This document shows, piece after piece, positions 1 through 64,000 of a stretch of 64,000 nucleotides of DNA. Under the pieces are notes generated by a model. The model was not told the origin of the DNA. It worked only from the letters and a program-made list of their open reading frames with translations, and ran no database searches. The translations under genes and the position numbers were made by a program. How positions within the stretch are numbered: the first letter of the stretch is position 1; each line of letters opens with the position of its first letter. The stretch spans positions 1,604,792 to 1,668,791 of the forward strand of contig CBDBQH010000003.1 in NCBI GenBank assembly GCA_965208975.1, in the 5' to 3' direction. The DNA is from Candidatus Poriferihabitaceae bacterium (GTDB taxonomy: Bacteria > Pseudomonadota > Gammaproteobacteria > Arenicellales > Poriferihabitantaceae).

Positions 1-150
1 AACACGGTGTATGGAGCGGTGGCCTGGTTGAGAGCCGATGATGGAGCGGTGGCCTATGCCGAGAAACATGGTCTGTTCGTCATCCGGGCCACCGGCAGCA
101 GCGCCAGCATCATCAATCAGGATGATTTCAAGCCGCAGGTCTTTTCCTGA
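1..150 (+). CDS. 3' end (49 codons + stop) of a coiled-coil/PD-(D/E)xK-like family protein, paralog A; the 5' part lies outside the window
   Basis: Frame 1 reads NTVYGAVAWLRADDGAVAYAEKHGLFVIRATGSSASIINQDDFKPQVFS*. It is almost nucleotide-identical to 2028..2174, the C-terminus of the 1512..2174 CDS. Confidence 0.75.
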   Translation, partial: NTVYGAVAWLRADDGAVAYAEKHGLFVIRATGSSASIINQDDFKPQVFS

Positions 151-226
151 GTCGACGTGGATGGGCACAGAGAGTCGCCCCTGCATTCCCGCACCCACCC
201 GTAATCAAACGCCCCACCCGCCACCC

Positions 227-405
227 GTCATTCCCGTGAAAACGGGAATCCACGACCTTATGGAATCTGTATTACCGACATCGTAGAAGCCTGCCCGCGA
301 ACGCGCCGTCCTGCACCAATCCGTTCATAACCCACAACAATATCCACGCCCCAACCCCGCAACCCACCCCGGATTCCGTCATTCCCGCGAAGGCGGGAAT
401 CCACA
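227..405. repeat. Two REP-like palindromic elements of the ATTCCC-N8-GGGAAT type, at 227..254 and 378..405
   Basis: gtcattcccgtgaaaacgggaatccacg and gtcattcccgcgaaggcgggaatccaca both form perfect hairpins. The same element recurs at 1255, 1399, 51033, 51188, 54238 and 54486. Confidence 0.85.
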
Positions 406-573
406 ATCGATCATCAACCGCAATCGTAACGGCATCCCCGTGGTTGTTCAGGGCATCCCGCCGCCACAAAAGGACCCGGTAAATTAAATTGTTCGCCCTC
501 CATAAATTTTCCACTGTACTAACAAACCAAATAGTTACAATCCTTTGAGGAATAATTCACTACATTAATGTCA

Positions 574-608
574 AGTTTATGATTTATTAGTTTATGATTT
601 ATTAGTAT
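574..608 (+). promoter_or_regulatory. Tandem 15-bp direct repeats (agtttatgatttatt x2 plus a partial third) in the AT-rich region upstream of the hicB-like gene; possible operator/promoter region
   Basis: The direct repeat is read from the sequence and lies about 50 nt upstream of the GAGGAG RBS and ATG at 659. The regulatory role is inference only. Confidence 0.3.
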
Positions 609-658
609 CATGGATATCAGGTTATTGGTAAAATATTCAAGTATTGGAGGAGATAAAC

Positions 659-979
659 ATGAATCGCCAGAAATTTCGTTGCTACATTCGAGGTAGGGAC
701 TCGGATTGGGAGGCAATTTGCACGGATCTGGATATCGCCGTACAAGGTAACTCGCTGGAAAACGCCAAGTCATTACTCAAAGATGCCGTTAATGGTTTCC
801 TCACAGAATTGGAAGATTGGCCGCTAGATGACCAAAGACGATTACTAAAACGCCGGTCGCCTTTTTGGTTGCGGATGCAGTTTTTTATACTCAAAAAATG
901 GCATGACATGAAATCTCTTTCACCCGGAAATGATTCTCGTCAGAAAACAATCTTCTCTGATTTTGCCTGTGAAATATAA
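659..979 (+). CDS. hicB: HicB-like antitoxin (N-terminal HicB fold only)
   Basis: MNRQKFRCYIRGRDSDWEAICTDLDIAVQGNSLENAKSLLKDAVNGFL fits the HicB N-domain pattern. A GGAGGAG RBS precedes the ATG at 659, while the ORF track starts at an upstream TTG at 644. The CDS overlaps the downstream HicA-like gene. Confidence 0.6.
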   Translation: MNRQKFRCYIRGRDSDWEAICTDLDIAVQGNSLENAKSLLKDAVNGFLTELEDWPLDDQRRLLKRRSPFWLRMQFFILKKWHDMKSLSPGNDSRQKTIFSDFACEI

Positions 980-1181
980 AGATGTTGAGCGGGTACTTAA
1001 ACAAAACGGATTTGTCCTCACAAGGCAAAACACTGGTAGCCACCGTCAATTCACTGCAACCATCAATGGGAAAAAACGACTTGTAACACTTGCCTATAAT
1101 CAAAAAAATGAAGAAGTCAAGAAGGGAACATTAGGATCAATCAAGCGCCAGTCTGCACTGGACAAAAATCTGTTCCGATAA
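969..1181 (+). CDS. hicA: HicA-like mRNA interferase toxin
   Basis: VKYKDVERVLKQNGFVLTRQNTGSHRQFTA... matches the HicA/YcfA signature (GW/F-x-R-x-x-GSH-x-F). An in-frame GTG at 969 overlaps the hicB stop and is the preferred start; the ATG at 930 is an alternative. Confidence 0.7.
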   Translation: MKYKDVERVLKQNGFVLTRQNTGSHRQFTATINGKKRLVTLAYNQKNEEVKKGTLGSIKRQSALDKNLFR

Positions 1182-1254
1182 AGTAAAAATGACGAACAGG
1201 GAAAATATAACTTCTGGAGATCATTGTTCTCCAACCATTTCTGCGCCCTAGGCC

Positions 1255-1426
1255 GTAATTCCCGCCTTCGCGGGAAGCGCAAGCGCCGGCTGATTCGGTG
1301 GGGGGTATTTCACGGATGTGGTGGTCTGATTGCAGGCTGGAGAAAATAACAGCGTAGTAGGCTGATTCGGTGGGGGGTATTTCACGGATGTGGTGGGGGT
1401 ATTCCCGCCTTCGCGGGAATCCACAA
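1255..1426. repeat. REP cluster: ATTCCC-N8-GGGAAT-type hairpins at 1255..1280 and 1399..1426, flanking two 37-bp direct repeats (1288..1324 and 1360..1396)
   Basis: ggctgattcggtggggggtatttcacggatgtggtgg occurs twice with a 72-bp period. The ctgattcggtggggg core recurs at 50526 and, inverted, at 54262. Confidence 0.85.
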
Positions 1427-1464
1427 CTGCCAGCATATTCACCACCCAACCCCGCGTTCTCTGA

Positions 1465-1470
1465 TATAAT
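1465..1470 (+). promoter_or_regulatory. Candidate -10 box (TATAAT) inside the leader block shared by paralogs B and C
   Basis: ctgatataatcacc...aacataaaggagtatccttgatcATG is conserved between 1461..1514 and 11911..11955. There is no convincing -35. Confidence 0.35.
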
Positions 1471-1511
1471 CACCAAACCATCAAACCCAACATAAAGGAG
1501 TATCCTTGATC

Positions 1512-2174
1512 ATGCCAACCAACGCCGTACCCACCTCGGACGAAATCTGGAAAATCCTGATAGAAACAAATGCCAGCCTGGACAGAACCAATGCCAGCCT
1601 GGACAGAACCAATGCCACTCTGGACAAAACTGCTGCCAGCCAGAAAGAAACCGATAAACTACTGAAAGAATCCAGCCGGAAAGCCCGCCAGGAAATAAAA
1701 GAACTTCGTCTCAGCCAGAAAGAAACCGACAAGCAAATCAAAAAGACCGAAGCTCTGTTCAATACCCAATGGGGACGGCTGATGGAGAGTCTGGTAGAAG
1801 GAGATTTATTAAAGATCTTGCAGGAAAAGGGAGTGAATGTGGATCAGACGTACCGGAATGTGGAACACAGAGGCCATGGCGATGATTATGAATATGACAT
1901 TGTCGCAGCCAACGGGCACGAAGTCGTAGTGGTTGAAGTCAAGACCACGTTAAAGGTGCGGGATGTGAAAGACTTTCTGGTCAGCGTCGGCAAGTTCACG
2001 ACCCGCAGACCGCAGTATCGGGACAACACGGTGTATGGAGCGGTGGCTTGGTTGAGAGCCGATGATGGAGCGGTGGCCTATGCCGAGAAACATGGTCTGT
2101 TCGTCATCCGGGCCACCGGCAGCAGCGCCAGCATCATCAATCAGGATGATTTCAAGCCGCAGGTCTTTTCCTGA
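1512..2174 (+). CDS. Coiled-coil + PD-(D/E)xK-like (restriction-endonuclease-fold) protein, paralog B; resembles the DUF3782-type architecture
   Basis: An AAGGAG RBS lies 9 nt upstream of the ATG at 1512. The N-terminal ~90 aa are K/E/R/T/Q-rich with 3x NASLDRT repeats. The C-terminal half carries DDYEYDIVAANGHEVVVVEVKT, a D...E-x-K motif. Family naming is from memory and was not searched. Confidence 0.8.
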   Translation: MPTNAVPTSDEIWKILIETNASLDRTNASLDRTNATLDKTAASQKETDKLLKESSRKARQEIKELRLSQKETDKQIKKTEALFNTQWGRLMESLVEGDLLKILQEKGVNVDQTYRNVEHRGHGDDYEYDIVAANGHEVVVVEVKTTLKVRDVKDFLVSVGKFTTRRPQYRDNTVYGAVAWLRADDGAVAYAEKHGLFVIRATGSSASIINQDDFKPQVFS

Positions 2175-2378
2175 AAACAGGGTTGGGAGGCGCATCGGCT
2201 GACCGATGAGTCGCCAAGCGTCTCGTTCCGGGGCTTGAAGCCCAGATACTCAGTCGCTTTTTTGTTCAAAACAGTTTCGTAATCATTCATACGAAAATAC
2301 TCACACTCATTACTAAAGAATGAGTTTTTATATACGTGGCCAGACGGAAAAATTAATCACTCACAACAAGGATCACAA

Positions 2379-2792
2379 GTGAAAAATCTATACATACTTG
2401 CGGCTACGCTTTTCTTGGTAAGTTGCTCTGACGACGCGAAAATTGCGTCGCGTAATCTGTCCAAATCGGCGGACAATTTCGAGATTGACCGGCGCATCGT
2501 TTTCTATAACGGAATTACAGACAGCTACATGCTGACTATCGAAGGAAAGTGTTCAATCGAGGACCAGAAGAATCAATTAGAAGTAACCTGCAAAATCGGG
2601 CATAACCAGTACAAAAAACATTTTCTCGGTTTGTCCGATAATGTGACCTACTTCGCGGAACAATTGAAAACGACTGATGTAAACGTATATCACCATCGTG
2701 TGACGTTTAAACCACAGCAGATCATCCCCGATATTGACTACCGTGGAAGCTTGGAAGAACTGATAGAAAATGATTCAGAAGACCCTGGTTAA
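2379..2792 (+). CDS. Lipoprotein, unknown function
   Basis: The N-terminus MKNLYILAATLFLVSCSDD has a signal peptide with an LVSC lipobox. GTG start. The local region is AT-richer than its flanks. Confidence 0.6.
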   Translation: MKNLYILAATLFLVSCSDDAKIASRNLSKSADNFEIDRRIVFYNGITDSYMLTIEGKCSIEDQKNQLEVTCKIGHNQYKKHFLGLSDNVTYFAEQLKTTDVNVYHHRVTFKPQQIIPDIDYRGSLEELIENDSEDPG

Positions 2793-2913
2793 GTGACAAA
2801 CTTCGCCGGGCTCAATGGGTTTCGGCATAAGCGGGAATCCATCGGACGCAAAACATTACCTGTGATAAACTCACAATCGTTGCCCGGAAACTCGTCTTGT
2901 AGAGATCAATCAA

Positions 2914-3726
2914 ATGTCTGCTGTATCCATTTCACAACACGAGATCGAGGAATTCCAGCGCGAGGGAGCCATCTGCCTGCGTCAGGCGTTCTCTCACGAC
3001 TGGCTGGAGTCACTGGCCGCAGGGGTTGCGAAAAATTTTGAGAACCCCGGCCCATACAGCACACAATATACCCCTCACGGCCAGCCCGGAGGCTTCTACG
3101 ATGATTACTGTAACTGGCAGACTATTGACGAGTATCGTGATTTTGTGATGAATTCACCGGCGGCGGAGATTGCGGCCCGCCTGACCGGCTCGGACTCCGT
3201 CCGTATCTATCATGAGCATGTGCTGGTCAAGGAACCCGATACCAGAGAGGTGACGCCGTGGCATCATGATTTGCCATATTGGGGGTTAGAGGGGAATCAG
3301 TTGTGTTCGATCTGGCTGCCGCTTGACCCGGTCCCGAAAACAGCCTGTCCGGAATTTATCGCGCAGTCCCACCAGTCCGGGGTGATGTATTATCCGAGAC
3401 TTTTCGCCAATCATGAAAACTATGCGAGCGGGCATGACGGGTTTGAAACGATTCCCGATATTGACAGTAATCGCGACCAGTACAATATTTTGTCCTGGGA
3501 TCTTGAACCCGGCGACTGTATTGTATTCCACATGAGAACGCTCCATGGCGCTCCGGCCACGACCGGCCTGAAAACCCGGCGGCGGGGTTTTTCAACACGC
3601 TGGCTGGGAGATGACGCGGTCTATGCCGTTCGTCCATGGACCACATCTCCGCCTTTTGAAGAAATTACATTGACTGCGGGCGAACCGATGGCGCATCCCG
3701 CTTTCCCGGTTGTCTGGACGGGTTGA
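2914..3726 (+). CDS. Phytanoyl-CoA dioxygenase (PhyH) family Fe(II)/2OG oxygenase
   Basis: It has the EEFQREGAICLRQAF N-terminal motif, an HxD in PWHHDLPYW and a distal His in FHMRTLHGAP. Confidence 0.65.
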   Translation: MSAVSISQHEIEEFQREGAICLRQAFSHDWLESLAAGVAKNFENPGPYSTQYTPHGQPGGFYDDYCNWQTIDEYRDFVMNSPAAEIAARLTGSDSVRIYHEHVLVKEPDTREVTPWHHDLPYWGLEGNQLCSIWLPLDPVPKTACPEFIAQSHQSGVMYYPRLFANHENYASGHDGFETIPDIDSNRDQYNILSWDLEPGDCIVFHMRTLHGAPATTGLKTRRRGFSTRWLGDDAVYAVRPWTTSPPFEEITLTAGEPMAHPAFPVVWTG

Positions 3727-3750
3727 GCCAAGGGGTTGGGATTTACGAAG

Positions 3751-5940
3751 ATGGGCAAATCGGTCAATATTCAGGGACTCACTGTAGACGAAGGACTTTA
3801 CAATCTGGTGGAAGATGAGATTTTGCCGGGAACAGGGGTGGATTCGAGCCGGTTCTGGGGCGGATTGGCGAAAATCGTTGAAGATCTTGGCGGGAAAAAC
3901 AAGACGCTTCTCGACAAGCGTGACGATTTGCAGTGTCAGATTGATGAATATTACAGAAACGGCAAGGCCCTTCTTGATGTCGCCGCACATAAAACTTTTT
4001 TGCAGGACATCGGCTATCTGCTCCCCGAAGGCGAACCCTTTGCGGTCACCACTGAAAATGTGGACGATGAGATCAGTGAAATTGCCGGGCCGCAACTCGT
4101 CGTACCTGTAGACAATGCACGTTATGCATTGAACGCGGCCAATGCGAGGTGGAACAGTCTTTATGACGCTCTGTATGGCTCCGACATTATTCTTGAGGTG
4201 GAAGGCTGCAAAAAAACCGCGAAATACAATCCGGTGCGGGGCGCCCAGGTGATTCGTTATGTGCGTCAGTTTCTCGACGAAGCGATTCCCCTGGCGACAG
4301 GCAGCCACGCATACTCGGTCCAATACAAGGTCAAATCGGGAAAACTTGTCGTTGTCATGGGCGACGGGAGTGAGACCGGCCTGGGTTGGCGGGAATGTTT
4401 TGCCGGCTATCGCGGTGACCCCGAAGCGCCTGACAACATTCTGTTCAGGCACAATAATCTGTATATTGATATTTGTATCGGTGAAGGTTATTTTATCGGT
4501 AGAGGAGACCTTGCGAATATCTATGATGTCAGGATTGAGTCGGCATTGACCACCATCATTGATTGTGAGGACTCGGTCGCCGCAGTGGACGCCGAAGACA
4601 AGGTTCGGGTTTACCGCAACTGGACCGGCCTGATGAAAGGAACCCTGAAAGCTGATATTCGCAAGGAAGGCAAGTGGGTGGAAAGAGTGCTCAATCCCGA
4701 TCTGGTCTACATTGCCGCGGATGGCAGTCCCTTCCGTGTACATGGTCGAAGCGTGATGCTGGTGCGTAATGTAGGAACGCACATGTATACCGACGCGGTC
4801 ACTTGCAAGGGAGAGGAGATACCGGAGACCTTCCTTGATGCAATGGTTACGGCGCTTGCTGCCATGCACGATTTAAGTGGAACGGGTGAGTTGAAAAACA
4901 GCCGCAAGGGGAGTGTCTATATCGTCAAGCCCAAGATGCACGGTCCTGAGGAAGTAGCGGCGGCAGTCGAGTTGTTCGAATACGTGGAGCGGGCGCTGGG
5001 TCTTGCGGCCAATACCCTGAAAATCGGGATCATGGACGAAGAACGCCGGACTACAGTGAATCTCAGGGAGTGTATCCGGGCGGCCAGGGAGCGTGTGATT
5101 TTCATCAATACCGGCTTTCTGGATCGAACCGGGGATGAGATTCATACCTGTATGGAGGCTGGAGCGGTCATACCCAAGAACGATATGAAGTCATCTTCCT
5201 GGCTGCTGGCTTATGAAGACTGGAATGTCGATATCGGACTGGATTGCGGTATGTCCGGTCATGGTCAGGTTGGCAAGGGGATGTGGGCCGCGCCGGACAA
5301 TATGAGGGCCATGATGGAGCAGAAAATTGCTCACCCGAGAGCAGGCGCCAATACGGCCTGGGTGCCTTCGCCGACAGCGGCTACCCTGCACGCGATGCAT
5401 TATCATTGCGTCAACGTCAAGATCCGGCAACAACATTTGAAATCCTGTTTGCGGGCTGACCTGGACGACATTCTGACCATCCCCATCCTGGAGCGCACCG
5501 TCAATCACAGTGAAATGGTCAAGGAGTTGGAAAATAATGCCCAGAGCATATTGGGATATGTCGTGCGCTGGATTGACCAGGGGGTAGGCTGTTCCAAGGT
5601 TCCCGATATCAGTGATGTCGCGTTGATGGAGGATCGGGCGACGTTGAGAATTTCCAGCCAGCATATTGCCAACTGGCTGTATTTCGGTGTAACGACCTCA
5701 AGCCAGGTGCGTAAGGTATTTAAAAAAATGGCGGGAGTGGTGGACCGGCAGAACTCGCATGATCCGGCATATACCGCGATGTCGGATGATCTGGACAATA
5801 GCATCGCGTTTCAGGCGGCGCTGGAGCTGGTGTTCAAAGGCCGGGAAACACCAAACGGATATACTGAGCCGGTACTGCATTGCCGACGCAGGCAACGGAA
5901 ATCTGCCCTGAAACCCGATTTGCTCACGCGACAGGACTGA
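3751..5940 (+). CDS. glcB: Malate synthase G
   Basis: At ~730 aa, the length and N-terminus ([25 protein letters not shown]) are collinear with GlcB. The ATG at 3751 is preferred over the upstream TTG at 3736. Confidence 0.9.
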
Positions 5941-5941
5941 A

Positions 5942-6880
5942 TTGTCCGAGAATACAAAAGGGATTCTGTGCCTGGTAGGGGCGCTTGTTTTTCTGACAAT
6001 CAGTGATTCCATTGTCAAATGGTTGAGTCCTGACTATGCACTGCATCAGATCATGCTGTTTCGCGCGTTTTTCGCGCTTCTTGTAGCGCTGATTTTCATT
6101 TTCTTCGGTGGCGGGGTTCAGTCACTGAAAACCCGTCGTCCGGCATTGCATATTTTGCGCGGCATGTTCCTGGTTTTTGCCAATATGTTTTTTTTCATGA
6201 GCCTTGCAACCATGCCGATGGGGGAGACGGTGGCCCTGTTTTTTGCGGCGCCCCTGTTTATCTGTTTGCTGGCCCAGCCAATTCTGGGAGAAAAGGTCGG
6301 AGTGACCAGCTGGGCAGCAATCGGAATCGGCTTGATCGGAGTGTTGATCATGGTGAGACCGGGTACGGACCTGTTTCGGATTACTTCGCTGTTACCCATC
6401 CTGGCGGCGTTGATGTATGCAGGAATGCAGATGGTCACACGGAAACTGGGGTTGCAGGACCGGGCCAGTACCATGACGTTTTATATTCAGGTCTGTTTCA
6501 TCCTGGTAAGCGTCGTGATTGGACTGGCTGTTGGCGATGGGCGGTTCGATAACAGTGGCAATCCGACGGTCGGATTTTTGCTGCGAGCCTGGAAAATGCC
6601 GGATTTGGCTGCTTTGAAGTTGCTGGCGCTCTGCGGGTTTGTCATAGCCTTCGGCGCTTATCTGATGTCACAGGCCTACCGTATCGGGCAGGCTTCTGTC
6701 ATCGCGCCTTTCGAATACACATCATTGCCTTTTGCCCTGATTACAGGTTATCTGCTCTGGGGGGATTGGCCGGATGCCATATCATTTGTCGGATGCGCTT
6801 TTATCGTAGGTGGTGGATTGGTTGTCGCGCTTTTCGACAAGCGGCTGGTAGCGGAGGTTGGAGTCCGGAAAAGGCCGTAG
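5942..6880 (+). CDS. DMT-superfamily (EamA-like) transporter
   Basis: About 10 hydrophobic segments are arranged as two EamA-like halves. TTG start. Confidence 0.7.
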   Translation: MSENTKGILCLVGALVFLTISDSIVKWLSPDYALHQIMLFRAFFALLVALIFIFFGGGVQSLKTRRPALHILRGMFLVFANMFFFMSLATMPMGETVALFFAAPLFICLLAQPILGEKVGVTSWAAIGIGLIGVLIMVRPGTDLFRITSLLPILAALMYAGMQMVTRKLGLQDRASTMTFYIQVCFILVSVVIGLAVGDGRFDNSGNPTVGFLLRAWKMPDLAALKLLALCGFVIAFGAYLMSQAYRIGQASVIAPFEYTSLPFALITGYLLWGDWPDAISFVGCAFIVGGGLVVALFDKRLVAEVGVRKRP

Positions 6881-9081
6881 GCCTGGCAGATGTGGCGGGT
6901 TTGTGTTGGCAAATGGTGGAGGAGGCCGGCCTGTATGATCGCTCGCAGCCGCGCTTTACCCTGTTTTTTCCCTCGCGGGGGCGCCAGCGAGTTGCACTGC
7001 CGCCAGGGCTTTGACTGAAGGATCCGTTCAATCAGCAAGGCCGCATCCGTCTCTGACAGGTCATTATCTTCTGTGGTAAGCAGATATTGGCAGAACCCGG
7101 ACAGAGCGCTTGAAATGTTGTCCATGTTGCGGTGGGCAAAACCAAACCCGATGAGGTCAATCAGTTCATCCTGTGGAGGTATGTAACGGTTGTTCTGGCG
7201 AGATAACGAGTTGTAAATTTCGATCATCAGTTTCGGTTCCATATCCCGATACCGGGTTTTTAAATGGAGCGGGAGATTTCCCCGGAACTTGTTCTGTGCC
7301 CGGTATGCCAGCTGTTCTCCCCGCCTGGAGAGGGGGCGCATCATCGCGCAGGACAGAGCGCCGGTATTAGCGCCTGGTTTGAATCCGATGCGTACTGGCA
7401 GAAACAAGTTTTTGCCCCAGAACCGGATGAAGGGAGCGCTCGCGCCGAATGACGCGCTCAACGAGTCCAGGGCTTTGTATTGGCTCGCGATTTCACGGAT
7501 CAAGGCGCTACCGATGCCGCTCCGTTGATATTCGGGCTTAACAACAATACGAACGATCCGGGCGGTGGTCTGCTGTGCTCCTTCATGGAGTCCTGCCTGT
7601 GCGGCAAGCAGTTCAGCGAAAAGGTGACCCACCGGACGTGAGTGGTTACCCCAGACTTCCCGGGCCTGGGTTTCCGACAAGCCGCCTTCGACAGATACCA
7701 GCGCAACCCCGGATACCTGACCCTGGAAACCAGCGCAGTAAATGTCCAGATTCGGCGAGTCCAGCAAATACCGGAGGTCGCCCGGACGGGTGCGGTAGTG
7801 CGCCTGAGTCAATAACGCGAACACTTCCCGCAATCGGGATTCGCAGGCCACCAGTTGGTTTTTGTCAATAGCTGTTATATTGATGTTCGAGGCTGAATGT
7901 TTCTCTCCTGGGACGGGAGCGGATTCGGCGTCGAGAAGCAGGATGTCGAACAGGAGTTTCTCCACAGGGTCCTGCTCTGCCCACCGGATTGGATGACGCA
8001 ATTCGCATTTTTTCCATCCTCGTGTGTATTGATCCAGCAATTTGCCGAAATGGGTTGCGAAACCACGGCCTGTTCCTTCGTAGCCATGAACGGTGCTGGC
8101 AAATGCGATTCGCGGGTAGGTTTTCAGGATTTCCGTTAAGACGGGAATCGGCAGGGTTGCCGCTTCATCAATCAGCAGCATTTCGATATCCGCTTTTTCC
8201 CGGATCAGCCGGTCCGCCGGGATGAATTTCAGGGCGGTATCCTTCGCACCGGAGTCGATCCGCGCGTGTTTGAATACGTTTTCAACGGATTTCCGGTTCA
8301 GGCCACAGACTCCGATACGGTGGACCCGGCCGCTGTCCAGTAAAGCCCTTGCCGCCAGCCCTAAGGCGGCGGATTTACCTCTGCCGCGGTCGGCAAGCAA
8401 AACCACAGGATGCCGTCTTTGCCCGGTAACGACTTTTTTTACCGCGTTGACCGCTTGTGTTTGATCTCTATAATCCGGGTGAGTTTGCCCGCACCGGCTC
8501 CGGGGGAGTTCTGGCAACGATGGCAGGCCGCAGCCCTGTTCGATCAGGATGCAGTGTTCCGAAGACTGGATTCTGCGTACCAGGCGTTCAATATAGCGGC
8601 TGTGCCGGGGCGGTGAGAGTCCGTGGGGTATGCGCTTTTCGAACAGATAATCCCGGATTTTCGGCCAGTGAGTGAGCGCGGGAGCGAGCAGAATCAGCAA
8701 CCCTCCCGCTTTCACGGTTGCCGCCACAATGCCGATTGCGTCCGCTTCAAATCCACTGTGGCAGTCATGGATCACCGCATCGTATTCGCGTCCCAGGTGA
8801 TTGCGGCATTGATTGATTCTAACGGATTGATGGATTTCTGTCGGAGACAGCGGTGAATAATCCGGATCGGATACCAGGAGGATGTTCTGTTTATCCGGTT
8901 TGGTGAAAGGTTCGCACAAATCCTGCGCCGAACGCCATCCCCAGTCCATATCGCCACACAGGACGATTGCGTGTCTGTGGCGCTTCAGTTCGCCGATCTC
9001 GTGTAATCGGTAACCCCGTTCAATGAACCGTGTTTTGTGTAACGGGCGGATCATTGTCGGTTTCGTCTGTTCGCAACTCAA
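6748..9081 (-). CDS. tmcA: tRNA(Met) cytidine acetyltransferase
   Basis: It has a helicase-type P-loop (LLADRGRGKSAALG) followed by a GNAT acetyl-CoA motif (VKPEYQRSGIGSALI), which is the TmcA architecture. The 3' end overlaps the convergent transporter gene by 133 nt. Confidence 0.8.
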   Translation of the reverse strand: MSCEQTKPTMIRPLHKTRFIERGYRLHEIGELKRHRHAIVLCGDMDWGWRSAQDLCEPFTKPDKQNILLVSDPDYSPLSPTEIHQSVRINQCRNHLGREYDAVIHDCHSGFEADAIGIVAATVKAGGLLILLAPALTHWPKIRDYLFEKRIPHGLSPPRHSRYIERLVRRIQSSEHCILIEQGCGLPSLPELPRSRCGQTHPDYRDQTQAVNAVKKVVTGQRRHPVVLLADRGRGKSAALGLAARALLDSGRVHRIGVCGLNRKSVENVFKHARIDSGAKDTALKFIPADRLIREKADIEMLLIDEAATLPIPVLTEILKTYPRIAFASTVHGYEGTGRGFATHFGKLLDQYTRGWKKCELRHPIRWAEQDPVEKLLFDILLLDAESAPVPGEKHSASNINITAIDKNQLVACESRLREVFALLTQAHYRTRPGDLRYLLDSPNLDIYCAGFQGQVSGVALVSVEGGLSETQAREVWGNHSRPVGHLFAELLAAQAGLHEGAQQTTARIVRIVVKPEYQRSGIGSALIREIASQYKALDSLSASFGASAPFIRFWGKNLFLPVRIGFKPGANTGALSCAMMRPLSRRGEQLAYRAQNKFRGNLPLHLKTRYRDMEPKLMIEIYNSLSRQNNRYIPPQDELIDLIGFGFAHRNMDNISSALSGFCQYLLTTEDNDLSETDAALLIERILQSKPWRQCNSLAPPRGKKQGKARLRAIIQAGLLHHLPTQTRHICQAYGLFRTPTSATSRLSKSATTNPPPTIKAHPTNDMASGQSPQSR

Positions 9082-9098
9082 GAGAATTCACACGAGAT

Positions 9099-10446
<1,348 letters not shown>

Positions 10447-10588
10447 GAAAACAATCCAGATAACCAATGAAATTCCAGGTGACAATGATACGATACAAAC
10501 TCCGTTTTTACAGTACCAATGACCAGGCATAGCAATGACCAGATGGCAGATTGCCCTGTGCGTTGATACACTTCTCGTTCAGTAAACC

Positions 10589-11533
10589 ATGGCATTGAAT
10601 CAGGGAATATTTTCGCGGCTTGCAAAAACCCGGCAGGCTCTGTCTTCCGGCTTGATGGGATTATTCTCGTCAAGGTCGAAGCTGGACGATCCGTTGTTCG
10701 ACGAGATCGAGGATCAATTGATTATGGCGGATTTGGGGGTGGCTACCAGCCGACTGATCGTTGACAGGTTGCGCGGTGAGGCCAGGTCCGGTCATTATAA
10801 CTCATCGGAGCGGGTGATCAGCGCTCTTGGGCAGATCATTCAGGCCATCCTGAACGAGAATCAGCGCTGTGGCCCTCCGGTTGCGCCCCAAAAACCCCAT
10901 GTCCTGTTGATGGTCGGGGTGAATGGGGTCGGCAAGACCACGACGCTGGCGAAAATGGCGAATCGGTTCAGGCAAAGCGGTCAATCCGTGATGATGGCTG
11001 CGTGCGATACTTTTCGCGCCGCCGCGATTGAACAGCTTCAGACCTGGGGGGAGAGGCTCGATATACCGGTTATTTCCCAGGCGCACGGTTCTGACGCCGC
11101 GGCGGTTGCATTTGATGCGTACAGCGCCGCCAAGGCCAGGGGGGTTGATTATCTGTTGATTGATTCGGCGGGACGACAACATACTCACAGTGACCTGATG
11201 GCGCAACTGGCCAAAATCAAACGAGTATTAGGCAAAACAGAGGAAACCGCGCCGCATGATGTGTATATCACAGTGGATGCGGGCAATGGTCAGAACGCGC
11301 TTTCCCAGGTTGAGAGTTTCAATCGTTCGATTCCGTTGACCGGCTTGTGTGTTACAAAACTCGATGGCACCGCCCGTGGCGGTATCGTGGTCGCGCTGGC
11401 GCACCGATTTGATTTGCCGGTCAGGTATATCGGGGTTGGGGAAGGGGTCGCGGATTTGAAGCCCTTCGACACCGATGAATTTGTTGCGGCCTTGTTGCCG
11501 GACATCGCGGACGTTGATCGTTCCGCGCATTAG
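10589..11533 (+). CDS. ftsY: Signal recognition particle receptor FtsY (short form, NG domain only)
   Basis: [27 protein letters not shown] and [10 protein letters not shown] motifs are present. Confidence 0.93.
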
Positions 11534-11748
11534 CGCACACGAAAGACGATTCGGCCTTTGGTCAGATCATAAGGAGTGAGTTGAACGGTTACCTTGTCTC
11601 CGCGCAGTATCCGGATATAGTGCTTACGCATTTTCCCGGAGATATACGCAGTGATTTCATGCCCGTTTTCAAGTTCCACCCGAAACAACGTGTTGGGCAA
11701 GGCTTCTATGATCGTGCCCTCCATTTCTATGCCTTCTTCTTTTGCCAT
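11530..11748 (-). CDS. infA: Translation initiation factor IF-1
   Basis: [70 protein letters not shown]. Confidence 0.97.
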
Positions 11749-11847
11749 TGGATTACCATGTATTAAACAGGGGCGAAGTGTAAATTAAGCTACGGTTCAG
11801 GGCAAATGAAAACTGGCGCCCAAATTCCGCGATAGAGATTCAGGATT

Positions 11848-11892
11848 GTGTTTTCGGGCGGTGTGTTTTCAGGCGGTGTGTTTTCAGGCGGT
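11848..11892. repeat. 3 x 15-bp tandem repeat (gtgttttcRggcggt) upstream of paralog C
   Basis: Read directly from the sequence. Confidence 0.85.
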
Positions 11893-11952
11893 ATATTGAG
11901 TAGTCTGATTCTGATATAATCACCAACCCAACATAAAGGAGTATCCTTGATC

Positions 11953-12615
11953 ATGCCAACCAACGCCGTACCCACCTCGGACGAAATCTGGAAAATCCTG
12001 GGGGAGACTTCCGCCATCGGTAAAGAAACCGATAAGCGTCTGGATAAAACCAGCCGGGAAATGGCAGAATTTCGTATCAGTCAGGAAGAATCCAGCCGGA
12101 AGGCCAGCCGGGAAATAGAAGAGATTCGCGCCATTCAAAGAGAAACGGCAAAAGAGATAAAAGAAACCACCCGTGGACTGAAAGAAGCCAAAGCCCTGTT
12201 TACCACCCAATGGGGCCAATTGATGGAAAGTCTGGTAGAGGGGGATTTGATAGAGATTCTGAATCAATGGGACATAGCGATTGCCCATACCAGTACCCGT
12301 GTTAAACAAAGGGGTCGAGGTGATGATTATGAATATGACATTATTGCGGTAAACGGACGGGAAGTGGTAGTAGTAGAAGTGAAGACCACGTTGAAAGTAT
12401 CGGATGTCAAGGATTTTCTGGAGAGTTTAGGGAAGCTTACGACCCGTATGCCCTATCATAAAGACAAGATCATTTATGGAGCGGTGGCGTGGTTAAGAGC
12501 GGATGAGGAAGCGGAAGTTTATGCGGCGAAACAGGGATTGTTTGTGATACGGGCGACGGGCAGCAGCGCCCGTATTGTCAATCGGAAAGATTTCAAGCCG
12601 CAGGTCTTTTCCTGA
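11953..12615 (+). CDS. Coiled-coil + PD-(D/E)xK-like protein, paralog C
   Basis: It has the same length as paralog B (220 aa from the ATG). The first 16 aa (MPTNAVPTSDEIWKIL) and the C-terminal core (DDYEYDI..NG.EVVVVEVKTTLKV.DVKDF...GLFVIRATGSSA...DFKPQVFS) match, while the coiled-coil is divergent. Confidence 0.8.
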   Translation: MPTNAVPTSDEIWKILGETSAIGKETDKRLDKTSREMAEFRISQEESSRKASREIEEIRAIQRETAKEIKETTRGLKEAKALFTTQWGQLMESLVEGDLIEILNQWDIAIAHTSTRVKQRGRGDDYEYDIIAVNGREVVVVEVKTTLKVSDVKDFLESLGKLTTRMPYHKDKIIYGAVAWLRADEEAEVYAAKQGLFVIRATGSSARIVNRKDFKPQVFS

Positions 12616-12714
12616 AAACAGTACGGCGGGCACAGAGGGTCGCCCTGAATTTCCCGGATTGATGTGCCAAGGATGAGCCATAAGTGCGGTGATCACCATA
12701 ATGTTACTCTAAAA

Positions 12715-14547
12715 TCATTCCACCGTAACCGACTTGGCGAGGTTTCTGGGTTTGTCCACGTCGGTGCCTTTGATCAGGGCTACGTGGTAGGCGAGAAGCT
12801 GGAGGGGGATGGTGTAGATGATGGGGGCGATGGAGCTGTCGACCGGGGCTACGTTGGTGACCTGGAGGTTTTCCTGATTGGTCATTCTGGCGTTGGAGTC
12901 GGCGAAGACGATCAGTTTGCCGCCGCGGGCGCGCACTTCTTCGATGTTGCCCTTGAGCTTGTTCAGCAGGCGATCATTGGGGGCGACGGATATGACCGGC
13001 ATTTCGTTGTCCACCAGCGCCAATGGGCCATGCTTCAGTTCTCCGGCCGGGTAGGCTTCTGCATGAATATAAGAAATTTCCTTCAGTTTCAACGCTCCTT
13101 CCAGAGCAATCGGATAGTGTACGCCGCGTCCCAGGAACAGGGCATGATGCTTGTCTGCGAACTGCTCCGCAATGATCCGGATTACCGGCTCGAGTTCCAG
13201 CGAATCTTCTACCTTGCCAGGCAATTCCCGCAGTTCCCGCACTAGTCCGGCCTCGTCTTCTGCGGTCAGATTGAATCTGCGGCCAACCACGATGGTCAGC
13301 AGGCGCAGCGCGGTCAGTTGGGTCGTGAATGCCTTGGTCGAGGCGACTCCGATTTCCGCTCCCGCATGGGTCATCAGGACCAGGTCGGTTTCCCGCACCA
13401 GGGCGCTTTCCGCAACATTGCAAATTGCCAGGGAATGTTTATAACCTTCCGCTTTCGCCAGGCCTAAGGCAGTCAGCGTATCAATGGTTTCACCGGACTG
13501 GGACAGGGCGACCACCAGGCAATCGTCCGGCACGGCATGACTGCGGGAATGAAACTCACTGGCGATCTCGACCTGGCAGGGTACGCCGATCTCCTCAAAC
13601 CAGTGAAGGGCTACCATGCCGGCATGGTAACTGGTTCCGCAGGCGATGATCTGAACCGACCGGATGCGATCAAAGACGGCGCCGGCGGCGTTGCCGAAAC
13701 AGGCTTCAAGGACGCGGGTTCCGGTCAGCCGTCCTTCCAGCGTATTGGCAATCGCGACCCCTTGTTCGTGAATTTCCTTGACCATGAAGTGACGATAATC
13801 GCCGAGTTCGGTGGCATCTGCCGATATTGCGCTGACCTTGACTTCCCGGTGGCGGGGTTGACCGGCCAGGTCGGTGATCGTGATATGGCCGCCCTTGATG
13901 TCGACGATGTCGCCATTTTCGAGAATCAGGAACTCCCGCGTAACCGGGATGAGCGCCGACATGTCCGAAGCAATGAATGATTCACCCTGGCCGAGCCCGA
14001 CCACCAGTGGTGAACCTCGTCGCGCCCCGATCAGACGACCCGGTTCATCTGCGCTGATCACGCCAATGGCAAACGCGCCTTCCAGTACCGCGAGTGTTTT
14101 CTTGACCGATTCCAGAAGAGCCAGACCGTCCTGGATATGTCGATATATTTCGTTGACGATGACTTCGGTGTCGGTGTCGGAGTGAAATTCCATGCCGTCT
14201 GTGATTTGCGCCTGCCTGAGGCTCTCGTGGTTCTCGATAATGCCATTGCAGACCAGCGCGATTCGACCGCCGCTGATGTGAGGGTGGGCGTTGATTTCCG
14301 TGGGCGGGCCATGGGTTGCCCAGCGGGTATGGGCGATGCCGGTTGTGCCGTGCATGGCGCCGGAACCGGAAAGCGCCTTTTCCAGTTCGATGATTTTACC
14401 GACGGTGCGGGTACGTGAAATATTCCGCTCCGGGCCGATTAGCGCAATACCGGCAGAATCGTATCCCCGGTATTCCAGACGTTTCAGTCCGTCCAGCAGG
14501 AGCGGAAGAACATCAGACTTTGCGGCTGCGCCGACTATCCCGCACAT
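12715..14547 (-). CDS. glmS: Glutamine--fructose-6-phosphate aminotransferase
   Basis: It starts MCGIVGA, ends ...NLAKSVTVE and is 610 aa long. Confidence 0.97.
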   Translation of the reverse strand: MCGIVGAAAKSDVLPLLLDGLKRLEYRGYDSAGIALIGPERNISRTRTVGKIIELEKALSGSGAMHGTTGIAHTRWATHGPPTEINAHPHISGGRIALVCNGIIENHESLRQAQITDGMEFHSDTDTEVIVNEIYRHIQDGLALLESVKKTLAVLEGAFAIGVISADEPGRLIGARRGSPLVVGLGQGESFIASDMSALIPVTREFLILENGDIVDIKGGHITITDLAGQPRHREVKVSAISADATELGDYRHFMVKEIHEQGVAIANTLEGRLTGTRVLEACFGNAAGAVFDRIRSVQIIACGTSYHAGMVALHWFEEIGVPCQVEIASEFHSRSHAVPDDCLVVALSQSGETIDTLTALGLAKAEGYKHSLAICNVAESALVRETDLVLMTHAGAEIGVASTKAFTTQLTALRLLTIVVGRRFNLTAEDEAGLVRELRELPGKVEDSLELEPVIRIIAEQFADKHHALFLGRGVHYPIALEGALKLKEISYIHAEAYPAGELKHGPLALVDNEMPVISVAPNDRLLNKLKGNIEEVRARGGKLIVFADSNARMTNQENLQVTNVAPVDSSIAPIIYTIPLQLLAYHVALIKGTDVDKPRNLAKSVTVE

Positions 14548-14556
14548 AACTGGCGT

Positions 14557-15936
14557 CTATTTCTTTTCAGGCCGTTGCCAGTGCCTGACCGAACGCTGCC
14601 GCGCGCGGGAGACGGTCAGCGTATCGCCGGCTACATCATGGGTGATGGTCGAGCCTGCGCCAATGGTCGCTCCGTCGCCAATCGTGATCGGCGCTACCAG
14701 TTGGCTGGCTGATCCGACATGTACATCATCGCCAATCACCGTTCTGTGTTTGTTGGCTCCGTCATAATTGCAGGTAATGGCGCCGGCGCCCAGATTGACG
14801 TGTTTGCCGACCTCGCTGTCTCCGACGTAGGAAAGATGGTTGATTTTGCTTTGTTCCTTGATCAGACTGTTCTTTACTTCGACGAAATTGCCGATCCGCA
14901 CCCCGTCCTTGAGCACAGTCCCCGGGCGAATCCGCGCGAACGGCCCGAGTCGGCAATTTCTCCCGACCACGGCATTCTCAATCAGGCTATTGGCCTCGAT
15001 CACGCAGTTTCCACCGATGGTTGAGTCGCGTATGACCGTATTCGGTCCGATCACGACATCATCGCCCAATTTGACCTGTCCTTCCAGTATCACATTGACA
15101 TCAATTACACAATCCCTGCCGAAATCACAGGTTCCGCGCAGGTCAAAGCGGGAATGATCCAGCAGTGTGATACCCTGATTCATCAATTCCCCGGCAAGCT
15201 GCATCTGGTAGATTCTTTCCAGCCGGCCGAGGTCGGCCTTGCTGTTCACGCCCAGGGTTTCGGTAACTGAATCCGGGGAAACACTTTGTATTTGTATTCC
15301 GTCCCTGGCCGCGTTTGCGATTATATCGGTCAGGTAGAACTCATTTTGCGCGTTTGCGGAGGTGACCGAAGCCAGCCATCGGTTCAGCTGACGCCCCCTG
15401 GCGCACAGACAGTTGGTATTGGTTTCCCGGATATTTCTCTGGGTTTCGGTCGCGTCTTTCTCCTCGACAATGCCGGTGATCTCGTTCTTGTCGTTGCGGA
15501 TAATCCGCCCCATTGCGTGAGGGTTATCAAGCGATACGGTGAGCAGATTGAGATTTTCGCCGTGTGTGACGACCCGTTTGAGTGTTTCCAGGGAAATGAG
15601 CGGAACATCTCCGTTAAGGACCAGTACCGATGTGTTTTCCGCAATATCCGGCAACGCCTGCATGACGGCATGGCCGGTTCCGCGTGGTCTGGTCTGTTCA
15701 ACCCATTTCAGCTTGCCATTCGCGAGCAGGGATGAGCCGCATTGTTTGATTGCCGCGATGACCTGTGCCTTGCCATAGCCGACGACAACATGGATTCGTT
15801 TCGGCGCGAGTCCGGCTACCGTTTCGAGCAGATGTTGCAACATGGGCCTGCCGCCTAGCGGATGGAGCGCCTTTGGTAAATCAGAGTGCATTCTTGTGCC
15901 TTGTCCGGCAGCGAGAATAATGACTTCAAGTGGCAT
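14557..15936 (-). CDS. glmU: Bifunctional UDP-GlcNAc pyrophosphorylase / GlcN-1-P acetyltransferase
   Basis: ILAAGQGTRMHSDLPKALHPLGGRPML followed by a left-handed beta-helix hexapeptide C-terminus. It lies directly upstream of glmS. Confidence 0.96.
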   Translation of the reverse strand: MPLEVIILAAGQGTRMHSDLPKALHPLGGRPMLQHLLETVAGLAPKRIHVVVGYGKAQVIAAIKQCGSSLLANGKLKWVEQTRPRGTGHAVMQALPDIAENTSVLVLNGDVPLISLETLKRVVTHGENLNLLTVSLDNPHAMGRIIRNDKNEITGIVEEKDATETQRNIRETNTNCLCARGRQLNRWLASVTSANAQNEFYLTDIIANAARDGIQIQSVSPDSVTETLGVNSKADLGRLERIYQMQLAGELMNQGITLLDHSRFDLRGTCDFGRDCVIDVNVILEGQVKLGDDVVIGPNTVIRDSTIGGNCVIEANSLIENAVVGRNCRLGPFARIRPGTVLKDGVRIGNFVEVKNSLIKEQSKINHLSYVGDSEVGKHVNLGAGAITCNYDGANKHRTVIGDDVHVGSASQLVAPITIGDGATIGAGSTITHDVAGDTLTVSRARQRSVRHWQRPEKK

Positions 15937-16061
15937 GGCGCGGGTATATCAACACGGATTGTTCGATTTGGATGTTCGATTTGGATTGCCTGTACACAGT
16001 GCAGGCGTTACTATCAGGTGGTGTTGATTTTACATCTGTTTGCGTGGAGTTGCCTAAATAA

Positions 16062-16919
16062 ATGTCGCTGGAAGATCTTGAAAAAATAAAGGAAGAAATT
16101 CCTTATGAAAGCCCGGTCAATCCGGTTGAGTTGACGCTGGACAGCGAATTCCAGTTTCACTGCCATAAAGATATTTCCTGCTTTAATGAATGTTGCAAGA
16201 ACATTGATATTACCCTGATGCCTTATGATATCCAGCGTCTGAAGCGCAGGGAGGGCATTTCGTCTTCTGAGTGGGTTGCGAAATATACCCTGCCCTTTCC
16301 GATGGACGCGCATGACATGCCCGGCCTGAAATTGGCTACCCGGCCCGGGTCTACCGCCTGTGTATTCCTGACGCAGGAGGGTTGCAGTGTCTATGAGGAT
16401 CGGCCGACGGCCTGCCGCTATTATGCTCTCGGTTCAATGGGGGTGCGGAAACAGGGCGCGGCGGAAGTCGAGGATGTCTACTTCGCGGTCAGGGAGCCTC
16501 ACTGCAAGGGACACGAAGAACCCCGCATCCAGACTGTGAGGGAGTATCTTGTGGAACAGGGGCTTGTGGAGTATGACGAGAAGAACCGGGAGTGGCGGGA
16601 CATTGTTCTCAAAAAGCGCTCTTCAGGTCCCACTGTGGGGAAGCCAACGCCTCGTTCCATGCAGTTATTCGATATGTGCAGTTACGATGTTGATCATTTT
16701 CGCGCATTTCTGGAAAGCCCCGGATTTTCAGAGGTATTTGAAATGGATGAACGGGAGAAGCGGGAGCTTACGGAGGATGAGGACAGGCTTTTCCAGTTTG
16801 CCTGCCGTTTCTTGAAGCAGGTGTTATACGGGGAAATGAGTATCCCGGTGAATGCGGATGCAAAACAGCGGCGTCTGCAAAGAAGGCAGGAGAGATTGGC
16901 TGAAAATCAGGCCGAGTGA
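16062..16919 (+). CDS. YkgJ-family cysteine-cluster (CxxCxxCC) protein
   Basis: CHKDISCFNECCKN ... ACVFLTQEGCSVYEDRPTACRYYA. Confidence 0.7.
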   Translation: MSLEDLEKIKEEIPYESPVNPVELTLDSEFQFHCHKDISCFNECCKNIDITLMPYDIQRLKRREGISSSEWVAKYTLPFPMDAHDMPGLKLATRPGSTACVFLTQEGCSVYEDRPTACRYYALGSMGVRKQGAAEVEDVYFAVREPHCKGHEEPRIQTVREYLVEQGLVEYDEKNREWRDIVLKKRSSGPTVGKPTPRSMQLFDMCSYDVDHFRAFLESPGFSEVFEMDEREKRELTEDEDRLFQFACRFLKQVLYGEMSIPVNADAKQRRLQRRQERLAENQAE

Positions 16920-16964
16920 AGACGATGTGAAAACAGGATTGCCGGGCATAGAGTTTGGCCGCGG

Positions 16965-16992
16965 TTGAAAATCGTCTGGTTTATCCCCATGT
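16965..16992 (+). promoter_or_regulatory. Sigma-32 (heat-shock) type promoter for clpB
   Basis: TTGAAA, a 14-nt spacer, then CCCCATGT, compared with the E. coli RpoH consensus CTTGAAA-N13-15-CCCCATnT. It lies about 100 nt upstream of the clpB ATG. Confidence 0.6.
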
Positions 16993-17096
16993 AAAAACCA
17001 TAAGAATGTTGCCTGACGACAGTCCGGCGGCAGTGGATACGTGGTTTACAAAGCCGTTGGGTGACCATCCCAACGGATGACAAGTGAGGTCAAGTG

Positions 17097-19682
17097 ATGC
17101 GATTTGACAAGCTGACAACAAAATTCAGGCTGGCTTTGGGCGAAGCCGAAAGTCTGGCGATCGGGCGCAGTCATCAATTTATCGAGCCCCTGCATTTGAT
17201 GCTGGCGCTGTTGGACCAGGATGGTGGCAATGCCAGGCACCTGCTCGCCCGCAGCAACGTCAATGTCAGCCAGTTGCGGTCTTCACTCGGTCATGCGCTG
17301 GATAAACTGGCCCGGGTCGAAGGCAACCGGGGGGAGGTTCATTTATCCGGCAGCCTCTCAAAATTGCTCAATGTCTGTGATGGTCTGGCGCAGAAGCGCA
17401 AGGATCAGTTTATTGCCAGTGAGCTTTTTATTCTCGCGGCGGTGGATGACAAAGGCGCCCTCGGCAAACTGATGCGCGATGCAGGGGCTTCTGCAACCCC
17501 TTTGGAAAAGGCGATTGACACGATGCGCGGAGGTCAGTCTGTTGACAGCGAGAGCTCGGAGGACAATCGTCAGGCGCTGGAGAAATATACGGTTGATGTG
17601 ACCGAGCGCGCTGAGCAGGGCAAGCTGGATCCGGTGATTGGCCGTGATGACGAGATTCGCCGGGCGATCCAGGTTCTCCAGAGAAGAACCAAGAATAATC
17701 CGGTGTTGATCGGCGAGTCGGGTGTCGGCAAGACGGCCATCATCGAAGGACTGGCGCAGAGGATTGTGGATGGAGAGGTTCCGGATGGAGTCAAGAACAA
17801 ACGGGTGCTTGCGCTGGATTTCGGTTCACTTCTCGCTGGCGCCAAATATCGGGGTGAGTTTGAAGAACGCCTGAAAGCGGTGCTCAATGATTTGTCGAAA
17901 CAGGAGGGGCAGATCATTCTGTTCATTGATGAGCTGCATACCATGGTGGGCGCCGGCAAGGCGGAAGGCGCCATGGACGCGGGCAATATGCTGAAGCCGG
18001 CGCTGGCGCGCGGGGAGTTGCACTGTGTCGGAGCAACCACCCTGAATGAATATCGGCAATATATCGAGAAAGACGCGGCGCTGGAACGCCGATTCCAGAA
18101 AGTGCTGGTGAACGAACCGGGTGTCGAAGACACAATCGCCATTTTGCGAGGCTTGAAGGAGCGTTACGAGGTACATCATGGCGTGGACATTACGGACCCG
18201 GCCATTGTGGCGGCGGCAACGCTTTCCCATCGTTATGTCACCGACCGCAATCTGCCGGACAAGGCGATTGATCTGGTTGATGAGGCGGCGAGTCGGATTC
18301 GTATGGAAATTGATTCCAAGCCGGAAGCCATGGACAAGCTGGAGCGCCGGCTGATTCAGCTGAAAATCGAGCGTGAAGCGTTGAAGAAAGAGAGTGATGA
18401 GGCTTCCCGCAAGCGTCTCGATATTCTGGAAGCCGAAATCAGCAGGTTGGAGAGAGAATTTGCCGACCTGGCGGAGATATGGAATGCGGAGAAATCAGCC
18501 GTCCAGGGCAGCCAGCATGTCAAGGAGGAACTCGACCGCGCCCGGATTGAGCTGGAGGCCGCCCGCCGGGCCGGGGACCTGGCTCGAATGTCCGAATTAC
18601 AGTACGGACATATCCCCGAACTGGAAAAACAGATACAGGCCGCGGATTTGACGAACAAGCCGGAAACGACCCTGCTGCGTAGCCATGTCAGTGAGGATGA
18701 GATTGCGGAAGTGGTCGCCAACTGGACCGGTATTCCGGTTGCAAGGATGCTGGAAGGGGAACGTGAGAAGCTGTTGCGGATGGAGAGCAAGCTGCATGAG
18801 CGTGTGGTCGGTCAGGAAGAAGCCATTGCCGCAGTATCCAATACGATCCGCCGTTCCAGGGCAGGGCTGTCCGACCCGGGCAGGCCGTATGGCTCATTTT
18901 TGTTTCTGGGCCCGACCGGAGTGGGCAAGACTGAGCTGACCAAGGCATTGGCTGAATTCATGTTCGACAGTGAAGAGGCCATGGTGCGGATCGACATGTC
19001 GGAGTTCATGGAGAAACACTCCGTGGCGCGGCTGATTGGAGCGCCGCCCGGATATGTGGGATATGAAGAGGGCGGCTATCTGACCGAATCGGTTCGCCGC
19101 CGCCCCTACGCGGTGGTCCTGCTTGATGAGATCGAGAAAGCGCATCGGGATGTATTCAATGTTCTTCTGCAGGTACTGGATGATGGTCGATTGACCGACG
19201 GACAGGGACGCACAGTGGATTTCAAGAATACGGTTATTGTGATGACCTCGAATCTGGGATCCTCAAGATTGCAGGAAATCAGTCATGACAGCCGATCAAA
19301 AGATCATTATGCGCGGATGAAATCGGCGGTAATGGATGTGGTCGCGACACATTTTCGCCCGGAATTTGTCAACCGGGTGGATGATATGGTGGTTTTTCAT
19401 CCTCTGCAACGAGATCAACTCCGGGAAATAGCGCGAATCCAGATTCAGTATCTTGAAAGCCGCCTCGCCGAGCGGGACATGACGCTAGAAATCTCTGACC
19501 AGGCGCTGGACAAACTGGTTGAAGCCGGTTTCGATCCGGTTTATGGGGCACGGCCGTTGAGGCGGGCGATACAAACCCGGATAGAGAATCAACTGGCGCA
19601 GGAGATATTGGTCGGCAAAGTCATGCCTGGCGATCATGTTTCGGTTGCCCTTACGGGTGATGAGATCTGTTTCAACCGCTAA
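17097..19682 (+). CDS. clpB: Chaperone/disaggregase ClpB
   Basis: [21 protein letters not shown], two AAA+ modules ([10 protein letters not shown] and [10 protein letters not shown]) and a middle coiled-coil. Confidence 0.97.
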
Positions 19683-19716
19683 TCCGGCGATATCCGGATA
19701 GAGGGTTCAACAGGTA

Positions 19717-20544
19717 TCAGGTGTTTTTTCCCTGATCGGATTTGCCGCATACCTGGGCGATGACCATGGCGGCCGTCGTAACCAGAATCATGATAGTGGA
19801 TATGGCGGCGATGGTTGGATCAATCTGGTCCCGCAATGCGAGAAACATGCTTCGTGTCATGGTTGACATGTTTCCGCCCGAGATGAACAACGCCACGATG
19901 ACCTCATCGAAAGATACGATAAATGCCAGCAATGCGGCGGTGACTACGGAAAACCGGATTTGCGGCAGGGTCACCAGCAGAAACGCCCTGAATCTGGACG
20001 CGCCCAGGCTGCGCGCCACGCGCTCCTGATTCATGTCGTAACTTTTGAGTCCGGCGCTGACTACGATCAGCGCCATCGGCAGCGCCAACGCCGAATGGGC
20101 AAGTACCAGACCGAACAGGGTGTTATTGAGTTTCAGTTTGGTGTAGGCGAAAAAAACGCCAATCGCAATCAGGATAACCGGCGCCATCATCGGCGTGATC
20201 AGCAGCACAAAAATGAATCTGGCCGCCTTGAGATTGGAAACGTACAGCCCATAAGCCGCCATGGTGGCAATCGGGGTGATTACGGCTACGGTCAGGAATG
20301 CAGCCTGGAAAGACACCCATGTCGCCCTCATCCAGGAACTGGAACCGAAATAATTTTCGTACCACCTGAGTGACCAGTTGCGCGGCGGGAATTCCAGATA
20401 CTGCGAGTCAGAGAACGACATTGGAATGACGATCAGCGTGGGAATGATTAAAAAGGCCATAATCACCCCGGCGACAATATATAACCACAATCGCCGGCCA
20501 TGGGTAATCCAGGTATCGGAGGCTGGACGGCTTAGCCAGTTCAT
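19717..20544 (-). CDS. ABC transporter permease (PotC/PotI-like)
   Basis: Six TM segments. The start at MNWLS (20544) forms an ATGA overlap with the upstream permease stop. The 70-aa N-terminal extension in the ORF track looks spurious. Confidence 0.8.
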   Translation of the reverse strand: MNWLSRPASDTWITHGRRLWLYIVAGVIMAFLIIPTLIVIPMSFSDSQYLEFPPRNWSLRWYENYFGSSSWMRATWVSFQAAFLTVAVITPIATMAAYGLYVSNLKAARFIFVLLITPMMAPVILIAIGVFFAYTKLKLNNTLFGLVLAHSALALPMALIVVSAGLKSYDMNQERVARSLGASRFRAFLLVTLPQIRFSVVTAALLAFIVSFDEVIVALFISGGNMSTMTRSMFLALRDQIDPTIAAISTIMILVTTAAMVIAQVCGKSDQGKNT

Positions 20545-21446
20545 GTGTTGTGTCCTCCACCCAGTACCCGGTCCAGCTGCAGCAGCCTGTGGGCCAGAAA
20601 CAGTACGCCCAGAGTGAGTACAAGCAATACGACGCCGAGAGCGCTGGCGGTGCCGAAGTTGAAGAACAGATCGATCAGTGTTTCGATCTTCATCGAGACC
20701 ATGATGACCTTGCCGCCGCCCAGCGCCGCCGGAGTAATGAAAAATCCCAGACACAGGACGAATACGACAATCATCCCTGCGAACAGGCCGGGCAGGGATA
20801 ACGGGAAAAAGACATGCCAGAACGCCTTGACCGGGCTGGCGCCGAGATTGGAGGCGGCCTTCATGTAGTCATAGTCGATGGTTTTCATCGAACCGAACAA
20901 CGGCAATACCAGAAATGGCAGCATGATATGCGCCATGCCGATCAATGTGCCGTTCAGGTTATGCACCAGCCTGATTGGTTCATCCCACCAGCCCAGTTCC
21001 ATCCCCCACTGATTGACCAGCCCCTTCCGTTGCAGTACAACCAGCCATGCGTAGGTCCGTACCAGCAACGAAGTCCAGAATGGCAGCAACACCGTGATCA
21101 TACCCAGCGCCGCCCAGCGTTTTGGTAACTGCACCAGGAAATAAGCCAGTGGATAACCAATCAGCACGCAGATCAGGGTGGTGAAAAAACTGACTTCGAA
21201 CGTGGTGCGAAAAATTCGCGTATACGATTTGCTGTCGAGCATGCGGGTATAATTGCTCAGGGACAGGACTCCTTCATCATTGAACAGCGACAGCCAGAAC
21301 AGCCAGCCCACCGGAATAACGATAATAATCAAAACCAGCGCCAGGGCCGGTACAGACAGGCCGAACAGCATCAGCTTTTCCCTGATTCTGTCGCGCCGCA
21401 GTCCTTCCGCGTTAATGCCCGCTGTGGTCGGATTCCGATTGTTCAT
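20541..21446 (-). CDS. ABC transporter permease (PotB/PotH-like)
   Basis: A multi-TM protein with an EAA-like loop (MKAASNLGASPVKAFWHVFFP). Confidence 0.8.
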   Translation of the reverse strand: MNNRNPTTAGINAEGLRRDRIREKLMLFGLSVPALALVLIIIVIPVGWLFWLSLFNDEGVLSLSNYTRMLDSKSYTRIFRTTFEVSFFTTLICVLIGYPLAYFLVQLPKRWAALGMITVLLPFWTSLLVRTYAWLVVLQRKGLVNQWGMELGWWDEPIRLVHNLNGTLIGMAHIMLPFLVLPLFGSMKTIDYDYMKAASNLGASPVKAFWHVFFPLSLPGLFAGMIVVFVLCLGFFITPAALGGGKVIMVSMKIETLIDLFFNFGTASALGVVLLVLTLGVLFLAHRLLQLDRVLGGGHNT

Positions 21447-21481
21447 TTGACCGGTTGGTTCCTGGTTTTCCTGACCTTGGG

Positions 21482-22594
21482 TTACGGGTTTTGCGCGTCG
21501 TCCCCGTCGCTGGCGATCAGTACGGTCTCATCCGGGTGTAGCCCCAGCGTAATTTCACAACCCCGAGCGGGCGCTGCCGACAGGGTCTGCTGTTGACTGA
21601 TACTGCGTACCGTTATTTTTGTGCCGTCGTCCAGCGTTACCCAGGTGATGAAGCTTTCACCCTGATAGACTGTTTCGTCCACCCTGCCGTTGAAACAATT
21701 ATAGCGGGCGCTGCCGGAGTTGGTCTTGGGGTTCAATAGGATCAATCGTTCGGGCCGGAGCATTAACAGATCGCCTTTTGCCATTTCAGGATCGGTGATT
21801 GCCAATGGCGTTCCGTTGTAACAGACCTTCCCATCCCTGCGTTCAACCGGAACCAGAGTGGATTCGCCGATAAAATTGGCGACGAATGAGTTGGCCGGTT
21901 GATCATAAATCCTCCGTGGTTCATCGAGTTGAATCAGTTTCCCGTAATTGATCACCGCCACCCGGTCTGACATGGTCAATGCTTCACGTTGGTCATGAGT
22001 CACGTAAACGGTCGTCATGCCGAGCTTTTCATGCAAATGTCTCAATTCGATCTGCATGCGCTCACGCAATTTCTTGTCGAGCGCTGACAGCGGTTCGTCC
22101 ATCAACAAAATCTGCGGTTCGAACACGATCGCCCGGGCCAGCGCCACGCGCTGTTTCTGCCCCCCGGACAGCTGGGTGATTTGGCGGTCTCCGTAACCGT
22201 CCAGTTGCACGGTAGCCAACGCATCCTCCACCCGTTGTGCGATCCGGTTTTTAGCGAACCCGCGCAGCTTTAATGGAAAGCCGATGTTGTCCGCCACGTT
22301 CATGTGGGGAAATAACGCATAGTTCTGAAAAACCATGCCCACTTCACGCAGATGGGGCGGCATTCGGATGATTTCCTGAGCGCCGAACTTCAGGCTGCCG
22401 TAATCCGGACGGGTGAAGCCGGCCAGGACCATCAATAACGTGGTTTTTCCCGACCCTGAAGGGCCCAGCAGGGTCAGGAATTCACCGCTTCGGACATCCA
22501 GATCGACATTGTCCAGGGCAAAAACATGACCGTAGGTTTTGGTTACGGAGCGTATATGGATCGGCAATGCCCTGGCGGACCCGGTATCAGTCAT
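21482..22594 (-). CDS. ABC transporter ATP-binding protein (PotA-like, with a C-terminal TOBE-type domain)
   Basis: GPSGSGKTT, LSGGQKQRVALARA and LLMDEP motifs are present. Confidence 0.9.
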   Translation of the reverse strand: MTDTGSARALPIHIRSVTKTYGHVFALDNVDLDVRSGEFLTLLGPSGSGKTTLLMVLAGFTRPDYGSLKFGAQEIIRMPPHLREVGMVFQNYALFPHMNVADNIGFPLKLRGFAKNRIAQRVEDALATVQLDGYGDRQITQLSGGQKQRVALARAIVFEPQILLMDEPLSALDKKLRERMQIELRHLHEKLGMTTVYVTHDQREALTMSDRVAVINYGKLIQLDEPRRIYDQPANSFVANFIGESTLVPVERRDGKVCYNGTPLAITDPEMAKGDLLMLRPERLILLNPKTNSGSARYNCFNGRVDETVYQGESFITWVTLDDGTKITVRSISQQQTLSAAPARGCEITLGLHPDETVLIASDGDDAQNP

Positions 22595-22606
22595 CCGCCT
22601 TGCCGC

Positions 22607-23665
22607 TTATTCAGTCATCATATCGACATACATCTCGGAGCCGATTTTCTCCCATTTCGCATACCACTCCTGATTGATCGGGAGCAGGTTGGAGGCGTTA
22701 TCCGGGTGGGAAGGCAGCATAAGGGCCAGCGACTCATCTATCTTGCCGGTTTCATACGCTTTGGAGTTGGTGGGTCCGTAAGTGATGTATTGTGGAATGT
22801 TGGCCTGATATTCCGCTTCGCTCATTTTGGCGATCACCTTCATGGCCAGGTCCTGGTTGGGCGCCCCCTTGGGAATACCGAAGCAATCGTAATCCTGCAG
22901 GGCCTGGTTATAGCTGTACGCAGCTTTCGCGCCATCGGCGATGGCCACGTCAAACCGACCATTCCAGCCGGTGGTCATGTCCACTTCACCGTCTTTCATC
23001 AACTGCGCGTGTTGAGCGCCCGACCCCCACCATACTGCGATATGGGGCTTCAATTCACGAATTTTATCCAGCGCCCGCTTGATTCCCTCTTCGCTGTCCA
23101 GAACAGAATAAACCTCATCCATCGGCACCCCGTCCGCCATCAGCGCCGGTTCCAGCATGCCGTGCATTTTGCCGCGCACCGCGCGGGCGCCCGGGAATTT
23201 TTCGACATCCCAGAAATCTGCCCAGCTTTGTGGTCCGTCCATCCCGTAGGTATCGGTATTCCAGGCTGCCACAGTGGCAAACACGATGGTTCCCACACAA
23301 CAGGACAAGGTGGTATCCGCCACGAAATTGGAAACGTCTATCATGTCGTAGTCCAGCGGGACCAGAATGCCTTCCTCACACCCGCGCGCGCCTCCGCCTG
23401 AACCCGTATCAATGATATCCCAGGGGACAGCGCCGGCCGCGACCTTGGTGCGCACCTGGCCGATGCCCTTGTAGGATTCTTCGTTAATGGTAATACCCAT
23501 CGCTTCGGCTACGGGTATGAACAGCGCCTTGCTCTGGGCATCCTGATAGGAGCCTCCCCATGAAGCGACGGTCACTTCATCCGCGCTCGCGGTGATTGTC
23601 ATCGGAACCGACAGGCTCAGTACCATACCCGCTGTCAACGCGGCCTGATTAAACTTGAAATTCAT
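22607..23665 (-). CDS. Periplasmic substrate-binding protein (polyamine/PotD-PotF-like, family 1)
   Basis: The signal peptide MNFKFNQAALTAGMVLSLSVPMTITASA follows a GGAGGA RBS. It is the first gene of the four-gene ABC operon. Confidence 0.75.
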   Translation of the reverse strand: MNFKFNQAALTAGMVLSLSVPMTITASADEVTVASWGGSYQDAQSKALFIPVAEAMGITINEESYKGIGQVRTKVAAGAVPWDIIDTGSGGGARGCEEGILVPLDYDMIDVSNFVADTTLSCCVGTIVFATVAAWNTDTYGMDGPQSWADFWDVEKFPGARAVRGKMHGMLEPALMADGVPMDEVYSVLDSEEGIKRALDKIRELKPHIAVWWGSGAQHAQLMKDGEVDMTTGWNGRFDVAIADGAKAAYSYNQALQDYDCFGIPKGAPNQDLAMKVIAKMSEAEYQANIPQYITYGPTNSKAYETGKIDESLALMLPSHPDNASNLLPINQEWYAKWEKIGSEMYVDMMTE

Positions 23666-23903
23666 GAAATGTTTCCTCCAAAGTTGGTGATTATTGATTA
23701 TCGAACCAGGTGATCCGGTATTCTGGTTCATCTGTTCATCCTATACCAATTGCAGGCATATTGCCAACGGCGACACCGGACACGGCGACACCGGACGCTC
23801 ATTCAACTGTTCGTGGAACTGCCTGGTCGGCAACCCCTGTCTTTAGTCCTGTCCGGTCCGTCCTGTTGCAGGCGCACACATTCCGGTTGTTCCCATCATT
23901 CTT

Positions 23904-24671
23904 TCAATCAAAACCGTATTTGTACTTTACTTCGGAATCCGAATTCACCTGGGCGTGGAATGACACGATAATCCGCTCCTCTTCACCGTTGTAGGGAAAG
24001 GCCGTATGTTTGAGGTATGAGGGAAATATGATCAGGCTGCCGTCCTCAGGGTAGCTGGTCCAGGTGTTGTCCTGAAGATAGTAGTTGCCCCAATCGCCGT
24101 GCCCTGCGGCGCTTTCTTCCAGGTGGGGGCCATAAAACCGGGTTACGCCGTTCAACATTCCATTGGGCAGGCGGTCGTCGTTCGACTGACTGGCTGAGCC
24201 GGCCTGGACATAATATACGCCGGACCACGAGCAATTGCCATGGACATGAGTTTCATGGAAGGTGAATCCGTTGCTGATCTGGAACCACATGCCAGTCACA
24301 TCAACCCTCAGCGTTTTCAGCGCAAATTGTTTCCAGTATTTTTCGTTGAGGTTTCTGGAAATTTGATAAACCCCGTCGGTAATGAATGACTTGAGAACAT
24401 CCAGCGCCTGGTTATCAATATTGTTTGCGAAATGATCCGGGCTGATGAAACCGGACTCCGGGGTAGCCGAGCTTTCTTGCGAATTTTCCTGTCTGTACTG
24501 GTGGAAAAGTCTTTTCAACTCAGCATTGATTGCCTGATGATTTTCCAGTCTGCTCCTGGAAATAGTGGCGGGCCAAAGCTCGATGAACGGGTTTTGATCG
24601 TGACTGGACAATTTTGAGTGACTGGCGTTAATAGTATTTCCGGGAACCGGGTCGTGAGAGAATGATACCAT
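23904..24671 (-). CDS. Putative 2OG-Fe(II) oxygenase-like protein (TIGR02466-type)
   Basis: FHETHVHGNCSWSGVYYVQAG ... IIFPSYLKHTAFPY resembles the TIGR02466/2OG-FeII_Oxy_5 pattern. This is from memory and was not searched. Confidence 0.5.
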   Translation of the reverse strand: MVSFSHDPVPGNTINASHSKLSSHDQNPFIELWPATISRSRLENHQAINAELKRLFHQYRQENSQESSATPESGFISPDHFANNIDNQALDVLKSFITDGVYQISRNLNEKYWKQFALKTLRVDVTGMWFQISNGFTFHETHVHGNCSWSGVYYVQAGSASQSNDDRLPNGMLNGVTRFYGPHLEESAAGHGDWGNYYLQDNTWTSYPEDGSLIIFPSYLKHTAFPYNGEEERIIVSFHAQVNSDSEVKYKYGFD

Positions 24672-24752
24672 ATAGAGCAGAGTCGTGAACCAGACTCCGC
24701 CAGAAATAAACCAGGGCGCGCTAACACAATTTGATTAAAGGTACATTGACAA

Positions 24753-25160
24753 TCAGGACATCGGAAAGGACACCGTGAAATGCTCCACCCTGTACAGGTC
24801 ACGGTTAGGCGTATGCGCGACCTCTTCGGCTGGCATAGAATCTACAATGGCATCCAGTTTTTCATCACAGTCATGATCCTTAACCTCTATATATAACAAC
24901 TCATCGAGAGTAAAACGCTCAGCAAAACTAATCTCGCGGTCACCATCAATTTTAATATTTCGATACGTGAAGCCGGTATCCGTACAGCCTGGAAGGCCAA
25001 AAATCCATTTAAGCTGATTTTCTTCCGAACTCCGTGGGGTCAAAGCCGGTTTTGCGGCGCCGAAATCCTTGTTACTGCGTATGACCTTTCCCATCGTAAA
25101 TGGCCGGGCGGGCATCAGCCCGGAAATGGCGGTTCGGCTATCCATCGCCTTCAATACCTC
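24753..25160 (-). pseudogene. Fragment of an EcoRII-like restriction endonuclease (internal piece of the N-terminal half)
   Basis: PRSSEENQLKWIFGLPGCTDTGFTYRNIKIDGDREISFAERFTLDELLYIE aligns with AKGSTEENQLTWLFGLSVQELGAPFTYQDIENGDDQQVGFATRFILEELGIE of the 26053..27282 enzyme. There is no matching N- or C-terminal domain, and the apparent TTG start lies inside the 101-bp repeat. Confidence 0.6.
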
Positions 25161-25261
25161 AGCAGAAAGCTGGATCAATCAACAAGGCCAATATGACTTA
25201 GGCAGGTAGGTCATCGCCGACTCTCCCGGTGCACCGCCTCCACCAGCGTTTGCACGCGCTC
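25161..25261. repeat. Left direct repeat: a duplicate of the last 17 hemE codons plus 50 bp downstream
   Basis: agcagaaagctggatcaatcaacaaggccaatatgacttaggcaggtaggtcatcgccgactctcccggtgcacc...ccaccagcgtttgcacgcgctc matches 30378..30478. Confidence 0.9.
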
Positions 25262-26053
25262 CGGGTAATTATTGCTGTCCCGTTTTTCAATTGCTTTGAG
25301 CGCATCCTCAGGCAGGGTTGCATAGACCTCTTCGACATGCTTGGGTTCAGACATCGTTTTCTCAGCGATCAGGTTCAGAAGTTTGAACAAAGTCTCGGCA
25401 GTCGCTCTATCATCACGAAGGTCGACCTGGCCGGGGTGGACCGCGTTATTACCGATTACACGGACTGCATCAAGAGCCATCTGAGCACGTTGATCAAGTC
25501 CATCTTTAACCAATTCACCTATATCATCGTTGAGGGTCTTCCCCGATTTACCAAGTTCCTTGCAAAGCTTTTGAATGGCCAACCGGATCAAGGCAGCCGA
25601 ACCTCTCGGCGACAAGTCAAGGATGCTGCTGGCTTCGTCATAGTCTCGACGGATGTCATCAGGCAGGTCAGGATTTGCAGGCGGCGCCTCACCGCGCTGT
25701 GGCCAAATCAGCTTGTCATGGGTCCAGATCGAAATATCTTTGCAGTTGAAACATTCCGAAACAAATGTGTTGTGAAGCAAAAAATTCGCATAATACTCAC
25801 CCTTGCGTTCTCCGAAAAACGGGCGACCATTAGCCATCTTTTCAACCCATTGAAAGAGTTTTTCTCGATCCTCGGCATCCTCAATATGTTCGAAATTGAC
25901 TTCTCCTCGGTTCTCTGGACTAATGACAATAGGAAGCCGTTTTTTTTCTGATGTTGGAAGAGCGCACAAGAGCCACCAACGCTGCATTGCCAACGCGCCA
26001 CAGTGTGGACAGTTGAAAGCAGTTTCTTTAACTGAAGGAGAAACATATTTCAT
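25211..26053 (-). CDS. Zn-ribbon + DUF4145 domain protein; the last 17 aa are encoded by the duplicated hemE end
   Basis: CPHCG...CFNC cysteine pairs, then SPRGSAALIRLAIQKLCKELG...DAVRVIGNNAVHPG, the DUF4145 signature from memory. Its start overlaps the endonuclease stop (TAATG). The C-terminus [17 protein letters not shown] compares with hem[18 protein letters not shown]. Confidence 0.75.
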   Translation of the reverse strand: MKYVSPSVKETAFNCPHCGALAMQRWWLLCALPTSEKKRLPIVISPENRGEVNFEHIEDAEDREKLFQWVEKMANGRPFFGERKGEYYANFLLHNTFVSECFNCKDISIWTHDKLIWPQRGEAPPANPDLPDDIRRDYDEASSILDLSPRGSAALIRLAIQKLCKELGKSGKTLNDDIGELVKDGLDQRAQMALDAVRVIGNNAVHPGQVDLRDDRATAETLFKLLNLIAEKTMSEPKHVEEVYATLPEDALKAIEKRDSNNYPERVQTLVEAVHRESRR

Positions 26054-27282
26054 TATTTATTACTCTTCTGTTGCTTTCGTATCTGTCCAATGAATTCATG
26101 AATGTCCATCAACCACGCTCGCTGGGCAACCGAGCAGGTGCAGTGCAGCTCTCTAGGCAAGACTAACTGCAGCCTGTTGGCCTGCATTTCATTTGTCTGA
26201 TTTTCACTGATACCGGGTTCAAGGGTCAGAAGATGCTTGTCCGGTATCCTTGCCGCTTCCGAGAGAACCTGGCGCCACCTGTCCTTGCAAGTCGACTTGA
26301 CACCCAGCATGGAAAGGCCGGTTGCCGGGAACTTTTTGTCATGGTATTCCCCTGCACCGGGAAACAGAAAGTCAGGTTTGGCTTTGTGTTCGGTGACAGC
26401 CTGCCGGTCATATTTCAGTGCAAAGACACGAAATATTTCTGCAAGGTGATGTTCCAGTGCATGTCCGGCACGGGATTTCCTCCTGTTCTGGACACGGAGT
26501 GAATACTTGACAAATCCATCAACGTCCACGACCTTTCCAACCAGAAATCCTGCCCGCAGACGGCCGGACACGACACGGCGCTCCATGTGGCGAAACAATT
26601 TTTTCTCTTGATCAATCCAGGCAAGCAGAGCCGCATCCGGGTCATCCTGCGGATTGATTTCAGGAAGTGCTTTTCGGGCTTCTTCCGAAAATTTCTCAGT
26701 TTTTGGAAAGGCATCCCCAAAGGGTTCCAGAATTCTATCCAGCCGGTCAGTTTCCGGTTCCTCAGTCTCTATACCCAGTTCCTCAAGAATGAATCGTGTA
26801 GCAAAACCCACCTGCTGATCATCACCATTTTCAATATCCTGGTACGTAAAGGGGGCGCCCAACTCCTGAACAGATAGACCAAAAAGCCATGTAAGCTGAT
26901 TTTCTTCCGTACTTCCCTTGGCTACCACAATAATCATGAACTCACCTGCAGGCCTCCTGGCGATAATGAGCAGGTCTCCTGCACTGGCACACTCCATCAC
27001 AAGATTGCTCCTGAAATACAACCTGTGCTCACTGCGGGTGGGATGTAATTCACGCGCGTCATACCATGTGATATGAGTATCTTCGGAAAAACCCTCATTT
27101 TCTCCACCAAACCACACAAACCGGGTCGGCTGGTTTACCAGCCTTTCCGGACCCAGCAGCCTCTTCATCGGCATGACTCCATTGAACTCGTGCTGGTTTG
27201 AGCTTTCGGGATGGGCTTCCACAGCACTCAGTCGTTTTGCGACCACACCGACAAAATATTCAGACAAAAACCCTTTTTTCAT
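26053..27282 (-). CDS. Type II restriction endonuclease, EcoRII-like
   Basis: The N-terminus YFVGVVAKRLSAVEA...NQHEFNG resembles the EcoRII effector domain. The C-terminal half RRKSRAGHALEHHLAEIF...KPDFLFPG...KSTCKDRWRQVLSEAARI..KHLLTLEPGIS resembles the EcoRII catalytic domain. Its neighbours are vsr and dcm. Confidence 0.7.
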   Translation of the reverse strand: MKKGFLSEYFVGVVAKRLSAVEAHPESSNQHEFNGVMPMKRLLGPERLVNQPTRFVWFGGENEGFSEDTHITWYDARELHPTRSEHRLYFRSNLVMECASAGDLLIIARRPAGEFMIIVVAKGSTEENQLTWLFGLSVQELGAPFTYQDIENGDDQQVGFATRFILEELGIETEEPETDRLDRILEPFGDAFPKTEKFSEEARKALPEINPQDDPDAALLAWIDQEKKLFRHMERRVVSGRLRAGFLVGKVVDVDGFVKYSLRVQNRRKSRAGHALEHHLAEIFRVFALKYDRQAVTEHKAKPDFLFPGAGEYHDKKFPATGLSMLGVKSTCKDRWRQVLSEAARIPDKHLLTLEPGISENQTNEMQANRLQLVLPRELHCTCSVAQRAWLMDIHEFIGQIRKQQKSNK

Positions 27283-27761
27283 TTCTCACTGCCCCTTGCG
27301 TTTTCTTCCCGCACACCTTCAACCGTGTGATCCCCACGTCCTGAACACAACCACTTTTCTGTCGAGCTTATTACCCTGTCCGGGCCGAGCCTGGTTTTCC
27401 CTTTCAAGGCACATTCGTGAATCACGGCAACACGCCAGCCTTCCTCTTTCAGGGCCTTTCGGGTTTCTTCATCCTTCTGCCGGTTGCGGGTGATTTTCCT
27501 GCACCAGAATTCCTGTCTGGTAGACGGCCATTTGAACAAATGACAATCATGACCATGCCAGAAGCAGCCATTGACAAAAATGATAGCCTTGTATTTCGGG
27601 AATGACATATCCGGTTTTCCGGGGAGCTTGCGATCATGCAGCCTATATCGGAACCCTTTAGCATGCAGAGCCTTGCGAATAAAAAGCTCTGGCTTCGTAT
27701 CCTTTGCACGGATACCAGCCATCATGCGCCTGCGGGTTTCCGAAGAGACAATATCAGGCAA
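27279..27761 (-). CDS. vsr: Very short patch repair endonuclease
   Basis: RRRMMAGIRAKDTKPELFIRKALHAKGFRYRLHDRKLPGKPDMSFPKYKAIIFVNGCFWHGHDC. It forms an ATGA overlap with the endonuclease start. Confidence 0.92.
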   Translation of the reverse strand: MPDIVSSETRRRMMAGIRAKDTKPELFIRKALHAKGFRYRLHDRKLPGKPDMSFPKYKAIIFVNGCFWHGHDCHLFKWPSTRQEFWCRKITRNRQKDEETRKALKEEGWRVAVIHECALKGKTRLGPDRVISSTEKWLCSGRGDHTVEGVREENARGSEK

Positions 27762-27767
27762 TGGCCG

Positions 27768-29078
27768 TCAGATTCCTCTTTCCTCTTCAAATACAAATTC
27801 CGGCACAAGTTCAACCTGTTTTTTATCTTTGCCCATTACGGTGTGAATATGGGGAAGCATGAACTGTGCGACCGCATCAACAACCGGAACGACAACTGCA
27901 TTGCCAAACTGCTTGTAGGCTTGTGTGTCGGAAACAGGAATCTCGAAATGTAGTTTTCCGGGACCATCGAAACCCATCAGGCGAGCGCATTCTCTCGGAG
28001 TCAGACGGCGCGGCCTGTTTCCATGCTGCCGAACCAGTATCTCCGATCCGTCCTTGTAGTAGCGGGCGGACAGTGTACGGGAAACATCATCCGGCCCAAC
28101 AAGTCCATAACCGAATCCGTTTCCTCTTGCCTTGTGTTTTGCGGCATAGTTTTCAAGATAGGTCCACAGGTTTTCCGAAAGCGTATATTTGGGGTTGACC
28201 GTGCCGGACGGTCCGTGTGTATAAGGTGGCTCTTCCAGTTCAGTGCCATCCTGTGGATGCAGAATTGTGCGCATCACCGGCCCATTTCCCGGATCAGGCA
28301 CGTCAAGCTGGCTGAAATCAAAACCGGTATCCCCACGAAAACCTGCAATAAAAATCCTCTCGCGGTTTTGCGGGACAACCCCCTTTGCATTGATCACGCG
28401 CCAGTCGATATAGTAACCGAGATCCTCCTCCAGGGTTTTTCGGATAATGCGGAATGTGTTCCCCCCGTCATGACTAACCAGGTTTTTCACGTTTTCCAGC
28501 AGAAAGGCAGGTGGTCGGTGATTGGCAATAATACGTGCTGTATCAAAAAACAGGGTGCCCTGTGCCTCACAGGAAAAACCGTGTTTTTTCCCCAGCGCAT
28601 TTTTCTTTGAAACACCGGCTATGGAAAATGGCTGACAGGGAAATCCTGCAACCAGCACATCATGCACAGGTATTTCCTCCTCTGCTATAGCGGTAATATC
28701 ACCTGCAACAGGGTGATCGCACGGAAAGTTCGCTTGATAAGTCTTCCGGCAGGCAATATTCCATTCACTGGTAAAAACACACTGCCCACCAATGGACTCG
28801 AACCCCATACGAAGGCCACCGATTCCGGCAAACAAGTCAATAAAGGTGAATGCGGGTTTTTCCGCAGGCCGATCCAGAATACACATCCTGGCCTGTCGCG
28901 ATAACCAGTCGGTAACAGCCTTTCTGGGAATTGTTTCCCCGGATTCCCAACGATAAATGGTTCTGACATTGTACCCCGTTCTTGAGGCAATCTCTTTCCT
29001 GGGCAAGCCCGATTTCTCAATAAGTCGGGATATTTCTGTCTGCATGGATACTGGCACTCTCATTTCTTTCTGGGTCAA
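27768..29078 (-). CDS. dcm: DNA (cytosine-5)-methyltransferase with an N-terminal HTH domain
   Basis: Motif I FIDLFAGIGGLRMGF, motif IV GFPCQPFS, motif VI ENV and QFGNAV are present. The N-terminal HTH is EISRLIEKSGLPRKEIASRTGYNVRTIYRWESG. Confidence 0.93.
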   Translation of the reverse strand: MTQKEMRVPVSMQTEISRLIEKSGLPRKEIASRTGYNVRTIYRWESGETIPRKAVTDWLSRQARMCILDRPAEKPAFTFIDLFAGIGGLRMGFESIGGQCVFTSEWNIACRKTYQANFPCDHPVAGDITAIAEEEIPVHDVLVAGFPCQPFSIAGVSKKNALGKKHGFSCEAQGTLFFDTARIIANHRPPAFLLENVKNLVSHDGGNTFRIIRKTLEEDLGYYIDWRVINAKGVVPQNRERIFIAGFRGDTGFDFSQLDVPDPGNGPVMRTILHPQDGTELEEPPYTHGPSGTVNPKYTLSENLWTYLENYAAKHKARGNGFGYGLVGPDDVSRTLSARYYKDGSEILVRQHGNRPRRLTPRECARLMGFDGPGKLHFEIPVSDTQAYKQFGNAVVVPVVDAVAQFMLPHIHTVMGKDKKQVELVPEFVFEEERGI

Positions 29079-29246
29079 TTTTTGACATTATGACATAACA
29101 AGATAGCCTTTTCAATTTTATTCTGGTGCCAGATGCCTACGAAGTGATTTTATTCTTCACGGGGTTGAATCTACGGAATCCGCACTCATATATTAGAAAG
29201 TCAATTTTGAATTGCCATTTACAGTCCAAATACAGGAGAATCTAAA

Positions 29247-29579
29247 ATGACCAGCAAGTTCGAACTATTCAAAGATACAAGGGGTGAATATCGATTTCGA
29301 CTCAAGGCAGGCAACGGCGAAATTATTCTAAAAAGCGAAGGGTATGGAAGCAAAGCGGGTGCGGAAAACGGAATCACCTCGGTTAAAACCAACTCACCCG
29401 ATGGTTCACGCTACGACCGCAAGGTATCGACTAATAACAAGTATTTCTTCAATCTCAAAGCTGCCAACAGTCAAGTGATCGGCACTTCAGAGATGTACGA
29501 AACCGCTGCCGGTCGGGACAATGGCATTGAAAGCGTGAAGACCAACGCTCCAATAGCTGTGATCAACGACCTGACGTAG
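29247..29579 (+). CDS. YegP-family (tandem DUF1508) protein
   Basis: There are two repeats of the F.LK..NGE.I..SE.Y....GAENGI.SVK pattern. A GGAG RBS is present. Confidence 0.8.
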   Translation: MTSKFELFKDTRGEYRFRLKAGNGEIILKSEGYGSKAGAENGITSVKTNSPDGSRYDRKVSTNNKYFFNLKAANSQVIGTSEMYETAAGRDNGIESVKTNAPIAVINDLT

Positions 29580-29645
29580 TTTGGCCACTGGAAACGGGGG
29601 TCTTGTTCACATAAAGATGAAACCGGAAATATAGGAGTTTGCTAC

Positions 29646-30110
29646 ATGCGTACTATCCTTGCAGTGTTCCTCGTGTTCGTTTGTACCCTGGAGTTACTGT
29701 TCGCCCAAACGAACGGTGGGACTGATGCTGTGAGCAACGGTGCCTCAAGCAACTCTGGGCAGCCTTGCTATTGGTCGCAACCGCTTGTATGGGTCGAAAT
29801 AGCTTACATCACTGTAGTGTTGGTAACAGGTTTTTTGTGTACTTTCTTTCGCAGTAATGGGAGTGAGCGTGCCAAGCTGAAGGGTATGAATCTGCCCGAA
29901 GGAACGATTCGCAGTATGTTGGCACTGATCATAGTAGGTTCTTTTGTGATTTTCCTCGTCTTGGGCTCGGAACTGAAAAACTTTGAAAGCGTTGTCACTG
30001 CCTTCGGAACTCTCGCCGGGGCTGTATTGGGGTTTTACTTTGCACATCGTGGTGCACAAACAGAAAAAATTGAACAACAGAGTAATCACTCTGACCCGCC
30101 AGCGAATTGA
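29646..30110 (+). CDS. Membrane protein, unknown function (signal peptide + about 3 TM)
   Basis: MRTILAVFLVFVCTLELLFAQ followed by hydrophobic segments. An AGGAG RBS is present. Confidence 0.55.
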   Translation: MRTILAVFLVFVCTLELLFAQTNGGTDAVSNGASSNSGQPCYWSQPLVWVEIAYITVVLVTGFLCTFFRSNGSERAKLKGMNLPEGTIRSMLALIIVGSFVIFLVLGSELKNFESVVTAFGTLAGAVLGFYFAHRGAQTEKIEQQSNHSDPPAN

Positions 30111-30331
30111 AGACTGTCAGCGCCAAAGCTGGTGATGTTATTGAACTGGAAATCAAACGCGTTGTGCGTCATGTTCGCGCAGATTGGAACAATGTCGCTT
30201 TATGGCAAGGAGCCGATGAAGAACCTATGTTACTGAAAGATGTACCAGACCACCCCTTGATGAACATGAGTGGGAATGCTAATGCACAACCCCCCCCACC
30301 CCGGCGAAATTATAAAAGAGCTTTGTCTTGA
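30107..30331 (+). other. Composite ORF: unknown N-terminal part running into the start of a frameshifted HigA-like gene
   Basis: It has a TTG start overlapping the previous stop. From the ATG at 30260 it reads [12 protein letters not shown] and then leaves the HigA frame at a C8 tract. Confidence 0.35.
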
Positions 30332-30413
30332 CCCTCTTGACCTTACTGTCACATCAGCGGCCGAGGCGTTAGGGGTGAGCAGAAAGCTGGATCAATCAAC
30401 AAGGCCAATATGA
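30260..30413 (+). pseudogene. higA: HigA/VapI-type HTH antitoxin remnant, frameshifted at the C8 tract (30290..30297) and truncated at the right direct repeat
   Basis: With 7 instead of 8 C the reading is [42 protein letters not shown], the classic HPGEIL...LGVSR HigA N-terminus. Homology stops at 30377/30378, where the repeat begins. Confidence 0.6.
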
Positions 30414-30478
30414 CTTAGGCAGGTAGGTCATCGCCGACTCTCCCGGTGCACCACTTCCACCAGCGTTTGCACGCGCTC
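30378..30478. repeat. Right direct repeat (the authentic hemE 3' end plus 50 bp downstream)
   Basis: See the entry for 25161..25261. Confidence 0.9.
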
Positions 30479-31471
30479 GGGGTTAATGCCGGGGTGAATG
30501 CCGTGGCCGAGGTTGAAGATATGTCCTTCGCCCGGGCCGAAGTCTTCGAGTACACGCTTCGCTTCCTGTTCCACCTTGCCATTGGAAGCATAGAGTACGG
30601 TGGGGTCCATATTGCCTTGCAGGGCAACCGCCCCTGCTGTCCTTTTCCTGGCCTCACCCAGTGAGACCGTCCAGTCCAGTCCGATCGCGTCGCATCCGGT
30701 TTGTGCGATTCGCTCCAGCCACCCGCACCCGCCTTTGGTAAACAGGGTCACCGGGGTTGCAGAACAGGCTGGATCCGTTTTCAGCGCGGATACGATTTGC
30801 GCCATGTAATCCAGCGAGAATTTCTGGTAGTCCGGCGTACTCAACACGCCGCCCCATGTGTCGAATACCATGATGGTCTGCGCTCCCGCCATAACCTGCG
30901 CCTTCAGATAGTCAATCGCCGCCGCAGTGATCTTCTGCAACAATCGGTGCATGGTTGCCGGTTGATCATGCATCATACCCTTGACCAGCATAAAATCCCG
31001 GCTCGACCCTCCTTCGACCATATAGGTAGCCAGAGTCCATGGACTGCCGCCAAATCCAATCAGCGGGACTTTACCTTCGAGCTCCCTGCGAGTCATCCGG
31101 ATGGCTTCCATGACGTAGCCCAGTTGTGTTTCTACCTCCACTGCCGGCAATTTTTCGATCTCTGTCGCCGACCGCAACGGGCGTTCAAATCGGGGTCCGA
31201 TTCCTTCATTCAGTGTCAATCCCAGGCCCATGGCGTCCGGGATGGTCAGAATGTCGGAGAAAATAATGGCGGCGTCCAGGTCGAATCTGTGAATTGGTTG
31301 TAGCGTCACTTCACAGGCCAGTGCGGGATTTTTGCACAGTGTCAGGAAATCTCCGGCGCGGGCGCGGCTTTGCCGATACTCCGGCAGGTAGCGTCCGGCC
31401 TGCCGCATGATCCAGATCGGCGTACAGTCAACCGGCTGACGCTTCAACGCTCTTAAAAATCGGTCGTTCAT
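30428..31471 (-). CDS. hemE: Uroporphyrinogen decarboxylase
   Basis: [33 protein letters not shown]... over a 347-aa ORF. Confidence 0.96.
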
Positions 31472-31550
31472 GGGTTATTCACGGGGTGACAAAGACCGGG
31501 CAAGCCGGGACAGGCTCTTGGGCAGGGGGAGCAAGACTACTGGCGCGGAG

Positions 31551-33002
31551 TTAGTCGGGCAGGTCACTGTGTCCCTGCAAAAACCTATCGACCGCGCGGG
31601 CGCATTGTCGTCCTTCCCGAATCGCCCAGACTACCAGCGATTGTCCGCGCCGCATATCACCCGCCGAAAACACTTTTTCGATGTTGGTCTGATACGCGCC
31701 GATGCCGCTTTCCGGCGCATTGACGTTGCCCCGGTTGTCGCGTTCGATTCCCATTTCCTCAAGCAGCCCGGCATAAACAGGATGAAGAAATCCCATCGCC
31801 AGCAGAACCAGCTCCGCTTTCAGCAGAAACTCCGAACCCTCAACCTCTCTCATCCGCCACTGTCCAGCCACCCGCTCCCAGGCCACTTTGATACATTGTA
31901 TGGATGAGACGCGCCCTTGACCGTCTTCATTGAAGCGCTGTGTCTTGACATCCCAGACACGGTTGCATCCTTCTTCCTGGGACGAGGAAGTACGCAGCTT
32001 GTGAGGCCAGTTCGGCCAGGTCAAAGCCTTGTTTTCCTTCACGGGTGGCTGCGATAATATCTCGATCTGGGTGACCGATCCGGCCTTTTGTCTGATTGAT
32101 GTGCCGATACAATCCGACCCGGTGTCTCCTCCGCCAATGACGACGACATGTTTTCCTTCGGCGTTGATAAATTGACTTTCATTCACCGTGTGTCCCTGCA
32201 CTCTTCGTGTGTTCGCCCTCAGAAAATCCATCGCGAAGTGAATGCCCTCGTATTCCCTGCCCGCTACTTCCAGATCCCGTGGATGCTCGGCGCCCCCGCT
32301 TAAAACGATGGCGTCAAAAGTCTCGAACAGAAATGAAACCGGAATATCGACACCCACATGGATACCTGAATGAAATTTCACGCCCTCGGTTTTCATTTGC
32401 GCCATGCGCCGGTCAATCACCAGTTTGTCGAGTTTGAAGTCGGGGATACCGTAGCGTAGCAATCCACCGCTTCGTTCCTGTTTTTCGTATAACGAAACCG
32501 AGTGCCCGGCTCGGGCCAGCTGCTGGGCACAGGCGAGGCCAGCCGGGCCGGAGCCGACCACGGCCACATATTTGCCGGTTCTGTGGGCCGGAATTTGAGG
32601 TTGTATCCAGCCTTCCGCCCAGGCGCGTTCGACGATACTCTGTTCGATGGTTTTGATCGTAACCGGGCGGTCTTCGATATTCAGGGTACAGGAAGCCTCA
32701 CAGGGAGCCGGGCAGATGCGTCCGGTAAATTCCGGGAAGTTATTGGTCGAATGCAGCACGTCGCTGGCCCGCTTCCAGTCTCCGCGATAAACCAGATCAT
32801 TCCAGTCCGGGATGATATTGTTGACCGGGCACCCGACCTGACAATACGGGATTCCGCAATCCATACAGCGGGCGCCCTGTTTCTTCAGCGCGTTTTCACC
32901 GAGTTCAATGACAAACTCGTTGAAATGGGTCGTCCGGCTTTGAATATCCTCGTATTTGCGTTCCTGGCGCTCAATCTCCATGAACCCGGTCGGCTTACCC
33001 AT
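31551..33002 (-). CDS. gltD: Glutamate synthase small subunit
   Basis: The Cys clusters CMDCGIPYC and CPAPCE plus [14 protein letters not shown]. It overlaps the gltB stop. Confidence 0.94.
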
Positions 33003-36000
33003 GTCGAGCCTTCTTGTATTCAGGTTGATTTTCCTGTTCCAGTTTCAGCAGGGCGACTGCATAGTCGCGCGGCAGTATCTTGACAAAGTTCGGGAGACAT
33101 CTTTCCCAGTCATCCAGGACCTGTCCGGCAATCTCGCTGCCGGTATATTGATAATGATTTTCGATGTATTTCTTCAGCCGCGCCTCATCCGCTTCCAGCG
33201 GGTTGTCGATGTTTTCATACCGGCGGTCGGCGTCAACCGGTTCCAGAGATACCAGCTGCTGGTTGCAGCGCACAGAAAAACGCCTGTCCGGGTCCAGCAC
33301 GTAACTGATTCCGCCCGACATCCCCGCCGCAAAATTCCTGCCGGTATCCCCCAGGCAGATGACGACGCCGCCGGTCATGTATTCACAGCCATGATCTCCG
33401 ACCCCTTCAACTACGGCGATGGCGCCTGAGTTGCGTACACAGAATCGTTCCCCCGCCACGCCATTGAAATAGGCCTCGCCGCAAATCGCGCCATACAATA
33501 CGGTGTTGCCGACAATGATATTCTGGCGATGGTCTCCGATTCCAGAATTTGCGGGCGGATAAATGATCAGCTTGCCACCTGACAACCCCTTGCCCACATA
33601 ATCGTTGGCTTCTCCTTCCAGAGTGATGGTAACGCCATTGGCAAGCCAGGCGCCCAGCGACTGCCCTGCCGTGCCTTTTGCATCAATGCGGATGGTATCC
33701 GCCGGCAGGCCATCGTGTCCGTATTTGCGCGCGACTTCCCCCGACAGCATCGTACCGAACGTTCGGTTCACATTGGCGATGCCGATATTGATGCGGACTC
33801 CGGCGCCGTTGTCGAGCGCCGGCGCCGCCTGCCGGATCAATTCCCGGTCAAGCACATGATCCAGGCCATGCTGCTGGGATTCACAGTTGTAAACCGCAAC
33901 ATCGTCGCCCACATCCGGCCTGGCCAGAATGCGGGAATAATCAAGGCCCCGCGCCTTCCAGTGACTCACCGCTTCCGACACTTTAAGCCGGTCAATCCGG
34001 CCGATCATTTCGTTGACGGAGGCAATACCGAGATCAGCCATGATTCTCCGTAGCTCTTCCGCAACAAAAAAGAAATAGTTGATGACATGCTCAGCCTGAC
34101 CGGTGAATTTTTTCCTCAATTCGGGGTCCTGGGTCGCAATGCCAACCGGGCAGGTATTCAGATGACACTTTCTCATCATCAGGCATCCCTGTGCGATCAA
34201 CGGCGCTGTCGCGAAGCCGAATTCATCGGCGCCGAGCAGGGCGGCTACCGCCACATCACGTCCGGTACGCAAGCCGCCGTCCACCTGAACCGCAATTCGT
34301 CCGCGCAGCCGGTTCAACACCAGTGTCTGGTGAGTTTCAGCCAGACCGATTTCCCACGGCGAGCCGGCATGCCTGATCGAGGTCAACGGACTGGCGCCGG
34401 TGCCGCCTTCATAACCCGAAATGGTGACGTGGTCGGCATGTGCTTTCGAAACCCCCGCGGCCACCGTGCCCACACCCACCTCCGAGACCAGTTTCACCGA
34501 AATACGGCTTGCGGGATTGACGTTCTTCAAGTCGAATATCAATTGCGCCAGGTCTTCAATCGAGTAGATGTCATGGTGCGGCGGTGGTGAAATCAATCCT
34601 ACGCCCGGAGTCGAATGACGCACACTGGCGATTTGACGGCTTACCTTGTGGCCGGGCAACTGTCCGCCTTCGCCCGGCTTTGCGCCCTGCGCCATCTTGA
34701 TCTGAATGTCATCGGCATTCACCAGGTAATCCGCCGTAGCCCCGAATCGCCCGGAGGCAACCTGTTTGATTGCGGACCGCTTCGGATTGCCTGACCCGTC
34801 TTTCAGTGGTCGATAACGCTCTTCTTCCTCGCCGCCCTCGCCGGTATTCGATTTCCCGCCAATTTTATTCATTGTGATGGCAAGGGTTGAATGAGCTTCC
34901 CGGGAAATCGACCCGAACGACATGGCGCCTGTGGCAAATCGTTTGACGATTTGCGAGGCCGGTTCCACCTGATCCAGCGGAATGGGGGATGAAGCCCGCT
35001 CAAACTCGAACAGGCCCCGCAGATTGAACAGGGCTCTATCCTGTTTATTGACCAGATCGGAAAACTCCTGCCAGGTTCCGGCATGGTTGGCGCGCACGGC
35101 ATGTTGCAGACGGGATACCGATTCCGGATTCCATACATGATTCTCCCCGCGAACCCGAAACGCATAATCGCCTCCGGCGTCCAGCGCGTCCCGATACAGG
35201 GGCTGTTCCCCGAAAGCGCGCTGGTGCAGGGTAAACATATCTGCGGCAATTTCGTCCAGGCCGATTCCCTGAACCGGCGAACTGGCGCCGGTAAAGTATT
35301 CGTCCACGAACTCTTGCGACAAACCAACCGCGTCAAAAATCTGGGCGCCGCAATAGGACTGGAAAGTCGAGATGCCCATCTTCGACATGACCTTTTTCAA
35401 CCCCTTGCCGATAGCCTTGATATAACGTGACTGCGCCTCTTCGAAGTCAAGCGTCGAAGCAAGATTGCCGAGCAGCGCATTGACCGTATCAAACCCGACA
35501 TAAGGATTGATCGCTTCCGCCCCATATCCGGCCAGTGTCGCGAAGTGATGCACTTCCAGGCAGGCGCCGGTTTCAATCACCAGACCGGATTTGGTTCGTA
35601 ATCCCTTCCTGATCAGATGATGATGCACCGCCGAAGTCGCCAGCAGCGCCGGAATGGCAATGTGGTCGGCGTCCATCCGCCGGTCAGACAGAATCAGGAT
35701 ATTGAATCCTTTTTGCAGGACCGCCTGTTCTGCCTTGCCGCATAAGATCCTGAGCGCTTCAGCCAGCCCGGGCGAACCCTCTGTGACCTGATAACAAATG
35801 GTCAGGGTTTTGGTTCGAAACGCGCCGCCGGTATGATCCTCGATCTGTCGAATACGTTCAAGTTGATTGTTGGTCAGTACCGGCTGCTCAACGGTCAAGC
35901 GCATTTCCTGCCCGCCATCGCTTTGGCCGAACAGGTTCGGGCGGGGGCCAATCAGGGAGAACAGCGCCATTACCAGCTCTTCACGAATCGGGTCAATCGG

Positions 36001-37593
36001 GGGATTGGTGACTTGAGCGAAATTCTGCTTGAAGTAATTGGATAGGTGCCGCGGCTTGTCCGACAGGACCGCCGGCGGCGAATCCATGCCCATGGAACCC
36101 AGCGCTTCCTCGCCGCGCTCGATCATCGGCAACAACAGAAACTTGAGGTCTTCCTGGGTGTAGCCAAAGGCCTGCTGGGTTTTCAACAGGGTCTCCCGGT
36201 CCGGCGACATGGCTCCGACCGCGATACGCAGGGACTTGAGTTCAATCTGGGTGCGGTTCAGCCACTCCTGATAATTATTGGATGAAGCCAGTTGATTCTT
36301 GATTTCCTCGTCTTCGATGATGCGGCCCTGCTCAAGATCGATCAGGAACATTTTCCCCGGCTGAAGCCGCCATTTCTTTTTGATATTTTCTTCGGGTATA
36401 TCCAGAACGCCCATTTCTGAGGCCATTACAACCATATTGTCTTTGGTGATCAGGTATCGCGCCGGGCGCAGCCCGTTGCGATCCAGGGTTGCGCCAATCT
36501 GTTTGCCGTCGGTAAAGGCAACTGCCGCCGGTCCGTCCCACGGCTCCATCAAGGCCGCATGATATTCGTAAAAAGCGCGGCGCCCCGGATCCATCAACGA
36601 ATTGCCTGACCAGGCTTCCGGTATCAGCATCATCATCGCGTGGGAGAGTGAATAGCCACCGGCCACCAGCAGCTCCAGCGCATTGTCGAACGCCGCTGAA
36701 TCCGACTGACCTTCCGGGATTACTGGCCAGACCTTGTCGATATCGTCGCCCAGCACATCCGAGAACAACGCGCTCCTGCGGGCAGCCATCCAGTTAATGT
36801 TGCCGCGCAAGGTATTGATCTCGCCGTTGTGGGCAATCATCCGGAACGGATGCGCCAGCTCCCAGGTGGGGAAGGTATTGGTGGAAAAACGCTGATGCAC
36901 CAGAGCCATGGCGGATTTCATGTCCCGGGCGACCAGGTCCGGATAAAACTCCCCAACCTGGTGGGACAACAGCATTCCCTTATAGTTGATCAACCTCGAT
37001 GACAGCGTGGTGATATAAAAATCATCCTTTCCCCGTATAGCGGACGACTGGATATGACGTTCGATCTGTTTGCGAATGACAAACAGTTTTCGTTCAAAGT
37101 CATCCTGGGTGGCCAGACCCGCTCCGCGCCCCACCACGATCTGCCAGATTGCCGGTTCGGTGGGCAATACGCTCTCACCGAGGTCCGCGTTGTTGACCGG
37201 CGCCTTGCGCCAGGCAATCACGGTTTGTCCTTCGTCCAGCACATAGCGCTCCACCACTCCCTTCGCTTCGGCCTGTCCGGACGGGCAGGCGGGCATGAAT
37301 AACATACCCACTGCATAATGGCCGCTGGCCGGAAGTTCCCGACCAATCCTGCGGCGGAAAAATTCATCCGGTAACTGCAACAGGATACCGGCGCCGTCAC
37401 CCGCTTTCGGATCCGCGCCGACCGCGCCCCGGTGAGTCAGGTTACGTAATATCGTCAGACCGCGGGTTATGATTTCATGGCTTTTTACGCCGTCTATGTT
37501 GACGACAAATCCGACCCCGCATGAATCATGTTCATTCGCCGGGTCGTACAGGCCCTGTTTTCCCGGACGTGATCCGGATCGAAGATGCTGCAT
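32995..37593 (-). CDS. gltB: Glutamate synthase large subunit
   Basis: A 1532-aa ORF with the amidotransferase N-terminus EHDSCGVGF, followed by FMN/Fe-S and GXGXG beta-helix domains. Confidence 0.97.
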
Positions 37594-37685
37594 GAAATTT
37601 GATATGAATTACTCGAATGGCGCTGATTGACAATGAATCAGCCAGCCCGGTCGTCAAACCGGACATTCTAACCATTAATGGAGTA

Positions 37686-38768
37686 TCAATCCAGCGCGAA
37701 GTATGCAAGTGTGTCATCCAGCGCGGTCTCGTCATATTGATCCGTGACACAGGCCTGGCCAATCCCCCTGGGTAGCACAAGCCGCAAATTCCCATCGCGG
37801 ACCTTCTTGTCCAGCCTCATTAACTCTTTCAGCTTTTGCGCTGAAAAACCATGGCATGGCTGTGTCGGCAATCGCGCCCGGCCCAGCAATGATTGCAGAC
37901 GCGCCAACTCCTGATCGGAAAAATCACCTTGTATGTTCGACATGAACCCGGCCATCATCATGCCAAGAGCGATCGCTTCGCCATGCAGCCAGCCAGTGTA
38001 CTGTGTCGCTGTTTCGATAGCGTGGCCGAATGTATGCCCCAGATTCAATAACGCCCGAATGCCTGCTTCCTTTTCGTCCTGCGCGACGATATTCGCCTTG
38101 TTGCGGCAGGATTGTTCAATCATGTATTCCAGCGCCCCTTCATCCAGGGCCATCACCCGGTCGATGTGGTCTTCCAGCCATTCGAAGAACGGCAGATCAT
38201 TGATCATCCCGTATTTGACCACTTCCGCGACACCGGAAGAAAACTGCCTCGGTTCCAGGGTGGACAGAACCCTGGCGTCAATCAACACTCCTTGCGGCTG
38301 GTAGAACGCGCCAATCATGTTCTTTCCCTGCGGATGATTGACCGCGGTTTTGCCACCAACGGATGAGTCGACCTGGGAAAGCAATGTCGTCGGTATCTGG
38401 ATGAACGGGACACCCCGTTGATAGCAGGCGGCGGCGAATCCGGCTATATCGCCTACCACTCCTCCCCCCAATGCGATTACTGTGCCCGAGCGGTCCAGCG
38501 GAACCGCAATCATCCGGTCAAAAATCTCTTCCGCAGTCTGCAACGTCTTGACGCTTTCTCCATCCTTGAGAATCATTTGCCCGACCGACTTGCCAGCCAG
38601 ACTGTTCGTTATTTTATCCAGGTAAAGCGGGGCCACCACTTCATTGGTAATAATAAAAACCTGCTGACCGCCAATCCATGGTCGCAACTGTCCGTGGTCA
38701 TCCAGTATGCCGGGAGCAATCCGGATGTCGTAACTCCGGTCACCCAGATCAACATGAACGGCTTTCAT
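37686..38768 (-). CDS. aroB: 3-dehydroquinate synthase
   Basis: The start at MKAVHVDLGDRSYDIRI (38768) lies 2 nt after the aroK stop. The upstream 68-aa extension of the ORF track is unlikely to be coding. Confidence 0.93.
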   Translation of the reverse strand: MKAVHVDLGDRSYDIRIAPGILDDHGQLRPWIGGQQVFIITNEVVAPLYLDKITNSLAGKSVGQMILKDGESVKTLQTAEEIFDRMIAVPLDRSGTVIALGGGVVGDIAGFAAACYQRGVPFIQIPTTLLSQVDSSVGGKTAVNHPQGKNMIGAFYQPQGVLIDARVLSTLEPRQFSSGVAEVVKYGMINDLPFFEWLEDHIDRVMALDEGALEYMIEQSCRNKANIVAQDEKEAGIRALLNLGHTFGHAIETATQYTGWLHGEAIALGMMMAGFMSNIQGDFSDQELARLQSLLGRARLPTQPCHGFSAQKLKELMRLDKKVRDGNLRLVLPRGIGQACVTDQYDETALDDTLAYFALD

Positions 38769-38770
38769 GA

Positions 38771-39292
38771 TTATTCGCTCGCTGACAGATTGCGAACCCA
38801 CTTCGCAATCTTGCGGGCGGTGCGATTCGCCGCTTCCGAGGCCACCTCGACAATCAAATCCGCTTGCGCGTCGTATAGTGGTTCGCGTTCTTTCATCAAC
38901 TCGGCGATTCTGGCCCGGGGGGCGGAGGTTTGCAGCAGGGGGCGATTCTGGCAATTCTCCAGTCTCGACCACAAAATGTCCACTGAGGCTTTAAGATAAA
39001 CCACTTGTCCATGCTGGCGCATCAGTTTTCGATTCGATTCACTCAGAATAATGCCGCCTCCGGTGGAAATGACGGCCCGGGCGCCATGGCTGATCTCTTC
39101 AAATAATCGGCTTTCCCGCTTGCGGAATCCCGCTTCTCCTTCTATCTCAAAGATATGGCTGATGGAAACTCCTGTTCTCTTTTCGATCATTTGATCTGTA
39201 TCAATGAAGTTCATATCCAGAGACCGGGCCAGACCTCTACCCACGGTGGTCTTTCCCGCGCCAGGCAAGCCAATCAGATAAATATTCTCCAT
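38771..39292 (-). CDS. aroK: Shikimate kinase
   Basis: MENIYLIGLPGAGKTTVGRGLA. The start at 39292 is preferred over the longer ORF. Confidence 0.92.
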   Translation of the reverse strand: MENIYLIGLPGAGKTTVGRGLARSLDMNFIDTDQMIEKRTGVSISHIFEIEGEAGFRKRESRLFEEISHGARAVISTGGGIILSESNRKLMRQHGQVVYLKASVDILWSRLENCQNRPLLQTSAPRARIAELMKEREPLYDAQADLIVEVASEAANRTARKIAKWVRNLSASE

Positions 39293-39420
39293 AACGGCTA
39301 TAATAAACCTTAAAACCGCCCTTTTGAAAGCAGTTTTGTCCATGATATTTCGGGTAAAAGACGCGATTTCAAAGACTTGCATCTAAAGGGATCATCAACC
39401 GTCACTCTTATTCCTGATTA

Positions 39421-41838
39421 TTGTCCGTGCCAATCAGATTTCTGGGAAAAATTGTCCTGAAACTCATCTCGATCGGATTGGTTTTCTCCTTCGCCATGGC
39501 GACCGGGCTGGCTCTTTACGCTGCCTCACTGCTGCCTGGCCTGCCGTCCGTCGATGAGATTCGACAAATCCCCCTGAATATCCCCCTTCGAATTTACAGT
39601 TCCGACCAGAAACTGATCGCCGAATACGGCGAAGAAAGACGTATCCCCGTCACCCTGGATGAAACTCCGCCACTTCTGATAGATGCCCTGCTGGTGACCG
39701 AGGATGACCAGTTCTACCATCATACCGGAGTGGACTTCCCGGGTCTGGCCCGTGCCGCGATCAGCAATTTCGTGACTCGTTCACGCAGCCAGGGCGCCAG
39801 CACAATCACGATGCAGGTGGCGCGAAATTTCTTCCTGGATCCAGAGAAAACCTATACCCGGAAGTTAAAGGAAATGCTGCTGGCATTCAAGCTGGAGCGG
39901 GCTTTGACCAAAGACGAAATTCTGGAGCTCTATCTCAACAAGGTTTTCCTCGGTTACCGCTCTTACGGGTTTGCCGCGGCGGCGCAGATCTATTATGGCG
40001 TTAGTCTTGAGGAACTCAGCCTGCCGGAAATCTGCATGCTGGCCGGCTTGCCCAAAGCCCCTTCCAGAGATAACCCGATAGCCAACCCGGAACGGGCCAG
40101 GGAAAGACGCGCCCATGTTTTGAACCGGCTGTATGAACTCGGCAGAATCGACAAGCTCAGCCTGGAAACTGCCAGCAAGGCGCCCATTACAGCCCGGCTT
40201 CATGTCGCTGATGTTGATTTCCAGGCGCCTTATGTGTCAGAAATGGCGAGACGTCTGCTGTTCGAGCGGATGGGCGAGGACGTTTATCGGAAGGGGTTGA
40301 AGGTCACCGTCACCGTACACAGCGAGTACCAGAAAAAAGCGGATGAGGCGCTGCGGCAGGGGCTCATTGATTATACGATGCGCCATGGATTCAAGGGGCC
40401 GATCGGAAAGGTCGATCCGGCCGCATTGCCCGAAGCCGGTTCCTCCACACAGAATCTGCTCGATAATCTGTCACAATACCCGTCCAGCAGGGAGCTGATA
40501 CCGGCTGTCGTGATGACCGTGGGCGATCAGTCGTTCGAGGCATTCAACAGTCGGGGCAATACCGTTACGGTTGAATGGAAAAACATCCAATGGGCCAGAA
40601 AATATATCCGGGTCAACAGTATCGGCCCTGAATTGAATGCGGTCAGCGACATCCTCGCCACCGGCGATGTCATATATTTGCGGGAAGTTGACGAAAATAA
40701 CTGGATGCTTTCCCAGTTGCCGGAGGTGTCCGGCGCTCTGGTCAGCCTGAATCCGCACAGCGGGGCGATCCTGTCGCTGACCGGCGGATTCGATTATTAT
40801 CTGAGCAAGTTCAATCGCGCCACCCAGGCTGAACGACAGCCAGGATCGAATATCAAACCATTCATTTATTCGGCGGCGCTCGACAATGGTTTTACCCCTT
40901 CCAGCAAAGTGAGCGCTGCGCCAGTCGTCGTAGAAGACGATCTGGAAGGTATATGGAAACCGCAAAACTACAGTAAGAAGTTTTTCGGCCCTACCCGGTT
41001 GAGAAGGGCGCTGAGCCTTTCCCTCAATCTGGTATCCGTCCGCCTGCTCCGCGCAATGGGGCTGGATACGACGATCGAACATCTCGCCCGGTTCGGATTC
41101 GACCCGGAAAAAATGCCCCGCAGCCTCTCTCTTGCCCTCGGCAGTACCAGTGTCACGCCACTCAACCTGGTGTCAAGTTTTGCTGTTTTCGCGAATGGAG
41201 GCTTCCGGGTTACGCCCTGGTTGATCGAAAAGATTGAGGATGCCGAAGGCAACCCGGTTTCCTTGCCCGATGCAGTTTGTGAAGACTGTCCGGATGAGTC
41301 CGGGGAAAACAGTCCGGATGAAACCGAATTGCCCGCCCAACCCCCGGAGCGCGCGCTCTCTGCCCAGAATGTCTTTTTGACGCGGAGCATCATGAAGCAG
41401 GTGATGGTGACCGGCACGGGACGCCGGGCACAGTCACTGAACCGTTCTGATCTGGCCGGCAAGACCGGCACTACCAACAATTTTCGCGATGCCTGGTTTT
41501 CCGGATTCAGTCCGGATGTAGTCACCACGGTTTTTGTTGGTTTCGACGAACCCTCCCATCTGGGCAAGCGGGAGTCCGGGGCGAGCGCGGCCCTGCCGAT
41601 CTGGATAGACTTCATGGGTCGCGCGCTACCGGACTACCCGGAGAAACCCGAAGTCATCCCTGAAAACATAACCACCCGCTTTATCAATCGGGAAACCGCA
41701 AAACCGACCTCGCCGGATGATCCGGACGGGTATCTGGAATACTATCTGGCCGGCACAGAACCCGATGATGTGATCGGTCAGGAGAGTGCGAACCCGGATG
41801 CCGGCGACAGCGAGGAGGCAAACGAATCGCTGTTTTGA
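39421..41838 (+). CDS. mrcA: Penicillin-binding protein 1A (bifunctional transglycosylase/transpeptidase)
   Basis: The glycosyltransferase motifs EDDQFYHHTGVD and GASTITMQVARN and the transpeptidase motifs SNIKP and KTGTT are present. The start (TTG 39421 or GTG 39427) is uncertain. Confidence 0.93.
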   Translation: MSVPIRFLGKIVLKLISIGLVFSFAMATGLALYAASLLPGLPSVDEIRQIPLNIPLRIYSSDQKLIAEYGEERRIPVTLDETPPLLIDALLVTEDDQFYHHTGVDFPGLARAAISNFVTRSRSQGASTITMQVARNFFLDPEKTYTRKLKEMLLAFKLERALTKDEILELYLNKVFLGYRSYGFAAAAQIYYGVSLEELSLPEICMLAGLPKAPSRDNPIANPERARERRAHVLNRLYELGRIDKLSLETASKAPITARLHVADVDFQAPYVSEMARRLLFERMGEDVYRKGLKVTVTVHSEYQKKADEALRQGLIDYTMRHGFKGPIGKVDPAALPEAGSSTQNLLDNLSQYPSSRELIPAVVMTVGDQSFEAFNSRGNTVTVEWKNIQWARKYIRVNSIGPELNAVSDILATGDVIYLREVDENNWMLSQLPEVSGALVSLNPHSGAILSLTGGFDYYLSKFNRATQAERQPGSNIKPFIYSAALDNGFTPSSKVSAAPVVVEDDLEGIWKPQNYSKKFFGPTRLRRALSLSLNLVSVRLLRAMGLDTTIEHLARFGFDPEKMPRSLSLALGSTSVTPLNLVSSFAVFANGGFRVTPWLIEKIEDAEGNPVSLPDAVCEDCPDESGENSPDETELPAQPPERALSAQNVFLTRSIMKQVMVTGTGRRAQSLNRSDLAGKTGTTNNFRDAWFSGFSPDVVTTVFVGFDEPSHLGKRESGASAALPIWIDFMGRALPDYPEKPEVIPENITTRFINRETAKPTSPDDPDGYLEYYLAGTEPDDVIGQESANPDAGDSEEANESLF

Positions 41839-41975
41839 CGGTGCAATTTGACAACCATGCTCCGGGCGGGTTAGACTGGCGCCTTCAAATATGGATAATC
41901 TTTCAAGGGGATGGTTAGTAAGAGGTTGCTTGGGATACACTGACTGCACTGCATACCACTAACACTCGAGCATCT

Positions 41976-42455
41976 ATGGAAACCCCATACGACAGTCGGC
42001 AGATCGCCAATCGCCTGATCCGGATATCGAATCAGTATGGCATGCCCATGTCGATTATGCGTGTACTCAAACTCGCCTATCTGGTACATGGCTGGACCTT
42101 GGCGCTCATTGAGAAACCTTTAGTCAACGATTATGTTCAGGCATGGAAGTACGGCCCTGTTATCCCAAGCATTTACTATGCCTTCCGTCCGTATGGAATA
42201 TACGATCTCAAACCGATTCCGCTTGTTCAGGAGGATGATATGGATGACGAGATGGATAGCTTGATGGTATCCGTCTACGGTCTGTATGACCATCTCTCCG
42301 CAAACCAGTTATCGGCTTTGACACATATCAAGGGCGGCCCCTGGCACACCGTATATGAGCGCGGGAAACGAGGAGTTATTATCCCTAACGAATTGATTGC
42401 AGAGCACTTCAAAGACAAGCTGGAACGATCAGGAAATGGTGACACCACCCACTAG
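41976..42455 (+). CDS. Panacea (DUF4065, GepA/SocA-like) domain protein, putative antitoxin
   Basis: SIMRVLKLAYLVHGWTLALIEKPLVNDYVQAWKYGPVIPSIYYAF fits the DUF4065 core (KL.YL..g..l......pl....f.AW.yGPV). This is from memory and was not searched. Confidence 0.65.
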   Translation: METPYDSRQIANRLIRISNQYGMPMSIMRVLKLAYLVHGWTLALIEKPLVNDYVQAWKYGPVIPSIYYAFRPYGIYDLKPIPLVQEDDMDDEMDSLMVSVYGLYDHLSANQLSALTHIKGGPWHTVYERGKRGVIIPNELIAEHFKDKLERSGNGDTTH

Positions 42456-42789
42456 TGACCCGGATATTGCAGCCCTCGACGTGGATGCAATTCGGGAGCT
42501 GAACCCGCTAGACAAACACCACATGAGGCTACGATGGGCAGCCATCTCCGTTGCAATCCTCACCATTATTGCAGCAGGTATCCTGAAAGTATGTATCCTG
42601 CGTTACTCCAATCTTTGGCAGAGTATGGCGGATGCTTTCGTTTTTTTAGCCATTGCGCCGATTGTATGTATCACTATTATCGTGACCTTCATCCTGATTG
42701 GATCATTCAGGAAATCAGGAGATGCTGAAATGAATCTGACTGGCGCCGCGCGGCTGGCTGGTCAAACATTGAGAGGGACACCGGAATAA
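42436..42789 (+). CDS. Small two-TM membrane protein overlapping the Panacea-domain gene; candidate toxin partner
   Basis: The hydrophobic segments are WAAISVAILTIIAAGILKVCIL and AFVFLAIAPIVCITIIVTFILIG. It overlaps the upstream stop by 20 nt. The start could be 42397, 42436 or 42523. Confidence 0.5.
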   Translation: MVTPPTSDPDIAALDVDAIRELNPLDKHHMRLRWAAISVAILTIIAAGILKVCILRYSNLWQSMADAFVFLAIAPIVCITIIVTFILIGSFRKSGDAEMNLTGAARLAGQTLRGTPE

Positions 42790-42796
42790 CAGAAGT

Positions 42797-43063
42797 TCAC
42801 GCTAATGTTGGTAATAGTATGGTATACGAAAGTTTCCGCTTTAATTTGTCCGGTAAAGTTATTGCCGTCAGCATCTCATCACTTTTTGACGACAATACGG
42901 CCTCTTGGGTCGTGAGTGGTGAAAGCATGATCGCCGGGTTGGGAATACCCTGCAACAAACCATCGTAGCGCGCCAACTCCGCATTCGCATCTCCAATCCC
43001 CGTAATCAGGCTTTTATAATCCAGGTTTCGAACCGGAAGTTCATCCACGATATAAGGCTTCAT
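42797..43063 (-). pseudogene. Fic-family protein fragment (Fic_N region only)
   Basis: LPVRNLDYKSLITGIGDANAELARYDGLLQGIPNPAIMLSPLTTQEAVLSSK matches the Fic N-terminal domain up to the EAxxSSxIEG motif, after which the sequence is unrelated. No HPFx(D/E)GNGR core is present. Confidence 0.6.
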
Positions 43064-43134
43064 CCGGTTTCCCCTGGTTTTATTTTTTGCATATCGCTTC
43101 TCGTAATCCTGTATTTACCATTTTTGTTGAGTCT

Positions 43135-43200
43135 CTGGCTGCAACAAGATCGTTTGTTGCAGCCAGATTCGATTATACGCGCAACAAGATCGTTTGTTGC
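43135..43200. repeat. Two copies of the hairpin gcaacaa-gatcgt-ttgttgc (the first extends to a 13-bp stem at 43135..43166; the second is at 43181..43200); possible terminator of the DUF1244 gene
   Basis: ctggctgcaacaagatcgtttgttgcagccag is a perfect inverted repeat lying 20-80 nt downstream of the minus-strand stop at 43219. No clear U-tract follows. Confidence 0.45.
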
Positions 43201-43218
43201 ACTTGCAGACTCCACAAA

Positions 43219-43539
43219 TCATTCAGTCGCCTTTTTCTGACTTTCCTCGTACTTTCCCATCTGCTCTCGCGTGGCTTTTTGCTGATAAGTGGCCTTGTAT
43301 TCGTTGTACGGCATGCCGTAGATGATTTCCCGCGCCTGATCGTAGTCGAGCTCAATACCCTGTTCCCGGGCGGCGCTCATGTACCATTTGGAGAAACAGT
43401 TGCGGCAAAAATAGGCCAGATTCATCAGGTCGATATTCTGCACCTCCGGATTCTTACGCAAGTGGTTGATCATTTTCCTGAAGACCGCCGCTTCAATGTG
43501 AGTACTCTGGAGATCATTTATTTCCGGTAATTCAGTCAT
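43219..43539 (-). CDS. DUF1244 domain protein
   Basis: VQNIDLMNLAYFCRNCFSKWY...IIYGMPYNEYK. Confidence 0.7.
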   Translation of the reverse strand: MTELPEINDLQSTHIEAAVFRKMINHLRKNPEVQNIDLMNLAYFCRNCFSKWYMSAAREQGIELDYDQAREIIYGMPYNEYKATYQQKATREQMGKYEESQKKATE

Positions 43540-43599
43540 GGTTCATTCTCTGTCAATAATATGATTGGCCTTTTGCTATACTCTACCTGTAGCCAAAAC

Positions 43600-44619
43600 A
43601 TGTCAACCATGCTCGCCATGCCCATCCCGAAACCCGAAATCGACGCAGTCAGTCACGCGCGCTCTGTCATTGAGATTGAGGCCGCCGCCGTGCTGGCCCT
43701 GCCGGAGCGCCTGGACAGCGGATTTGGCAAGGCATGCGACATGATACTCCGGTGTGAGGGACGGGTTATCGTGATCGGCATGGGTAAATCAGGGCATATC
43801 GGCGGCAAGATTGCAGCCACTCTGGCGAGCACCGGAACCCCGGCCTTTTTCCTGCATCCGGGAGAAGCCAGTCATGGCGACCTGGGAATGCTGACCACTC
43901 GCGACCTGGCTATCGTTATCTCCAATTCAGGAGAAACCGTGGAGGTGGTTTCGATCATTCCGATTGTCAAACGACTCGGAGTCAAACTGATTGCGATGAC
44001 CGGCAATCCGGTCTCGACACTGGGGCGTCAATCCGATGCCCATCTGGATGTCGGCGTGGAGCGGGAAGCATGCCCGCACAATCTTGCGCCAACCGCGAGT
44101 ACAACCGCGACTCTGGTTATGGGCGATGCGCTGGCGGTGGCGGTGCAGAAACTGCGCGGATTTTCAGTCCAGGATTTTGCCCGAACCCATCCCGGCGGCA
44201 TGCTGGGCAAGCGTTTGTTGCTGTACGCCCGCGACCTGATGCATACGGGCGATGAGCTTCCCCTGGTCCGGGAGCAGTCAACCATGGACAGGCTATTGCT
44301 CGAAATGTCCTCCAAATCATTAGGCATGGTCGGTGTAGTTGACCAGGACAACCGCTTACTGGGTATGTTCACCGATGGGGATTTGCGGCGAGCGCTGGAA
44401 AAAGAGGTCAATGTGTACCAGAGTAAGGCGGGTGATTTGATGACCAGAGACCCGTTTACCATCAGCCCGGATACACTGGCGGAGGAAATTGTCAAAACCA
44501 TGCGGGATTTTGCGCAACAAGGCCCCCATGCAATCAATGGCCTGTTCGTGGTGGACGAAAACCATCAGGTGGCAGGAGCGCTGAACACCCATGACCTGCT
44601 GCGTAGTGGCGTAATATAA
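43600..44619 (+). CDS. kdsD: Arabinose-5-phosphate isomerase (SIS + 2 CBS)
   Basis: GMGKSGHIGGKIAATLASTGTPAFFLHPGEASHGDLGM. The exact start (43600, 43609 or 43618) is uncertain. Confidence 0.9.
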   Translation: MSTMLAMPIPKPEIDAVSHARSVIEIEAAAVLALPERLDSGFGKACDMILRCEGRVIVIGMGKSGHIGGKIAATLASTGTPAFFLHPGEASHGDLGMLTTRDLAIVISNSGETVEVVSIIPIVKRLGVKLIAMTGNPVSTLGRQSDAHLDVGVEREACPHNLAPTASTTATLVMGDALAVAVQKLRGFSVQDFARTHPGGMLGKRLLLYARDLMHTGDELPLVREQSTMDRLLLEMSSKSLGMVGVVDQDNRLLGMFTDGDLRRALEKEVNVYQSKAGDLMTRDPFTISPDTLAEEIVKTMRDFAQQGPHAINGLFVVDENHQVAGALNTHDLLRSGVI

Positions 44620-44622
44620 TTG

Positions 44623-45066
44623 ATGCGCCCGCTCAGGGAAAATCTGGTGTTGGTCGCAGTACTGGCCGGAGTATTCATCATTTTCTCCCTGTCGTCTGTC
44701 TGGATTCAGTTTGACCTGTTGGGCGAACCGGACAACGCAACAGCCCCCGGAGAGAATGAGCCGGACTATTTTATCGAAAACCTGACTGCAACCACCATCG
44801 GGGAAAACGGAAAGAAATACCGGATCATCGCGGACAGGCTGGTACATTATCCTGTCGCAGGCCGCTCACTGCTGAATAATCCGCAAGTCATACAATATGA
44901 ATCCGACCAACCCCTGAGCCGTACTTATGCGGACCAGGGGTGGATGTATGATGATCAGTCTACTGTTCTCCTGAATGGGAATGTCCGTGTCTCCGATATG
45001 CGGGACGGAGTGGCCCATAGTGTCGCCACATCGGATAAAATGACGATCAACCTGAAAGGCAAATAA
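44623..45066 (+). CDS. lptC: LPS export protein LptC
   Basis: It has an N-terminal TM anchor, the PDYFIENL motif, and sits between kdsD and lptA. Confidence 0.75.
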   Translation: MRPLRENLVLVAVLAGVFIIFSLSSVWIQFDLLGEPDNATAPGENEPDYFIENLTATTIGENGKKYRIIADRLVHYPVAGRSLLNNPQVIQYESDQPLSRTYADQGWMYDDQSTVLLNGNVRVSDMRDGVAHSVATSDKMTINLKGK

Positions 45067-45085
45067 TGAAAAGGGGTGAAAACGA

Positions 45086-45631
45086 ATGCTGAACCGTACC
45101 ATTGCCGGATTCCTGTTGGGCCTGTCGGGTCTGCTGGCTCAGGCAGTCTGGGCGCTGGATGACGACACCAGTCAGCCCGCCTTCCTGGATGCGGATGACA
45201 TGGAAATTGATTTCACCAAAGGGGTGCGGATCTATCGGGGCAATGTAGTATTCACTCAGGGCAGCATGCGCCTGAATTGCGATAAACTGGTGACTTATCT
45301 GGATGACACCCAGACATTGGAAGAGGCCATTTGCACGGGTGAACCGGCGCGCTTCAAACAACGGCTTCAGGACCAGGATACAGATATGAAGTCCACGGCG
45401 CTGAAAATTACGCTGAATCATGGGAACGACCGGTTGCTACTGGAGAGCCAGGCCCGGATTGAACAGGGGGACTCAGTCATTACCGGGGATAAGGTCAACT
45501 ACAACCTGGCGACCAGGAAGGCGAAAATAACCGGAAATCCTCAAGATGCGCAATCCGGCAGCGACAGTGAATCACCAGACGGCTCCAGGGTTCGGGTAAT
45601 TATCCAGCCCGGGAAAAAGGAAACCGAGTGA
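45086..45631 (+). CDS. lptA: LPS transport periplasmic protein LptA
   Basis: A signal peptide followed by the OstA-like segment DADDMEID...YRGNVVFTQGSMRLNCDKL. Confidence 0.85.
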   Translation: MLNRTIAGFLLGLSGLLAQAVWALDDDTSQPAFLDADDMEIDFTKGVRIYRGNVVFTQGSMRLNCDKLVTYLDDTQTLEEAICTGEPARFKQRLQDQDTDMKSTALKITLNHGNDRLLLESQARIEQGDSVITGDKVNYNLATRKAKITGNPQDAQSGSDSESPDGSRVRVIIQPGKKETE

Positions 45632-45683
45632 GCCTGCCACACAAACTGCCTCCCGAAATGATTACGGGACGGTTTGCCATCCC

Positions 45684-46409
45684 ATGAGAACACTGACTGC
45701 CACAGGGCTGAAAAAGAAATACCGGCAGGTTACGGTTGTCAATGGCATTGACCTGACGGTATCTGACTGCGAAGTAGTCGGCTTGCTGGGCGCGAACGGA
45801 GCGGGTAAAACAACCAGCTTCAATATGGTGGTCGGGCTGGTGCAATGTGATGAGGGGGTAATCCGTCTGGATGATGAAGATATTACCCGCCTGCCCATGC
45901 ACGAACGGGCGCGAAGAGGGATTGGCTATCTACCCCAGGAACACTCGGTATTCAGGAAGCTGACCACTGAACAGAATCTGCTCGCGGTACTCGAAATATC
46001 AGGGAAATACAGCAAGGAAGAGCAACACTGGATCAGCGGGAAGCTTCTTGAGGAATTCGGCATTCTGGGCCTCAGGGACAAGCAGACCATTCAATTATCA
46101 GGCGGTGAACAGCGACGAGTGGAAATCGCCCGGGCGCTTGCTCTTGAACCCAAATTCATTCTGCTGGATGAGCCTTTCGCCGGGATTGATCCGATCGCGG
46201 TTCAGGATGTCCGACATATCATCCAATTGCTCAAGGAAAAGGGAATCGGTGTGTTGATCACCGACCATAATGTCCGCGAGACTCTCGGCATCTGTGATCG
46301 GGCATACCTGATGCACCGGGGACAAGCGCTGGTTTCCGGGCTGCCTTCCGTCATCATGGCCGATGAAAGGGCTCGGGCTGTCTATCTTGGCCAGGACTTC
46401 AAGATGTGA
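45684..46409 (+). CDS. lptB: LPS export ABC transporter ATPase LptB
   Basis: GANGAGKTT, LSGGEQRRVEIARAL and LLDEPFAGIDP motifs are present. Confidence 0.94.
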   Translation: MRTLTATGLKKKYRQVTVVNGIDLTVSDCEVVGLLGANGAGKTTSFNMVVGLVQCDEGVIRLDDEDITRLPMHERARRGIGYLPQEHSVFRKLTTEQNLLAVLEISGKYSKEEQHWISGKLLEEFGILGLRDKQTIQLSGGEQRRVEIARALALEPKFILLDEPFAGIDPIAVQDVRHIIQLLKEKGIGVLITDHNVRETLGICDRAYLMHRGQALVSGLPSVIMADERARAVYLGQDFKM

Positions 46410-46608
46410 CCCGCCCGTTTGCACCCATACACTCACCCATACACTCACCTGCATTTCCGGTCTTTTTGTTGTACACTGAAAACATGTACCATAAAGAGCG
46501 GCTAACGATTCGCGTTCCCGATGAACCAGTCCATGTCGGTTGCGGCCTCGCGACCAGGTTGTCGGGAACCCATAACCAAAACCAACCGTAACCCCTGGAG
46601 CAAAATTT

Positions 46609-46932
46609 ATGCAAATATCTGTAAGTGGACAACATCTTGAAATAACCGATTCCCTGTATCATCACGTATCAGAAAAAGTCGAAAAGATCGCGCGGCATTT
46701 TGACTCTGTTACCAAGACCAATGTGGTACTGCATGTTGAGAAAACCCGGCATATTGCAGAAGCCACCGTAAATACGAAAGGCGCCATGATTCACGCTTCA
46801 AGCACGGCAGAAGACATGTATACGGCAATTGACGCGCTGGTACACAAGCTGGACAGGCAGGTCATCAAGCACAAGGAAAAACGGGGTGACCACCACAGGA
46901 ACACCGAATCCATCAAACATATCCCCGGATGA
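46609..46932 (+). CDS. hpf: Ribosome hibernation promoting factor
   Basis: MQISVSGQHLEITDSLYHHVSEKVEKIARHF... Confidence 0.92.
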   Translation: MQISVSGQHLEITDSLYHHVSEKVEKIARHFDSVTKTNVVLHVEKTRHIAEATVNTKGAMIHASSTAEDMYTAIDALVHKLDRQVIKHKEKRGDHHRNTESIKHIPG

Positions 46933-47474
46933 CTGACTCAGTAAACGATACGGCTCATTATCATGATGAGCCGTTCACTGCCCCCGGTATAAACCTGAAA
47001 GAATACCTGAGTCGCGATCTGGTCATTACAGACATGGAGGTAACCAGCAAAAAGCGGCTGCTGGAACAATTTGCCAAACTGATTGCCAACAGCGCCGAAG
47101 AACCGGACGGTCATGATGAAAACAGGCCCGATCTCGATCTGATTTTCGACACTTTATATAATCGCGAGCGTCTCGGCTGCACGGCGCTCGGCAAAGGGAT
47201 CGCGTTACCTCATGGTCGGATTGAGGGATTGACCGAACCAGTCATTTCAATCGCCAGACTCAAACAGCCGGTGGACTATGATGCGTCGGACGGCCTGCCC
47301 GTCTGGCTCGCGGTCTGCCTGCTGGTTCCGGTAAATGCCCATAATGTGCATCTGAACCTGCTTGCCTTGCTTGCGGGGAAGTTCAATGATGAACAATTTA
47401 CAGATGATCTCAGGCAAACCCGGACCGCGGAGGCATTGTATCACTGTTTCGTTGATGACCAGACCCGATACTGA
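46929..47474 (+). CDS. ptsN: PTS IIA-like nitrogen regulatory protein (EIIA-Ntr)
   Basis: The phosphorylatable-His motif GKGIALPHGRIEG and the gene's position after hpf support the call. Confidence 0.88.
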   Translation: MTDSVNDTAHYHDEPFTAPGINLKEYLSRDLVITDMEVTSKKRLLEQFAKLIANSAEEPDGHDENRPDLDLIFDTLYNRERLGCTALGKGIALPHGRIEGLTEPVISIARLKQPVDYDASDGLPVWLAVCLLVPVNAHNVHLNLLALLAGKFNDEQFTDDLRQTRTAEALYHCFVDDQTRY

Positions 47475-48345
47475 CATTATCATCATTAGCGGCCTGTCCG
47501 GCTCTGGCAAAAGTGTCGCATTGCAGTCGCTGGAAGACATTGGCTATTTTTGTATCGACAATCTGCCGGCGCCCCTGTTGCATCAGTTTATTGCTGATTT
47601 TCCTGATCAGAACAGCGCCATCAACACCGATAGCGGCGAATTTTCAGGCGCTGCGGTGAGCATAGATTCTCGCAACAAAAGTTATCTGGCCGACCTGAAT
47701 ACCCATTTATCGACGCTCAGGGAGCATGGCATCCGCTACCGGATCCTGTTTCTCGAAGCGCAAGAGTGGCAGCTGGTTCGCCGATATAGCGGAACCCGCA
47801 GAAAACACCCGCTCACCGATACCCGGACATCGCTGGTTGAGGGTATTCGTCTTGAGTGCGTCCTGACCCGCCCCCTCCACGACCGGGCGGATCATGTCAT
47901 CAATACCACCGATATGACCCCGCATGAACTGCGCGGTCTGATTCGGGATTTTGCCGGCGACGGCCTGTCCTCCACTCCGCTGTTCCTGATCGAATCGTTT
48001 GGTTTCAAGCACGGCGCCCCGCGGGAGGCGGATTTCGTGTTCGATGTCAGATGCCTGCCCAATCCGTATTGGGATGAATCTCTCCGGTCACTGAATGGGC
48101 TGGACCAGGCGGTTCAGGACTTCATGGGGAACAAACAGATTGTGAATGACATGAAAACGGAGATATTCCGGTTTCTGGGGAAATGGCTACCAGGATTTAT
48201 CAGCGAAAACCGGAGCTACATTACTGTGGCGATAGGCTGTACCGGCGGCCGGCACCGCTCCGTCTTTATCAGCGAACAGTTGATGCGGCTTTTTGCGGGA
48301 GAGGGGATTGACGTGCAGATACGCCATCGCGACATTGCAAAATGA
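47455..48345 (+). CDS. rapZ: RNase adapter protein RapZ
   Basis: IIIISGLSGSGKSVALQSLEDIGYFCIDNLP ... CTGGRHRSV. The start at MTRPDTD (47455) is inferred by comparison with E. coli RapZ. Confidence 0.9.
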   Translation: MTRPDTDIIIISGLSGSGKSVALQSLEDIGYFCIDNLPAPLLHQFIADFPDQNSAINTDSGEFSGAAVSIDSRNKSYLADLNTHLSTLREHGIRYRILFLEAQEWQLVRRYSGTRRKHPLTDTRTSLVEGIRLECVLTRPLHDRADHVINTTDMTPHELRGLIRDFAGDGLSSTPLFLIESFGFKHGAPREADFVFDVRCLPNPYWDESLRSLNGLDQAVQDFMGNKQIVNDMKTEIFRFLGKWLPGFISENRSYITVAIGCTGGRHRSVFISEQLMRLFAGEGIDVQIRHRDIAK

Positions 48346-48614
48346 GAGTGCACAAACAGATTCAGGTAATCAATAAACTTGGGTTGCATGCCCGCGCCGC
48401 CGCCAGACTGGTCAGGCTGTGTTGCGACTATGAAAGTGAAATCGCGCTCCACAATGGCGAGAAGTCCGTGGACGCCAAAAGCATCATGGGTGTGATGATG
48501 CTGGCCGCGACCCAGGGTTCATCACTTGAACTGGTGGTTGAGGGCGATGATGCTGAGGTGGCCAGCGAAGAAATAGCCGCATTGTTCGAGAATTATTTCG
48601 ATGAAGGAGAATAG
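48342..48614 (+). CDS. ptsO: HPr-like phosphocarrier NPr
   Basis: INKLGLHARAAARLV carries the active-site His. Confidence 0.9.
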   Translation: MRVHKQIQVINKLGLHARAAARLVRLCCDYESEIALHNGEKSVDAKSIMGVMMLAATQGSSLELVVEGDDAEVASEEIAALFENYFDEGE

Positions 48615-48629
48615 GATGCAAAGGAAACC

Positions 48630-50372
48630 ATGTTAGCGCTATATGGAAACGGCATCGGCTATGGCATTGCCATCGGCGCCGCCCGGGTGATGCGGCAATC
48701 CGCTCGGGATATTCCGGGCTACGACATAGACCCTGAACACATCGAACAGGAAGTCGGACGTCTCAAGCAGGCGATCCGGAACGCCGCCCGGAGACTGGCG
48801 ACTATTGATGCCCAGTTACCCGCTGAAGGGGCCTCTGAAATTCGCGGCATACTGAACGCGCATCTATTGATGCTGGACGATCCGATGCTTAGTCAGGAGC
48901 CTGTTTCCATCATCCGCAAGCAAGGCATCAATGCGGAAGCTGCACTCAAGCTGCACGCCAATCATCTCGACAAGGTATTCAACGAAATTGACGACCCCTA
49001 TCTGAGCAGCAAGTCGGTTGACGTAGTGCAGGTTATCAACCGTATTCAGGATGCGTTGATGGATGAGCGGGATGACCCGGACGCCGCGCCTGAAGGTGAA
49101 AGCGCTGAAGGAGTATTGGACGCGGAAATCATTGTAGCCAATGATCTGACCCCCGCCGACACGATCGAGCTGAACAAACATCATATCCGGGGATTCATCA
49201 CCAATCTCGGCAGCCCGATTTCACACACCGCGATTCTGGCGAAAAGCCTGAAAATCCCGGCTATTGTCGGATTGCACGGCAGTATTCGCTACCTGCGTAC
49301 CGGAGACCAGTTGATTATAGACGGCAAGCGGGGAGTGGTCCTTGTCGACCCCGATGAGGCTACGCTGGAAGCCTATCGAATCAGGAGAGAGAAAATTCTT
49401 CGCCGCTCCCAGGAGCTCGAAGCCCTGGTGGAAGAGCCCGCCACCACTCTGGACGGTATTGAGGTGGCATTGAACTCCAACATTGAATTACCTGAGGAAA
49501 TGCCCGAAAGCGAGTCATTGAACGCCGCGGGAATCGGCCTGTATCGAACTGAATTCCTGTATATGAATCGTGCCGGAATCCCGGATGAAGAGGAACAATA
49601 CCAGAAATACAGCCAGGTACTGAATCAGACGACCCGCCCGGTCACCTTTCGCACCCTGGATATCGGCGGAGATAAGCCAGTGGAAGGAATCAGTGTCAAT
49701 AATTTAATCACCAATCCCGCCCTGGGGCGGCGCGCGATTCGATTATGCCTGCACGACCTGGCTCTGTTCAAACCCCAGTTGCGGGCAATTTACAGGGCGG
49801 CGGCTCACGGACGAGTCAAACTGCTGGCGCCCATGCTGTCCAACATGGATGAACTGGATCAATTGTTTGCCCTGCTCCATGAGGTGCGTGAAGAGCTTCG
49901 CTCCCAGGGTTTTGATTACGACCCCGACGTGCCTGTCGGCGGCATGATCGAAGTGCCGGCGGCGGCGGTTGCAGCCGACCTGTTCGCGGACAAGCTCGAT
50001 TTTCTGGCTATTGGCACCAACGACCTGATTCAATACACGTTAGCGATTGATCGGGTTGATGATGAAGTGAACTATCTTTATGACCCGTTGCATCCCTCCA
50101 TTTTGAGATTGATCCAGACTACAATCAATGCCGGGAAAGCGGCGCGGATTCCGGTTTCCATGTGCGGTGAAATGGCCGGCAATATACGTTACACCCGTTT
50201 GTTGCTTGGCATGGGGCTGCGGGATTTCAGCATGGACCCGTCGGCTATCCTCGAAGTGAAGCGGCAAGTTCGACTCACGGATACCACCAAAGTCCAGCCT
50301 TTGGTAGAACGACTGCTGAAAACGGCCGATCAGAAGCAGGCCAAACGGTTAATCCACGAAATCAATGCCTGA
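48630..50372 (+). CDS. ptsI: Phosphoenolpyruvate--protein phosphotransferase (Enzyme I, no GAF domain)
   Basis: A 580-aa ORF with GSPISHTAILAKSLKIPA (active-site His) and GTNDLIQY. Confidence 0.9.
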   Translation: MLALYGNGIGYGIAIGAARVMRQSARDIPGYDIDPEHIEQEVGRLKQAIRNAARRLATIDAQLPAEGASEIRGILNAHLLMLDDPMLSQEPVSIIRKQGINAEAALKLHANHLDKVFNEIDDPYLSSKSVDVVQVINRIQDALMDERDDPDAAPEGESAEGVLDAEIIVANDLTPADTIELNKHHIRGFITNLGSPISHTAILAKSLKIPAIVGLHGSIRYLRTGDQLIIDGKRGVVLVDPDEATLEAYRIRREKILRRSQELEALVEEPATTLDGIEVALNSNIELPEEMPESESLNAAGIGLYRTEFLYMNRAGIPDEEEQYQKYSQVLNQTTRPVTFRTLDIGGDKPVEGISVNNLITNPALGRRAIRLCLHDLALFKPQLRAIYRAAAHGRVKLLAPMLSNMDELDQLFALLHEVREELRSQGFDYDPDVPVGGMIEVPAAAVAADLFADKLDFLAIGTNDLIQYTLAIDRVDDEVNYLYDPLHPSILRLIQTTINAGKAARIPVSMCGEMAGNIRYTRLLLGMGLRDFSMDPSAILEVKRQVRLTDTTKVQPLVERLLKTADQKQAKRLIHEINA

Positions 50373-50479
50373 TGAGCGCCGACAAACCAGACAGCGAACC
50401 CCCGATCTGTTGACGTAATCTTAGGCAACCGTCAAATTAGTATTTGACACAACTCGAGAAAATCTCCCATAATCCACAC

Positions 50480-50790
50480 AATCACTCCCCCTCTTGAGGG
50501 GGAGTCGAAGAAGCCGGGACACCGGCTGATTCGGTGGGGGCAAAATCATTCCCCCCTTGAGGGGGAATCCAACAGAAGCAACGAGTCACGAAACAGCAGG
50601 AACCAGACATGATGAAAAGAGAATCAGTCACGCCCACCCCGATTCGCAGGGCAAATCACTCCCCCCTTGAGGGGGAGTCAAATCCGTGTAGCGGATTTGG
50701 TGGGGGGTATTCCCACCCCAATCGTAGAGCCTGCCCCCGGCCTGATCGGGGGGGCGGGTCACCGTGCCCGCCCGCTCTAATGTCGGATCA
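50480..50790. repeat. Cluster of REP-like palindromic modules upstream of the autotransporter gene
   Basis: cccc(c/t)ttgaggggga hairpins lie at about 50483, 50547 and 50657. An aaatccg-tgtag-cggattt hairpin lies at 50679. The gggcggg...cccgccc module lies at 50723..50773. Several modules are repeated in inverted orientation at 54262..54444. Confidence 0.85.
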
Positions 50791-50833
50791 TGAACAAAAG
50801 CCAAATTTCCACTTGACAAGTAAGTTCAAAGAT

Positions 50834-50844
50834 GCTGTTACAAT
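50834..50844 (+). promoter_or_regulatory. Candidate extended -10 promoter element (TGtTACAAT) immediately upstream of the tetranucleotide tract
   Basis: The sequence reads tgctgTTACAAT. A TTGACA lies at 50813..50818, but the 20-nt spacer is non-optimal. Confidence 0.3.
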
Positions 50845-50846
50845 GA

Positions 50847-54215
<3,369 letters not shown>

Positions 54216-54218
54216 CAG

Positions 54219-54506
54219 GATTCCCGTGGATTCCCGCTAATTCCCGCCTGTGGCGGGAATACCCCCCACCGAATCAGCCGGCGCCCGGCTTCTTCGACTC
54301 CCCCTCAAGGGGGGAGTGATTGGATTCCCGACCGTTATCGTAGGGGAGGGTCTTGTACCCTCCCGCAACCGCCGGAACGGGCATCAACGATAGCGGGCGG
54401 GCACAAGACCCGCCCCCCCGATCAAGCCGGGGGCAGGCTCTACGCATCGGTAATTACAGATTCCATATCATCGTGGATTCCCGTGGATTCCCGCCTGTGG
54501 CGGGGG
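54219..54506. repeat. Cluster of REP-like modules downstream of the autotransporter gene
   Basis: ggattcccgtggattcccgctaattcccgcctgtggcgggaat, an inverted copy of the 50480..50540 module at 54262..54321, an inverted copy of 50723..50773 at 54395..54444, and ggattcccgcctgtggcgggg at 54486. Confidence 0.85.
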
Positions 54507-54535
54507 GTGTCTGAGCCTGCGGTCTGCGGAGTGAT

Positions 54536-56227
54536 TCAACACACTCCACGATGGCGGAATGAATCCCGGCGAAAGCTGTACAACGCATCCGGGTCAACCG
54601 CAACATTCACCACCGCCGGTTTGCCGCAAGCGAGCGCCGCCTCGACGGCTCCGGCAATTTCTGAAACCCGGTCTGCACGATAACCGGCCGCCCCATATAA
54701 CTCTGCGACCTTGTCGAATGGCGGGCTGCTGACATCAGAGCCGATATATCTTTCCCCGAAAAAATCTCTCTGGTAGGCTTTTTCGGCGCCCCAGCACTGG
54801 TTATTCATGACGATGGTGGTGGTATTGATTCGGTTGTCCACGGCGGTGCTTAATTCCGACAGGGTCATGCCAAAGCCACCATCCCCCATCAGGCTGACCA
54901 CTGGACGTTCGGGGCGCGCAAGTTTTACGCCAAGCCCGCAGGCAAACGAAAAACCGACAAGGCCGAAATCCAGCGGCGTGAACAGGGATTTTGGTGTCCA
55001 GTAATTCAACGCATCCGTCGCCTGCAAACACAGGGTGCCTGCGTCCATGGTCACCGCCGCATCTTTTGACAGTACGTCGCGCAACGCTTTATACAACGCC
55101 GCGGGCTGAATCGGATAACGGTCAATGTCCGCGGCCTGAGCGCGCTTGTCAAGCCAGGTGGCACGGTCACGTTTGAAAGTTTCCGTCCATTGAGTCACTT
55201 CCTCCCGCGCTTTTTGTCTGGGCAGTTCCGTACACAGTTGTCTTGCAACAGAGCGGGCATCCGCCCAGATTCCCAGTTTCACGGGAAAATAACGACCAAT
55301 CGAGGTCGGTTCCAGTTCAACCTGGATGATGCTGGCTTGCTCGTTTATGTGGTCATACGAGTAGAAAGTCGAATTGAATCCCAATCGGGTTCCCAGCGCC
55401 AGGATGACATCCGCTTCGCGCATCAAACCGGATGCGACCGGATTTCCGCGCGGCCCCATTTGTCCCGCATTCAACGGATGACCAAACGGAATGGCGTCAC
55501 CGTGACCGGGGGAAGTTGTGACCGGCGCGTTCAATATCTCTGCCAGGGTAAGAATATCTTCGAATCCATCCGTATTCTTGATACCGCCGCCGATGGCGAT
55601 CACCGGCTTTTTTGCGGTAATCAGTATTTCTGTCGCTTGTTTGATTGCCTGATTCGACCCAATCGGGACGTTGTGTGTCCGATAAGCCGGTGGCGATTGA
55701 AAGGGAGGAAATTCGGCGGTATCGGCCAGCACATCCCGGGGCAGGTTCAGCTGTACCGGACCGCATCGTGGAGTCAACGCCACCCGAAACGCTTCACGGA
55801 ACATTTCCGGAATCCGTTTGGCATGAGTGACCGTCCAGGTTTTTTTCGTGACCGGAGTGAACAGTGATTGTTGATCCACTTCCTGGAACGCATCCCTGTA
55901 AACATGTTCCAAAGAGAGTGAGCCAGCGATGGCAACGACCGGAGAGAAAGCGGCTTTTGCCTGGGCCAGTCCGGTCACCAGATTGGTTGCCCCCGGCCCA
56001 TTCTGGCCGGCCAGGACCACGCCGGGTTGTGCCGAGGCCCGGGCATAGCCATCCGCTATATGTGCTCCTGTCCGCTCGTCATGTACTCCGATGAAATTGA
56101 CATCCCTGGCGTCATAAAGCGCGTCAAACATCTCCATAGTCGCTGAGCCGATCAGACCAAAAACATATTTTGTCTTTTCGGCCCGCAATGATTCCACCGC
56201 GGCTTGACCACCCGATAATTTTTTCAT
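54536..56227 (-). CDS. Thiamine-pyrophosphate-dependent enzyme (acetolactate-synthase-like family)
   Basis: The TPP motif GDGGFGMTLSELSTAVDNRINTTTIVMNN and the three-domain length (563 aa) support the family call. The specific substrate cannot be assigned. Confidence 0.8.
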   Translation of the reverse strand: MKKLSGGQAAVESLRAEKTKYVFGLIGSATMEMFDALYDARDVNFIGVHDERTGAHIADGYARASAQPGVVLAGQNGPGATNLVTGLAQAKAAFSPVVAIAGSLSLEHVYRDAFQEVDQQSLFTPVTKKTWTVTHAKRIPEMFREAFRVALTPRCGPVQLNLPRDVLADTAEFPPFQSPPAYRTHNVPIGSNQAIKQATEILITAKKPVIAIGGGIKNTDGFEDILTLAEILNAPVTTSPGHGDAIPFGHPLNAGQMGPRGNPVASGLMREADVILALGTRLGFNSTFYSYDHINEQASIIQVELEPTSIGRYFPVKLGIWADARSVARQLCTELPRQKAREEVTQWTETFKRDRATWLDKRAQAADIDRYPIQPAALYKALRDVLSKDAAVTMDAGTLCLQATDALNYWTPKSLFTPLDFGLVGFSFACGLGVKLARPERPVVSLMGDGGFGMTLSELSTAVDNRINTTTIVMNNQCWGAEKAYQRDFFGERYIGSDVSSPPFDKVAELYGAAGYRADRVSEIAGAVEAALACGKPAVVNVAVDPDALYSFRRDSFRHRGVC

Positions 56228-56240
56228 TTGCTGATGCGGA

Positions 56241-57278
56241 TCAGCTGAACGCGGGTATCACTTCATTGCAGAACAGTTGCAGTGATTTCTTCTGTTCTGC
56301 CTGACTCTGGCCCATGCTCGCGTAATAGACGAATTCATCCACCCCCACATCTTCCAGCTGTTTCAGTTTTTCGATTACCCGGTCGGGAGAGCCGAACATC
56401 AGGTTCTCCTCCAGTTTGTCTGGATAATACTGCTCGCGTTCGACCAGGTCTTCCAGAGGGATTTGACGGGGGAATCCGTTTACGACATCACCCAGGTTCC
56501 GGTACAGGTTCTCGAACAGCCCCATATTCGTTTGCAGTGACCGGATCGCCGCATCACGTCCCGCATTGTTCTCGTACAACGCAGTATGGCGCATCAGCGC
56601 AAAAACAGGACGTCCGCATTGCGGGTTTTTGGCGATTGATTCTTCCATTTGGGCTTTATAGAGCTGGACTTCATCGAAAGAGCGCGCCATCGGCCAGCAC
56701 AGGATGTTGCAGTCATTTTTCACTGCATAATCAAATGTGATCGGTGAGCGGGCGGCGACCCAGACGGGCGGGTGCGGTTTTTGCAGGGGTTTCGGGACGG
56801 AAGTGGTCGCCGGAAATGACCAGAATTCTCCATCGTGAGTATAATCGCCCTGCCACAGCGCTTTGACTGCGGGAAGCATTTCCTGCATGTAACGCCAGGC
56901 GTCCTGTTGCTTCAGGCCGGGACGCATGCGGTCGAATTCACGCTGATACGCACCGGAACCGATGCCGAATTCAAGACGGCCGCCGCTGATTATGTCCAGG
57001 AAAGCAGCCTCTCCCGCCAGCCGCACCGGATTCCAGTATGCCGCCACTGCGACAGCGGTGCCGAGGCGGACATCATTGGTATGGTTTGCCCACCAGGTCA
57101 GTATCTGGAACGGGTTGGGCGCCATGTTCATCTCAATCCCATGATGTTCCGCAGCCCAGACAATATGAAAACCGCCGCGATCCGCCATTTGTATGATTTC
57201 CAGTGTATGTCTCATCACCTCGCTGACCGACAGTGTGTTGTCGTTACGTTCCAGATTGTATGCGAGCTGAAATTTCAT
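56241..57278 (-). CDS. LLM-class (luciferase-like) flavin-dependent oxidoreductase
   Basis: The N-terminal GFHIVWAAEHHG and the overall length and pattern fit bacterial luciferase-like monooxygenases. Confidence 0.7.
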   Translation of the reverse strand: MKFQLAYNLERNDNTLSVSEVMRHTLEIIQMADRGGFHIVWAAEHHGIEMNMAPNPFQILTWWANHTNDVRLGTAVAVAAYWNPVRLAGEAAFLDIISGGRLEFGIGSGAYQREFDRMRPGLKQQDAWRYMQEMLPAVKALWQGDYTHDGEFWSFPATTSVPKPLQKPHPPVWVAARSPITFDYAVKNDCNILCWPMARSFDEVQLYKAQMEESIAKNPQCGRPVFALMRHTALYENNAGRDAAIRSLQTNMGLFENLYRNLGDVVNGFPRQIPLEDLVEREQYYPDKLEENLMFGSPDRVIEKLKQLEDVGVDEFVYYASMGQSQAEQKKSLQLFCNEVIPAFS

Positions 57279-57484
57279 GGGTTCTGATGGGATTTCAGGA
57301 ATTGTGGCACGGGAACTATAATGGAGCCTTTCCTCCGATGCAAGAAAGACACAGACAGAAAGACACAGACACCATCAATCCTCTTCCCGTGAGGCGGATT
57401 CGGTGGAATGCACAATCGCCCGTGGCGCTGCGGAGTGTGACTGCCCGGTCTGCGAGGGGCGTGGTTTTTTCACCTTGTCCGCGA

Positions 57485-58579
57485 TCAGTTTTCCAGTAGC
57501 CGGAAAATTTTCCTTACCGCAGAGGGCAGGCCGGGTGCGGTGTCCGTTGCCGGGGTGTACCACAGAGTATGCGCTTCATCCAGGATGGCGTCGGTTTTCG
57601 CAATGAGTGTGCAGATGACCGGGGTGATATTCAATTCAAAATGAGTGAACGCATGGATTATCCGAGCCAGTTCCGTTCCGGCATCCACTTCCAGTCCGAG
57701 TTCGCTCTGGCACCATTGCCGGTGATCAATCCCGAAGTCAGTGATTTGTGGAAATGACCATAGCCCGCCCCAGATTCCGGTCGGTGGACGTCTGAGCAAC
57801 AGATAACCGGATTTTCGATCAAGGTCGCCGGCTTTTCGGTCACGAATCAGCAACATCCGGATGTTTCGCACCGGACGTGTCTTTTTCGGCGCGGGTTCGG
57901 GAAGTTTATCCTGGAGATTCCGGTTGAACGCGATACAGCGGCGTTGCAGCGGACAAACCCGGCAATCCGGGCGGGCAGATACGCAAACGGTCGCGCCCAT
58001 ATCCATCATGGCCTGGGTGTAATCCGCAATCCGCGCCGCTGGGGTCAGCCGCTCTGCGATTTCCCATAATCTGTTACGGGTGGAGGCCTTGCCCGGATTC
58101 CCGAAGACACCGAAACAGCGGCTTAAGACTCGCTTTACATTGCCGTCCAGAACCGGGAGGCGTTGATGATCGGCGAGAGACAGAATGGCGCCTGCGGTGG
58201 AACGCCCGATGCCCGGCAAGGCGACCACGTCATCGAACGACAGGGGGAAAAGCCCGTCATACTGATCGCGGACCTGTTGCGCGGCGCGGTGCAGATTACG
58301 CGCTCTGGCGTAATAACCCAGCCCGGCCCAACAGGTCATGACCTCCTCCGAATCGGCGTTTGCCAGTGTGTCGATGTCTGCAAACCGGGCCATGAATTTT
58401 TGATAATACGGGATCACGGTTTCCACCCGGGTTTGCTGTAACATGATTTCTGAAACCCAGATCCGGTATGGCTCCCGGCTGTGTTGCCAGGGCAGTCCGC
58501 TCCGGCCATGCTGGTCAAACCATTCCAGTACAAGGCGGGAAAAATCGTTGTCCGGGTCTGAGCGGGCGGTTTCGTTCAT
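57485..58579 (-). CDS. mutY: A/G-specific adenine DNA glycosylase
   Basis: The HhH-GPD motif LPGIGRSTAGAI, the 4Fe-4S loop C..ARPDCRVCPLQRRC and a NUDIX-like C-terminal domain are present. Confidence 0.93.
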   Translation of the reverse strand: MNETARSDPDNDFSRLVLEWFDQHGRSGLPWQHSREPYRIWVSEIMLQQTRVETVIPYYQKFMARFADIDTLANADSEEVMTCWAGLGYYARARNLHRAAQQVRDQYDGLFPLSFDDVVALPGIGRSTAGAILSLADHQRLPVLDGNVKRVLSRCFGVFGNPGKASTRNRLWEIAERLTPAARIADYTQAMMDMGATVCVSARPDCRVCPLQRRCIAFNRNLQDKLPEPAPKKTRPVRNIRMLLIRDRKAGDLDRKSGYLLLRRPPTGIWGGLWSFPQITDFGIDHRQWCQSELGLEVDAGTELARIIHAFTHFELNITPVICTLIAKTDAILDEAHTLWYTPATDTAPGLPSAVRKIFRLLEN

Positions 58580-58740
58580 GTTGCGAGTCTATCGAAGATG
58601 ACGGCAGAAGCGAAACCTGAGCGAGGATAAAAGACTTTCTTTGAACTGAATATAAAAGACTTTCCCTGAAATAGCGTTTTTGTGACTGCTCAGTTGATGG
58701 CATAATCGAACCCGTTACAAACGAGACTCCGCTATCTGAT

Positions 58741-60624
58741 ATGATGAGAAAAAGTAATCCCGGACCCTGTTCAGGTACGGTCGGCAGGCTGTTCCATCGG
58801 CTGAGCGCAATCTGGCTGGTGACAGTTCCGGCAGCCCTGGCAGTCCTGGCGTTGCCCGGCACAGCGCCGGCTGAGGAAGGTGTCGTCAGGAAAACGGCGA
58901 TTGCGGAATTTGGTGAGCCATTATACGCAGCCGGCATCGAACACCTGCCATACGCCAACCCGGATGCGCCTTCGGGGGGCAAGATTGTGCTCAGTGATTT
59001 CGGCAGTTTCGATACCCTCAACACTTATGTGCAAAAGGGTGAATGGCCGTCCAGTATCGGCCTGGTATACGATGAATTGATGACCGGCTCCGGCGATGAA
59101 ATCGACGGACTGTATGGTCTCATTGCCGAGTCCGTCGAGTATCCGCCCGACAAGGGCTGGGCCATATTCAACCTGCGCGAAGAAGCGGTGTATCAGGATG
59201 GCATGCCGATTGTCGCGGAAGACTTCGTGTTTACGTTCGACACCATAAAGGAACATGGCAGACCGTTTTACCGATCTTTCTTCGAGGAGGTGACCGCTGC
59301 CGAGGCGCTGTCGCCGCAGCGGTTGAAGTTCACTTTTTCCAGCACGGACAGCATGAAGCCGATCATGACCGTCGCCGGGTTGTCGCCGTTGCCAGTGCAC
59401 TACTGGAAAGATCGGGATGTAACCGCTTCCACCCTGGAGCCGCCTTTGACCAGCGGCCCCTATCGGATAAAGGAGCTGGAGCCGGGGCGATCCATTACCT
59501 ACCAGCGGGTTGAGGATTATTGGGCGAAGGATCTACCGATCAATCGGGGACTGCATAACATTGGTGAGATTCGTTATGATTACTACAGAGATCTGACGGT
59601 TGAGTTCGAAGCCTTCAAGGCGGGCAAGATTGATTTTCGCCAGGAAGCGAGCGCCAAGCGCTGGGTGACGGAGTATGAACTGGATGAGGTGGCGAGCGGC
59701 GACATCATCCGATTCGAAATACCGAACAGGAATCCGCGTGGCATCGGCGGCTACTTCTTCAATATGAACCAACAGAAATTCAAGGATGCGCGTGTTCGTG
59801 AAGCCCTGATGGTTCTCTACGACTTCGAGACCATACAGCGTACATTGCTATACGGCAAGTACAAGCGCATCAGCAGCTACTTCCCGAATTCCGATTATGG
59901 ATCGACCGGCGCCCCGACCCCGGCCGTAAAGGCCATTCTGTCCGGGTTTGCCGGGGAGATTCCGGATGAAGCGCTGACCGAAGCCTTTGTTCCACCGAAA
60001 ACGGATGGCAGCGGACGTGATCGTACCAACCGAAGAGTCGCGTTGAGTCTGTTCAGACAAGCTGGCTGGGAGTTGCAGGACGGTCAATTGATTTCCACTG
60101 AATCCGGGCAGCCGTTTCAGCTGGAGCTAATGACCGCCTGGCCGGAGTCCCAACGCCTCGCTCTACCCTACGTAGAGAACCTGAAAAAATCAGGAATTGA
60201 CGCCTCCATCCGTCTGGTTGACACCTCGCAATGGAGAACCCGGATTTACGATTACGACTTTGATCTGTGGGTCGGAGGGCTGAACTTTTTCCCGCCTCCC
60301 GGCACCGAGCTTCGTAGCTTCTTCGGTTCTGCGTCCGCCGATGTTCGGGGTGGCAATTCGGGTGGAATCCGCAATCCTGTAGTTGACGCGCTGATCGAGC
60401 AAGCGATAGCGGCCAGGGATCTTGAAACCCTGCAAAATACTACGCGGGCGCTGGATCGAGTGTTGTTATGGAACCATTATGTGATTCCAACTTTTTACAA
60501 GGATGAAATCTGGGCGGCGCACTGGAATAAATTTGGTTCTCCCGCGCGCAAACCGATCTATGGCATCGGCTTCCCCGGTAGCTGGTGGATAGAGGCGGAC
60601 AGGGAAAGCGCCTTGAACCGCTAA
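58741..60624 (+). CDS. yejA: ABC transporter substrate-binding protein, family 5 (YejA-like)
   Basis: A signal peptide, a ~600-aa SBP_bac_5-like protein, and position upstream of yejB/E/F-like genes. Confidence 0.8.
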
Positions 60625-60646
60625 TCATTCGTCCTTCCCTGCGACC

Positions 60647-61753
60647 ATGCTGGCTTATATCATTCGTCGATTGTTGCTGGTGGTTCCCACGCTGCTCGGC
60701 ATCATGGTCGTCAATTTTGCGATCATCCAGTTTGCGCCTGGCGGCCCGGTCGAGCAAACCATCGCGAAATGGCAGGGGCAGGCGGTGGAGGCCACCAGCC
60801 GGTTTTCCGGCGCCGGCGCGGATTTGCAGGGAGAAAGTAACGCCGCCGCTTCTGGCGGTGGCGGCGCAAGCAAGTATCGGGGGGCGCAAGGGTTAAGACC
60901 GGAAATTATCGCCGAGATTGAGAAGCAATACGGCTTTGACAAGCCGGCCCATCAGCGTTTCTTGAAAATGCTGGGGGACTACATCCGGTTTGACTTTGGC
61001 GAAAGTTACTACAGCAACAAGCGCGTCACCGAATTGCTGATCGAGAAAATGCCGGTCTCGATTTCTCTCGGACTCTGGACCACGCTGATCGTCTATCTGG
61101 TTTCGATTCCACTCGGTATCCGCAAGGCGGTGCGCGATGAATCGGCTTTTGATGTCTGGACCAGTGGAATGATTGTCATTGGTTACGCCATTCCCGGTTT
61201 TCTGTTCGCGATTTTGCTGGTTGTCGTGTTCTCGGGGGGAAAATACCTGGATCTCTTTCCATTGCGCGGATTGACCTCCGAGGGCTTTCATGAATTCCCC
61301 TGGTGGCGGCAGATACTGGATTATTTCTGGCATATTACCCTGCCCGTCCTGTCTATGGTGATCGGGGGATTTGCCACTCTCACCATGTTGACGAAAAATT
61401 CGTTTCTGGATCAGATCAAGCTACAGTATGTATTGACCGCGAGGGCAAAGGGGTTGTCCGAGAACCAGATTCTGTACGGTCATGTGTTCAGGAACGCGAT
61501 GCTCATTGTGATTGCCGGCTTTCCGGCGCTGTTCATTGGTATTTTGTTTACCGGGGCGTTATTGATCGAGGTGATTTTTTCCCTCGATGGCCTGGGGTTG
61601 CTGGGTTATGAGGCAGCCCTGAACCGGGATTATCCGGTGATGTTTGCGATTTTGTATATTTTTACACTGGTTGGATTGCTGATGCAGATTCTGCGTGATG
61701 TGATGTATACCATGATCGACCCCAGAATTGATTTTGAATCGAGGCCGCTGTAG
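60647..61753 (+). CDS. yejB: ABC transporter permease (YejB-like)
   Basis: The [37 protein letters not shown]-terminus is typical of the DppB/YejB class. Confidence 0.85.
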
Positions 61754-61756
61754 AAG

Positions 61757-62776
61757 ATGTCCCCGTTAAGCGCTCGCCGATGGGAAAATTTCAAGGCAAA
61801 CCGGCGGGGGTACTGGTCGCTGTGGATATTTCTGGCATTGTTTATCGCCGCCCTGATGTCGGAGTGGATCGCCAATGACAAGCCCATCCTGATCCGCTAC
61901 GACAACGCCTTCTACACTCCGATTCTCAATCACTATCCGGAAACTGCATTTGGCGGGGAGTTTGAACTGGAAGCGGAGTATCGGGACCCTTATGTACAAT
62001 CGCTGATTCTGGAAAAGGGCTGGATGATCTGGCCGTTGATCCCCTGGTCCTACAGTACCATTGACTATGAACTCGAAGTACCGGCGCCTTCACCGCCGTC
62101 CAGGCGACATTGGCTGGGGACAGATGACCAGGCCAGGGATGTCCTGGCGCGGGTAGTGTACGGATTTCGCGTCTCGGCGCTGTTCGGTTTGTTGTTGACC
62201 CTGCTGAGTTCCGTTATCGGCATCGCGGCCGGGGCTGTGCAGGGATACTTCGGCGGGCTGACCGACCTGGTCATGCAGCGATTTATCGAGGTATGGGAAG
62301 GACTGCCGATCCTGTATCTGCTGATTATCATGGCCGCGGTGATCGAACCCGGGTTTTTCAGTCTGCTGATCCTGATGCTGTTGTTCTCGTGGACCGGGCT
62401 GGTTGCGGTGGTGCGCGCCGAGTTTCTGCGTGTCCGTAATTTTGAATATATCCGCGCCGCCAGGGCTCTGGGTGTCCGTGACAGCCGCATCATGATCCGG
62501 CACATCCTGCCCAACGCAATGGTCGCGACCTTTACTTTCATGCCATTTATTCTAAGTGGTTCGGTTGCCACATTGACCAGCCTGGATTTTCTCGGCTTCG
62601 GATTGCCCGCTGGCTCCCCTTCTCTGGGAGAGTTACTGAATCAGGGCAAGAACAACCTGCAAGCGCCCTGGCTGGGCATGACCGGATTCACAGTGATTGG
62701 CCTGATGCTGTCGTTGCTGGTCTTTATCGGAGAAGCGGTGCGTGACGGCTTTGATCCGAGGAAGGTCTTCTCATGA
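61757..62776 (+). CDS. yejE: ABC transporter permease (YejE-like)
   Basis: The N-terminal MSPLSARRWENFKANRRGYWSLWIF is characteristic of YejE, and a DppC-like core (HWLGTDDQARDV) follows. Confidence 0.85.
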   Translation: MSPLSARRWENFKANRRGYWSLWIFLALFIAALMSEWIANDKPILIRYDNAFYTPILNHYPETAFGGEFELEAEYRDPYVQSLILEKGWMIWPLIPWSYSTIDYELEVPAPSPPSRRHWLGTDDQARDVLARVVYGFRVSALFGLLLTLLSSVIGIAAGAVQGYFGGLTDLVMQRFIEVWEGLPILYLLIIMAAVIEPGFFSLLILMLLFSWTGLVAVVRAEFLRVRNFEYIRAARALGVRDSRIMIRHILPNAMVATFTFMPFILSGSVATLTSLDFLGFGLPAGSPSLGELLNQGKNNLQAPWLGMTGFTVIGLMLSLLVFIGEAVRDGFDPRKVFS

Positions 62777-64000
62777 GCGCCCGGCCGATACTTGAGGTCA
62801 ATGACCTGTCGATCAGTTTTCGCCGCAAGGGCAGGGGGCGGGAAATCGTTTCCCATGTTGTCAAGGGAGTCGGGTTGGACCTGTATGCCGGGGAGACGGT
62901 GGCGCTGGTTGGAGAGTCGGGAGCGGGGAAATCCCTGGTCGCGCTGTCGGTGATGCAGTTGCTGCCTTATCCGCATGCCTTTCATCCGAGTGGTTCGATT
63001 ACCATTCAGGGAGAACAGCTGATCGGGGCTGACCAGTCTGCGTTGCGGCGGATACGCGGCAATCAGGTTTCCATTATTTTTCAGGAACCGATGACGGCTC
63101 TGAACCCGCTCCATACCATCGAAAAACAGATCGGTGAATCGCTGGCATTGCATCAGGGGATTCGCGATGAGCAGGCCAGGAAACGGATCGTGGCGCTGTT
63201 GGAGCGGGCCGGCGTCCACAATCCCGAATCCCGTCTGGCCGACTATCCCCACCAGTTATCCGGAGGCCAGCGCCAGCGGGTGATGATTGCGATGGCGCTG
63301 GCCAATCGCCCCGCTATTCTGCTGGCCGATGAACCGACTACCGCGCTGGACGTGACCGTACAGGCCAGGATTCTCGAATTGCTCAAGGAATTGCAGGATA
63401 CGGAGAATCTGGGCATCCTGTTGATTACCCATGACCTCAATATGGTGCGAAAGACAGCCGATCGTGTTCTGGTGATGAAAGACGGGAGACTGGTGGAAAC
63501 CGGCTCCGCAGTACAGATATTTACGTCTCCTGTCGAGGACTACACCCGGTTGCTGTTGTCGGCGGAGCCACAGCGAAGGCAAAAGCCGGGTGGCAAAGCC
63601 GAGCAGGTTCTGGCTGTGGATCATCTCAAGGTCTGGTTTCCGGTCAAGCGTGGGCTGCTTAAGAGAACCGTGGGTCACGTCAAGGCGGTCAACGACGTGT
63701 CATTGAAGCTGTATCCGGGTCGTACTGTGGGGTTGGTCGGAGAATCCGGTTCCGGCAAGACCACGCTGGCGCTGGCCTTATTGAAGCTGGTACGGTGTGA
63801 AGGTGACATAAGTCTGGACGGGGCGCCGCTCGGTGAACCGGGAGGCCTGCCGTTGGCGCAGGTGCGAAGAGCCATGCAGATTGTTTTTCAGGACCCTTAC
63901 GGTTCCCTGTCACCGCGATTGCCGATTGGCGAGATCGTCAGCGAAGGGCTGATGGCGCATGGACTGGTCACCGACCCCAAAGTCCGTGACCACAAAGTCG
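62773..64000 (+). CDS. yejF: ABC transporter ATP-binding protein with duplicated ATPase domains (YejF-like); the 3' end lies outside the window
   Basis: This ORF is not in the ORF track because it runs off the window. The ATG at 62773 overlaps the yejE stop (ATGA). Domain 1 has GESGAGKS...LSGGQRQRVMIAMAL...LLADEPTTALD and domain 2 starts with GESGSGKTT. Confidence 0.88.
   Translation, partial: MSARPILEVNDLSISFRRKGRGREIVSHVVKGVGLDLYAGETVALVGESGAGKSLVALSVMQLLPYPHAFHPSGSITIQGEQLIGADQSALRRIRGNQVSIIFQEPMTALNPLHTIEKQIGESLALHQGIRDEQARKRIVALLERAGVHNPESRLADYPHQLSGGQRQRVMIAMALANRPAILLADEPTTALDVTVQARILELLKELQDTENLGILLITHDLNMVRKTADRVLVMKDGRLVETGSAVQIFTSPVEDYTRLLLSAEPQRRQKPGGKAEQVLAVDHLKVWFPVKRGLLKRTVGHVKAVNDVSLKLYPGRTVGLVGESGSGKTTLALALLKLVRCEGDISLDGAPLGEPGGLPLAQVRRAMQIVFQDPYGSLSPRLPIGEIVSEGLMAHGLVTDPKVRDHKV

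Follow-up and report, generated by a model that had tools for sequence, protein, structure and literature searches.

Coiled-coil-stalked PD-(D/E)xK endonucleases were described as a family by Hartmann et al. (2016, eLife 5:e11861; PMC4786415), where coverage of the family concerns coiled-coil structure only and where the bacterial members are reported to be devoid of nonad β-layers. The same "stalked endonuclease" family, to which the genes described here belong, is already catalogued as DUF3782/DUF8196 (PF12644 / PF26618). The initial annotation of this locus had allowed that a database search might return a well-characterised housekeeping protein; the family proves to be catalogued, but not as such a protein. 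The recombination-promoting nucleases of Escherichia coli (Rpn; YhgA-like, PDDEXK_2) are likewise a chromosomal paralog family of several copies, in which a second region varies and a partner gene in an operon is lacking. They belong to another PD-(D/E)xK subfamily and are built differently, and no sequence match links them to the stalked nucleases.

The window analysed here is a stretch of 64,000 nucleotides of contig C3, of which positions 1..2174 form the downstream end of a head-to-tail array of four stalked-nuclease genes in the order c4-c5-A-B. A and B are the youngest pair both in this array and in the family of ten paralogs. Taken as a whole, the locus is best explained, and in our judgement probably, as an array of paralogs that gene conversion has made uniform, with a hicBA cassette settled in a slot between REP elements and with the stalked nuclease possibly serving a role in genetic conflict. 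The features of the locus are collected in Table 1.

Table 1. Features of the locus, in window coordinates.
Feature	Position	Strand	Details
Copy A, last 49 codons and stop	1..150	+	tblastn, intact ORF
REP-rich spacer after copy A	151..435	.	"type X" 3' flank (common with c4, c5); REP hairpins 231-248 and 382-399; 8-46 genomic occurrences of these segments
hicBA cassette	436..1235	+	single-copy in the genome; ~38% GC against 54% for the genome; 94% identical to the sister-species cassette
Two tandem 15-bp units (TTTATGATTTATTAG)	576..605	+	hicBA promoter region, overlapping a -10-like TATGAT; likely operator
HicB-like putative antitoxin, 106 aa	659..979	+	GGAGG 7 nt before ATG; phrog_12841, 3e-10
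HicA toxin, longest ORF	930..1181	+	likely start TTG 963 or GTG 969, overlapping the hicB end; GSH motif
Second REP cluster	1236..1425	.	REP hairpins 1259-1276 and 1402-1419; duplicated 37-nt element at ~1288-1324 and ~1359-1395
Family leader	1426..1511	+	extended -10 (TG 1462-1463, TATAAT 1465-1470), AGGAG 1496-1500; ~60 nt common to ten paralogs
Copy B, 220 aa	1512..2174	+	tip motif PTSDEIWKIL; long helix 9-105; PD-(D/E)xK core 112-208
Three in-frame 21-nt units of copy B (NASLDRT, NASLDRT, NATLDKT)	1569..1631	+	two units in copy A
"Type Y" 3' flank of copy B	2175..2266	+	followed by terminator-like hairpin ~2216-2259 and T run; also at c2 and at family genes in L122 and G005
Paralog c8, other clade (C3:1616744-1617406)	11953..12615	+	at synteny breakpoint; genome search, synteny comparison

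Copies A and B within a four-gene array

The stretches 1..150 and 2025..2174 share 149 of their 150 bases, with a C at position 20 against a T at 2044 as the sole mismatch. The same TGA closes both stretches, and the DNA beyond it is unrelated. This identity cannot be due to chance. Both the near-identity and its end at the stop codon had been recognised in the initial annotation, which placed the start of the second stretch at 2028 and not at 2025. Extension upstream of the window reveals that copy A is no short fragment but a full-length gene of 213 aa (C3:1604300-1604941, window -491..150), starting 491 bases before the window, and that it is 96.8% identical to copy B over residues 1-220 (tblastn).

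The identity between the two copies covers the entire promoter-to-stop unit, a tract of ~750 nt at 99.6% (C3:1604190-1604941 versus 1606192-1606965). Its left end falls within the right arm of a REP hairpin, ~110 nt 5' of the ATG, and its right end is the stop codon; for B, the hairpin in question is the one at 1402-1419. The DNA 5' of the two bordering REPs is unrelated between the copies. Along the tract the copies differ at three points: the leader has an indel of 1 nt, a single 21-nt NASLDRT unit is present in B and missing in A, and one C/T exchange is synonymous. In Logan contigs, an apparent signal of 21 nt left out corresponds to copy A laid on B, with A collapsed onto B and the joints located in REPs.

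A tandem family of two copies, as first proposed, thus captures the head-to-tail arrangement of A and B but not the size of the family, with four copies in tandem and ten in the genome. Each of the ten paralogs is monocistronic and is preceded by a separate extended -10 promoter and ribosome-binding site; a consensus scan of the family leader gave no match to a -35 element. All ten have the conserved tip motif at the N terminus, followed by a coiled-coil stalk that spans 53-114 residues and by an intact Hjc/Can2-like PD-(D/E)xK core. Similarity among them ends at the stop codon, beyond which the 3' flank of A is of type X, as in c4 and c5, and that of B is of type Y, as in c2 and L122. The fold z-score of the terminator-like hairpin after B is not significant, and no Rfam family is found in positions 1..3000. 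A small sequencing run of which the library type is not given (X5) covers 1718-2174 at a depth of ~16 and 1070-1301 at 3.6, and does not cover 2300-3000, a pattern that is only suggestive of RNA.

The nuclease domains of the ten paralogs fall into four old clades (dS ~0.7-1.3, dN/dS 0.11-0.23), with very young pairs inside each clade, and the nuclease core is under purifying selection. Tight genome-specific clusters are nested within older shared clades. At the array and c8 loci of seven congeners the anchor genes are kept and synteny is gone on the paralog side, so that no insertion boundaries could be defined there.

Structure of the stalk and the nuclease core

The architecture proposed from sequence, a charged N-terminal coiled coil followed by a D...ExK core in a protein with no assigned function, is borne out by the AF2 model of copy B, in which residues 9-105 form one helix and the C-terminal α/β core has a pLDDT of 85-96. 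The core region contains E92/E96/D98, E127, D129 and E142-V-K144; of these, E92/E96, D129 and E142-V-K144 show no variation across 25 sequences. A Foldseek search, suggested in the initial annotation as a way to find related folds, matched the model to PD-(D/E)xK nucleases, the closest being the nuclease domains of Can2/Card1/Cdn1 and NucS/EndoMS (E 2e-4 to 2e-3). Searches of PDB sequences with the nuclease protein returned nothing relevant.

Among profile models, the precomputed annotation assigns PF26618 to copy A (P0001) and to the paralogs P0002, P0015, P0016 and P0022, with "weak" assignments for some relatives. The PF12644 (DUF3782) model has no match in copy B at E<=0.1, and the paralogs reach 13.6-16 bits against a cut-off of 24.4. 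Copy B scores 26.8 bits with Pfam PF01870 (Hjc; gathering score 21.1), in an alignment limited to positions 3-51 of the 93 in the model, and 18.2 bits with the NCBIfam Hjc equivalog NF040854, for which the cut-off is 70. The closest PADLOC matches are CARF_PDDEXK/Csx1 models, restricted to the nuclease part (E ~3e-6); a CARF domain is absent in the PADLOC search, and no other system model matches.

The stalk is composed of heptads and 18-residue modules. Stalk lengths of 139 homologs, sorted into the mod-7 classes 0/4/1/5/2/6/3, give counts of 51/50/20/9/5/4/0, a distribution that is as expected for heptads with 0-6 stutters. Nine different stalk lengths occur among the ten genes of this genome, and A and B differ by one heptad. 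Slippage or unequal exchange of 21-nt and 54-nt units would alter the length of the stalk in steps compatible with a coiled coil. In what is the weakest step of our proposal, the family protein would be a Mg-dependent DNA endonuclease. An equally tentative extension is that a parallel coiled coil would juxtapose the catalytic domains, and that the conserved tip at its far end may act as an anchor or sensor.

REP clusters and the hicBA cassette

The spacer between A and B contains four REP hairpins with the pattern TTCCCG-N4-10-CGGGAA. The genome holds 139 REPs of the ATTCCCG-N-CGGGAAT type, which are short, GC-rich and clustered between genes, and the bin that contains the array is the densest on contig C3. 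A Y1 transposase is encoded in the genome (PF01797, 35.9 bits), with no strict-pattern REP within ~1 kb. Whether family copies are always flanked by REPs was a question raised in the initial annotation; such flanks are frequent but not universal, and for five of the ten copies no strict-pattern REP lies closer than 700 bp. These five copies, the presence of the Y1 transposase and the different flanks in other phyla led us to reject a nuclease serving the REPs.

The arrangement first read from the sequence, REP hairpins followed by a HicB/HicA pair and more REPs, is correct for the REPs and for HicA, whose domain is recognised by PF07927 (47.3 bits, 2.2e-12, cut-off 27) and by phrog_353 "toxin" (1.4e-13). 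The HicB part of the pair stands on a different footing. Its 106-aa product has no match to a HicB domain in Pfam, NCBIfam, PADLOC or PDB sequences, its 18 homologs carry no Pfam domain, and a single-sequence AF2 model of low confidence (pLDDT 59) gave no significant fold match. In other assemblies, a called HicA gene follows its homologs in four of six places, with the same DNA after it in the other two. The label of putative HicB is thus given by position, PHROG match and conserved pairing, and not by a domain match. The tandem 15-bp units upstream, of which the hicBA variants of run X6 and L122 have one only, are likely to be an operator.

The suggestion that hicBA has settled between the copies is supported. 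The cassette is AT-rich and is missing from 40 relatives, and near-identical genomes of a sister species differ in whether they carry it; it has evidently been acquired recently and is moving between species of the genus. Its place beside a nuclease gene would reflect a recombination-prone REP hot spot and not a joint function.

Probable gene conversion and alternative origins

Two origins had been offered for the matching ends of A and B, a recent tandem duplication or gene conversion. The identity is now seen to embrace the full unit and not just its ends, and the unrelated flanks on both sides favor conversion. Three further pairs are nearly identical, namely c0~c4, whose members lie on different contigs, c1~c8 and c2~c3; they occupy dispersed loci and are similar only from about -70 to the stop codon. 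In the segmental triplication of c0, c1 and c9, the genes (94-98%) resemble one another more closely than do their flanks (75-91%). Because near-identical pairs have unrelated flanks, conversion is favored over simple tandem duplication. A and B have most likely become identical through conversion of a pre-existing paralog, and not through duplication of a segment, as the structure of their flanks indicates. The limits of the conversion tract would then be the limits of paralog homology, with the REP and promoter as the left limit and the stop codon as the right one. Acting between dispersed loci, this process may also keep the 5' and 3' ends of the genes unusually uniform. Across the four clades, codon choice over the last 10 codons agrees in 48 of 51 comparisons at positions with the same residue, compared with fractions of 0.39-0.74 in the rest of the gene, and the 5' end behaves likewise, in line with the initial proposal that gene conversion maintains the ends. 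Functional constraint at the nucleotide level, for example in translation initiation or at the 3' end of the transcript, could partly account for these uniform ends in place of conversion.

A tandem segmental duplication, produced by unequal crossing-over between REP hairpins and followed by insertion of hicBA, would place A and B next to each other in the same orientation, as they are, and would explain why the left end of their identity lies inside a REP hairpin. Moreover, c4, c5 and A are alike at the junction of REP and promoter and in part of their 3' spacer, from which it follows that the array once grew by duplication of units. Such an event would, however, bring along some of the flank, whereas the identity of A and B halts exactly at the stop codon, their 3' flanks differ in type, the DNA upstream of the two REPs is unrelated, and identity confined to the gene is also found between loci on different contigs. 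We therefore consider a duplication origin of the A/B pair rather unlikely. It is very unlikely that the promoter-to-stop unit is itself mobile, for example as a selfish nuclease gene that spreads into further intergenic sites in a homing-like manner. The sharp unit boundaries common to all ten copies, the nuclease nature of the product, a copy number of 0-18 in congeners, and the position of c8, between infA and glmS where seven congeners have infA-panB, are what a mobile unit would predict. Against it, neither terminal inverted repeats nor target-site duplications nor a recombinase are seen, no orthologous empty site was found in congeners, where synteny is lost, and phage, plasmid and viral collections contain no match to the family. 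In addition, c0, c1 and c9 spread within a segment of >6 kb.

In two species of the genus, the same hicBA cassette follows immediately after a family gene, which raises the question of whether nuclease and hicBA form a single module, a three-gene defence or addiction system. In the sister species L122, the 94%-identical cassette lies directly 3' of a family gene that is only ~75% identical, which implies different histories, and the REP unit at 376-445 borders the cassette there as well. In G005 the same nuclease locus, at 98-99% identity, is found without hicBA, and a more distant hicBA homolog in L128 has no family gene nearby. Furthermore, the cassette is missing at nine of the ten paralogs here and in all other arrays examined, and hicBA and the nuclease genes have separate promoters and are separated by REP-rich spacers of 286-456 nt. 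A common module is accordingly extremely improbable, and we retain gene conversion of the array together with independent arrival of hicBA in a REP-bounded slot as the preferred explanation.

Distribution and possible role of the family

Detectable homologs number >2,700 and occur in several phyla. Copies number from 0 to 18 in eight congeners, with up to 18 in one genome of <3 Mb; within the taxonomic family, 17 further genomes have none, and across the class 12 of 300 genomes have it. Tandem arrays are present at 22 of 79 family loci, again in several phyla. Uncultured MAGs make up many of the best-matching genomes, and those nearest to the present one are named Candidatus Poriferihabitaceae, a family name that suggests an association with sponges. 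Most immediate neighbors of the family genes are housekeeping genes. A conserved partner gene was rejected, given 108 Pfam families among 124 neighbors, and so was an origin in phages, plasmids or viruses, as the family is unmatched in phage, plasmid and viral-contig collections.

Because the distribution is patchy, fast-changing, multi-copy and partner-less, a conflict role is favored over housekeeping repair. This assignment, as defence or as a selfish element, is drawn from distribution and shares with the enzymatic activity the weakest place in the proposal; a conflict or defence nuclease is our best guess for the function of the family. The housekeeping neighbors, the restriction of PADLOC matches to the bare nuclease fold and the lack of a direct link to mobile elements speak against it. 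A bolder version, which we find distinctly unlikely, would have a new single-gene nuclease, active in conflict or defence, with specificity or reach dictated by the length of the stalk, arrays of different, quantised lengths that are maintained as a "ruler repertoire" reshuffled by slippage and conversion, and REP-bounded slots that serve as landing pads for cassettes. If it were true, homogenised gene ends would anchor conversion and REP-bounded slots would let symbiont species swap cassettes such as hicBA.

The locus itself represents ordinary turnover of an accessory genome, in which a converted paralog array lies together with clusters of REPs and a toxin-antitoxin cassette exchanged horizontally, and it provides a clean natural case of conversion tracts bounded by paralog homology. 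What deserves attention is the family, with its intact catalytic sites, purifying selection, high copy number and stepwise stalk lengths.

Comparison with known systems

The intergenic hairpins of this genome resemble REP/REPIN elements and their RAYT transposases in being abundant, palindromic and GC-rich and in the presence of a Y1 transposase, but the candidate RAYT gene is without flanking REPs under the strict pattern. With HicAB type II toxin-antitoxin systems the cassette shares a HicA domain above cut-off, the GSH motif, a small overlapping upstream partner and its mobility, and it differs in that the antitoxin gene comes first and that the partner has neither a HicB domain match nor a recognisable DNA-binding domain.

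For the nuclease, archaeal Hjc is the best Pfam match of copy B and has the same E...D...ExK catalytic arrangement. Hjc, however, is a stalk-less, single-copy, core archaeal protein, and copy B falls short of the cut-off of the Hjc equivalog. Can2/Card1/Cdn1 and NucS/EndoMS, the closest solved folds, are dimeric PD-(D/E)xK nucleases in which activity is set by a second domain. In the family described here a coiled coil replaces the CARF or NucS N-terminal domain, and there is no CRISPR or cyclic-oligoadenylate context. The architecture agrees with that of DUF3782/DUF8196, with which these proteins share a stalk followed by a PD-(D/E)xK domain and, as in the bacterial members, the lack of nonad β-layers. 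To that description (PMC4786415), in which they are absent, the present analysis adds multi-copy arrays, probable gene conversion, quantised stalk lengths and the REP/hicBA context.

A near-identical gene pair in a paralog array

The locus forms the youngest part of a paralog array that gene conversion has most likely homogenised. Its genes belong to a catalogued family of stalked PD-(D/E)xK nucleases, and a mobile hicBA cassette is lodged in a probable REP hot spot inside this array. The window opens on the 3' end of an ORF that extends beyond its edge (1..150). The initial annotation had noted the near-identity of this stretch to a second copy, and the alignment shows a single mismatch (position 20 versus 2044), with the matching stretch of the second copy starting at 2025 rather than 2028. 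The same TGA closes both stretches (1..150 and 2025..2174) and the DNA beyond it is unrelated, so that identity indeed stops at the stop codon. The window corresponds to C3:1604792-1668791 of the source genome (2.93 Mb, three contigs, 54% GC), and upstream extension there shows copy A to be full length. The identity tract of A and B spans ~750 nt (C3:1604190-1604941 versus 1606192-1606965), from the right arm of a REP hairpin (TTCCCG-N4-10-CGGGAA) to the stop codon. Only three differences interrupt it: a 1-nt indel in the leader, a 21-nt NASLDRT unit present three times in B but twice in A, and a single synonymous C/T.

Features of the A/B locus and related segments (bare positions count from the window start; C1 and C3 are contigs of this genome)
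Feature	Position	Remarks
Copy A, complete gene	C3:1604300-1604941	213 aa, extends upstream of window
REP hairpins between A and B	231-248, 382-399, 1259-1276, 1402-1419	
106-aa ORF, overlaps HicA gene	659..979	in AT-rich segment between A and B
HicA gene	end at 1181	PF07927, 47.3 bits (cut-off 27)
15-bp unit (TTTATGATTTATTAG), two copies	576-605	upstream of hicB-like gene
~45-nt 3' element (AAAGCCGGGTTGGAAGGCGCATCGGCTGACCGGTGACC...)	2175-2220; C3:170360-170405 (after c2); L122:3545-3600; L129:4540-4595	
Triplicated segments with c0, c1, c9	C1:473024-478700, C1:662320-667845, C3:1771973-1777484	

A tblastn search finds ten intact paralogs in the genome. Four form a head-to-tail array, namely c4 (C3:1601925), c5 (1603210), A, and B; c8 lies 10 kb downstream (window 11953-12615), and the other five are scattered, two of them (c0 and c1) on contig C1 and three (c2, c3, and c9) on C3. 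All ten have a common leader of ~60 nt, containing an extended -10 (TGATATAAT; 1462-1470 in B) and AGGAG 7-11 bases ahead of the ATG, and for each of them similarity runs no further than the stop codon. The proteins (199-260 aa) have a tip motif (P-T-x-D-E-I-W-K-I-L), a junction (ALFNTQWGxLMESLVEGDL), and a C-terminal domain of 130 aa in common. They vary in the stalk, which is built of heptads (NATLDKT-type and KETDRRM) and SREMEEFRISQEESSRKA-type 18-mers; measured between the Trp of the tip and that of the junction, its length is 53, 67 (A), 74 (B), 74, 85, 88, 92, 106, 110, or 114 residues.

Several further features are observed around these genes. The ~45-nt element follows the stop codon of family genes from different clades and species, and may be a conserved 3' UTR or regulatory element. 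Directly 3' of copy B (2379-2792), a 137-aa lipoprotein-like ORF matches Pfam Phage_VG64 (PF25682, 5.8e-54) and phrog_478, whose annotation is recombination directionality factor; its surroundings show no prophage context. Gene order at 10589-14547 is ftsY-infA-c8-glmS, versus ftsY-infA-panB-gpsA in all seven congeners, and panB and gpsA of this genome are at C3:846-848 kb. Since infA-c8-glmS replaces the infA-panB junction, c8 sits exactly at a rearrangement breakpoint. A second multi-copy family of small coiled-coil proteins, DUF1640/CCDC90-like, is represented here by ~18 tblastn hits, at C3:1597706-1598125 (3.8 kb before the array), at C3:1196529-1200572, and at ~15 other sites. These proteins carry a beta-layer-type motif, LTTKDD, and a transmembrane segment at the C-terminus, and in congener G004 (locus L002) their genes alternate with stalked-nuclease genes within an array. 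In the small sequencing run X5 (same sample, library type unknown), depth is ~16 over the A/B coding region and 3.6 at the hicA 3' end, without coverage of the next genes (2300-3000), a pattern that may be evidence of transcription.

Nuclease core and stalk

Copy B matches the Pfam family Hjc (PF01870; 26.8 bits, cut-off 21.1) over residues 96-148, with sub-threshold matches to AHJR-like, YraN/UPF0102, NERD, and Mrr_cat. No NCBIfam model matches above cut-off, and PADLOC recovers only the nuclease part of CARF_PDDEXK/Csx1 models (~3e-6). Residues E92, E96, D98, E127, D129, E142, and K144 and the GLFVIRATG motif are invariant in an alignment of 25 sequences. The AlphaFold2 model (mean pLDDT 79) consists of a single long helix (residues 9-105) and an alpha/beta core (112-208) at pLDDT 85-96. 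For this core, Foldseek against the PDB places the Can2, Cdn1, and Card1 nuclease domains nearest, followed by AF1548, NucS/EndoMS, R2 endonuclease, and Bax1 (E 2e-4 to 2e-2), while a profile search of PDB sequences returns designed coiled coils only.

The coiled coil and D...ExK core proposed initially are both borne out, as is the accompanying view of a family without assigned function; the family is, however, already catalogued. A database search yields 2,742 homologs at E<=1e-3, many of which, copy A included, carry precomputed PF01870 and/or PF26618 (DUF8196). DUF3782 matches of the paralogs are sub-threshold. DUF3782 describes the N-terminal coiled-coil stalks of a prokaryotic PD-(D/E)xK endonuclease family, for which no function is given; nonad beta-layers are absent from its bacterial members, and the beta-layer motif also occurs in DUF1640 membrane proteins (Hartmann et al. 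2016, PMC4786415).

Among 139 homologs, the tip-to-junction distance ranges from 21 to 132 residues, and stalk length modulo 7 falls into classes 0/4/1/5/2/6/3 in 51/50/20/9/5/4/0 cases. This order is the one expected for heptads with zero to six four-residue stutters (the 18-mer being 7 + 11), so the stalk stays an unbroken coiled coil through its changes in length. Between the four clades of this genome, the nuclease domain shows a dN/dS of 0.11-0.23 at dS 0.7-1.3; all four clades are old and under purifying selection.

Probable gene conversion among the paralogs

Recent tandem duplication or gene conversion had been offered as explanations for the A/B identity. The 3' flank of A is of a type common to c4 and c5, that of B is of a type also found at c2 and, in another species, at the family genes of L122 and of the species representative G005, and the DNA upstream of the two REPs bounding the tract is different. 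A segmental duplication should bring its flank, whereas a conversion tract should stop at the limit of paralog homology. The latter is observed, which favours conversion and makes a simple duplication of A or B unlikely.

Other pairs (c0 and c4, on different contigs; c1 and c8; c2 and c3) likewise have their similarity confined to the stretch between about -70 and the stop codon, and the C-terminal domains of c0 and c4 are identical in protein, with a dS of 0.011. That the promoter-to-stop unit is itself a mobile cassette we regard as very improbable. Paralogs c0, c1, and c9 are part of a segmental triplication of >6 kb, including a convergent ~1,500-aa gene, in which the family gene is 94-98% identical versus 75-91% for the flanks. 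The ~1,500-aa paralogous genes, tail-to-tail with c0, c1, and c9, encode by appearance a surface or adhesin-like repeat protein.

The proposal that conversion maintains the gene ends also finds support. Between clades at dS near 1, codon choice agrees in 48 of 51 same-residue comparisons within the last ten codons, versus 0.39-0.74 in other ten-codon windows. For most clade pairs, mismatches are also scarcer in the 5' 39 nt and in the last 36 nt than in the core (Fisher p 0.01 to 1e-6). In a maximum-likelihood tree of nuclease domains from this genome and congeners, tight genome-specific clusters lie inside a few older clades common to several genomes. Taken together, the unrelated flanks, the gene-only identity at other pairs, the uniform ends, and the tree favour repeated inter-paralog conversion over the promoter-to-stop unit, combined with slippage of stalk repeat units. 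Conversion would homogenise the unit, and slippage would alter the stalk.

The hicBA cassette and REP hairpins

The initial annotation placed a HicB/HicA-like pair between REP hairpins. Four hairpins and a HicA gene are confirmed; the 106-aa HicB-like partner matches only phrog_12841, none of its 18 homologs has a Pfam domain, and its single-sequence model is too poor for judging a HicB fold. Its closest homolog (93% identity) comes from assemblies that represent a different species of the genus.

Window 411-1270 occurs once in the genome, and 478-1245 has ~38% GC versus 54%. The hicBA segment was not found in 40 related species genomes, and is present, identical, in contigs of three runs that belong to two studies. 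In the sister species, the cassette lies directly 3' of a 181- or 188-aa DUF8196 gene in all six places shown; at L122 it is 94% identical (window 436-1235), versus ~75% for the adjacent nuclease gene. The Fic-DUF8196 locus recurs in G005 at 98-99% identity, with ~80 unrelated bases, between two copies of a REP-containing unit and with no target-site duplication, where the ~1-kb cassette would be. No family gene lies near a more distantly related hicBA homolog. That hicBA settled between the copies is borne out by its single occurrence, its low GC, and its presence in L122 and absence from G005. On these comparisons, hicBA is best read as a separately moving cassette in REP-bounded slots, and its position beside the nuclease gene as a shared hot spot. 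The 15-bp unit is present in one copy in the 94-97% identical cassettes of run X6 and L122, and is a likely operator with copy-number variation.

In the sister species, a DUF4172-Fic (SoFic-like) gene precedes the stalked-nuclease gene (L122:1813-2919; also L123, L124, and L126). A HigB-like/HTH pair and a TrwC relaxase are encoded close by, and this locus looks like an accessory or defence island.

The genome contains 139 strict-pattern REPs, ~13 of them within 700 bp of family genes versus 0.7 expected, and the array is in the most REP-dense 20-kb bin of C3. REP flanking is not general, as five of the ten copies have no strict-pattern REP within 700 bp. A RAYT-like Y1 transposase gene (PF01797, 35.9 bits) at C1:~116200-116700 (L120), with no strict-pattern REP within 1 kb, is a candidate mobiliser of the REP family. 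As this transposase is encoded on C1, the REPs are not dependent on the stalked nuclease.

Distribution and possible role

The best-matching loci are in MAGs labelled Arenicellales or Candidatus Poriferihabitaceae; others are in Bdellovibrionales, Thermoanaerobaculia and other Acidobacteria, Spirochaetia, Ca. Multivorans, Bacteroidota, and Methylocucumis. Genomes of the genus have 0, 2, 2, 3, 3, 10, 12, and 18 copies. The nuclease family is found in none of 17 other genomes of the same taxonomic family, in 1 of 16 others of the order, and in 12 of 300 sampled across the class, mostly as several copies. No relatives were found in 50,697 phage records, 72,556 plasmids, and 2.9 million viral contigs.

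Two to eight copies occur within 12 kb at 22 of 79 loci, and in relatives the array members alternate with IS elements, DUF1640/CCDC90-like genes, and a gene for a GmrSD_N protein. The nearest neighbours of the 79 loci represent 108 different Pfam families; Fic (4/124) and transposases are commonest, and the remainder are mainly housekeeping genes. In this genome, family genes adjoin housekeeping or large surface-protein genes. No partner gene is conserved across these loci. The patchy distribution, the changing copy number, the tandem arrays, and this absence of a partner point tentatively to a conflict or defence nuclease, which we consider the most likely role at somewhat less than even chances. 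The nuclease family merits a first biochemical look; the kinds of element at the locus are already known, and the family itself is catalogued (DUF3782/DUF8196).

Follow-up and report, generated by a model that had tools for sequence, protein, structure and literature searches.

The gene at positions 11953-12615 of the window (the whole 64,000-nt stretch of DNA that was analyzed), here referred to as gene B, encodes a putative nuclease whose two ends are identical to those of a paralog, A, and whose middle is assembled from a different set of repeat modules. The pattern probably results from multigene-family dynamics, i.e., repeat shuffling and recombination between paralogs combined with purifying selection on a putative stalked nuclease. 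The proteins of the family are stand-alone, probably active nucleases carried on helical stalks.

Identical ends of paralogs A and B

Gene B lies between infA and glmS. The features of gene B and of the other copies in the window are as follows:

1..150, + strand: 3′ end of a third paralog (copy0), cut by the window start
1460-1511, + strand: leader of paralog A
1512-2174, + strand: coding sequence of A, 220 aa; paralog A as a whole is delimited as 1460..2180
1565-1641, + strand: 21-nt ×3.7 in-frame tandem repeat in the stalk of A (TNASLDR heptads)
11847..11891, no strand assigned: 15-nt ×3 tandem repeat TGTGTTTTCAGGCGG, between infA and the putative gene B promoter
11910..11952, + strand: leader common to B and A, with extended −10–like site, 5′ untranslated region (UTR), and Shine-Dalgarno sequence
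11912-11913 (TG) and 11915-11920 (TATAAT), + strand: extended −10–like site TGnTATAAT of gene B
11936-11941, + strand: Shine-Dalgarno sequence AAGGAG of gene B
11953-12615, + strand: coding sequence of gene B, 220 aa counted from the ATG
11953..12000, + strand: codons 1-16, N-terminal motif MPTNAVPTSDEIWKIL, DNA 100% identical to A
12001..12192, + strand: codons 17-80, variable charged helical stalk of repeat modules
12050-12090 and 12104-12144, + strand: internal 54-nt (18-aa) repeat in the gene B stalk
12193..12615, + strand: codons 81-220 and stop, Hjc-like PD-(D/E)XK nuclease domain, 140 aa
12226-12228 (E92), 12337-12339 (D129), 12376-12378 (E142), and 12382-12384 (K144), + strand: putative catalytic residues
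12589..12621, + strand: 33-nt 3′ block (last 8 codons, stop, AAACAG), identical to 2148-2180 in A
12622..12657, + strand: 3′ flank with a short hairpin-like inverted repeat GGCGGGCACAGAGGGTCGCCC at 12625-12645

The TGnTATAAT sequence would serve as the promoter of gene B; lacking a −35 match, it escaped a simple −35/−10 scan. The TTG at 11947 is an alternative start for gene B. The 15-nt tandem repeat has no homology to A in the alignment and lies outside the repeated gene unit. The 3′ flank of B (12622-12657), common to copy0 and to the metagenome copy L012 and not to A, is the probable 3′ end of this unit. No Rfam match was obtained in the window or around gene B.

The sequence-only reading of this DNA had matched 11911..12000 to 1461..1558 apart from a 9-nt indel, which is correct to within 1 nt. 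The block extends from 1460 to 1559 in A (100 nt) and from 11910 to 12000 in B (91 nt), and the single 9-nt indel makes the 5′ UTR of B 9 nt shorter than that of A. The block is made up of the 17-nt TCTGATATAATCACCAA followed by a 76-nt run without mismatches (1484-1559 in A and 11925-12000 in B); when the match/mismatch string was permuted 20,000 times, runs reached 49 nt at most. The extended −10–like site TGnTATAAT, AAGGAG, the ATG, and codons 1-16 are all present within it, as that reading had claimed for TATAAT and the elements downstream. The identical C-terminus, mentioned in its title only, corresponds to the mismatch-free 3′ block, and both proteins are indeed 220 aa long when counted from the ATG. 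The third paralog that it counted is copy0, whose DNA matches the end of A at 99% identity, with homology ending exactly at the stop codon. This copy is probably P0022, a 213-aa family protein that equals A minus one heptad.

Away from their ends, the two genes differ strongly. The C-terminal 140 aa of A and B are 69% identical, so the description of this half as "highly similar" holds for the protein but not for the DNA, where identity is 64 to 78% depending on the segment and synonymous change has reached saturation (pS 0.69, dS ~1.9, pN 0.18). The nuclease domain of A is of a type different from that of B, and the two domains diverged anciently. Codons 1-16 (11 synonymous sites) and the last 11 codons (6.2 synonymous sites) show no synonymous difference, compared to 61 differences at 89 sites in codons 81-209. 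Divergence is thus non-uniform along the gene, with homogenized ends, as had been proposed.

The 64-aa middles (residues 17-80) can barely be aligned, and only with gaps. Their composition (42 to 48% D/E/K/R, 22 to 33% T/S/Q/N, and 16% strong hydrophobics) agrees with the K/E/R/T/Q-rich, largely dissimilar segment described earlier. The codon comparison by region that had been suggested as a check yielded ends free of synonymous change but no dN/dS above 1 in the middle, where the apparent value of 0.38 comes from an unreliable alignment. Positive selection on the stalk was rejected on these grounds.

Stalk modules and mosaic paralogs

Modules of 7, 11, and 18 residues (21, 33, and 54 nt, all in frame) make up the stalk, and the middles of A and B differ because they hold different assortments of modules from a common pool; fast point substitution in the middle is not supported. 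Across the family, repeat periods of 7, 11, 14, 18, 21, 25, and 29 residues were detected. Differences between related proteins can amount to a single module: exactly one 18-aa unit between P0012 and P0121, and one heptad between P0022 and A. The whole N-terminal extension is 80 aa long in B and ranges from ~40 to >200 aa in the family.

This variation in length keeps a phase. In 42 representatives at 50% identity, those that could be parsed out of 150, the distance between W13 and W87 was strongly non-uniform modulo 7 (p ~1e-8) and flat modulo 3, 4, 6, 9, and 12. Such a phase-keeping stalk would most likely be a dimeric coiled coil. The coiled coil is not established, since strong hydrophobics make up 16% of the residues, the hydrophobicity spectra of the A and B stalks have no 3.5-residue peak, and some relatives carry an E/R/K-rich stalk of the single-alpha-helix type.

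Comparison of paralogs shows how modules and domains are combined. On the source contig, at least eight paralogs carry stalk modules drawn from the common pool and, at the protein level, C-domains of four types. The DNA comparison within the source genome covered two full copies and one partial copy, and the wider claim of mosaicism in this genome is based on protein sequences and on the array of another genome. In comparisons with likely orthologs in a sister assembly, B and P0003 have C-domains that are 98% identical and stalks of 64 and 75 aa, and P0002 and P0004 have C-domains that are 100% identical and stalks of 104 and 96 aa. Such pairs differ almost solely by insertions or deletions of modules in the middle.

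A related Arenicellales assembly contains an 11-copy array with breakpoints throughout the gene. Its members fall into two groups according to the first third of the C-domain, and two of them, a1 and b2, side with the other group in the last third; both groups have the same first 48 nt. Nuclease domains that are 97 to 100% identical are combined with stalks of 43, 71, 78, and 96 aa, and identical stalks occur in a2, a4, and b4, as well as in b5 and c1. A restriction of breakpoints to the segment borders is not supported, since the array also has them inside the nuclease domain. Recombination or gene conversion between paralogs, which the sequence-only reading had allowed for, is in line with the mosaics observed at the protein level in the source genome and at the DNA level in the array. 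Each full copy in the window (A and B) and in the array has a promoter-like site, a ribosome-binding site, an ATG, and a full, intact reading frame.

The nuclease domain and its family

The protein consists of the 16-aa N-terminal motif, the charged helical stalk, and the 140-aa Hjc-like PD-(D/E)XK domain. An AlphaFold model of B (pLDDT 87.8) predicts a single helix at residues 9-105, followed by strands 112-119, 126-133, and 137-147, helix 149-160, strand 173-183, helix 185-193, and strand 197-201. In an 80-sequence alignment, E92, E127, D129, and E142 are invariant, K144 is ≥90% conserved, and I12 and W13 of the N-terminal motif are nearly invariant. When residues were assigned to structural elements by their position in the model, the putative catalytic signature E..D..ExK appeared intact, with E in helix 1, D in strand 2, and ExK in strand 3. 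The top Foldseek matches in the Protein Data Bank (PDB) are all PD-(D/E)XK nucleases and comprise the nuclease domains of Can2, Cdn1, Card1, EndoMS/NucS, AF1548, and Hjc.

At the sequence level, all 80 aligned members match Pfam Hjc (PF01870) at E ≤ 0.01, with a best value of 2.7e-8; A scores 26.8 bits, above the gathering cutoff of 21.1, and B scores 20.9, just below it. Among NCBIfam models, YraN and Hjc alone matched, below threshold. PADLOC produced weak matches to CARF_PDDEXK effectors that are confined to the nuclease domain, and a sequence search against PDB returned designed coiled coils, a sub-threshold Hjc match, and nothing else. The paralogs and homologs of gene B fall in the Pfam family DUF8196 (PF26618), an entry without an assigned function. 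Precomputed DUF8196 matches exist for P0002, P0004, P0006, P0011, P0022, P0032, and others, including paralogs 78 to 80% identical to B, with some matches elsewhere weak or faint; there is none for B, which was placed through its paralogs and homologs. No mention of DUF8196 was found in the literature searched.

The family comprises ~4,100 clusters at 50% identity and often occurs in same-strand tandem arrays with a periodicity of ~1.6 kb; the scan of genome contigs for the family covered five loci. A conserved operon partner was considered and rejected, as the neighbor scan found none: 129 neighboring proteins match 157 Pfam families, the commonest of which occurs five times. In one clade, family genes alternate with genes for DUF1640 membrane proteins. 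Searches of viral contigs, phage records, and plasmid records yielded no relatives, and a search against PHROGs gave noise only.

Several known systems share parts of this organization. Hjc/Hje proteins (PF01870) have the same PD-(D/E)XK core with E..D..ExK, and Hjc structures were recovered by Foldseek at a low probability of 0.47 to 0.63. However, archaeal Hjc has no stalk, measures ~120 to 140 aa, and is encoded by a single-copy repair gene, whereas the gene B family is bacterial, has many copies per genome, and carries an N-terminal motif and a stalk of up to ~200 aa; with its 80-aa N-terminal extension, B is not a compact single-domain protein. The closest structural matches to the C-domain are Can2, Card1, and Cdn1 (Foldseek E ~1e-3, probability 1.0), but the gene B protein lacks the CARF sensor and has the helical stalk in its place. 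No CRISPR-Cas genes are present among the neighboring genes examined.

The overall architecture resembles that of DUF1626/PDDEXK_10 (PF07788, COG5493) endonucleases, in which an N-terminal coiled coil (DUF3782) precedes an Hjc/Hje-like PD-(D/E)XK domain; this coiled-coil-plus-nuclease arrangement was published in 2007 and 2016, and the function of DUF1626 is unknown (PMC1913061, PMC3424549, PMC4786415). The likeness was established by comparing the AlphaFold model of B with the published description (PMC1913061). In contrast to DUF1626, where the motif III Lys is often replaced by Thr, the gene B family retains this Lys, and neither the nonad nor the beta-layer motif was seen in its stalks. 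At E ≤ 0.01, PDDEXK_10 is matched by 7 of the 80 members and DUF3782 (PF12644) by 5. B reaches 15.9 bits with PDDEXK_10 (cutoff 21.2) and has no DUF3782 match, and A reaches 13.1 bits with DUF3782 (cutoff 24.4), so that judged by these profiles the relation to DUF1626/PDDEXK_10 is remote. The earlier remark that this feature was the hardest in the window to explain with known families no longer applies: the family is cataloged as DUF8196, its fold is Hjc-like, and an analogous architecture has been published.

Analogs of the evolutionary pattern are found among unrelated proteins. Streptococcal M and M-like proteins and Borrelia Bdr proteins have conserved termini, a helical middle of repeat blocks, intragenic recombination, tandem paralogs, and mosaic alleles. 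They are surface proteins under immune selection and resemble the gene B family in evolutionary pattern alone; the gene B product is unrelated to them, cytoplasmic, and nuclease-like, no sign of positive selection was obtained, and neither a signal peptide nor an anchor was noticed in the B sequence or model. In HsdS of type I restriction systems, to which the earlier allusion to target-recognition coiled coils points, the coiled coils are conserved and the globular target-recognition domains are variable. There, as in the gene B family, gain or loss of short repeats in a helical spacer changes a distance within a nuclease-associated protein; the arrangement is reversed, however, with the stalk variable in the gene B family, and methyltransferase or restriction partner genes are absent.

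Origin of the identical ends and the variable middle

Identical ends could in principle arise by selection only, i.e., by purifying selection on the promoter, the initiation region, and the terminal motifs, without any exchange between A and B. In favor of this, genomes hardly differ in the leader core CAACATAAAGGA(G/A)TAT or in the codons GCCGTACCCAC...GAAATCTGG.AAATCCTG, conservation between genomes is also seen in the last 9 codons, and cross-genome pS is 0.23 in codons 5-16 compared to 0.56 in the C-domain. The reduced pS of the first codons indicates that some constraint acts at the 5′ end too, so the suggestion of conversion "at the ends only" was too narrow, and constraint contributes to the conserved ends beside conversion. 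Yet A and B agree throughout in the stretch that separates the ribosome-binding site from the ATG, in Thr/Pro/Ser codons 2-4 and 8-9, and in the third positions of the Asp codon, all of which vary freely between genomes; this points to homogenization within the genome and not to constraint alone. Moreover, leader types and C-domain types are reassorted in the Arenicellales array, which is impossible by selection alone, and we regard this explanation as quite improbable. The homogenized ends would be best accounted for by exchange between paralogs, through gene conversion or recombination. A conserved RNA structure in the leader is unsupported because the consensus fold of the leader and first codons is weak (−1.7 kcal/mol) and lacks compensatory changes; the pairing of the leader AGGA with the UCCU of codons 15-16 is invariant.

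Alternatively, the identical ends could be the ends of a selfish mobile nuclease gene, a ~0.75-kb unit reaching from the −10 promoter to the hairpin ~40 nt past the stop codon and behaving like a homing endonuclease. PD-(D/E)XK homing endonucleases do exist, homology between copies begins at the −10 element and stops at or just after the stop codon, and the neighbors are unrelated between loci. Gene B itself sits among housekeeping genes, and its G+C content of 0.48 is lower than the 0.54 to 0.59 of the downstream flank and about equal to the 0.51 just upstream. In near-identical islands, an 804-bp unit coding for one and the same protein (P0032) lies at two different places relative to Fic genes. 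However, this unit is bracketed by ~65-nt dispersed repeats that could mediate its rearrangement, neither terminal inverted repeats nor target-site duplications were observed, and relatives are absent from the viral contigs, phage records, and plasmid records searched. The same-strand arrays with their ~1.6-kb period are better explained by unequal crossing-over, and the conserved ends fall on promoter, ribosome-binding-site, and coding-motif sequences kept across genomes, making a mobile gene unlikely. We consider even less probable a programmed diversification, to which the earlier comparison with cassette or diversifying systems pointed and in which the middle is deliberately rewritten by pilE/pilS-type cassettes, a diversity-generating retroelement, or a shufflon to alter a specificity module. 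Such a system would fit a variable region between conserved blocks, numerous and frequently arrayed paralogs, and the nearly identical heads on stalks of 43 to 96 aa in the array; it is very hard to reconcile with the remaining observations. No second copy or fragment of the middle, template repeat, or promoterless donor fragment is present in the 64-kb window, and the ten larger open reading frames near B (eight upstream at 2914-11533 and two downstream at 12715-15936) are all housekeeping genes, none of them encoding a reverse transcriptase, invertase, or recombinase. In addition, every full copy seen carries a promoter-like site, a ribosome-binding site, and an uninterrupted frame, the stalks shared between array members represent redundancy and no curated repertoire, breakpoints extend beyond the segment borders, and dN/dS of the middle does not exceed 1. 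Integron cassettes were rejected because each copy carries a promoter of its own and nothing resembling an attC site was recognized.

Under the probable scenario of multigene-family dynamics, the 21-, 33-, and 54-nt in-frame modules would expand, contract, and be swapped through slippage and unequal recombination, and paralogs would therefore hold different assortments and appear divergent at most positions. Short-tract recombination or gene conversion would move the promoter, 5′ UTR, and first 16 codons, as well as the last codons, among paralogs, thereby placing identical ends on the long-diverged nuclease domains of A and B. Purifying selection would maintain the nuclease domain (pN/pS ~0.26) and the N-terminal motif; across genomes, the translation-initiation region is under additional constraint at the nucleotide level. 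The product would be a putative active DNA endonuclease, with its head on a phase-keeping stalk and the N-terminal motif at the far end, and each copy would be driven by its own extended −10–type promoter without an obligatory partner gene.

A more speculative view, which we hold to be improbable, is that the stalk is a length or pairing-specificity module and that the family forms a repertoire of like nuclease heads on varied stalks, acting with DUF1640 proteins as a new stand-alone defense or DNA-surveillance system. If so, gene conversion would homogenize the heads and ends, repeat shuffling would diversify the length and charge pattern of the stalk, and the spacing from an N-terminal docking motif to the nuclease would determine which target is cut. 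In the closest clade, the protein would act together with neighboring membrane-anchored DUF1640 proteins, which themselves carry variable repeats.

Overall, identical ends around a scrambled middle can be understood as ordinary multigene-family behavior, and the case of gene B draws attention to a large uncharacterized family. The stalks provide a natural example of variation in helix length confined to steps of 7, 11, and 18 residues, and the data may serve as a pointer for assigning function to DUF8196 or to DUF1626-type nucleases.

Shared ends and divergent interior of paralogs A and B

Three same-strand copies of the gene lie in the window, with a HicA toxin gene between the first two:

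1–150, same strand as A and B: copy0, 3′ part only, cut by the window start
644–979: 111-aa ORF, presumed HicB-like antitoxin, overlapping the downstream HicA gene; no Pfam match
930–1181: HicA toxin gene, between copy0 and A (Pfam HicA, E 2e-12)
1512–2174, same strand as copy0 and B: paralog A, 220 aa from ATG
11953–12615, same strand as A and copy0: gene B (the gene under study), 220 aa from ATG

The sequence-only reading had pointed to a third paralog, to equal lengths of A and B, and to a shared 5′ block running from TATAAT to codon 16 with a single 9-nt indel, and all three were borne out. DNA alignment matched A 1460–1559 to B 11910–12000 apart from the indel, which lies in the 5′ UTR. 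The block consists of 17 nt (TCTGATATAATCACCAA) and then 76 nt without a mismatch and contains a TG-preceded TATAAT, AAGGAG, the ATG, and codons 1 to 16. A second perfect block, of 33 nt, takes in the last 8 codons together with the stop codon and 6 more bases. The longest run of 76 nt compares with a maximum of 49 nt in 20,000 permutations of the A/B match string.

Between these blocks, the three consecutive thirds of the nuclease domain (C-domain) are 64, 70, and 78% identical in DNA. The claim of a highly similar C-terminal half thus holds for protein (69% identity) but not for DNA. Counted by the Nei-Gojobori method, A and B have no synonymous differences at 11 sites in codons 1 to 16 and a pS of 0 in the last 11 codons, versus a pS of 0.69 (dS ~1.9, saturated) and a pN of 0.18 in codons 81 to 209. 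Divergence is therefore not uniform along the gene, and the pattern of conserved ends and variable middle is a real and statistically solid feature. Despite the protein similarity, the C-domain DNA diverged long ago.

The DNA of copy0 matches the end of A at 99% identity, a homology that ends exactly at the stop codon. Downstream of B, AAACAG is common to A, followed by a ~40-nt hairpin-containing flank that is shared with copy0 and a metagenome copy (L012) and is missing from A; the 3′ flank of B is thus mosaic as well.

Several other repeats and ORFs were observed in the window. Just upstream of the A promoter is a 37-nt perfect direct repeat (GGCTGATTCGGTGGGGGGTATTTCACGGATGTGGTGG; 1288–1324 and 1360–1396, 72 nt apart), and downstream of A is a 137-aa ORF (2379–2792; strong match to Pfam Phage_VG64, E 6e-54) whose N-terminus, judged by eye, resembles that of a lipoprotein. 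A dispersed REP-like palindrome, ATTCCCGC..GCGGGAATCCACAA, occurs at 230–255, 381–406, 1258–1276, 1401–1426, and 51030–51064; it translates to the familiar “IPAFAGMT” pseudo-peptide and is also abundant in a related Arenicellales array (L001–L003). The copies of a 106-nt direct repeat (25161–25266 and 30378–30483; 97% identical) lie 5.2 kb apart. A strong promoter-like site (TTGACA, then TGnTACAAT) immediately precedes ~27 GCCA tetranucleotides (50813–50957) at the start of a 1122-aa ORF (50847–54215) whose sole match, to Calx-beta, is weak. This ORF, bracketed by inverted REP-like repeats (50488–50760 and 54249–54444), is a possible phase-variable locus.

Stalk modules and helical phase

The stalk of A contains an in-frame 21-nt ×3.7 tandem repeat encoding TNASLDR heptads, and that of B contains two 54-nt (18-aa) units. 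As can be seen from a side-by-side comparison, paralogs in the source genome reuse the same modules in different numbers and orders, joined to four distinct C-domain types that are 67 to 81% identical to each other:

Stalk modules of source-genome paralogs
(TNA[TS]LD[KR])n
ETSAIGKETDKRLDKT
(SREMEEFRxSQEESSRKA)n
(ETDxxxK)n
KQIKKTE or KQLKEAK, at the stalk/C-domain junction

The middle segments do differ at most aligned positions, as had been noted, but because A and B carry different modules and not because of rapid substitution. The apparent dN/dS of the middle is ~0.4, from an unreliable alignment. Exactly one 18-aa unit separates the homologous proteins P0012 and P0121, and one heptad separates P0022 from A. 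B and its likely orthologue in a sister assembly, P0003, have C-domains that are 98% identical and stalks of 64 and 75 aa; in a second such pair, P0002 and P0004, the C-domains are 100% identical and the stalks are 104 and 96 aa long. These likely-orthologue pairs appear to show rapid stalk change. L012 is 90 to 97% identical to B in C-domain DNA, and its stalk has a different first module and lacks one heptad.

The stalks of A and B are 42 to 48% charged with 16% strong hydrophobics and have no clear 3.5-residue periodicity, features that count against the proposed coiled coil; some relatives have E/R/K-rich stalks of the single-alpha-helix type. The length of the stalk points the other way. 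Repeat units detected across the family (7, 11, 14, 18, 21, 25, and 29 residues) are all sums of 7s and 11s. The spacing between the Trp of the N-motif and that of the C-domain, taken in 42 representatives at 50% identity, departs strongly from uniformity modulo 7 (chi-square p ~1e-8) and is flat modulo 3, 4, 6, 9, and 12, so stalk length varies while helical phase is kept. Such phase-keeping favors a continuous register of the coiled-coil kind or, at the minimum, an N-motif whose orientation to the nuclease head is fixed.

The nuclease domain, its family, and its neighbors

The Pfam profile of Hjc, the archaeal Holliday junction resolvase, matches weakly but consistently, with 26.8 bits for A and 20.9 bits for B (cut-off 21.1), and matches 80 of 80 aligned homologues at E ≤ 0.01; further matches are AHJR-like, UPF0102/YraN, NERD, and PDDEXK_10. 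Across the 80 homologues, E92, E127, D129, and E142 are invariant and K144 nearly so; E92, D129, E142, and K144 make up an intact E..D..ExK signature, which is under purifying selection. An AlphaFold model built from this alignment (pLDDT 87.8) matched in the PDB, by Foldseek, the nuclease domains of Can2, Cdn1, Card1, EndoMS/NucS, AF1548, and VC1899, and Hjc more weakly; in a viral structure library, it matched only generic PD-(D/E)XK nucleases. The protein would be an active endonuclease, its head borne on a helical stalk that keeps phase and whose outer end bears a conserved peptide.

Many homologues carry the precomputed label PF26618, and the gene falls in this already catalogued Pfam family, DUF8196, of which the literature searched made no mention. 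PD-(D/E)XK endonucleases with N-terminal coiled coils have been described (PMC1913061, PMC3424549, PMC4786415). The closest described kind, the likewise uncharacterized DUF1626/PDDEXK_10, COG5493, and DUF3782 endonucleases, shares this architecture and topology; its sequence relation to the stalked nucleases is, however, remote.

A word-indexed search turned up 2,044 relatives. Searching with a full profile gave 4,096 clusters (50% identity) at E ≤ 1e-3 and 2,255 at E ≤ 1e-10. The closest relatives come from metagenome-assembled genomes of Arenicellales (Gammaproteobacteria); others are labeled Bdellovibrionales or Oligoflexia, and a Bacteroidales genome encodes one that is 31% identical. Both ends of the architecture are rigid, with a conserved N-terminal motif, ..PT.DEIW.IL, and a C-domain that measures exactly 140 aa in 122 of the 164 proteins parsed; the stalk between them ranges from 18 to 197 aa. 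The gene stands alone with its own promoter-like site, in many copies per genome: at least eight on the 2.10-Mb source contig (199, 213, 220, 220, 234, 239, 257, and 260 aa), same-strand tandem copies in 18 of 92 fetched loci, and 11 copies within ~32 kb in one Arenicellales assembly.

B is flanked by infA and glmS, and housekeeping genes likewise make up the rest of the ORFs scanned in its vicinity. Some copies occupy islands where mobile-element and toxin-antitoxin genes abound (Fic, TrwC, HipA, HigB, and AbiE). An 804-bp unit encoding an identical 181-aa family member, P0032, and bracketed by ~65-nt dispersed repeats has opposite placements relative to Fic genes in two near-identical TrwC-relaxase islands (L006 5941–6744 and L008 5941–6742). 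A distribution that is patchy, island-prone, and marked by arrays points to an accessory function of a conflict-related or selfish kind rather than to core repair.

One lead to a role comes from three fetched contigs of the closest clade, from two sources, in which DUF1640/CCDC90-like membrane protein genes adjoin the nuclease genes. Genes of this kind, alternating with or next to the nuclease genes in that clade, were seen at:

L001: 1564–2034, 3234–3737, and 4839–5210
L002: 8070–8420
L013: 1149–1493
L014: 225–581, minus strand

The encoded proteins (116 to 167 aa in the CBDDOO array, L001/L002) have variable numbers of 11-residue LATKADIEALR repeats and a C-terminal hydrophobic, TM-like segment. 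LATKADIEALR matches the beta-layer motif reported by Hartmann et al. in both DUF1640 and DUF3782-type endonuclease stalks (PMC4786415). The two genes may form a module, although neither the visible part of the window nor more distant relatives show the association.

Recombination, constraint, and other proposed explanations

Recombination between paralogs is visible in the 11-copy array. In the first third of the C-domain, its copies fall into two groups with ~72% identity between them. By the last third, a1 and b2 have changed group, and the last 36 nt sort differently from both other segments. Copies drawn from both groups agree fully over the first 48 nt, and the pairing of leader types with C-domain types is reshuffled. 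Breakpoints therefore fall all along the gene, contrary to the suggested exchange only at its ends or stalk borders. A and B themselves have C-domains of different ancient types, yet an identical leader and N-terminus, including positions that vary freely among genomes (the RBS-ATG spacer and codons 2 to 4 and 8 to 9).

Conservation across genomes is unusually high in the leader core CAACATAAAGGA(G/A)TAT, in the TGnTA(T/C)AAT element, and in the first codons, and cross-genome pS is 0.23 in codons 5 to 16 versus 0.56 in the C-domain. The leader and first-codon consensus fold showed no compensatory changes, and Rfam gave no match in the window or around B. Our simplest guess for this nucleotide-level constraint is translation initiation. 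Recombination between paralogs and constraint both contribute to the identical ends. The 5′ UTR of L012 carries an (ACATCAA)n heptanucleotide tandem repeat (~225–275) between the −10 element and the Shine-Dalgarno; the A/B indel falls there too, which makes the leader variable in length as well.

A dedicated system that rewrites the middle segment, as the cassette or diversifying reading supposed, is not supported, since no silent cassettes turned up in the window and the scanned neighbors include no reverse transcriptase or recombinase. A selfish mobile gene would account for neighbors that are unrelated from locus to locus (129 flanking proteins match 157 Pfam families, the commonest found 5 times, and none is conserved), for the two placements of the P0032 unit, and for homology between copies that ends in a short 3′ hairpin flank. 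We consider it improbable, however, because no terminal repeats or target duplications were seen and searches of viral contigs, phage records, and plasmid records yielded no relatives.

We instead propose that shuffling of stalk repeat modules, recombination between paralogs, and purifying selection jointly explain the A/B pattern. Repeat-bearing coiled-coil multigene families are textbook analogues of such evolution. The pattern belongs to a widespread but unstudied family of stalked nucleases and would gain interest if the stalk were a specificity or ruler module.

Follow-up and report, generated by a model that had tools for sequence, protein, structure and literature searches.

The interval between two hemE 3′-end repeats in a Candidatus Poriferihabitaceae genome: a mosaic of defence and toxin-antitoxin genes beside a refreshed recombination scar

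In a Candidatus Poriferihabitaceae genome, a cluster of restriction-modification (R-M) genes lies between two direct copies of the 3′ end of hemE, which raises the question whether these copies are the ends of an integrated island or have another origin. We analysed the 64-kb stretch of DNA that holds the locus (64,000 nucleotides, hereafter the window) and compared it with 14 related sponge-symbiont genomes (Arenicellales/Ca. Poriferihabitaceae).

Repeats and gene content of the interval

A repeat search of the window returned a sole family of direct repeats, at 25161-25266 and 30378-30483, 106 nt long, 97% identical and spaced by 5217. The preliminary description had given 101 bp with 2 mismatches; the repeat is real and had been slightly under-extended, since pairwise alignment places 3 mismatches in the 106 nt, all within the hemE-derived part and clustered in its first 31 nt. 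A 'hybrid' reading of the distal copy would turn on these three variable sites alone. A 23-mer of the repeat is present exactly two times in the window and never in 100 shuffles. The right copy is, as had been proposed, the genuine end of hemE, covering the final 56 nt of the gene and 50 nt downstream; these 50 nt belong to a convergent antitoxin gene, higA, and form its 3′ end, which was not recognised at that time. The interior is also AT-richer than the flanks, as described before (GC 0.488 between the repeats vs 0.544 in the remaining window; GC3 0.47-0.55 in interior genes vs 0.63-0.71 in core genes). Domain searches upheld the reported gene content (dcm-vsr-EcoRII-like REase-DUF4145 with YegP and membrane cargo), and no integrase, transposase or relaxase was found within or adjoining the interval, in agreement with the earlier account. 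The main features are, from hemE leftwards:

30428..31471, minus strand: hemE, uroporphyrinogen decarboxylase, conserved core gene flanking the hot spot (TIGR01464 5.6e-133, PF01208 1.3e-136)
30378..30483: right (proximal) repeat copy, true 3′ end of hemE (30428-30483) plus the final 50 nt of convergent higA (30378-30427)
29646..30110, plus strand: membrane protein ORF, 154 aa (GC3 0.49)
29247..29579, plus strand: YegP/DUF1508 protein with two repeats (PF07411 3.3e-45)
27768..29078, minus strand: HTH-fused C5 cytosine DNA methyltransferase, Dcm-like (PF00145 4.2e-79, TIGR00675, N-terminal HTH_3; PADLOC MTase_II 2.4e-145)
27279..27761, minus strand: Vsr very-short-patch repair endonuclease (PF03852 4.8e-32, TIGR00632 2.6e-42)
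26053..27282, minus strand: EcoRII-type REase (PF09019 3.9e-67, residues 230-398)
25211..26053, minus strand: DUF4145/PD-T7-4-like single-gene defence protein (PF13643 7.4e-17, PADLOC PD-T7-4 1.3e-77)
25161..25266: left (distal) repeat copy, old hemE 3′ scar (25211-25266) abutting the DUF4145 stop, plus 50 nt of the higA 3′ end (25161-25210)

The dcm and vsr DNA is 83.8% identical to positions 11215-13011 of the related locus L006, where it directly follows hemE. Residues 212-401 of the REase match the EcoRII structures PDB 1NA6 and 3HQG (1e-39 to 2e-40), its N-terminal 210 residues gave no match to the EcoRII-N model, and decayed ecoRII copies 80-84% identical to it are present in L080 and L081. 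The native stop codon of the DUF4145 gene, at 25265-25267, is mutated from TAA to TAC, a change overlooked in the first reading, so that the ORF reads into the hemE-derived copy and has 17 hemE-derived codons appended; DUF4145 homologues are 259-264 aa long and end in ..AIEKRDGNN followed by the stop. The membrane ORF had no Pfam, NCBIfam or PADLOC match, and neither yegP nor the membrane gene (the latter searched by tblastn) had a match in the 81 loci L001-L081, among which both are cargo exclusive to the window.

A variable hot spot between hemE and rpoH in related genomes

In the 14 related genomes, hemE and rpoH are convergent around a variable spot, which may be empty (25 nt) or hold up to 15 kb. 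In L001-L006 and L054, whose HemE proteins are 88-94% identical to that of the window, 0.7-7.5 kb with differing cargo separates hemE from an rpoH-led block, and L080, L081/L088 and L090 follow the same pattern. The cargo in relatives comprises EcoRV with Dam, GmrSD, HipBA, HigBA, MazEF, PIN toxin-antitoxin (TA) genes, NOV_C and Dcm-Vsr. Empty sites, anticipated in the preliminary description, exist in L086, L087 and L089 (25 nt between hemE and rpoH), whereas strains with identical HemE, L088/L081, hold 15.1 kb there between flanks that are 99% identical. The hemE 3′ end genuinely bounds a variable, compositionally foreign and defence-rich region.

To that extent the earlier proposal of a defence island using hemE as its att site stands; a discrete island integrated at a 101-bp att is not supported. 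Other cargo does occupy the same place in relatives, as other islands at that att would, but mostly without repeats and with differing start points of the hemE copies. A site-specific island that had lost its integrase or used one in trans, with the hemE 3′ end as attP and the repeats as attL and attR, would explain why the duplicated target end restores the gene, as in tRNA-targeting islands, why empty sites occur, why hemE 3′ copies recur across several relatives, and why modules in L080 are delimited by successive copies, reminiscent of tandem island arrays. We nevertheless consider it decidedly unlikely. Neither in the window nor in the 14 related genomes does the hot spot contain an integrase gene, and L081/L088 alone hold mobility-related genes, namely a DDE_Tnp_1 transposase gene and a Transposase_mut fragment. 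Most cargo differences between relatives, including the 15-kb indel at identical HemE, are without flanking repeats; hemE 3′ copies are limited to a narrow clade among the 78 hemE loci compared; the single-strand structure of the repeat is unremarkable (z-scores 0.4-1.0); and a coding stop codon directly adjoins the scar, which leaves no space for arm sites. Finally, just two old junctions were found, one at hemE position -57 and the other at about -93.

Scar junctions, re-copying and debris around the repeats

The first of these junctions joins AATAATTA[A/C] to CCGGAGCGCGTG and is common to the window, L080 (10782-10840) and L081 (10776-10834). It connects the DUF4145 stop, where the native protein ends, to hemE position -57, identically in the three genomes, with microhomology at the join (ATTAACC/ATAAACC). 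Because it is shared with two other genomes, the left copy represents an ancient scar; the edge of the left repeat at the DUF4145 stop is this ancient junction. The second scar, in which sequence upstream of mazE is joined to hemE at about -93, is common to L002, L005 and L080 and arose independently. Both old scars terminate at the hemE stop codon, as expected if the illegitimate join is only the one between cargo and hemE.

The window copies are identical across their last 75 nt, which hold a window-specific 1-nt deletion and a deletion of about 85 nt, the latter shared with the genuine hemE end in L002. Sharing of these lineage-specific indels indicates a recent re-copying of the scar, with the real hemE-higA junction as template; the distal copy also retains higA codons absent from the proximal one. 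L005 presents a similar picture, its scar matching its own hemE at 100% over the last 57 nt, lineage-specific bases included.

Further pieces of TA genes and hot-spot debris lie around the repeats, those left of the left repeat (24753-25160) having been missed in the first reading:

30282..30413, plus strand: proximal higA pseudogene with codons 1-35 preserved, followed by an 89-nt deletion
30094..30278, plus strand: mazE-like antitoxin gene fragment, C-terminal two thirds (94.6% identical to L005 11447-11632, 96.2% to L080)
25093..25160, plus strand: distal higA middle segment, codons ~42-62 (93-96% identical to higA of L001, L004 and L080)
24753..25031, minus strand: N-domain fragment of another EcoRII-like REase, remnant of different cargo (GC3 0.45)
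24632..24752: rearrangement junction where hot-spot debris meets the core TIGR02466-pot-clpB-glmUS block (homology to L084/L085 stops at 24631)

The deletion in proximal higA lies between two 8-nt AGCAGAAA repeats and fuses codons 1-35 to the final codons in a different reading frame; the segment 30276-30385 is 97% identical to the intact higA of L004 and L080, of which that of L004 matches HTH_3 and adjoins a HigB toxin gene. The distal higA segment is contiguous with the left repeat, contains the codons missing from proximal higA, and loses homology at 25092/25093. The mazE match in L005 adjoins PemK/MazF, and the toxin partner is missing beside the window fragment. The other edge of the left repeat and the inner edge of the right one are due to the recent copy event and the higA microhomology deletion. 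The interior is a mosaic, with higA and mazE fragments 92-97% identical to relatives and with dcm-vsr, ecoRII and DUF4145 that share 80-88% identity with their counterparts from this hot spot in other species. We therefore rejected the 5.2 kb between the repeats as one discrete island, its pieces having different histories; among the origins offered earlier, assembly by recombination between successive islands comes nearest to what the comparisons show. The two repeats represent an old scar of recombination, renewed in recent times, and are not the termini of a self-mobile island.

An R-M unit acting as a selfish element might instead have invaded the hemE 3′ end, duplicating about 100 bp of target, and might amplify or leave through the repeats. 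The interval agrees with the published description of such insertions (PMC2853133) in holding R and M genes, spanning less than 20 kb and having a repeat above 30 bp and no mobility genes; L001 and L004 hold a single contiguous hemE-higA copy, and L005, which differs from the empty L086 by an additional 904 bp with a 74-bp duplication and is colinear past the scar, gives a textbook case, at this site, of a long-target-duplication indel. This account is unlikely, however, because the clean case of L005 carries mazEF and no R-M system, and the window scar abuts the PD-T7-4/DUF4145 gene, which stands alone in both unrelated genomes examined (L082 and L083). The junction common to three genomes makes the event old, the interior includes resident higA and mazE pieces, the repeat owes its inner edge to a later deletion and not to an insertion boundary, and the left flank is unalignable past ~170 nt.

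The remnants left of the repeat bear on a tandem duplication by unequal sister-chromatid exchange, in which the unit from the hemE 3′ end to DUF4145 would have been doubled and its second copy decayed to the left debris. The DUF4145-hemE junction does resemble a tandem-duplication join, and the higA and EcoRII-like remnants have the right order and orientation. Yet the protein of the EcoRII-like fragment is 42% identical to the island REase (residues 124-196), against 97% for the repeats (and 56% identical to a fragment at L002 14491-14685), and the junction predates the window lineage; the 42% identity already largely refutes this very improbable reading.

The left flank is a rearrangement junction and not the ancestral partner rpoH: neither rpoH nor block B was found anywhere in the 64-kb window, and in L084 and L085 a Methyltransf_11 gene precedes TIGR02466. 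With rpoH absent and the TIGR02466-pot block attached, the window lineage offers no clean empty-site comparison, and part of the window structure could derive from this rearrangement. The break of left-flank synteny exactly at the hot spot, the extreme strain-level heterogeneity at the locus, and the fact that the relatives are all MAGs and the window itself is probably MAG-derived would fit a chimeric strain join in metagenome assembly as the source of the repeat, the odd left flank or both. Such an artefact is extremely improbable, given that the DUF4145-hemE junction was assembled independently in two other genomes, that the repeat copies differ at 3 sites between distinct and interpretable flanks, and that a 106-bp repeat is too short to fool long-read assembly.

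We regard as rather probable, on comparative sequence grounds, that the interval represents an integrase-free defence/TA hot spot in its occupied form, with turnover by recombination anchored in the hemE 3′ end and an illegitimate join at the far side; both this pathway and the order of events are what we infer. The hot spot starts right after the hemE stop and, in related sponge symbionts, sits between convergent hemE and rpoH; its modules would be gained and lost through host recombination on homologous DNA of related strains. As a rule, both crossovers would lie within the conserved flanks, so that no repeats result; now and then, homologous pairing at the 3′ end of hemE would secure one end while the other joined illegitimately, and the older hemE 3′ end of the recipient would be pushed distally and persist as a scar. 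On this view the left repeat is a scar of this type, formed long ago at the DUF4145/PD-T7-4 stop codon and inherited along with the dcm-vsr-ecoRII-DUF4145 block. In the window lineage, the 56-nt scar may have been reused as the homologous anchor of a second event, by unequal exchange, gene conversion or break-induced copying, in which the genuine end of hemE and part of the adjoining higA were duplicated beside the scar and which was closed by an illegitimate join at 25092/25093. The 89-nt deletion between the 8-nt repeats would later have removed the middle of proximal higA, cutting the shared segment to 106 nt. The R-M, PD-T7-4 and TA genes would be cargo, not movers.

Comparison with known systems

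[quoted passage not shown] As in these integrase-free hot spots, hemE and rpoH bracket variable, lower-GC cargo rich in defence and TA genes; there are empty sites, no integrase and, as mobility genes, only the transposase and fragment of L081/L088, and the turnover is best accounted for by recombination within conserved flanks. The hemE locus differs in holding core-gene 3′-end scars that appear to be reused as recombination homology, in the replacement of the window's rpoH flank by an unrelated core block, and in its hosts, which are uncultivated sponge symbionts.

The window's C5 methyltransferase, Vsr and REase with an EcoRII catalytic domain (PDB 1NA6) form a co-oriented cluster like the EcoRII-Dcm-Vsr trio, from which they differ in the REase N-terminal 210 residues without EcoRII-N match and in the N-terminal HTH of the methyltransferase; CCWGG, the putative specificity, has an observed/expected of 236/304. 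Islands that target tRNA genes restore the target through the duplicated 3′ end. Similarly, the duplication keeps hemE intact and tandem modules in L080 are split by repeat copies, but the hemE hot spot has no integrase or arm regions, its duplication starts vary, and most cargo changes leave no repeats.

Insertion of R-M units with long target duplication was reportedly treated by Nobusato et al. in 2000. Such R-M inserts are below 20 kb, with repeats above 30 bp and no mobility genes (Furuta, Abe and Kobayashi, 2010, PMC2853133). The hemE locus shares with them the R-M pair, an insert and repeats in these size ranges, the duplication of a gene 3′ end, a single copy in compared genomes and repeats that could allow amplification or loss. 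It departs from them in that its repeat edges are of different age (ancient junction, re-copying, deletion), its scar belongs to the neighbouring PD-T7-4-like gene, its insert contains resident TA gene fragments, and the same site shows the phenomenon with an R-M-less mazEF module.

Homology-facilitated illegitimate recombination is said to have been dealt with by de Vries and Wackernagel in 2002. In its classical form it usually deletes recipient DNA and does not duplicate the anchor. The process has one homologous and one illegitimate end (PMC3240628). An anchor in the hemE 3′ end or scar, a microhomology-type join and additive gain of DNA beside a conserved gene would correspond to it, whereas at hemE the anchor is duplicated, recipient DNA is not deleted, and the process is read from comparative sequence. 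The locus is a further case of already known kinds of system.

The repeat pair and the genes between its copies

A search of 23-33 kb of the window returned a sole family of long direct repeats, whose copies at 25161-25266 (the left or distal copy) and 30378-30483 (the right or proximal copy) are 106 nt long, 97% identical and spaced by 5217 bp. In pairwise alignment the copies differ by 3 mismatches and similarity is lost abruptly on either side, and a repeat-derived 23-mer occurs exactly 2 times in the window and 0 times in 100 shuffles. The preliminary description, which had read the interval as an integrase-less R-M/Vsr island inserted at a hemE attachment (att) site and bounded by 101-bp direct repeats, was right in placing direct repeats on both sides, and also in taking the right copy for the genuine end of hemE, since this copy comprises the final 56 nt of the gene and 50 nt downstream. 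The genes concerned are:

25211-26053, minus strand: DUF4145 protein (PADLOC PD-T7-4 profile, 1.3e-77)
26053-27282: REase with an EcoRII catalytic domain at residues 212-401 (PF09019, 3.9e-67; PDB 1NA6, 1e-39)
27279-27761: Vsr (PF03852)
27768-29078: HTH-fused C5 methyltransferase, dcm (PF00145)
29247-29579: YegP/DUF1508
29646-30110: membrane ORF, no family assigned
30428-31471, minus strand: hemE (TIGR01464, 5.6e-133)

The cargo named beforehand (dcm, vsr, EcoRII-like REase, DUF4145, YegP and membrane genes) was all recovered by the profile matches, and gene content and profile searches found no recombinase or transposase genes in the interval, in agreement with the claimed absence of integrase and transposase. 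The interior is also AT-richer than its flanks, as had been stated, with a GC of 0.488 between the repeats vs 0.544 elsewhere and a GC3 of 0.47-0.55 in the interior genes vs 0.63-0.71 in gltBD, hemE, pot, clpB and glmUS.

The predicted EcoRII-type R-M set is complete for three parts, namely the C5-MTase, the EcoRII-catalytic REase and Vsr; as regards an EcoRII N-terminal effector domain, REase residues 1-210 match no family or PDB entry searched. The whole window contains moderately fewer copies of CCWGG, by analogy the EcoRII/Dcm site, than expected (236 observed vs 304 from a third-order Markov estimate). The best stretch of the DUF4145 product, a putative defence protein, spans positions 40-209 of 211 of the PD-T7-4 profile, and its homologues occur stand-alone in both unrelated genomes checked (n=2); together these results ruled it out as an integral component of the R-M operon. 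The homologues have 259-264 aa and the C-terminus ..AIEKRDGNN*. At 25265-25267 (minus strand) the window reads TAC where two loci from other genomes, L080 and L081, have the stop TAA, so that 17 hemE-derived codons are translated up to the hemE stop, giving a fusion of 280 aa vs ~262 aa for the native protein, with an extra 17-residue tail from a scar, that is, a displaced copy of the hemE 3′ end. Neither this fusion nor the HemE of the window gave an exact protein match to a contig on record.

Other loci of the window were recorded along the way. On the plus strand, 1506-2174 and 11947-12615 hold paralogous ORFs of 222 aa whose N-termini are nearly identical (LIMPTNAVPTSDEIWKIL...) and which both show weak similarity to Hjc/PD-(D/E)XK nucleases; they may be copies of one selfish or defence gene. 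Right behind the PBP1 gene, plus-strand positions 41976-42789 hold a 159-aa ORF of SocA/Panacea-domain antitoxin-like type, which overlaps with an ORF of 130 aa that has no assigned family, and this pair may be another small TA-like insertion. An ORF of 1122 aa at 50847-54215 (plus strand), with PASQ repeats at its start and a weak Calx-beta match, could encode a symbiont-type surface or adhesion protein, and a 137-aa ORF with a strong Phage_VG64 match (5.8e-54) lies at 2379-2792 (plus strand) amid otherwise cellular genes.

The hemE-rpoH region in related genomes

The genomes closest to that of the window are MAGs of Arenicellales / Ca. Poriferihabitaceae from sponges, whose HemE proteins share 88-94% identity with that of the window. 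In their loci L001-L006 and L054, hemE and a core block led by rpoH converge at a distance of 0.7 to 7.5 kb, and the cargo between the two differs in each; L090 adds a further variant.

Cargo between hemE and rpoH in related loci
L001: Dam + EcoRV
L002: HipBA, NOV_C, EcoRII-N fragment
L003: GmrSD, Gp49/HTH TA, PIN TA
L004: HigBA, NOV_C
L005: MazEF
L006: Dcm-Vsr + split HipA

The Dam + EcoRV-family R-M pair is located at 11529-13271 of L001, and the GmrSD type IV enzyme is found in the same hot spot of L003 and L090 (about 11660-13767). A conserved ORF of 187-202 aa ('A'), with no family assigned, overlaps the hemE stop in L003, L054 and L090.

Empty sites are also present: in L086, L087 and L089 the stops of hemE and rpoH are separated by 25 nt. 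In L088/L081, the HemE protein of which is identical to that of these empty strains and the flanks of which are 99% identical to theirs, 15.1 kb occupy the spot (11045 onward), with patatin + CD-NTase, HEPN/DUF5343, mazEF, IS copies, decayed EcoRII and DUF4145. In both L080 and L081 vsr and ecoRII are decayed and DUF4145 is intact (84-88% identical to the window). Across 14 genomes, empties included, hemE and rpoH thus bracket from 25 nt to 15 kb. Neither the interval nor the hot spots of the 14 related genomes yielded a tyrosine or serine recombinase gene; the mobility genes seen were limited to a Transposase_mut fragment plus a DDE_Tnp_1 transposase, both in L081/L088. Integrase-free HGT hot spots flanked by core genes have already been described (PMC5635113), likewise core-gene-bounded defence hot spots (PMC10250203), and on gene order and content the hemE-rpoH spot is a classic integrase-free hot spot of this kind. 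Of the proposed defence island with hemE as att, the integrase-free, defence-rich variable site therefore stands; a discrete element integrated at a 101-bp att does not.

A single discrete island was not borne out, because the pieces of the interval are 80-97% identical to different relatives, resident higA and mazE included. The dcm-vsr pair is 83.8% identical to that of L006, where it directly follows hemE, and its divergence equals that of the flanks; ecoRII is 80-84% identical to decayed copies in relatives, and DUF4145 with its scar 87-88% to the relatives' copies. The higA and mazE fragments reach 92-97% identity to L001, L004, L005 and L080, with lower values, 86-90%, in the flanks, and for yegP and the membrane gene no relative was found among the 81 loci searched (L001-L081). 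With regard to elevated homologous recombination in the flanking core genes, identity of gltD-hemE to the relatives is mosaic along a sliding window; as a pointer to the 'original' window copy, this profile gave no resolution.

The left side of the interval is rearranged. Leftward of 25093 there are 60 nt without assignment, then a fragment of a different EcoRII-like N-domain (24753-25031), 56% identical to the L002 fragment. A tandem duplication of the entire unit was rejected because this fragment and the island REase share just 42% identity. At position 24631 begins the stretch homologous to the TIGR02466-pot-clpB-glmUS core block in L084 and L085, where a methyltransferase gene precedes TIGR02466, and in the genome of L005 TIGR02466 and hemE lie ~357 kb apart. 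At the synteny break (24632-24752) the hemE hot spot is fused to this block in the same orientation, for which a single inversion is not a sufficient explanation. The block opposite hemE in relatives is rpoH-hslVU-sspAB-petABC; the window (1-64000) lacks rpoH and this block entirely, and hemE is the only hot-spot flank kept. In L001 and L004 hemE-higA is contiguous and single-copy, and the left flank of the window aligns for ~170 nt only before the rearrangement. Judged from this synteny, the hot spot of the window genome contains the breakpoint of a rearrangement, and an intact 'left attachment flank' of the interval is hence lacking. A misassembly of the rearranged flank is conceivable, although the key junction between DUF4145 and hemE was independently assembled twice.

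Copies of the hemE 3′ end

That junction, which joins AATAATTAA to CCGGAGCGCGTGCAAACG (the DUF4145 stop to hemE -57), is identical in the window, L080 (10782-10840) and L081 (10776-10834), and is therefore older than these lineages; the L080 and L081 scars have diverged (about 85-88%), and the DNA that follows them resembles nothing found downstream of hemE. For a 'fossil higA' beyond the old scars of L080, local alignment against shuffles gave no support (z-scores 0.1-1.6). A second, independent scar, common to L002, L005 and L080, joins mazE-upstream DNA to hemE at ~ -93, and L005 corresponds to the empty L086 with 904 bp added (mazEF) and 74 bp duplicated, the two being colinear over L086 10972-20135 and L005 11876-21041. 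Because the old scars reach the hemE stop and then former downstream DNA, each event would involve only one illegitimate join, of cargo to hemE. The hemE positions of these joins differ between the two events, with short microhomology (ATTAACC/ATAAACC).

Among 78 hemE loci, clear second copies of the hemE 3′ end are confined to this clade, aside from one weak 29-nt match in L016, so a widespread att arising from hemE-3′ duplication was rejected. Metagenome scans gave no match to a lineage-specific hemE/higA junction 31-mer or to a degenerate hemE-3′ 33-mer. A constant att core used by different elements was not borne out either, with scars that begin at hemE -57 and ~ -93 and most cargo differences free of repeats. 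Although the 106-nt repeats do duplicate the hemE 3′ end, as for an integrase-type island, an integrase acting in trans on this end is disfavoured, because no such gene is present in any hot spot examined, the duplication starts vary, most indels are without repeats, and the repeat has neither arm space nor special structure. An integron-like cassette or attC-like site was rejected as well, folding being no better than in shuffles (z-scores 0.4-1.0, both strands) and an integrase being absent.

Read on the plus strand, the 50 nt past hemE are the 3′ terminus of a convergent gene that encodes a HigA-type antitoxin, and an intact 94-aa higA occupies the corresponding place in L001, L004 and L080; that of L004 has an HTH_3 match and an adjoining HigB toxin gene. 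The window carries higA in two pieces, an N-part beside the right repeat (30276-30385) and a middle-plus-C-part at the left repeat (25093-25209), which are contiguous in the same three loci (93-97% identity). By alignment, the proximal higA has lost 89 nt between two AGCAGAAA repeats, and this loss accounts for the right repeat's inner edge. The 89 nt are kept in the distal fragment, whose homology breaks off at 25092/25093, so that an extension to ~25035 was rejected. A 1-nt deletion and an ~85-nt deletion are common to both window copies; the latter brings the higA and hemE stops together and is also found at the true hemE end of L002. The higA/mazE pseudogene fragments at 30094-30385 are 94-97% identical to L004, L005 and L080, where the core flanks reach only 86%, which suggests that TA modules may have been exchanged recently between species.

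All 3 mismatches between the repeat copies fall within the initial 31 nt of the hemE-derived part, and the other 75 nt are identical and share lineage-specific indels, indicating that the right part of the distal copy and 117 nt of higA were recently copied from the real hemE-higA junction. The last 57 nt of the L005 scar are 100% identical to its own hemE, lineage-specific bases included, so exchange between scar and real gene end recurs.

Mechanism and comparison with known systems

The best account of these sequences is host recombination in a hot spot flanked by core genes, with occasional homology-anchored and illegitimate joins, for which homology-facilitated illegitimate joining offers a comparison (PMC3240628). 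A join anchored by homology on one side and illegitimate on the other would leave the old hemE end displaced, in the form of a scar, and scars would later serve again as recombination anchors. In the window, the old 56-nt scar would have supplied homology for copying from the real hemE-higA junction, the copied tract would have closed by an illegitimate join at 25092/25093, and the later 89-nt deletion in the proximal higA would have trimmed the shared segment to 106 nt.

An R-M 'insertion with long target duplication' is defined by R and M genes inside, an insert < 20 kb, a repeat > 30 bp and no mobility genes (PMC2853133), and descriptively the locus agrees with it: dcm is accompanied by an EcoRII-type REase, the insert measures 5.1 kb, the repeat 106 bp, and mobility genes are absent. 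Against this reading stand the age of the event and a scar that is part of the adjacent PD-T7-4-like gene, and the cleanest example at the site carries mazEF and no R-M. It is also conceivable, though we regard it as improbable, that the hemE-3′ copies are functional 'homology handles' of an integrase-free, homology-addressed cassette system with RecA loop-out, single-crossover re-entry and addictive R-M/TA cargo. Modules would then leave as circles and could insert again at the end of hemE in any related genome, R-M/TA addiction would penalise module loss, and the re-homogenised scars of the window and L005 would reflect handle maintenance and not accident.

Under the account by host recombination, the locus would be a well-resolved natural record of how defence and TA genes accumulate without a dedicated recombinase, in which conserved core-gene ends act as anchors and one-sided illegitimate joins leave scars that are then re-used. 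It also cautions that direct repeats of a gene 3′ end alone prove neither an att site nor a single island. The locus belongs to two known kinds, the integrase-free defence hot spots, whose constant core flanks, varied cargo and empty sites are all found at hemE-rpoH, and the R-M contexts with long direct repeats, and extends both to uncultivated sponge symbionts. What it adds is a detail and no new kind of system: core-gene-end scars persist and get recycled.

Follow-up and report, generated by a model that had tools for sequence, protein, structure and literature searches.

The stretch analysed here (the window, 64,000 nt) carries four consecutive genes on its minus strand: an HTH-Dcm C5 cytosine DNA methyltransferase (27768-29078; TTG start, with an in-frame ATG 15 nt downstream), a Vsr very-short-patch T:G mismatch endonuclease (27279-27761; also TTG), a two-domain EcoRII-type restriction endonuclease (REase; 26053-27282) and an ATG-initiated open reading frame of 280 aa (25211-26053). 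Pfam assigned DNA_methylase plus HTH_3, Vsr, EcoRII-C and DUF4145 domains to the four, respectively. Reading of the sequence bore out the tightly packed arrangement described in the earlier note: the dcm stop (27768-27770) lies 6 nt from the vsr TTG (27759-27761), vsr and the REase gene share ATGA (27279-27282), and in TAATG (26051-26055) the REase TAA and the DUF4145 ATG have one base in common. The 6-nt gap holds if vsr starts at this TTG, a start that is backed by the Pfam Vsr profile aligning from residue 3 onwards and by full-length alignment in relatives. Start/stop overlaps are the commonest junction type within bacterial operons, and those found here point to co-transcription and perhaps to coupling, without implying that the genes depend on one another functionally; we infer co-transcription of all four genes from their spacing. 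The best sigma-70-like match, a candidate operon promoter just upstream of dcm (29087-29115, minus strand; TTGAAA-17-CATAAT with a TG), agrees at the level of consensus only. Promoter and terminator predictions around the operon did not rise above chance, nor did the number of sigma-70-like sites in the region scanned exceed that in shuffles. Homology of the cassette to its relatives starts at about 29098-29117, at this candidate promoter.

The closest known counterpart of the first three genes is the type IIE EcoRII restriction-modification (R-M) system with its Dcm-type methyltransferase and Vsr (PDB 1na6, 3hqf, 3hqg). HTH-Dcm matched DNA_methylase at residues 77-405 (Pfam E=4e-79), HTH_3 at residues 18-52 and the PADLOC profile MTase_II (E=2e-145), while Vsr was recognised by both Pfam (E=5e-32) and PADLOC (E=9e-37). 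The EcoRII-C profile (PF09019) was covered in its entirety at REase residues 230-398 (E=4e-67), and a sequence search against PDB retrieved EcoRII 3hqg/1na6 (E=1e-39 to 2e-40); this similarity points to an EcoRII-C catalytic domain. The N-terminal domain gave no match to Pfam EcoRII-N. An AlphaFold2 model of the REase (pLDDT 84) aligned with full-length EcoRII 1na6_B over 421 columns (Foldseek E=1e-24) and with EcoRII-N 3hqf_A (Foldseek E=4e-5, prob 1.0), BfiI and plant B3 domains also matching; the enzyme is thus predicted to carry a divergent B3-like effector DNA-binding domain at its N-terminus. The window therefore has in common with the EcoRII system the catalytic domain (E=1e-40), the full-length fold including the B3-like effector domain, a C5 methyltransferase partner and a Vsr repair nuclease. 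It differs in that the REase N-terminal domain is too divergent for the Pfam profile, the methyltransferase has an N-terminal HTH and the three genes are co-directional. CCWGG would be the recognition sequence, and two copies of the site would be required, the REase being closer to EcoRII than to PspGI and Ecl18kI. Among 80 loci of REase relatives, Dcm, Vsr and REase were all detected in 59, and Dcm, Vsr, REase in that order was the commonest arrangement (49/80), so that Vsr is more regular in this family than the optional companion it had been taken for.

We identified the fourth gene, previously described as an unexplained component, as a relative of RAZR (ring-activated zinc-finger RNase, formerly PD-T7-4), known from E. 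coli UMB1727 and Klebsiella variicola (Vassallo 2022, Zhang 2026; PMC9519451; PMC13017515). RAZR is a single-gene abortive-infection RNase that acts on its own (PMC13017515; PMC9519451) and is turned on by assembly around ring-shaped phage proteins, which are bound by its zinc-ribbon domain, the determinant of its specificity; the E. coli protein forms a 24-mer around these rings, cleaves ssRNA non-specifically and aborts infection (PMC13017515). The window protein matched the PADLOC PD-T7-4 profile (PDLC04109) at positions 40-209 of 211 and in an N-terminal stretch (E=1.3e-77), the cryo-EM chain of E. coli RAZR, 9y9c_OA, in a sequence search of PDB (E=3.3e-47) and Pfam DUF4145 (E=7e-17), a divergent HEPN domain (PMC3710099). 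Its AlphaFold2 model (pLDDT 80.5) had 9y9c_OA as best fold match (Foldseek E=1.3e-8, prob 1.0), followed by HEPN proteins. Zinc knuckles C15/C18 and C101/C104, R198 and H206 show no variation among 117 homologues, and R198/H206 align with catalytic R146/H154 of E. coli RAZR, which confirms the nuclease active site suspected around RVIGNNAVH and assigns it to the HEPN type. Full-length similarity, Cys4 zinc ribbon and HEPN domain with its Arg/His pair are thus all present.

The RAZR homologue proper comprises codons 1-262 (25268-26053): like RAZR it consists of an N-terminal Cys4 zinc ribbon, a conserved linker and a C-terminal DUF4145/HEPN domain with an Rx7H catalytic pair, has its hypervariable part in the zinc-ribbon region and is encoded at the edge of mobile DNA. 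Unlike E. coli RAZR (about 211 aa), it is about 262 aa long owing to a partly helical insertion of ~53 aa (aa 29-97) between the two zinc knuckles, at the site of trigger contact; the insertion takes the place of the loop in which E. coli RAZR has its contact residues R29, Y31, R35, T41 and E43. The first zinc knuckle aligns with that of RAZR, and the model has beta strands at 12-31 and 91-117. Nucleic-acid or protein binding had been proposed for the CxxC...CxxC N-terminus, and it is the protein-binding part of that proposal that stands, the zinc ribbon being in RAZR the sensor of phage ring proteins. RNase activity and abortive phenotype are predicted from the characterised homologue, about 34-50% identical in the aligned part, whose trigger and 24-mer ring the window protein may share. 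The window gene also differs from RAZR in being fused to the R-M operon and in lacking a promoter region of its own: its ATG overlaps the REase stop and leaves no spacer for the separate promoter that goes with the stand-alone gene. This difference concerns gene organisation rather than biochemistry.

The earlier note had proposed that the fourth protein is a functional accessory of the R-M system. One form of this idea is a guard modelled on PrrC, in which the R-M proteins keep the RAZR homologue inactive, or are monitored by it, and the RNase fires once they are disabled by an anti-restriction factor of a phage. PrrC-EcoprrI, a type Ic R-M operon with PrrC as its built-in anticodon nuclease (Anantharaman 2013, PMC3710099), and the window both place a latent HEPN RNase gene within an R-M operon and both combine a DNA-level first line of defence with an RNA-level suicidal second line; HEPN genes, DUF4145 included, recur in R-M operons (PMC3710099). 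In addition, the start/stop overlap ties the gene into the operon, and the TAATG junction is kept in three genomes (the window, L003 and L085). However, PrrC has a regulatory domain of the ABC-ATPase type, and its R-M partner masks it physically; in the window protein the only domains found were zinc ribbon and DUF4145, and neither an ABC-ATPase nor any other module known to interact with R-M proteins is present. E. coli RAZR, moreover, works as a single gene, and phage ring proteins switch it on directly (PMC13017515).

The linkage of the two parts, unlike what a guard would lead one to expect, was not conserved, which is an outcome that the earlier note had named as refuting an accessory role. 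Dcm, Vsr and EcoRII genes were not detected within up to 8 kb of 78 of the 80 genomic RAZR homologues surveyed, and a full Dcm-Vsr-EcoRII set stood beside one. Conversely, none of the 80 REase relatives had a RAZR gene, 56 of these loci having at least 800 nt of downstream sequence. The RAZR homologues mostly had upstream gaps of 50-600 nt, in keeping with the stand-alone layout that the window gene lacks, and their neighbours belonged to 62 and 50 different Pfam families. Close relatives of the window show reciprocal decay: two have an intact R-M module beside a RAZR gene that is frameshifted or cut by an insertion sequence (L003, L085), three have an intact RAZR gene with dcm deleted and the REase gene fragmented (L081, L082, L083/84), and one has Dcm-Vsr alone (L170). 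Across these lineages RAZR codons 99-262 are under strong purifying selection (dN/dS 0.02-0.05), and the sensor insert evolves fast (dN/dS 0.74-1.03). Furthermore, a spacer of ~113 nt with a 10/12 sigma-70-like site precedes RAZR in relatives with decayed R-M genes (L081-83). The coupling of RAZR to the R-M operon thus appears labile. With RAZR intact and under strong purifying selection where R-M has decayed, and R-M intact where RAZR is broken, we consider a PrrC-like guard very unlikely. An accessory role in general is likewise contradicted by the single-gene nature of RAZR and by the independent loss of either partner; the label of second effector fits in a loose sense only. Lower still is the probability of a regulator, that is, a zinc-ribbon protein that binds operon DNA or RNA and sets the timing of R versus M like C-proteins. 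Nucleic-acid binding would be within reach of a zinc ribbon, and the gene comes last in the operon, but members of this family are catalytic HEPN RNases whose Arg/His pair does not vary, the methyltransferase already has an HTH, and conserved M-V-R modules elsewhere do without the RAZR gene.

Since the fourth gene belongs to a known stand-alone family and lies beside an ordinary R-M operon, we read the locus as two independent systems and not as a new four-part one: very probably, two autonomous defence systems are packed in one transcription unit. HTH-Dcm would methylate host DNA and probably autoregulate its promoter, Vsr, judging from its family, would repair T:G mismatches arising from deamination of 5-methylcytosine, and the two-domain EcoRII-like enzyme would cut unmethylated sites. 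The RAZR homologue would be a latent zinc-ribbon-HEPN RNase that, by homology with the E. coli protein, uses its zinc-ribbon domain to detect phage proteins of ring shape, for instance portals, and, once polymerised around them, cleaves RNA non-specifically and aborts infection. In a small clade of sponge-associated Gammaproteobacteria its gene appears to have been attached, via TAATG, to the R-M operon at its 3' end. Being so fused, and without a promoter-bearing spacer, it would therefore be expressed from the R-M transcript, presumably by read-through and termination-reinitiation. Neither RAZR nor the R-M module would need any component of the other, and their co-expression may carry some selective advantage.

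The length of 280 aa results from the last 18 codons (25211-25264), which are a duplicated hemE 3' end, as identified by tblastn of the hemE tail and by alignment with relatives. This read-through tail (18 codons plus stop, 25211-25267, minus strand) is translated because the RAZR stop TAA, present in relatives in the alignment, is TAC in the window (25266-25268). RAZR homologues are 258-265 aa long and end after ...RDGNN; E. coli RAZR has no such tail. Having lost its stop codon and its own promoter spacer and gained a hemE tail, the window copy could be a decaying passenger and no longer a working defence gene. The TAC codon, the predicted disorder of the tail (pLDDT < 50 for most of residues 263-280 in the AlphaFold2 model) and the fact that RAZR is a pseudogene in both other genomes with the TAATG fusion and an intact R-M module are consistent with such decay. 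The reading frame is otherwise intact, however, all invariant residues are present and the catalytic part has a dN/dS of 0.05 versus relatives. C-terminally tagged RAZR (His6, Flag) served in binding and in vitro cleavage experiments (PMC13017515), so a short C-terminal extension need not block folding or trigger binding, and TAC could also be a single-base assembly error. We therefore regard decay as unlikely, if less so than a guard function, and favour a working RAZR homologue beside an independent R-M module.

The source of the tail is the intact hemE gene (uroporphyrinogen decarboxylase; 30428-31471, minus strand; Pfam URO-D E=1e-136), whose 3' end marks an insertion hot spot. Two direct-repeat copies of 106 nt, 97% identical and spaced 5217 nt apart, delimit the island. 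Copy B (30378-30483) overlaps the 3' end of hemE, and copy A (25161-25266), made up of the hemE 3' end and 50 nt downstream, forms the distal boundary. The island has lower GC, and no integrase or transposase was found in it or in the roughly 10 kb that flank it on each side. Between hemE and the cassette lies other cargo on the plus strand (29247-30331): a DUF1508 protein (Pfam E=3e-45) and two ORFs without Pfam match, one of 154 aa and an antitoxin-like relic of 74 aa that matches a small gene adjoining PemK toxins in relatives. Downstream of hemE, relatives have nothing, other defence cargo or parts of the cassette; L166/L167 have the empty site, and synteny with relatives stops exactly at the hemE stop, 30428. 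The cassette belongs to the cargo carried at a variable defence hot spot that directly follows hemE.

This arrangement resembles R-M units inserted with long target duplication (Furuta, Abe and Kobayashi 2010; PMC2853133), which are defined by an insert < 20 kb with R and M, direct repeats > 30 bp and no mobility genes. The window has a 5.2-kb insert with R and M genes and no recombinase, 106-nt direct repeats over the 3' end of a housekeeping gene and an empty site in related genomes, and so agrees with that definition in size, repeats and absence of mobility genes. In such units the repeat also aligns with a single copy at an empty site of a related genome, and both flanks are syntenic. Here synteny with the empty-site genomes extends up to the hemE stop but does not resume in the downstream flank, and of the repeat relatives have the 56-nt hemE part only. 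The junction between RAZR stop and hemE tail is common to relatives that have the cassette elsewhere in a larger island; the duplication is therefore old and the locus has been repeatedly remodelled. Just outside the repeat lies a relic ORF (24753-25178, minus strand) without Pfam match, residues 50-113 of which resemble REase residues 124-186 (44% identity over 66 aa; repeat D3, 89%), so that the ORF may be what is left of an earlier EcoRII-like gene.

Four open reading frames on the minus strand of the window lie end to end as an operon, and Pfam assigned them to an HTH-Dcm methyltransferase (27768-29078), Vsr (27279-27761), an EcoRII-like endonuclease (REase; 26053-27282) and a DUF4145 protein (25211-26053). 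The three tight junctions described in the earlier note are present in the sequence: a 6-nt gap separates the dcm stop from the TTG start of vsr, vsr and the endonuclease gene overlap by ATGA, and the endonuclease gene and the DUF4145 ORF overlap by TAATG. Overlaps and short gaps of this type are the commonest junctions of bacterial operons. The junctions favour co-transcription, with termination-reinitiation as a possibility; they do not indicate functional dependency.

The fourth protein, which had been regarded as uncharacterised, belongs to a family with a published function. It matched the PD-T7-4 model of PADLOC (E=1.3e-77) and, by sequence, chain OA of PDB entry 9y9c (E=3.3e-47), which is the E. 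coli protein of the RAZR:Gp77 cryo-EM complex. PD-T7-4 was discovered by a functional screen as a single-gene defence system (PMC9519451) and was later named RAZR, for ring-activated zinc-finger RNase (PMC13017515). It has been reported that RAZR binds phage ring proteins (a portal or the Gp77 ring) through an N-terminal Cys4 zinc ribbon, that its C-terminal DUF4145 domain is a divergent HEPN RNase with catalytic residues R146 and H154, and that 24 copies assemble round the phage ring, resulting in non-specific RNA cleavage and abortive infection (PMC13017515). DUF4145 had been placed in the HEPN superfamily in 2013, when zinc-ribbon fusions and occasional restriction-modification (R-M) operon contexts were also noted (PMC3710099). 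The catalytic R146 and H154 correspond in the alignment to R198 and H206 of the window protein, in which C15, C18, C101, C104, R198 and H206 were invariant across 117 homologues. The AlphaFold2 model (mean pLDDT 80.5) was closest to 9y9c in a Foldseek search, with HEPN proteins ranking next. The alignment and the fold matches bear out the suggestion of a HEPN-like nuclease around RVIGNNAVHPG, and the ring-binding zinc ribbon of RAZR agrees with the binding role suggested for the CxxC pairs. The defence mechanism of the family was solved in 2026.

We found that the zinc knuckles are 69 aa apart in the window protein (residues 29-97), compared to 16 aa in E. coli RAZR, and that this segment is modelled by AlphaFold2 with two helices. 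The residues of E. coli RAZR that contact its trigger (R29, Y31, R35, T41 and E43) sit in the inter-knuckle loop, and the zinc-ribbon domain is the specificity determinant (PMC13017515). Of over 2,000 homologues, nearly all of the best 120 are 258-265 aa long, and Alpha- and Gammaproteobacteria are the main source; long-sensor RAZR is thus a large subfamily and not a peculiarity of the window. Its expanded, fast-evolving zinc-ribbon insert would make a good test of the ring-geometry activation rule for RAZR. A native length of 280 aa was rejected for the window protein, the last 18 aa being hemE tail: homologues end in ...RDGNN followed by TAA, the corresponding window codon is TAC, and the frame continues for 18 more codons, a copy of the hemE 3′ end, to a TGA. 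Most of this tail had a pLDDT below 50 in the model.

Structure was also informative for the restriction enzyme. Pfam detected EcoRII-C only, and a PDB sequence search matched only the C-terminal half. The AlphaFold2 model (pLDDT 84) aligned with full-length EcoRII (1na6_B; E=1e-24), and in a structure search its N-terminal half matched the EcoRII effector domain 3hqf (E=4e-5) and B3 domains. A novel N-terminal domain was ruled out by these matches to full-length EcoRII and to EcoRII-N/B3; as modelled, the REase is a complete EcoRII-type protein, with CCWGG a plausible predicted specificity. A second EcoRII-like enzyme encoded outside the window (P0123) is 77% identical to the window REase and may belong to a paralogous R-M system at another site of the same chromosome.

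It had been proposed in the earlier note that the fourth protein is a functional accessory of the R-M system. We searched 80 genomic loci encoding RAZR homologues (43-77% identity) with the window Dcm, Vsr and REase by tblastn. The full set was present in one locus (L003, from a Candidatus Poriferihabitaceae MAG of the order Arenicellales, Gammaproteobacteria), one further locus held a 35-aa methylase fragment, and the three proteins had no match in the other 78. Most homologues are preceded by a gap of 50-600 nt. Across 79 loci, Pfam and PADLOC annotation of the nearest upstream and downstream ORFs found no recurrent partner: the upstream neighbours belonged to 62 Pfam families and the downstream ones to 50, the commonest family, Lactamase_B, occurred four times, and defence genes were occasional. 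The reverse test used 80 metagenomic loci with REase relatives (46-65% identity). Dcm, Vsr and REase were all detected in 59 of them, 49 in that order, and this order on one strand was the commonest arrangement; a RAZR homologue was found in none of the 80, of which 56 have at least 800 nt 3′ of the REase. Taken together, the two tests indicate that the conserved unit is the three-gene module of Dcm, Vsr and REase (M-V-R), and that RAZR is a lineage-specific addition. The accessory proposal thus fails on the observation that the earlier note had itself named as fatal, namely homologues without conserved linkage to R-M genes. At this locus an EcoRII-type M-V-R operon has been joined to a RAZR homologue of the long-sensor type, both of them components of known kinds, and the apparent mystery is removed: the fourth gene does not mark a new four-component restriction system.

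Two other homologue loci showed unusual arrangements. In one genome (L072), a second RAZR-like gene lies about 1 kb from the first (L072:6602-7018 and 8001-8564). In another (L001:7330-8004), the RAZR gene (66% identity) overlaps by 4 nt an upstream 224-aa ORF that had no Pfam or PADLOC match. PD-T7-4 homologues of E. coli are often found at the border of a mobile element, where they overlap an integrase gene (PMC9519451), so overlap with an unrelated boundary neighbour may typify the family.

Compared with its close relatives (L003, L081-L085 and L170), the window alone retains four open genes, its RAZR having lost the stop codon. Two relatives retain an intact R-M system with a RAZR pseudogene: in L003 (Dcm 92%, Vsr 86% and REase 83% identity) a frameshifting 11-nt deletion lies just past the catalytic His, and in L085 a 2-nt deletion is accompanied by an insertion sequence that cuts the 3′ end. 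The reciprocal state is seen in L081, L082 and L083/L084, where dcm is deleted or absent, vsr is fragmented or absent and the REase is reduced to C-terminal fragments, with RAZR intact at 84% identity and all invariant residues present. L170 has Dcm-Vsr only and no RAZR. The R-M system therefore persists without the RNase. Between the window and three R-M-decayed relatives, dN/dS was 0.05 for RAZR codons 99-262 (dS about 0.26-0.28) and 0.74-0.93 for the sensor insert; when relative-relative pairs were included, the ranges were 0.02-0.05 and 0.74-1.03, respectively. The low values in R-M-decayed relatives demonstrate that the RNase is kept under strong selection without an R-M system, and the sensor evolves as expected of a trigger-recognition surface. 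A PrrC-type arrangement, in which the RNase guards the R-M complex or is guarded by it, is unlikely given the non-conserved linkage and the reciprocal decay in close relatives. The operon clearly illustrates how defence genes are stacked in nature, here to the point of translational fusion, and the related loci document the independent decay of each layer. Both RAZR pseudogenes also share, relative to the window, a 21-nt insertion within the sensor insert (L003:8266-8286 and the same position in L085), which apparently repeats the adjoining ...FLLHNT... segment and shows indel-driven variation there.

The TAATG junction is common to the window, L003 and L085. In L081-L083 the RAZR start is instead set off from what remains of the REase by a spacer of about 113 nt. 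The strongest sigma-70-like match of the region (GTGACA-18-TATATT), at consensus level only, is located in this spacer. Judged from these junction sequences, the coupling of REase and RAZR is labile. In the window no spacer precedes the RAZR gene, the scan found no promoter-like site before it, and the best promoter-like site is just upstream of dcm. Site counts in the promoter and terminator scans were not above those of shuffled sequence, so the scans serve as weak hints only; we infer that the window RAZR is expressed from the R-M transcript. From what is known of the families, Dcm would methylate the host's own sites, Vsr would mend T:G mismatches arising from deamination of 5-methylcytosine, and the EcoRII-type enzyme would cut incoming unmethylated DNA. 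RAZR would stay latent until its zinc-ribbon domain met a ring-shaped phage assembly, and would then oligomerise, degrade RNA and abort the infection. One transcript could in this way supply two lines of defence, the first acting on DNA and the second, a suicidal one, on RNA. We give only a slim chance to the idea that spacer loss and fusion of RAZR to the R-M operon were adaptive in this clade, either because the RNase became slaved to an HTH-autoregulated R-M promoter, possibly with cross-talk to the EcoRII-type enzyme, or because the enlarged sensor (the trigger-binding loop has an insert of about 53 aa) responds to phage assemblies of another class or geometry than those known for E. coli RAZR. 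If the RNase were slaved to the R-M promoter, the locus would be a PrrC-like two-layer cassette that enters the hemE hot spot as one unit.

Direct repeats of 106 nt (25161-25266 and 30378-30483; 97% identical) flank a stretch of 5.2 kb; each comprises the final 56 nt of hemE and the 50 nt that follow. Of these two parts, relatives have only the hemE one (56 nt), beside RAZR, and the extra 50 nt match an island fragment inside a HigA-like HTH gene (L081:77-121). The GC content is 0.45-0.51 within the island versus 0.55-0.57 in the flanks, the low-GC stretch extending down to about 23.9 kb. A search of the island and of about 10 kb to each side of it found no integrase, transposase or recombinase gene. 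Synteny with relatives (PBP1A, aroB, gltB, gltD, hemE) ends exactly at the hemE stop (window 30428), and what follows hemE differs among them: nothing in L166/L167 (an empty site); a 15-kb island with toxin-antitoxin genes, HEPN_Swt1+DUF5343, CBASS, a decayed R-M module and RAZR in L168 (the same genome as L082); GmrSD, PIN and HipBA in L169; and only the Dcm-Vsr pair in L170. In these sponge-associated bacteria the hemE 3′ end is a hot spot for defence islands. Homology with relatives starts at about 29100, just upstream of dcm, and the junction of the RAZR stop with the hemE tail is common to L003 and L081-L084 (in L085 the 3′ end is replaced by the insertion sequence); the shared unit is thus promoter-M-V-R-RAZR-hemE tail. 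The cassette fits an R-M insertion with long target duplication (PMC2853133), but differs in that the other flank of the window is not syntenic: positions 1-25160 hold an ABC transporter, clpB and glmU, whereas in L166/L169 hemE is followed by sigma70-acyltransferase-hslUV-cytochrome bc1. The island therefore coincides with a synteny breakpoint.

Several smaller features lie in and around the island. Copies of the hemE tail recur within islands of relatives, e.g. at L081:2857-2943 and 10782-10840. Between hemE and the R-M cassette, on the strand opposite to the latter, a DUF1508 gene (YegP-like, two repeats) and a 154-aa ORF with no family match occupy 29247-30110 (+); both are absent from the relatives' cassettes. 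At 30107-30331 (+), the first 51 aa of a 74-aa ORF are 88% identical to a small gene that adjoins PemK in L081-L083; in the window it is not followed by a toxin gene and its C-terminus derives from a different fragment. The ORF is thus probably a truncated antitoxin that has been orphaned. Just beyond the repeat, a 141-aa ORF (24753-25178, minus strand) had no family match; its aa 50-113 resemble aa 124-186 of the REase, and it is probably the relic of an earlier restriction gene. It adjoins a 2OG-Fe(II) oxygenase gene (23904-24671, minus strand), and the position of both in the low-GC stretch suggests an older layer of inserted DNA.
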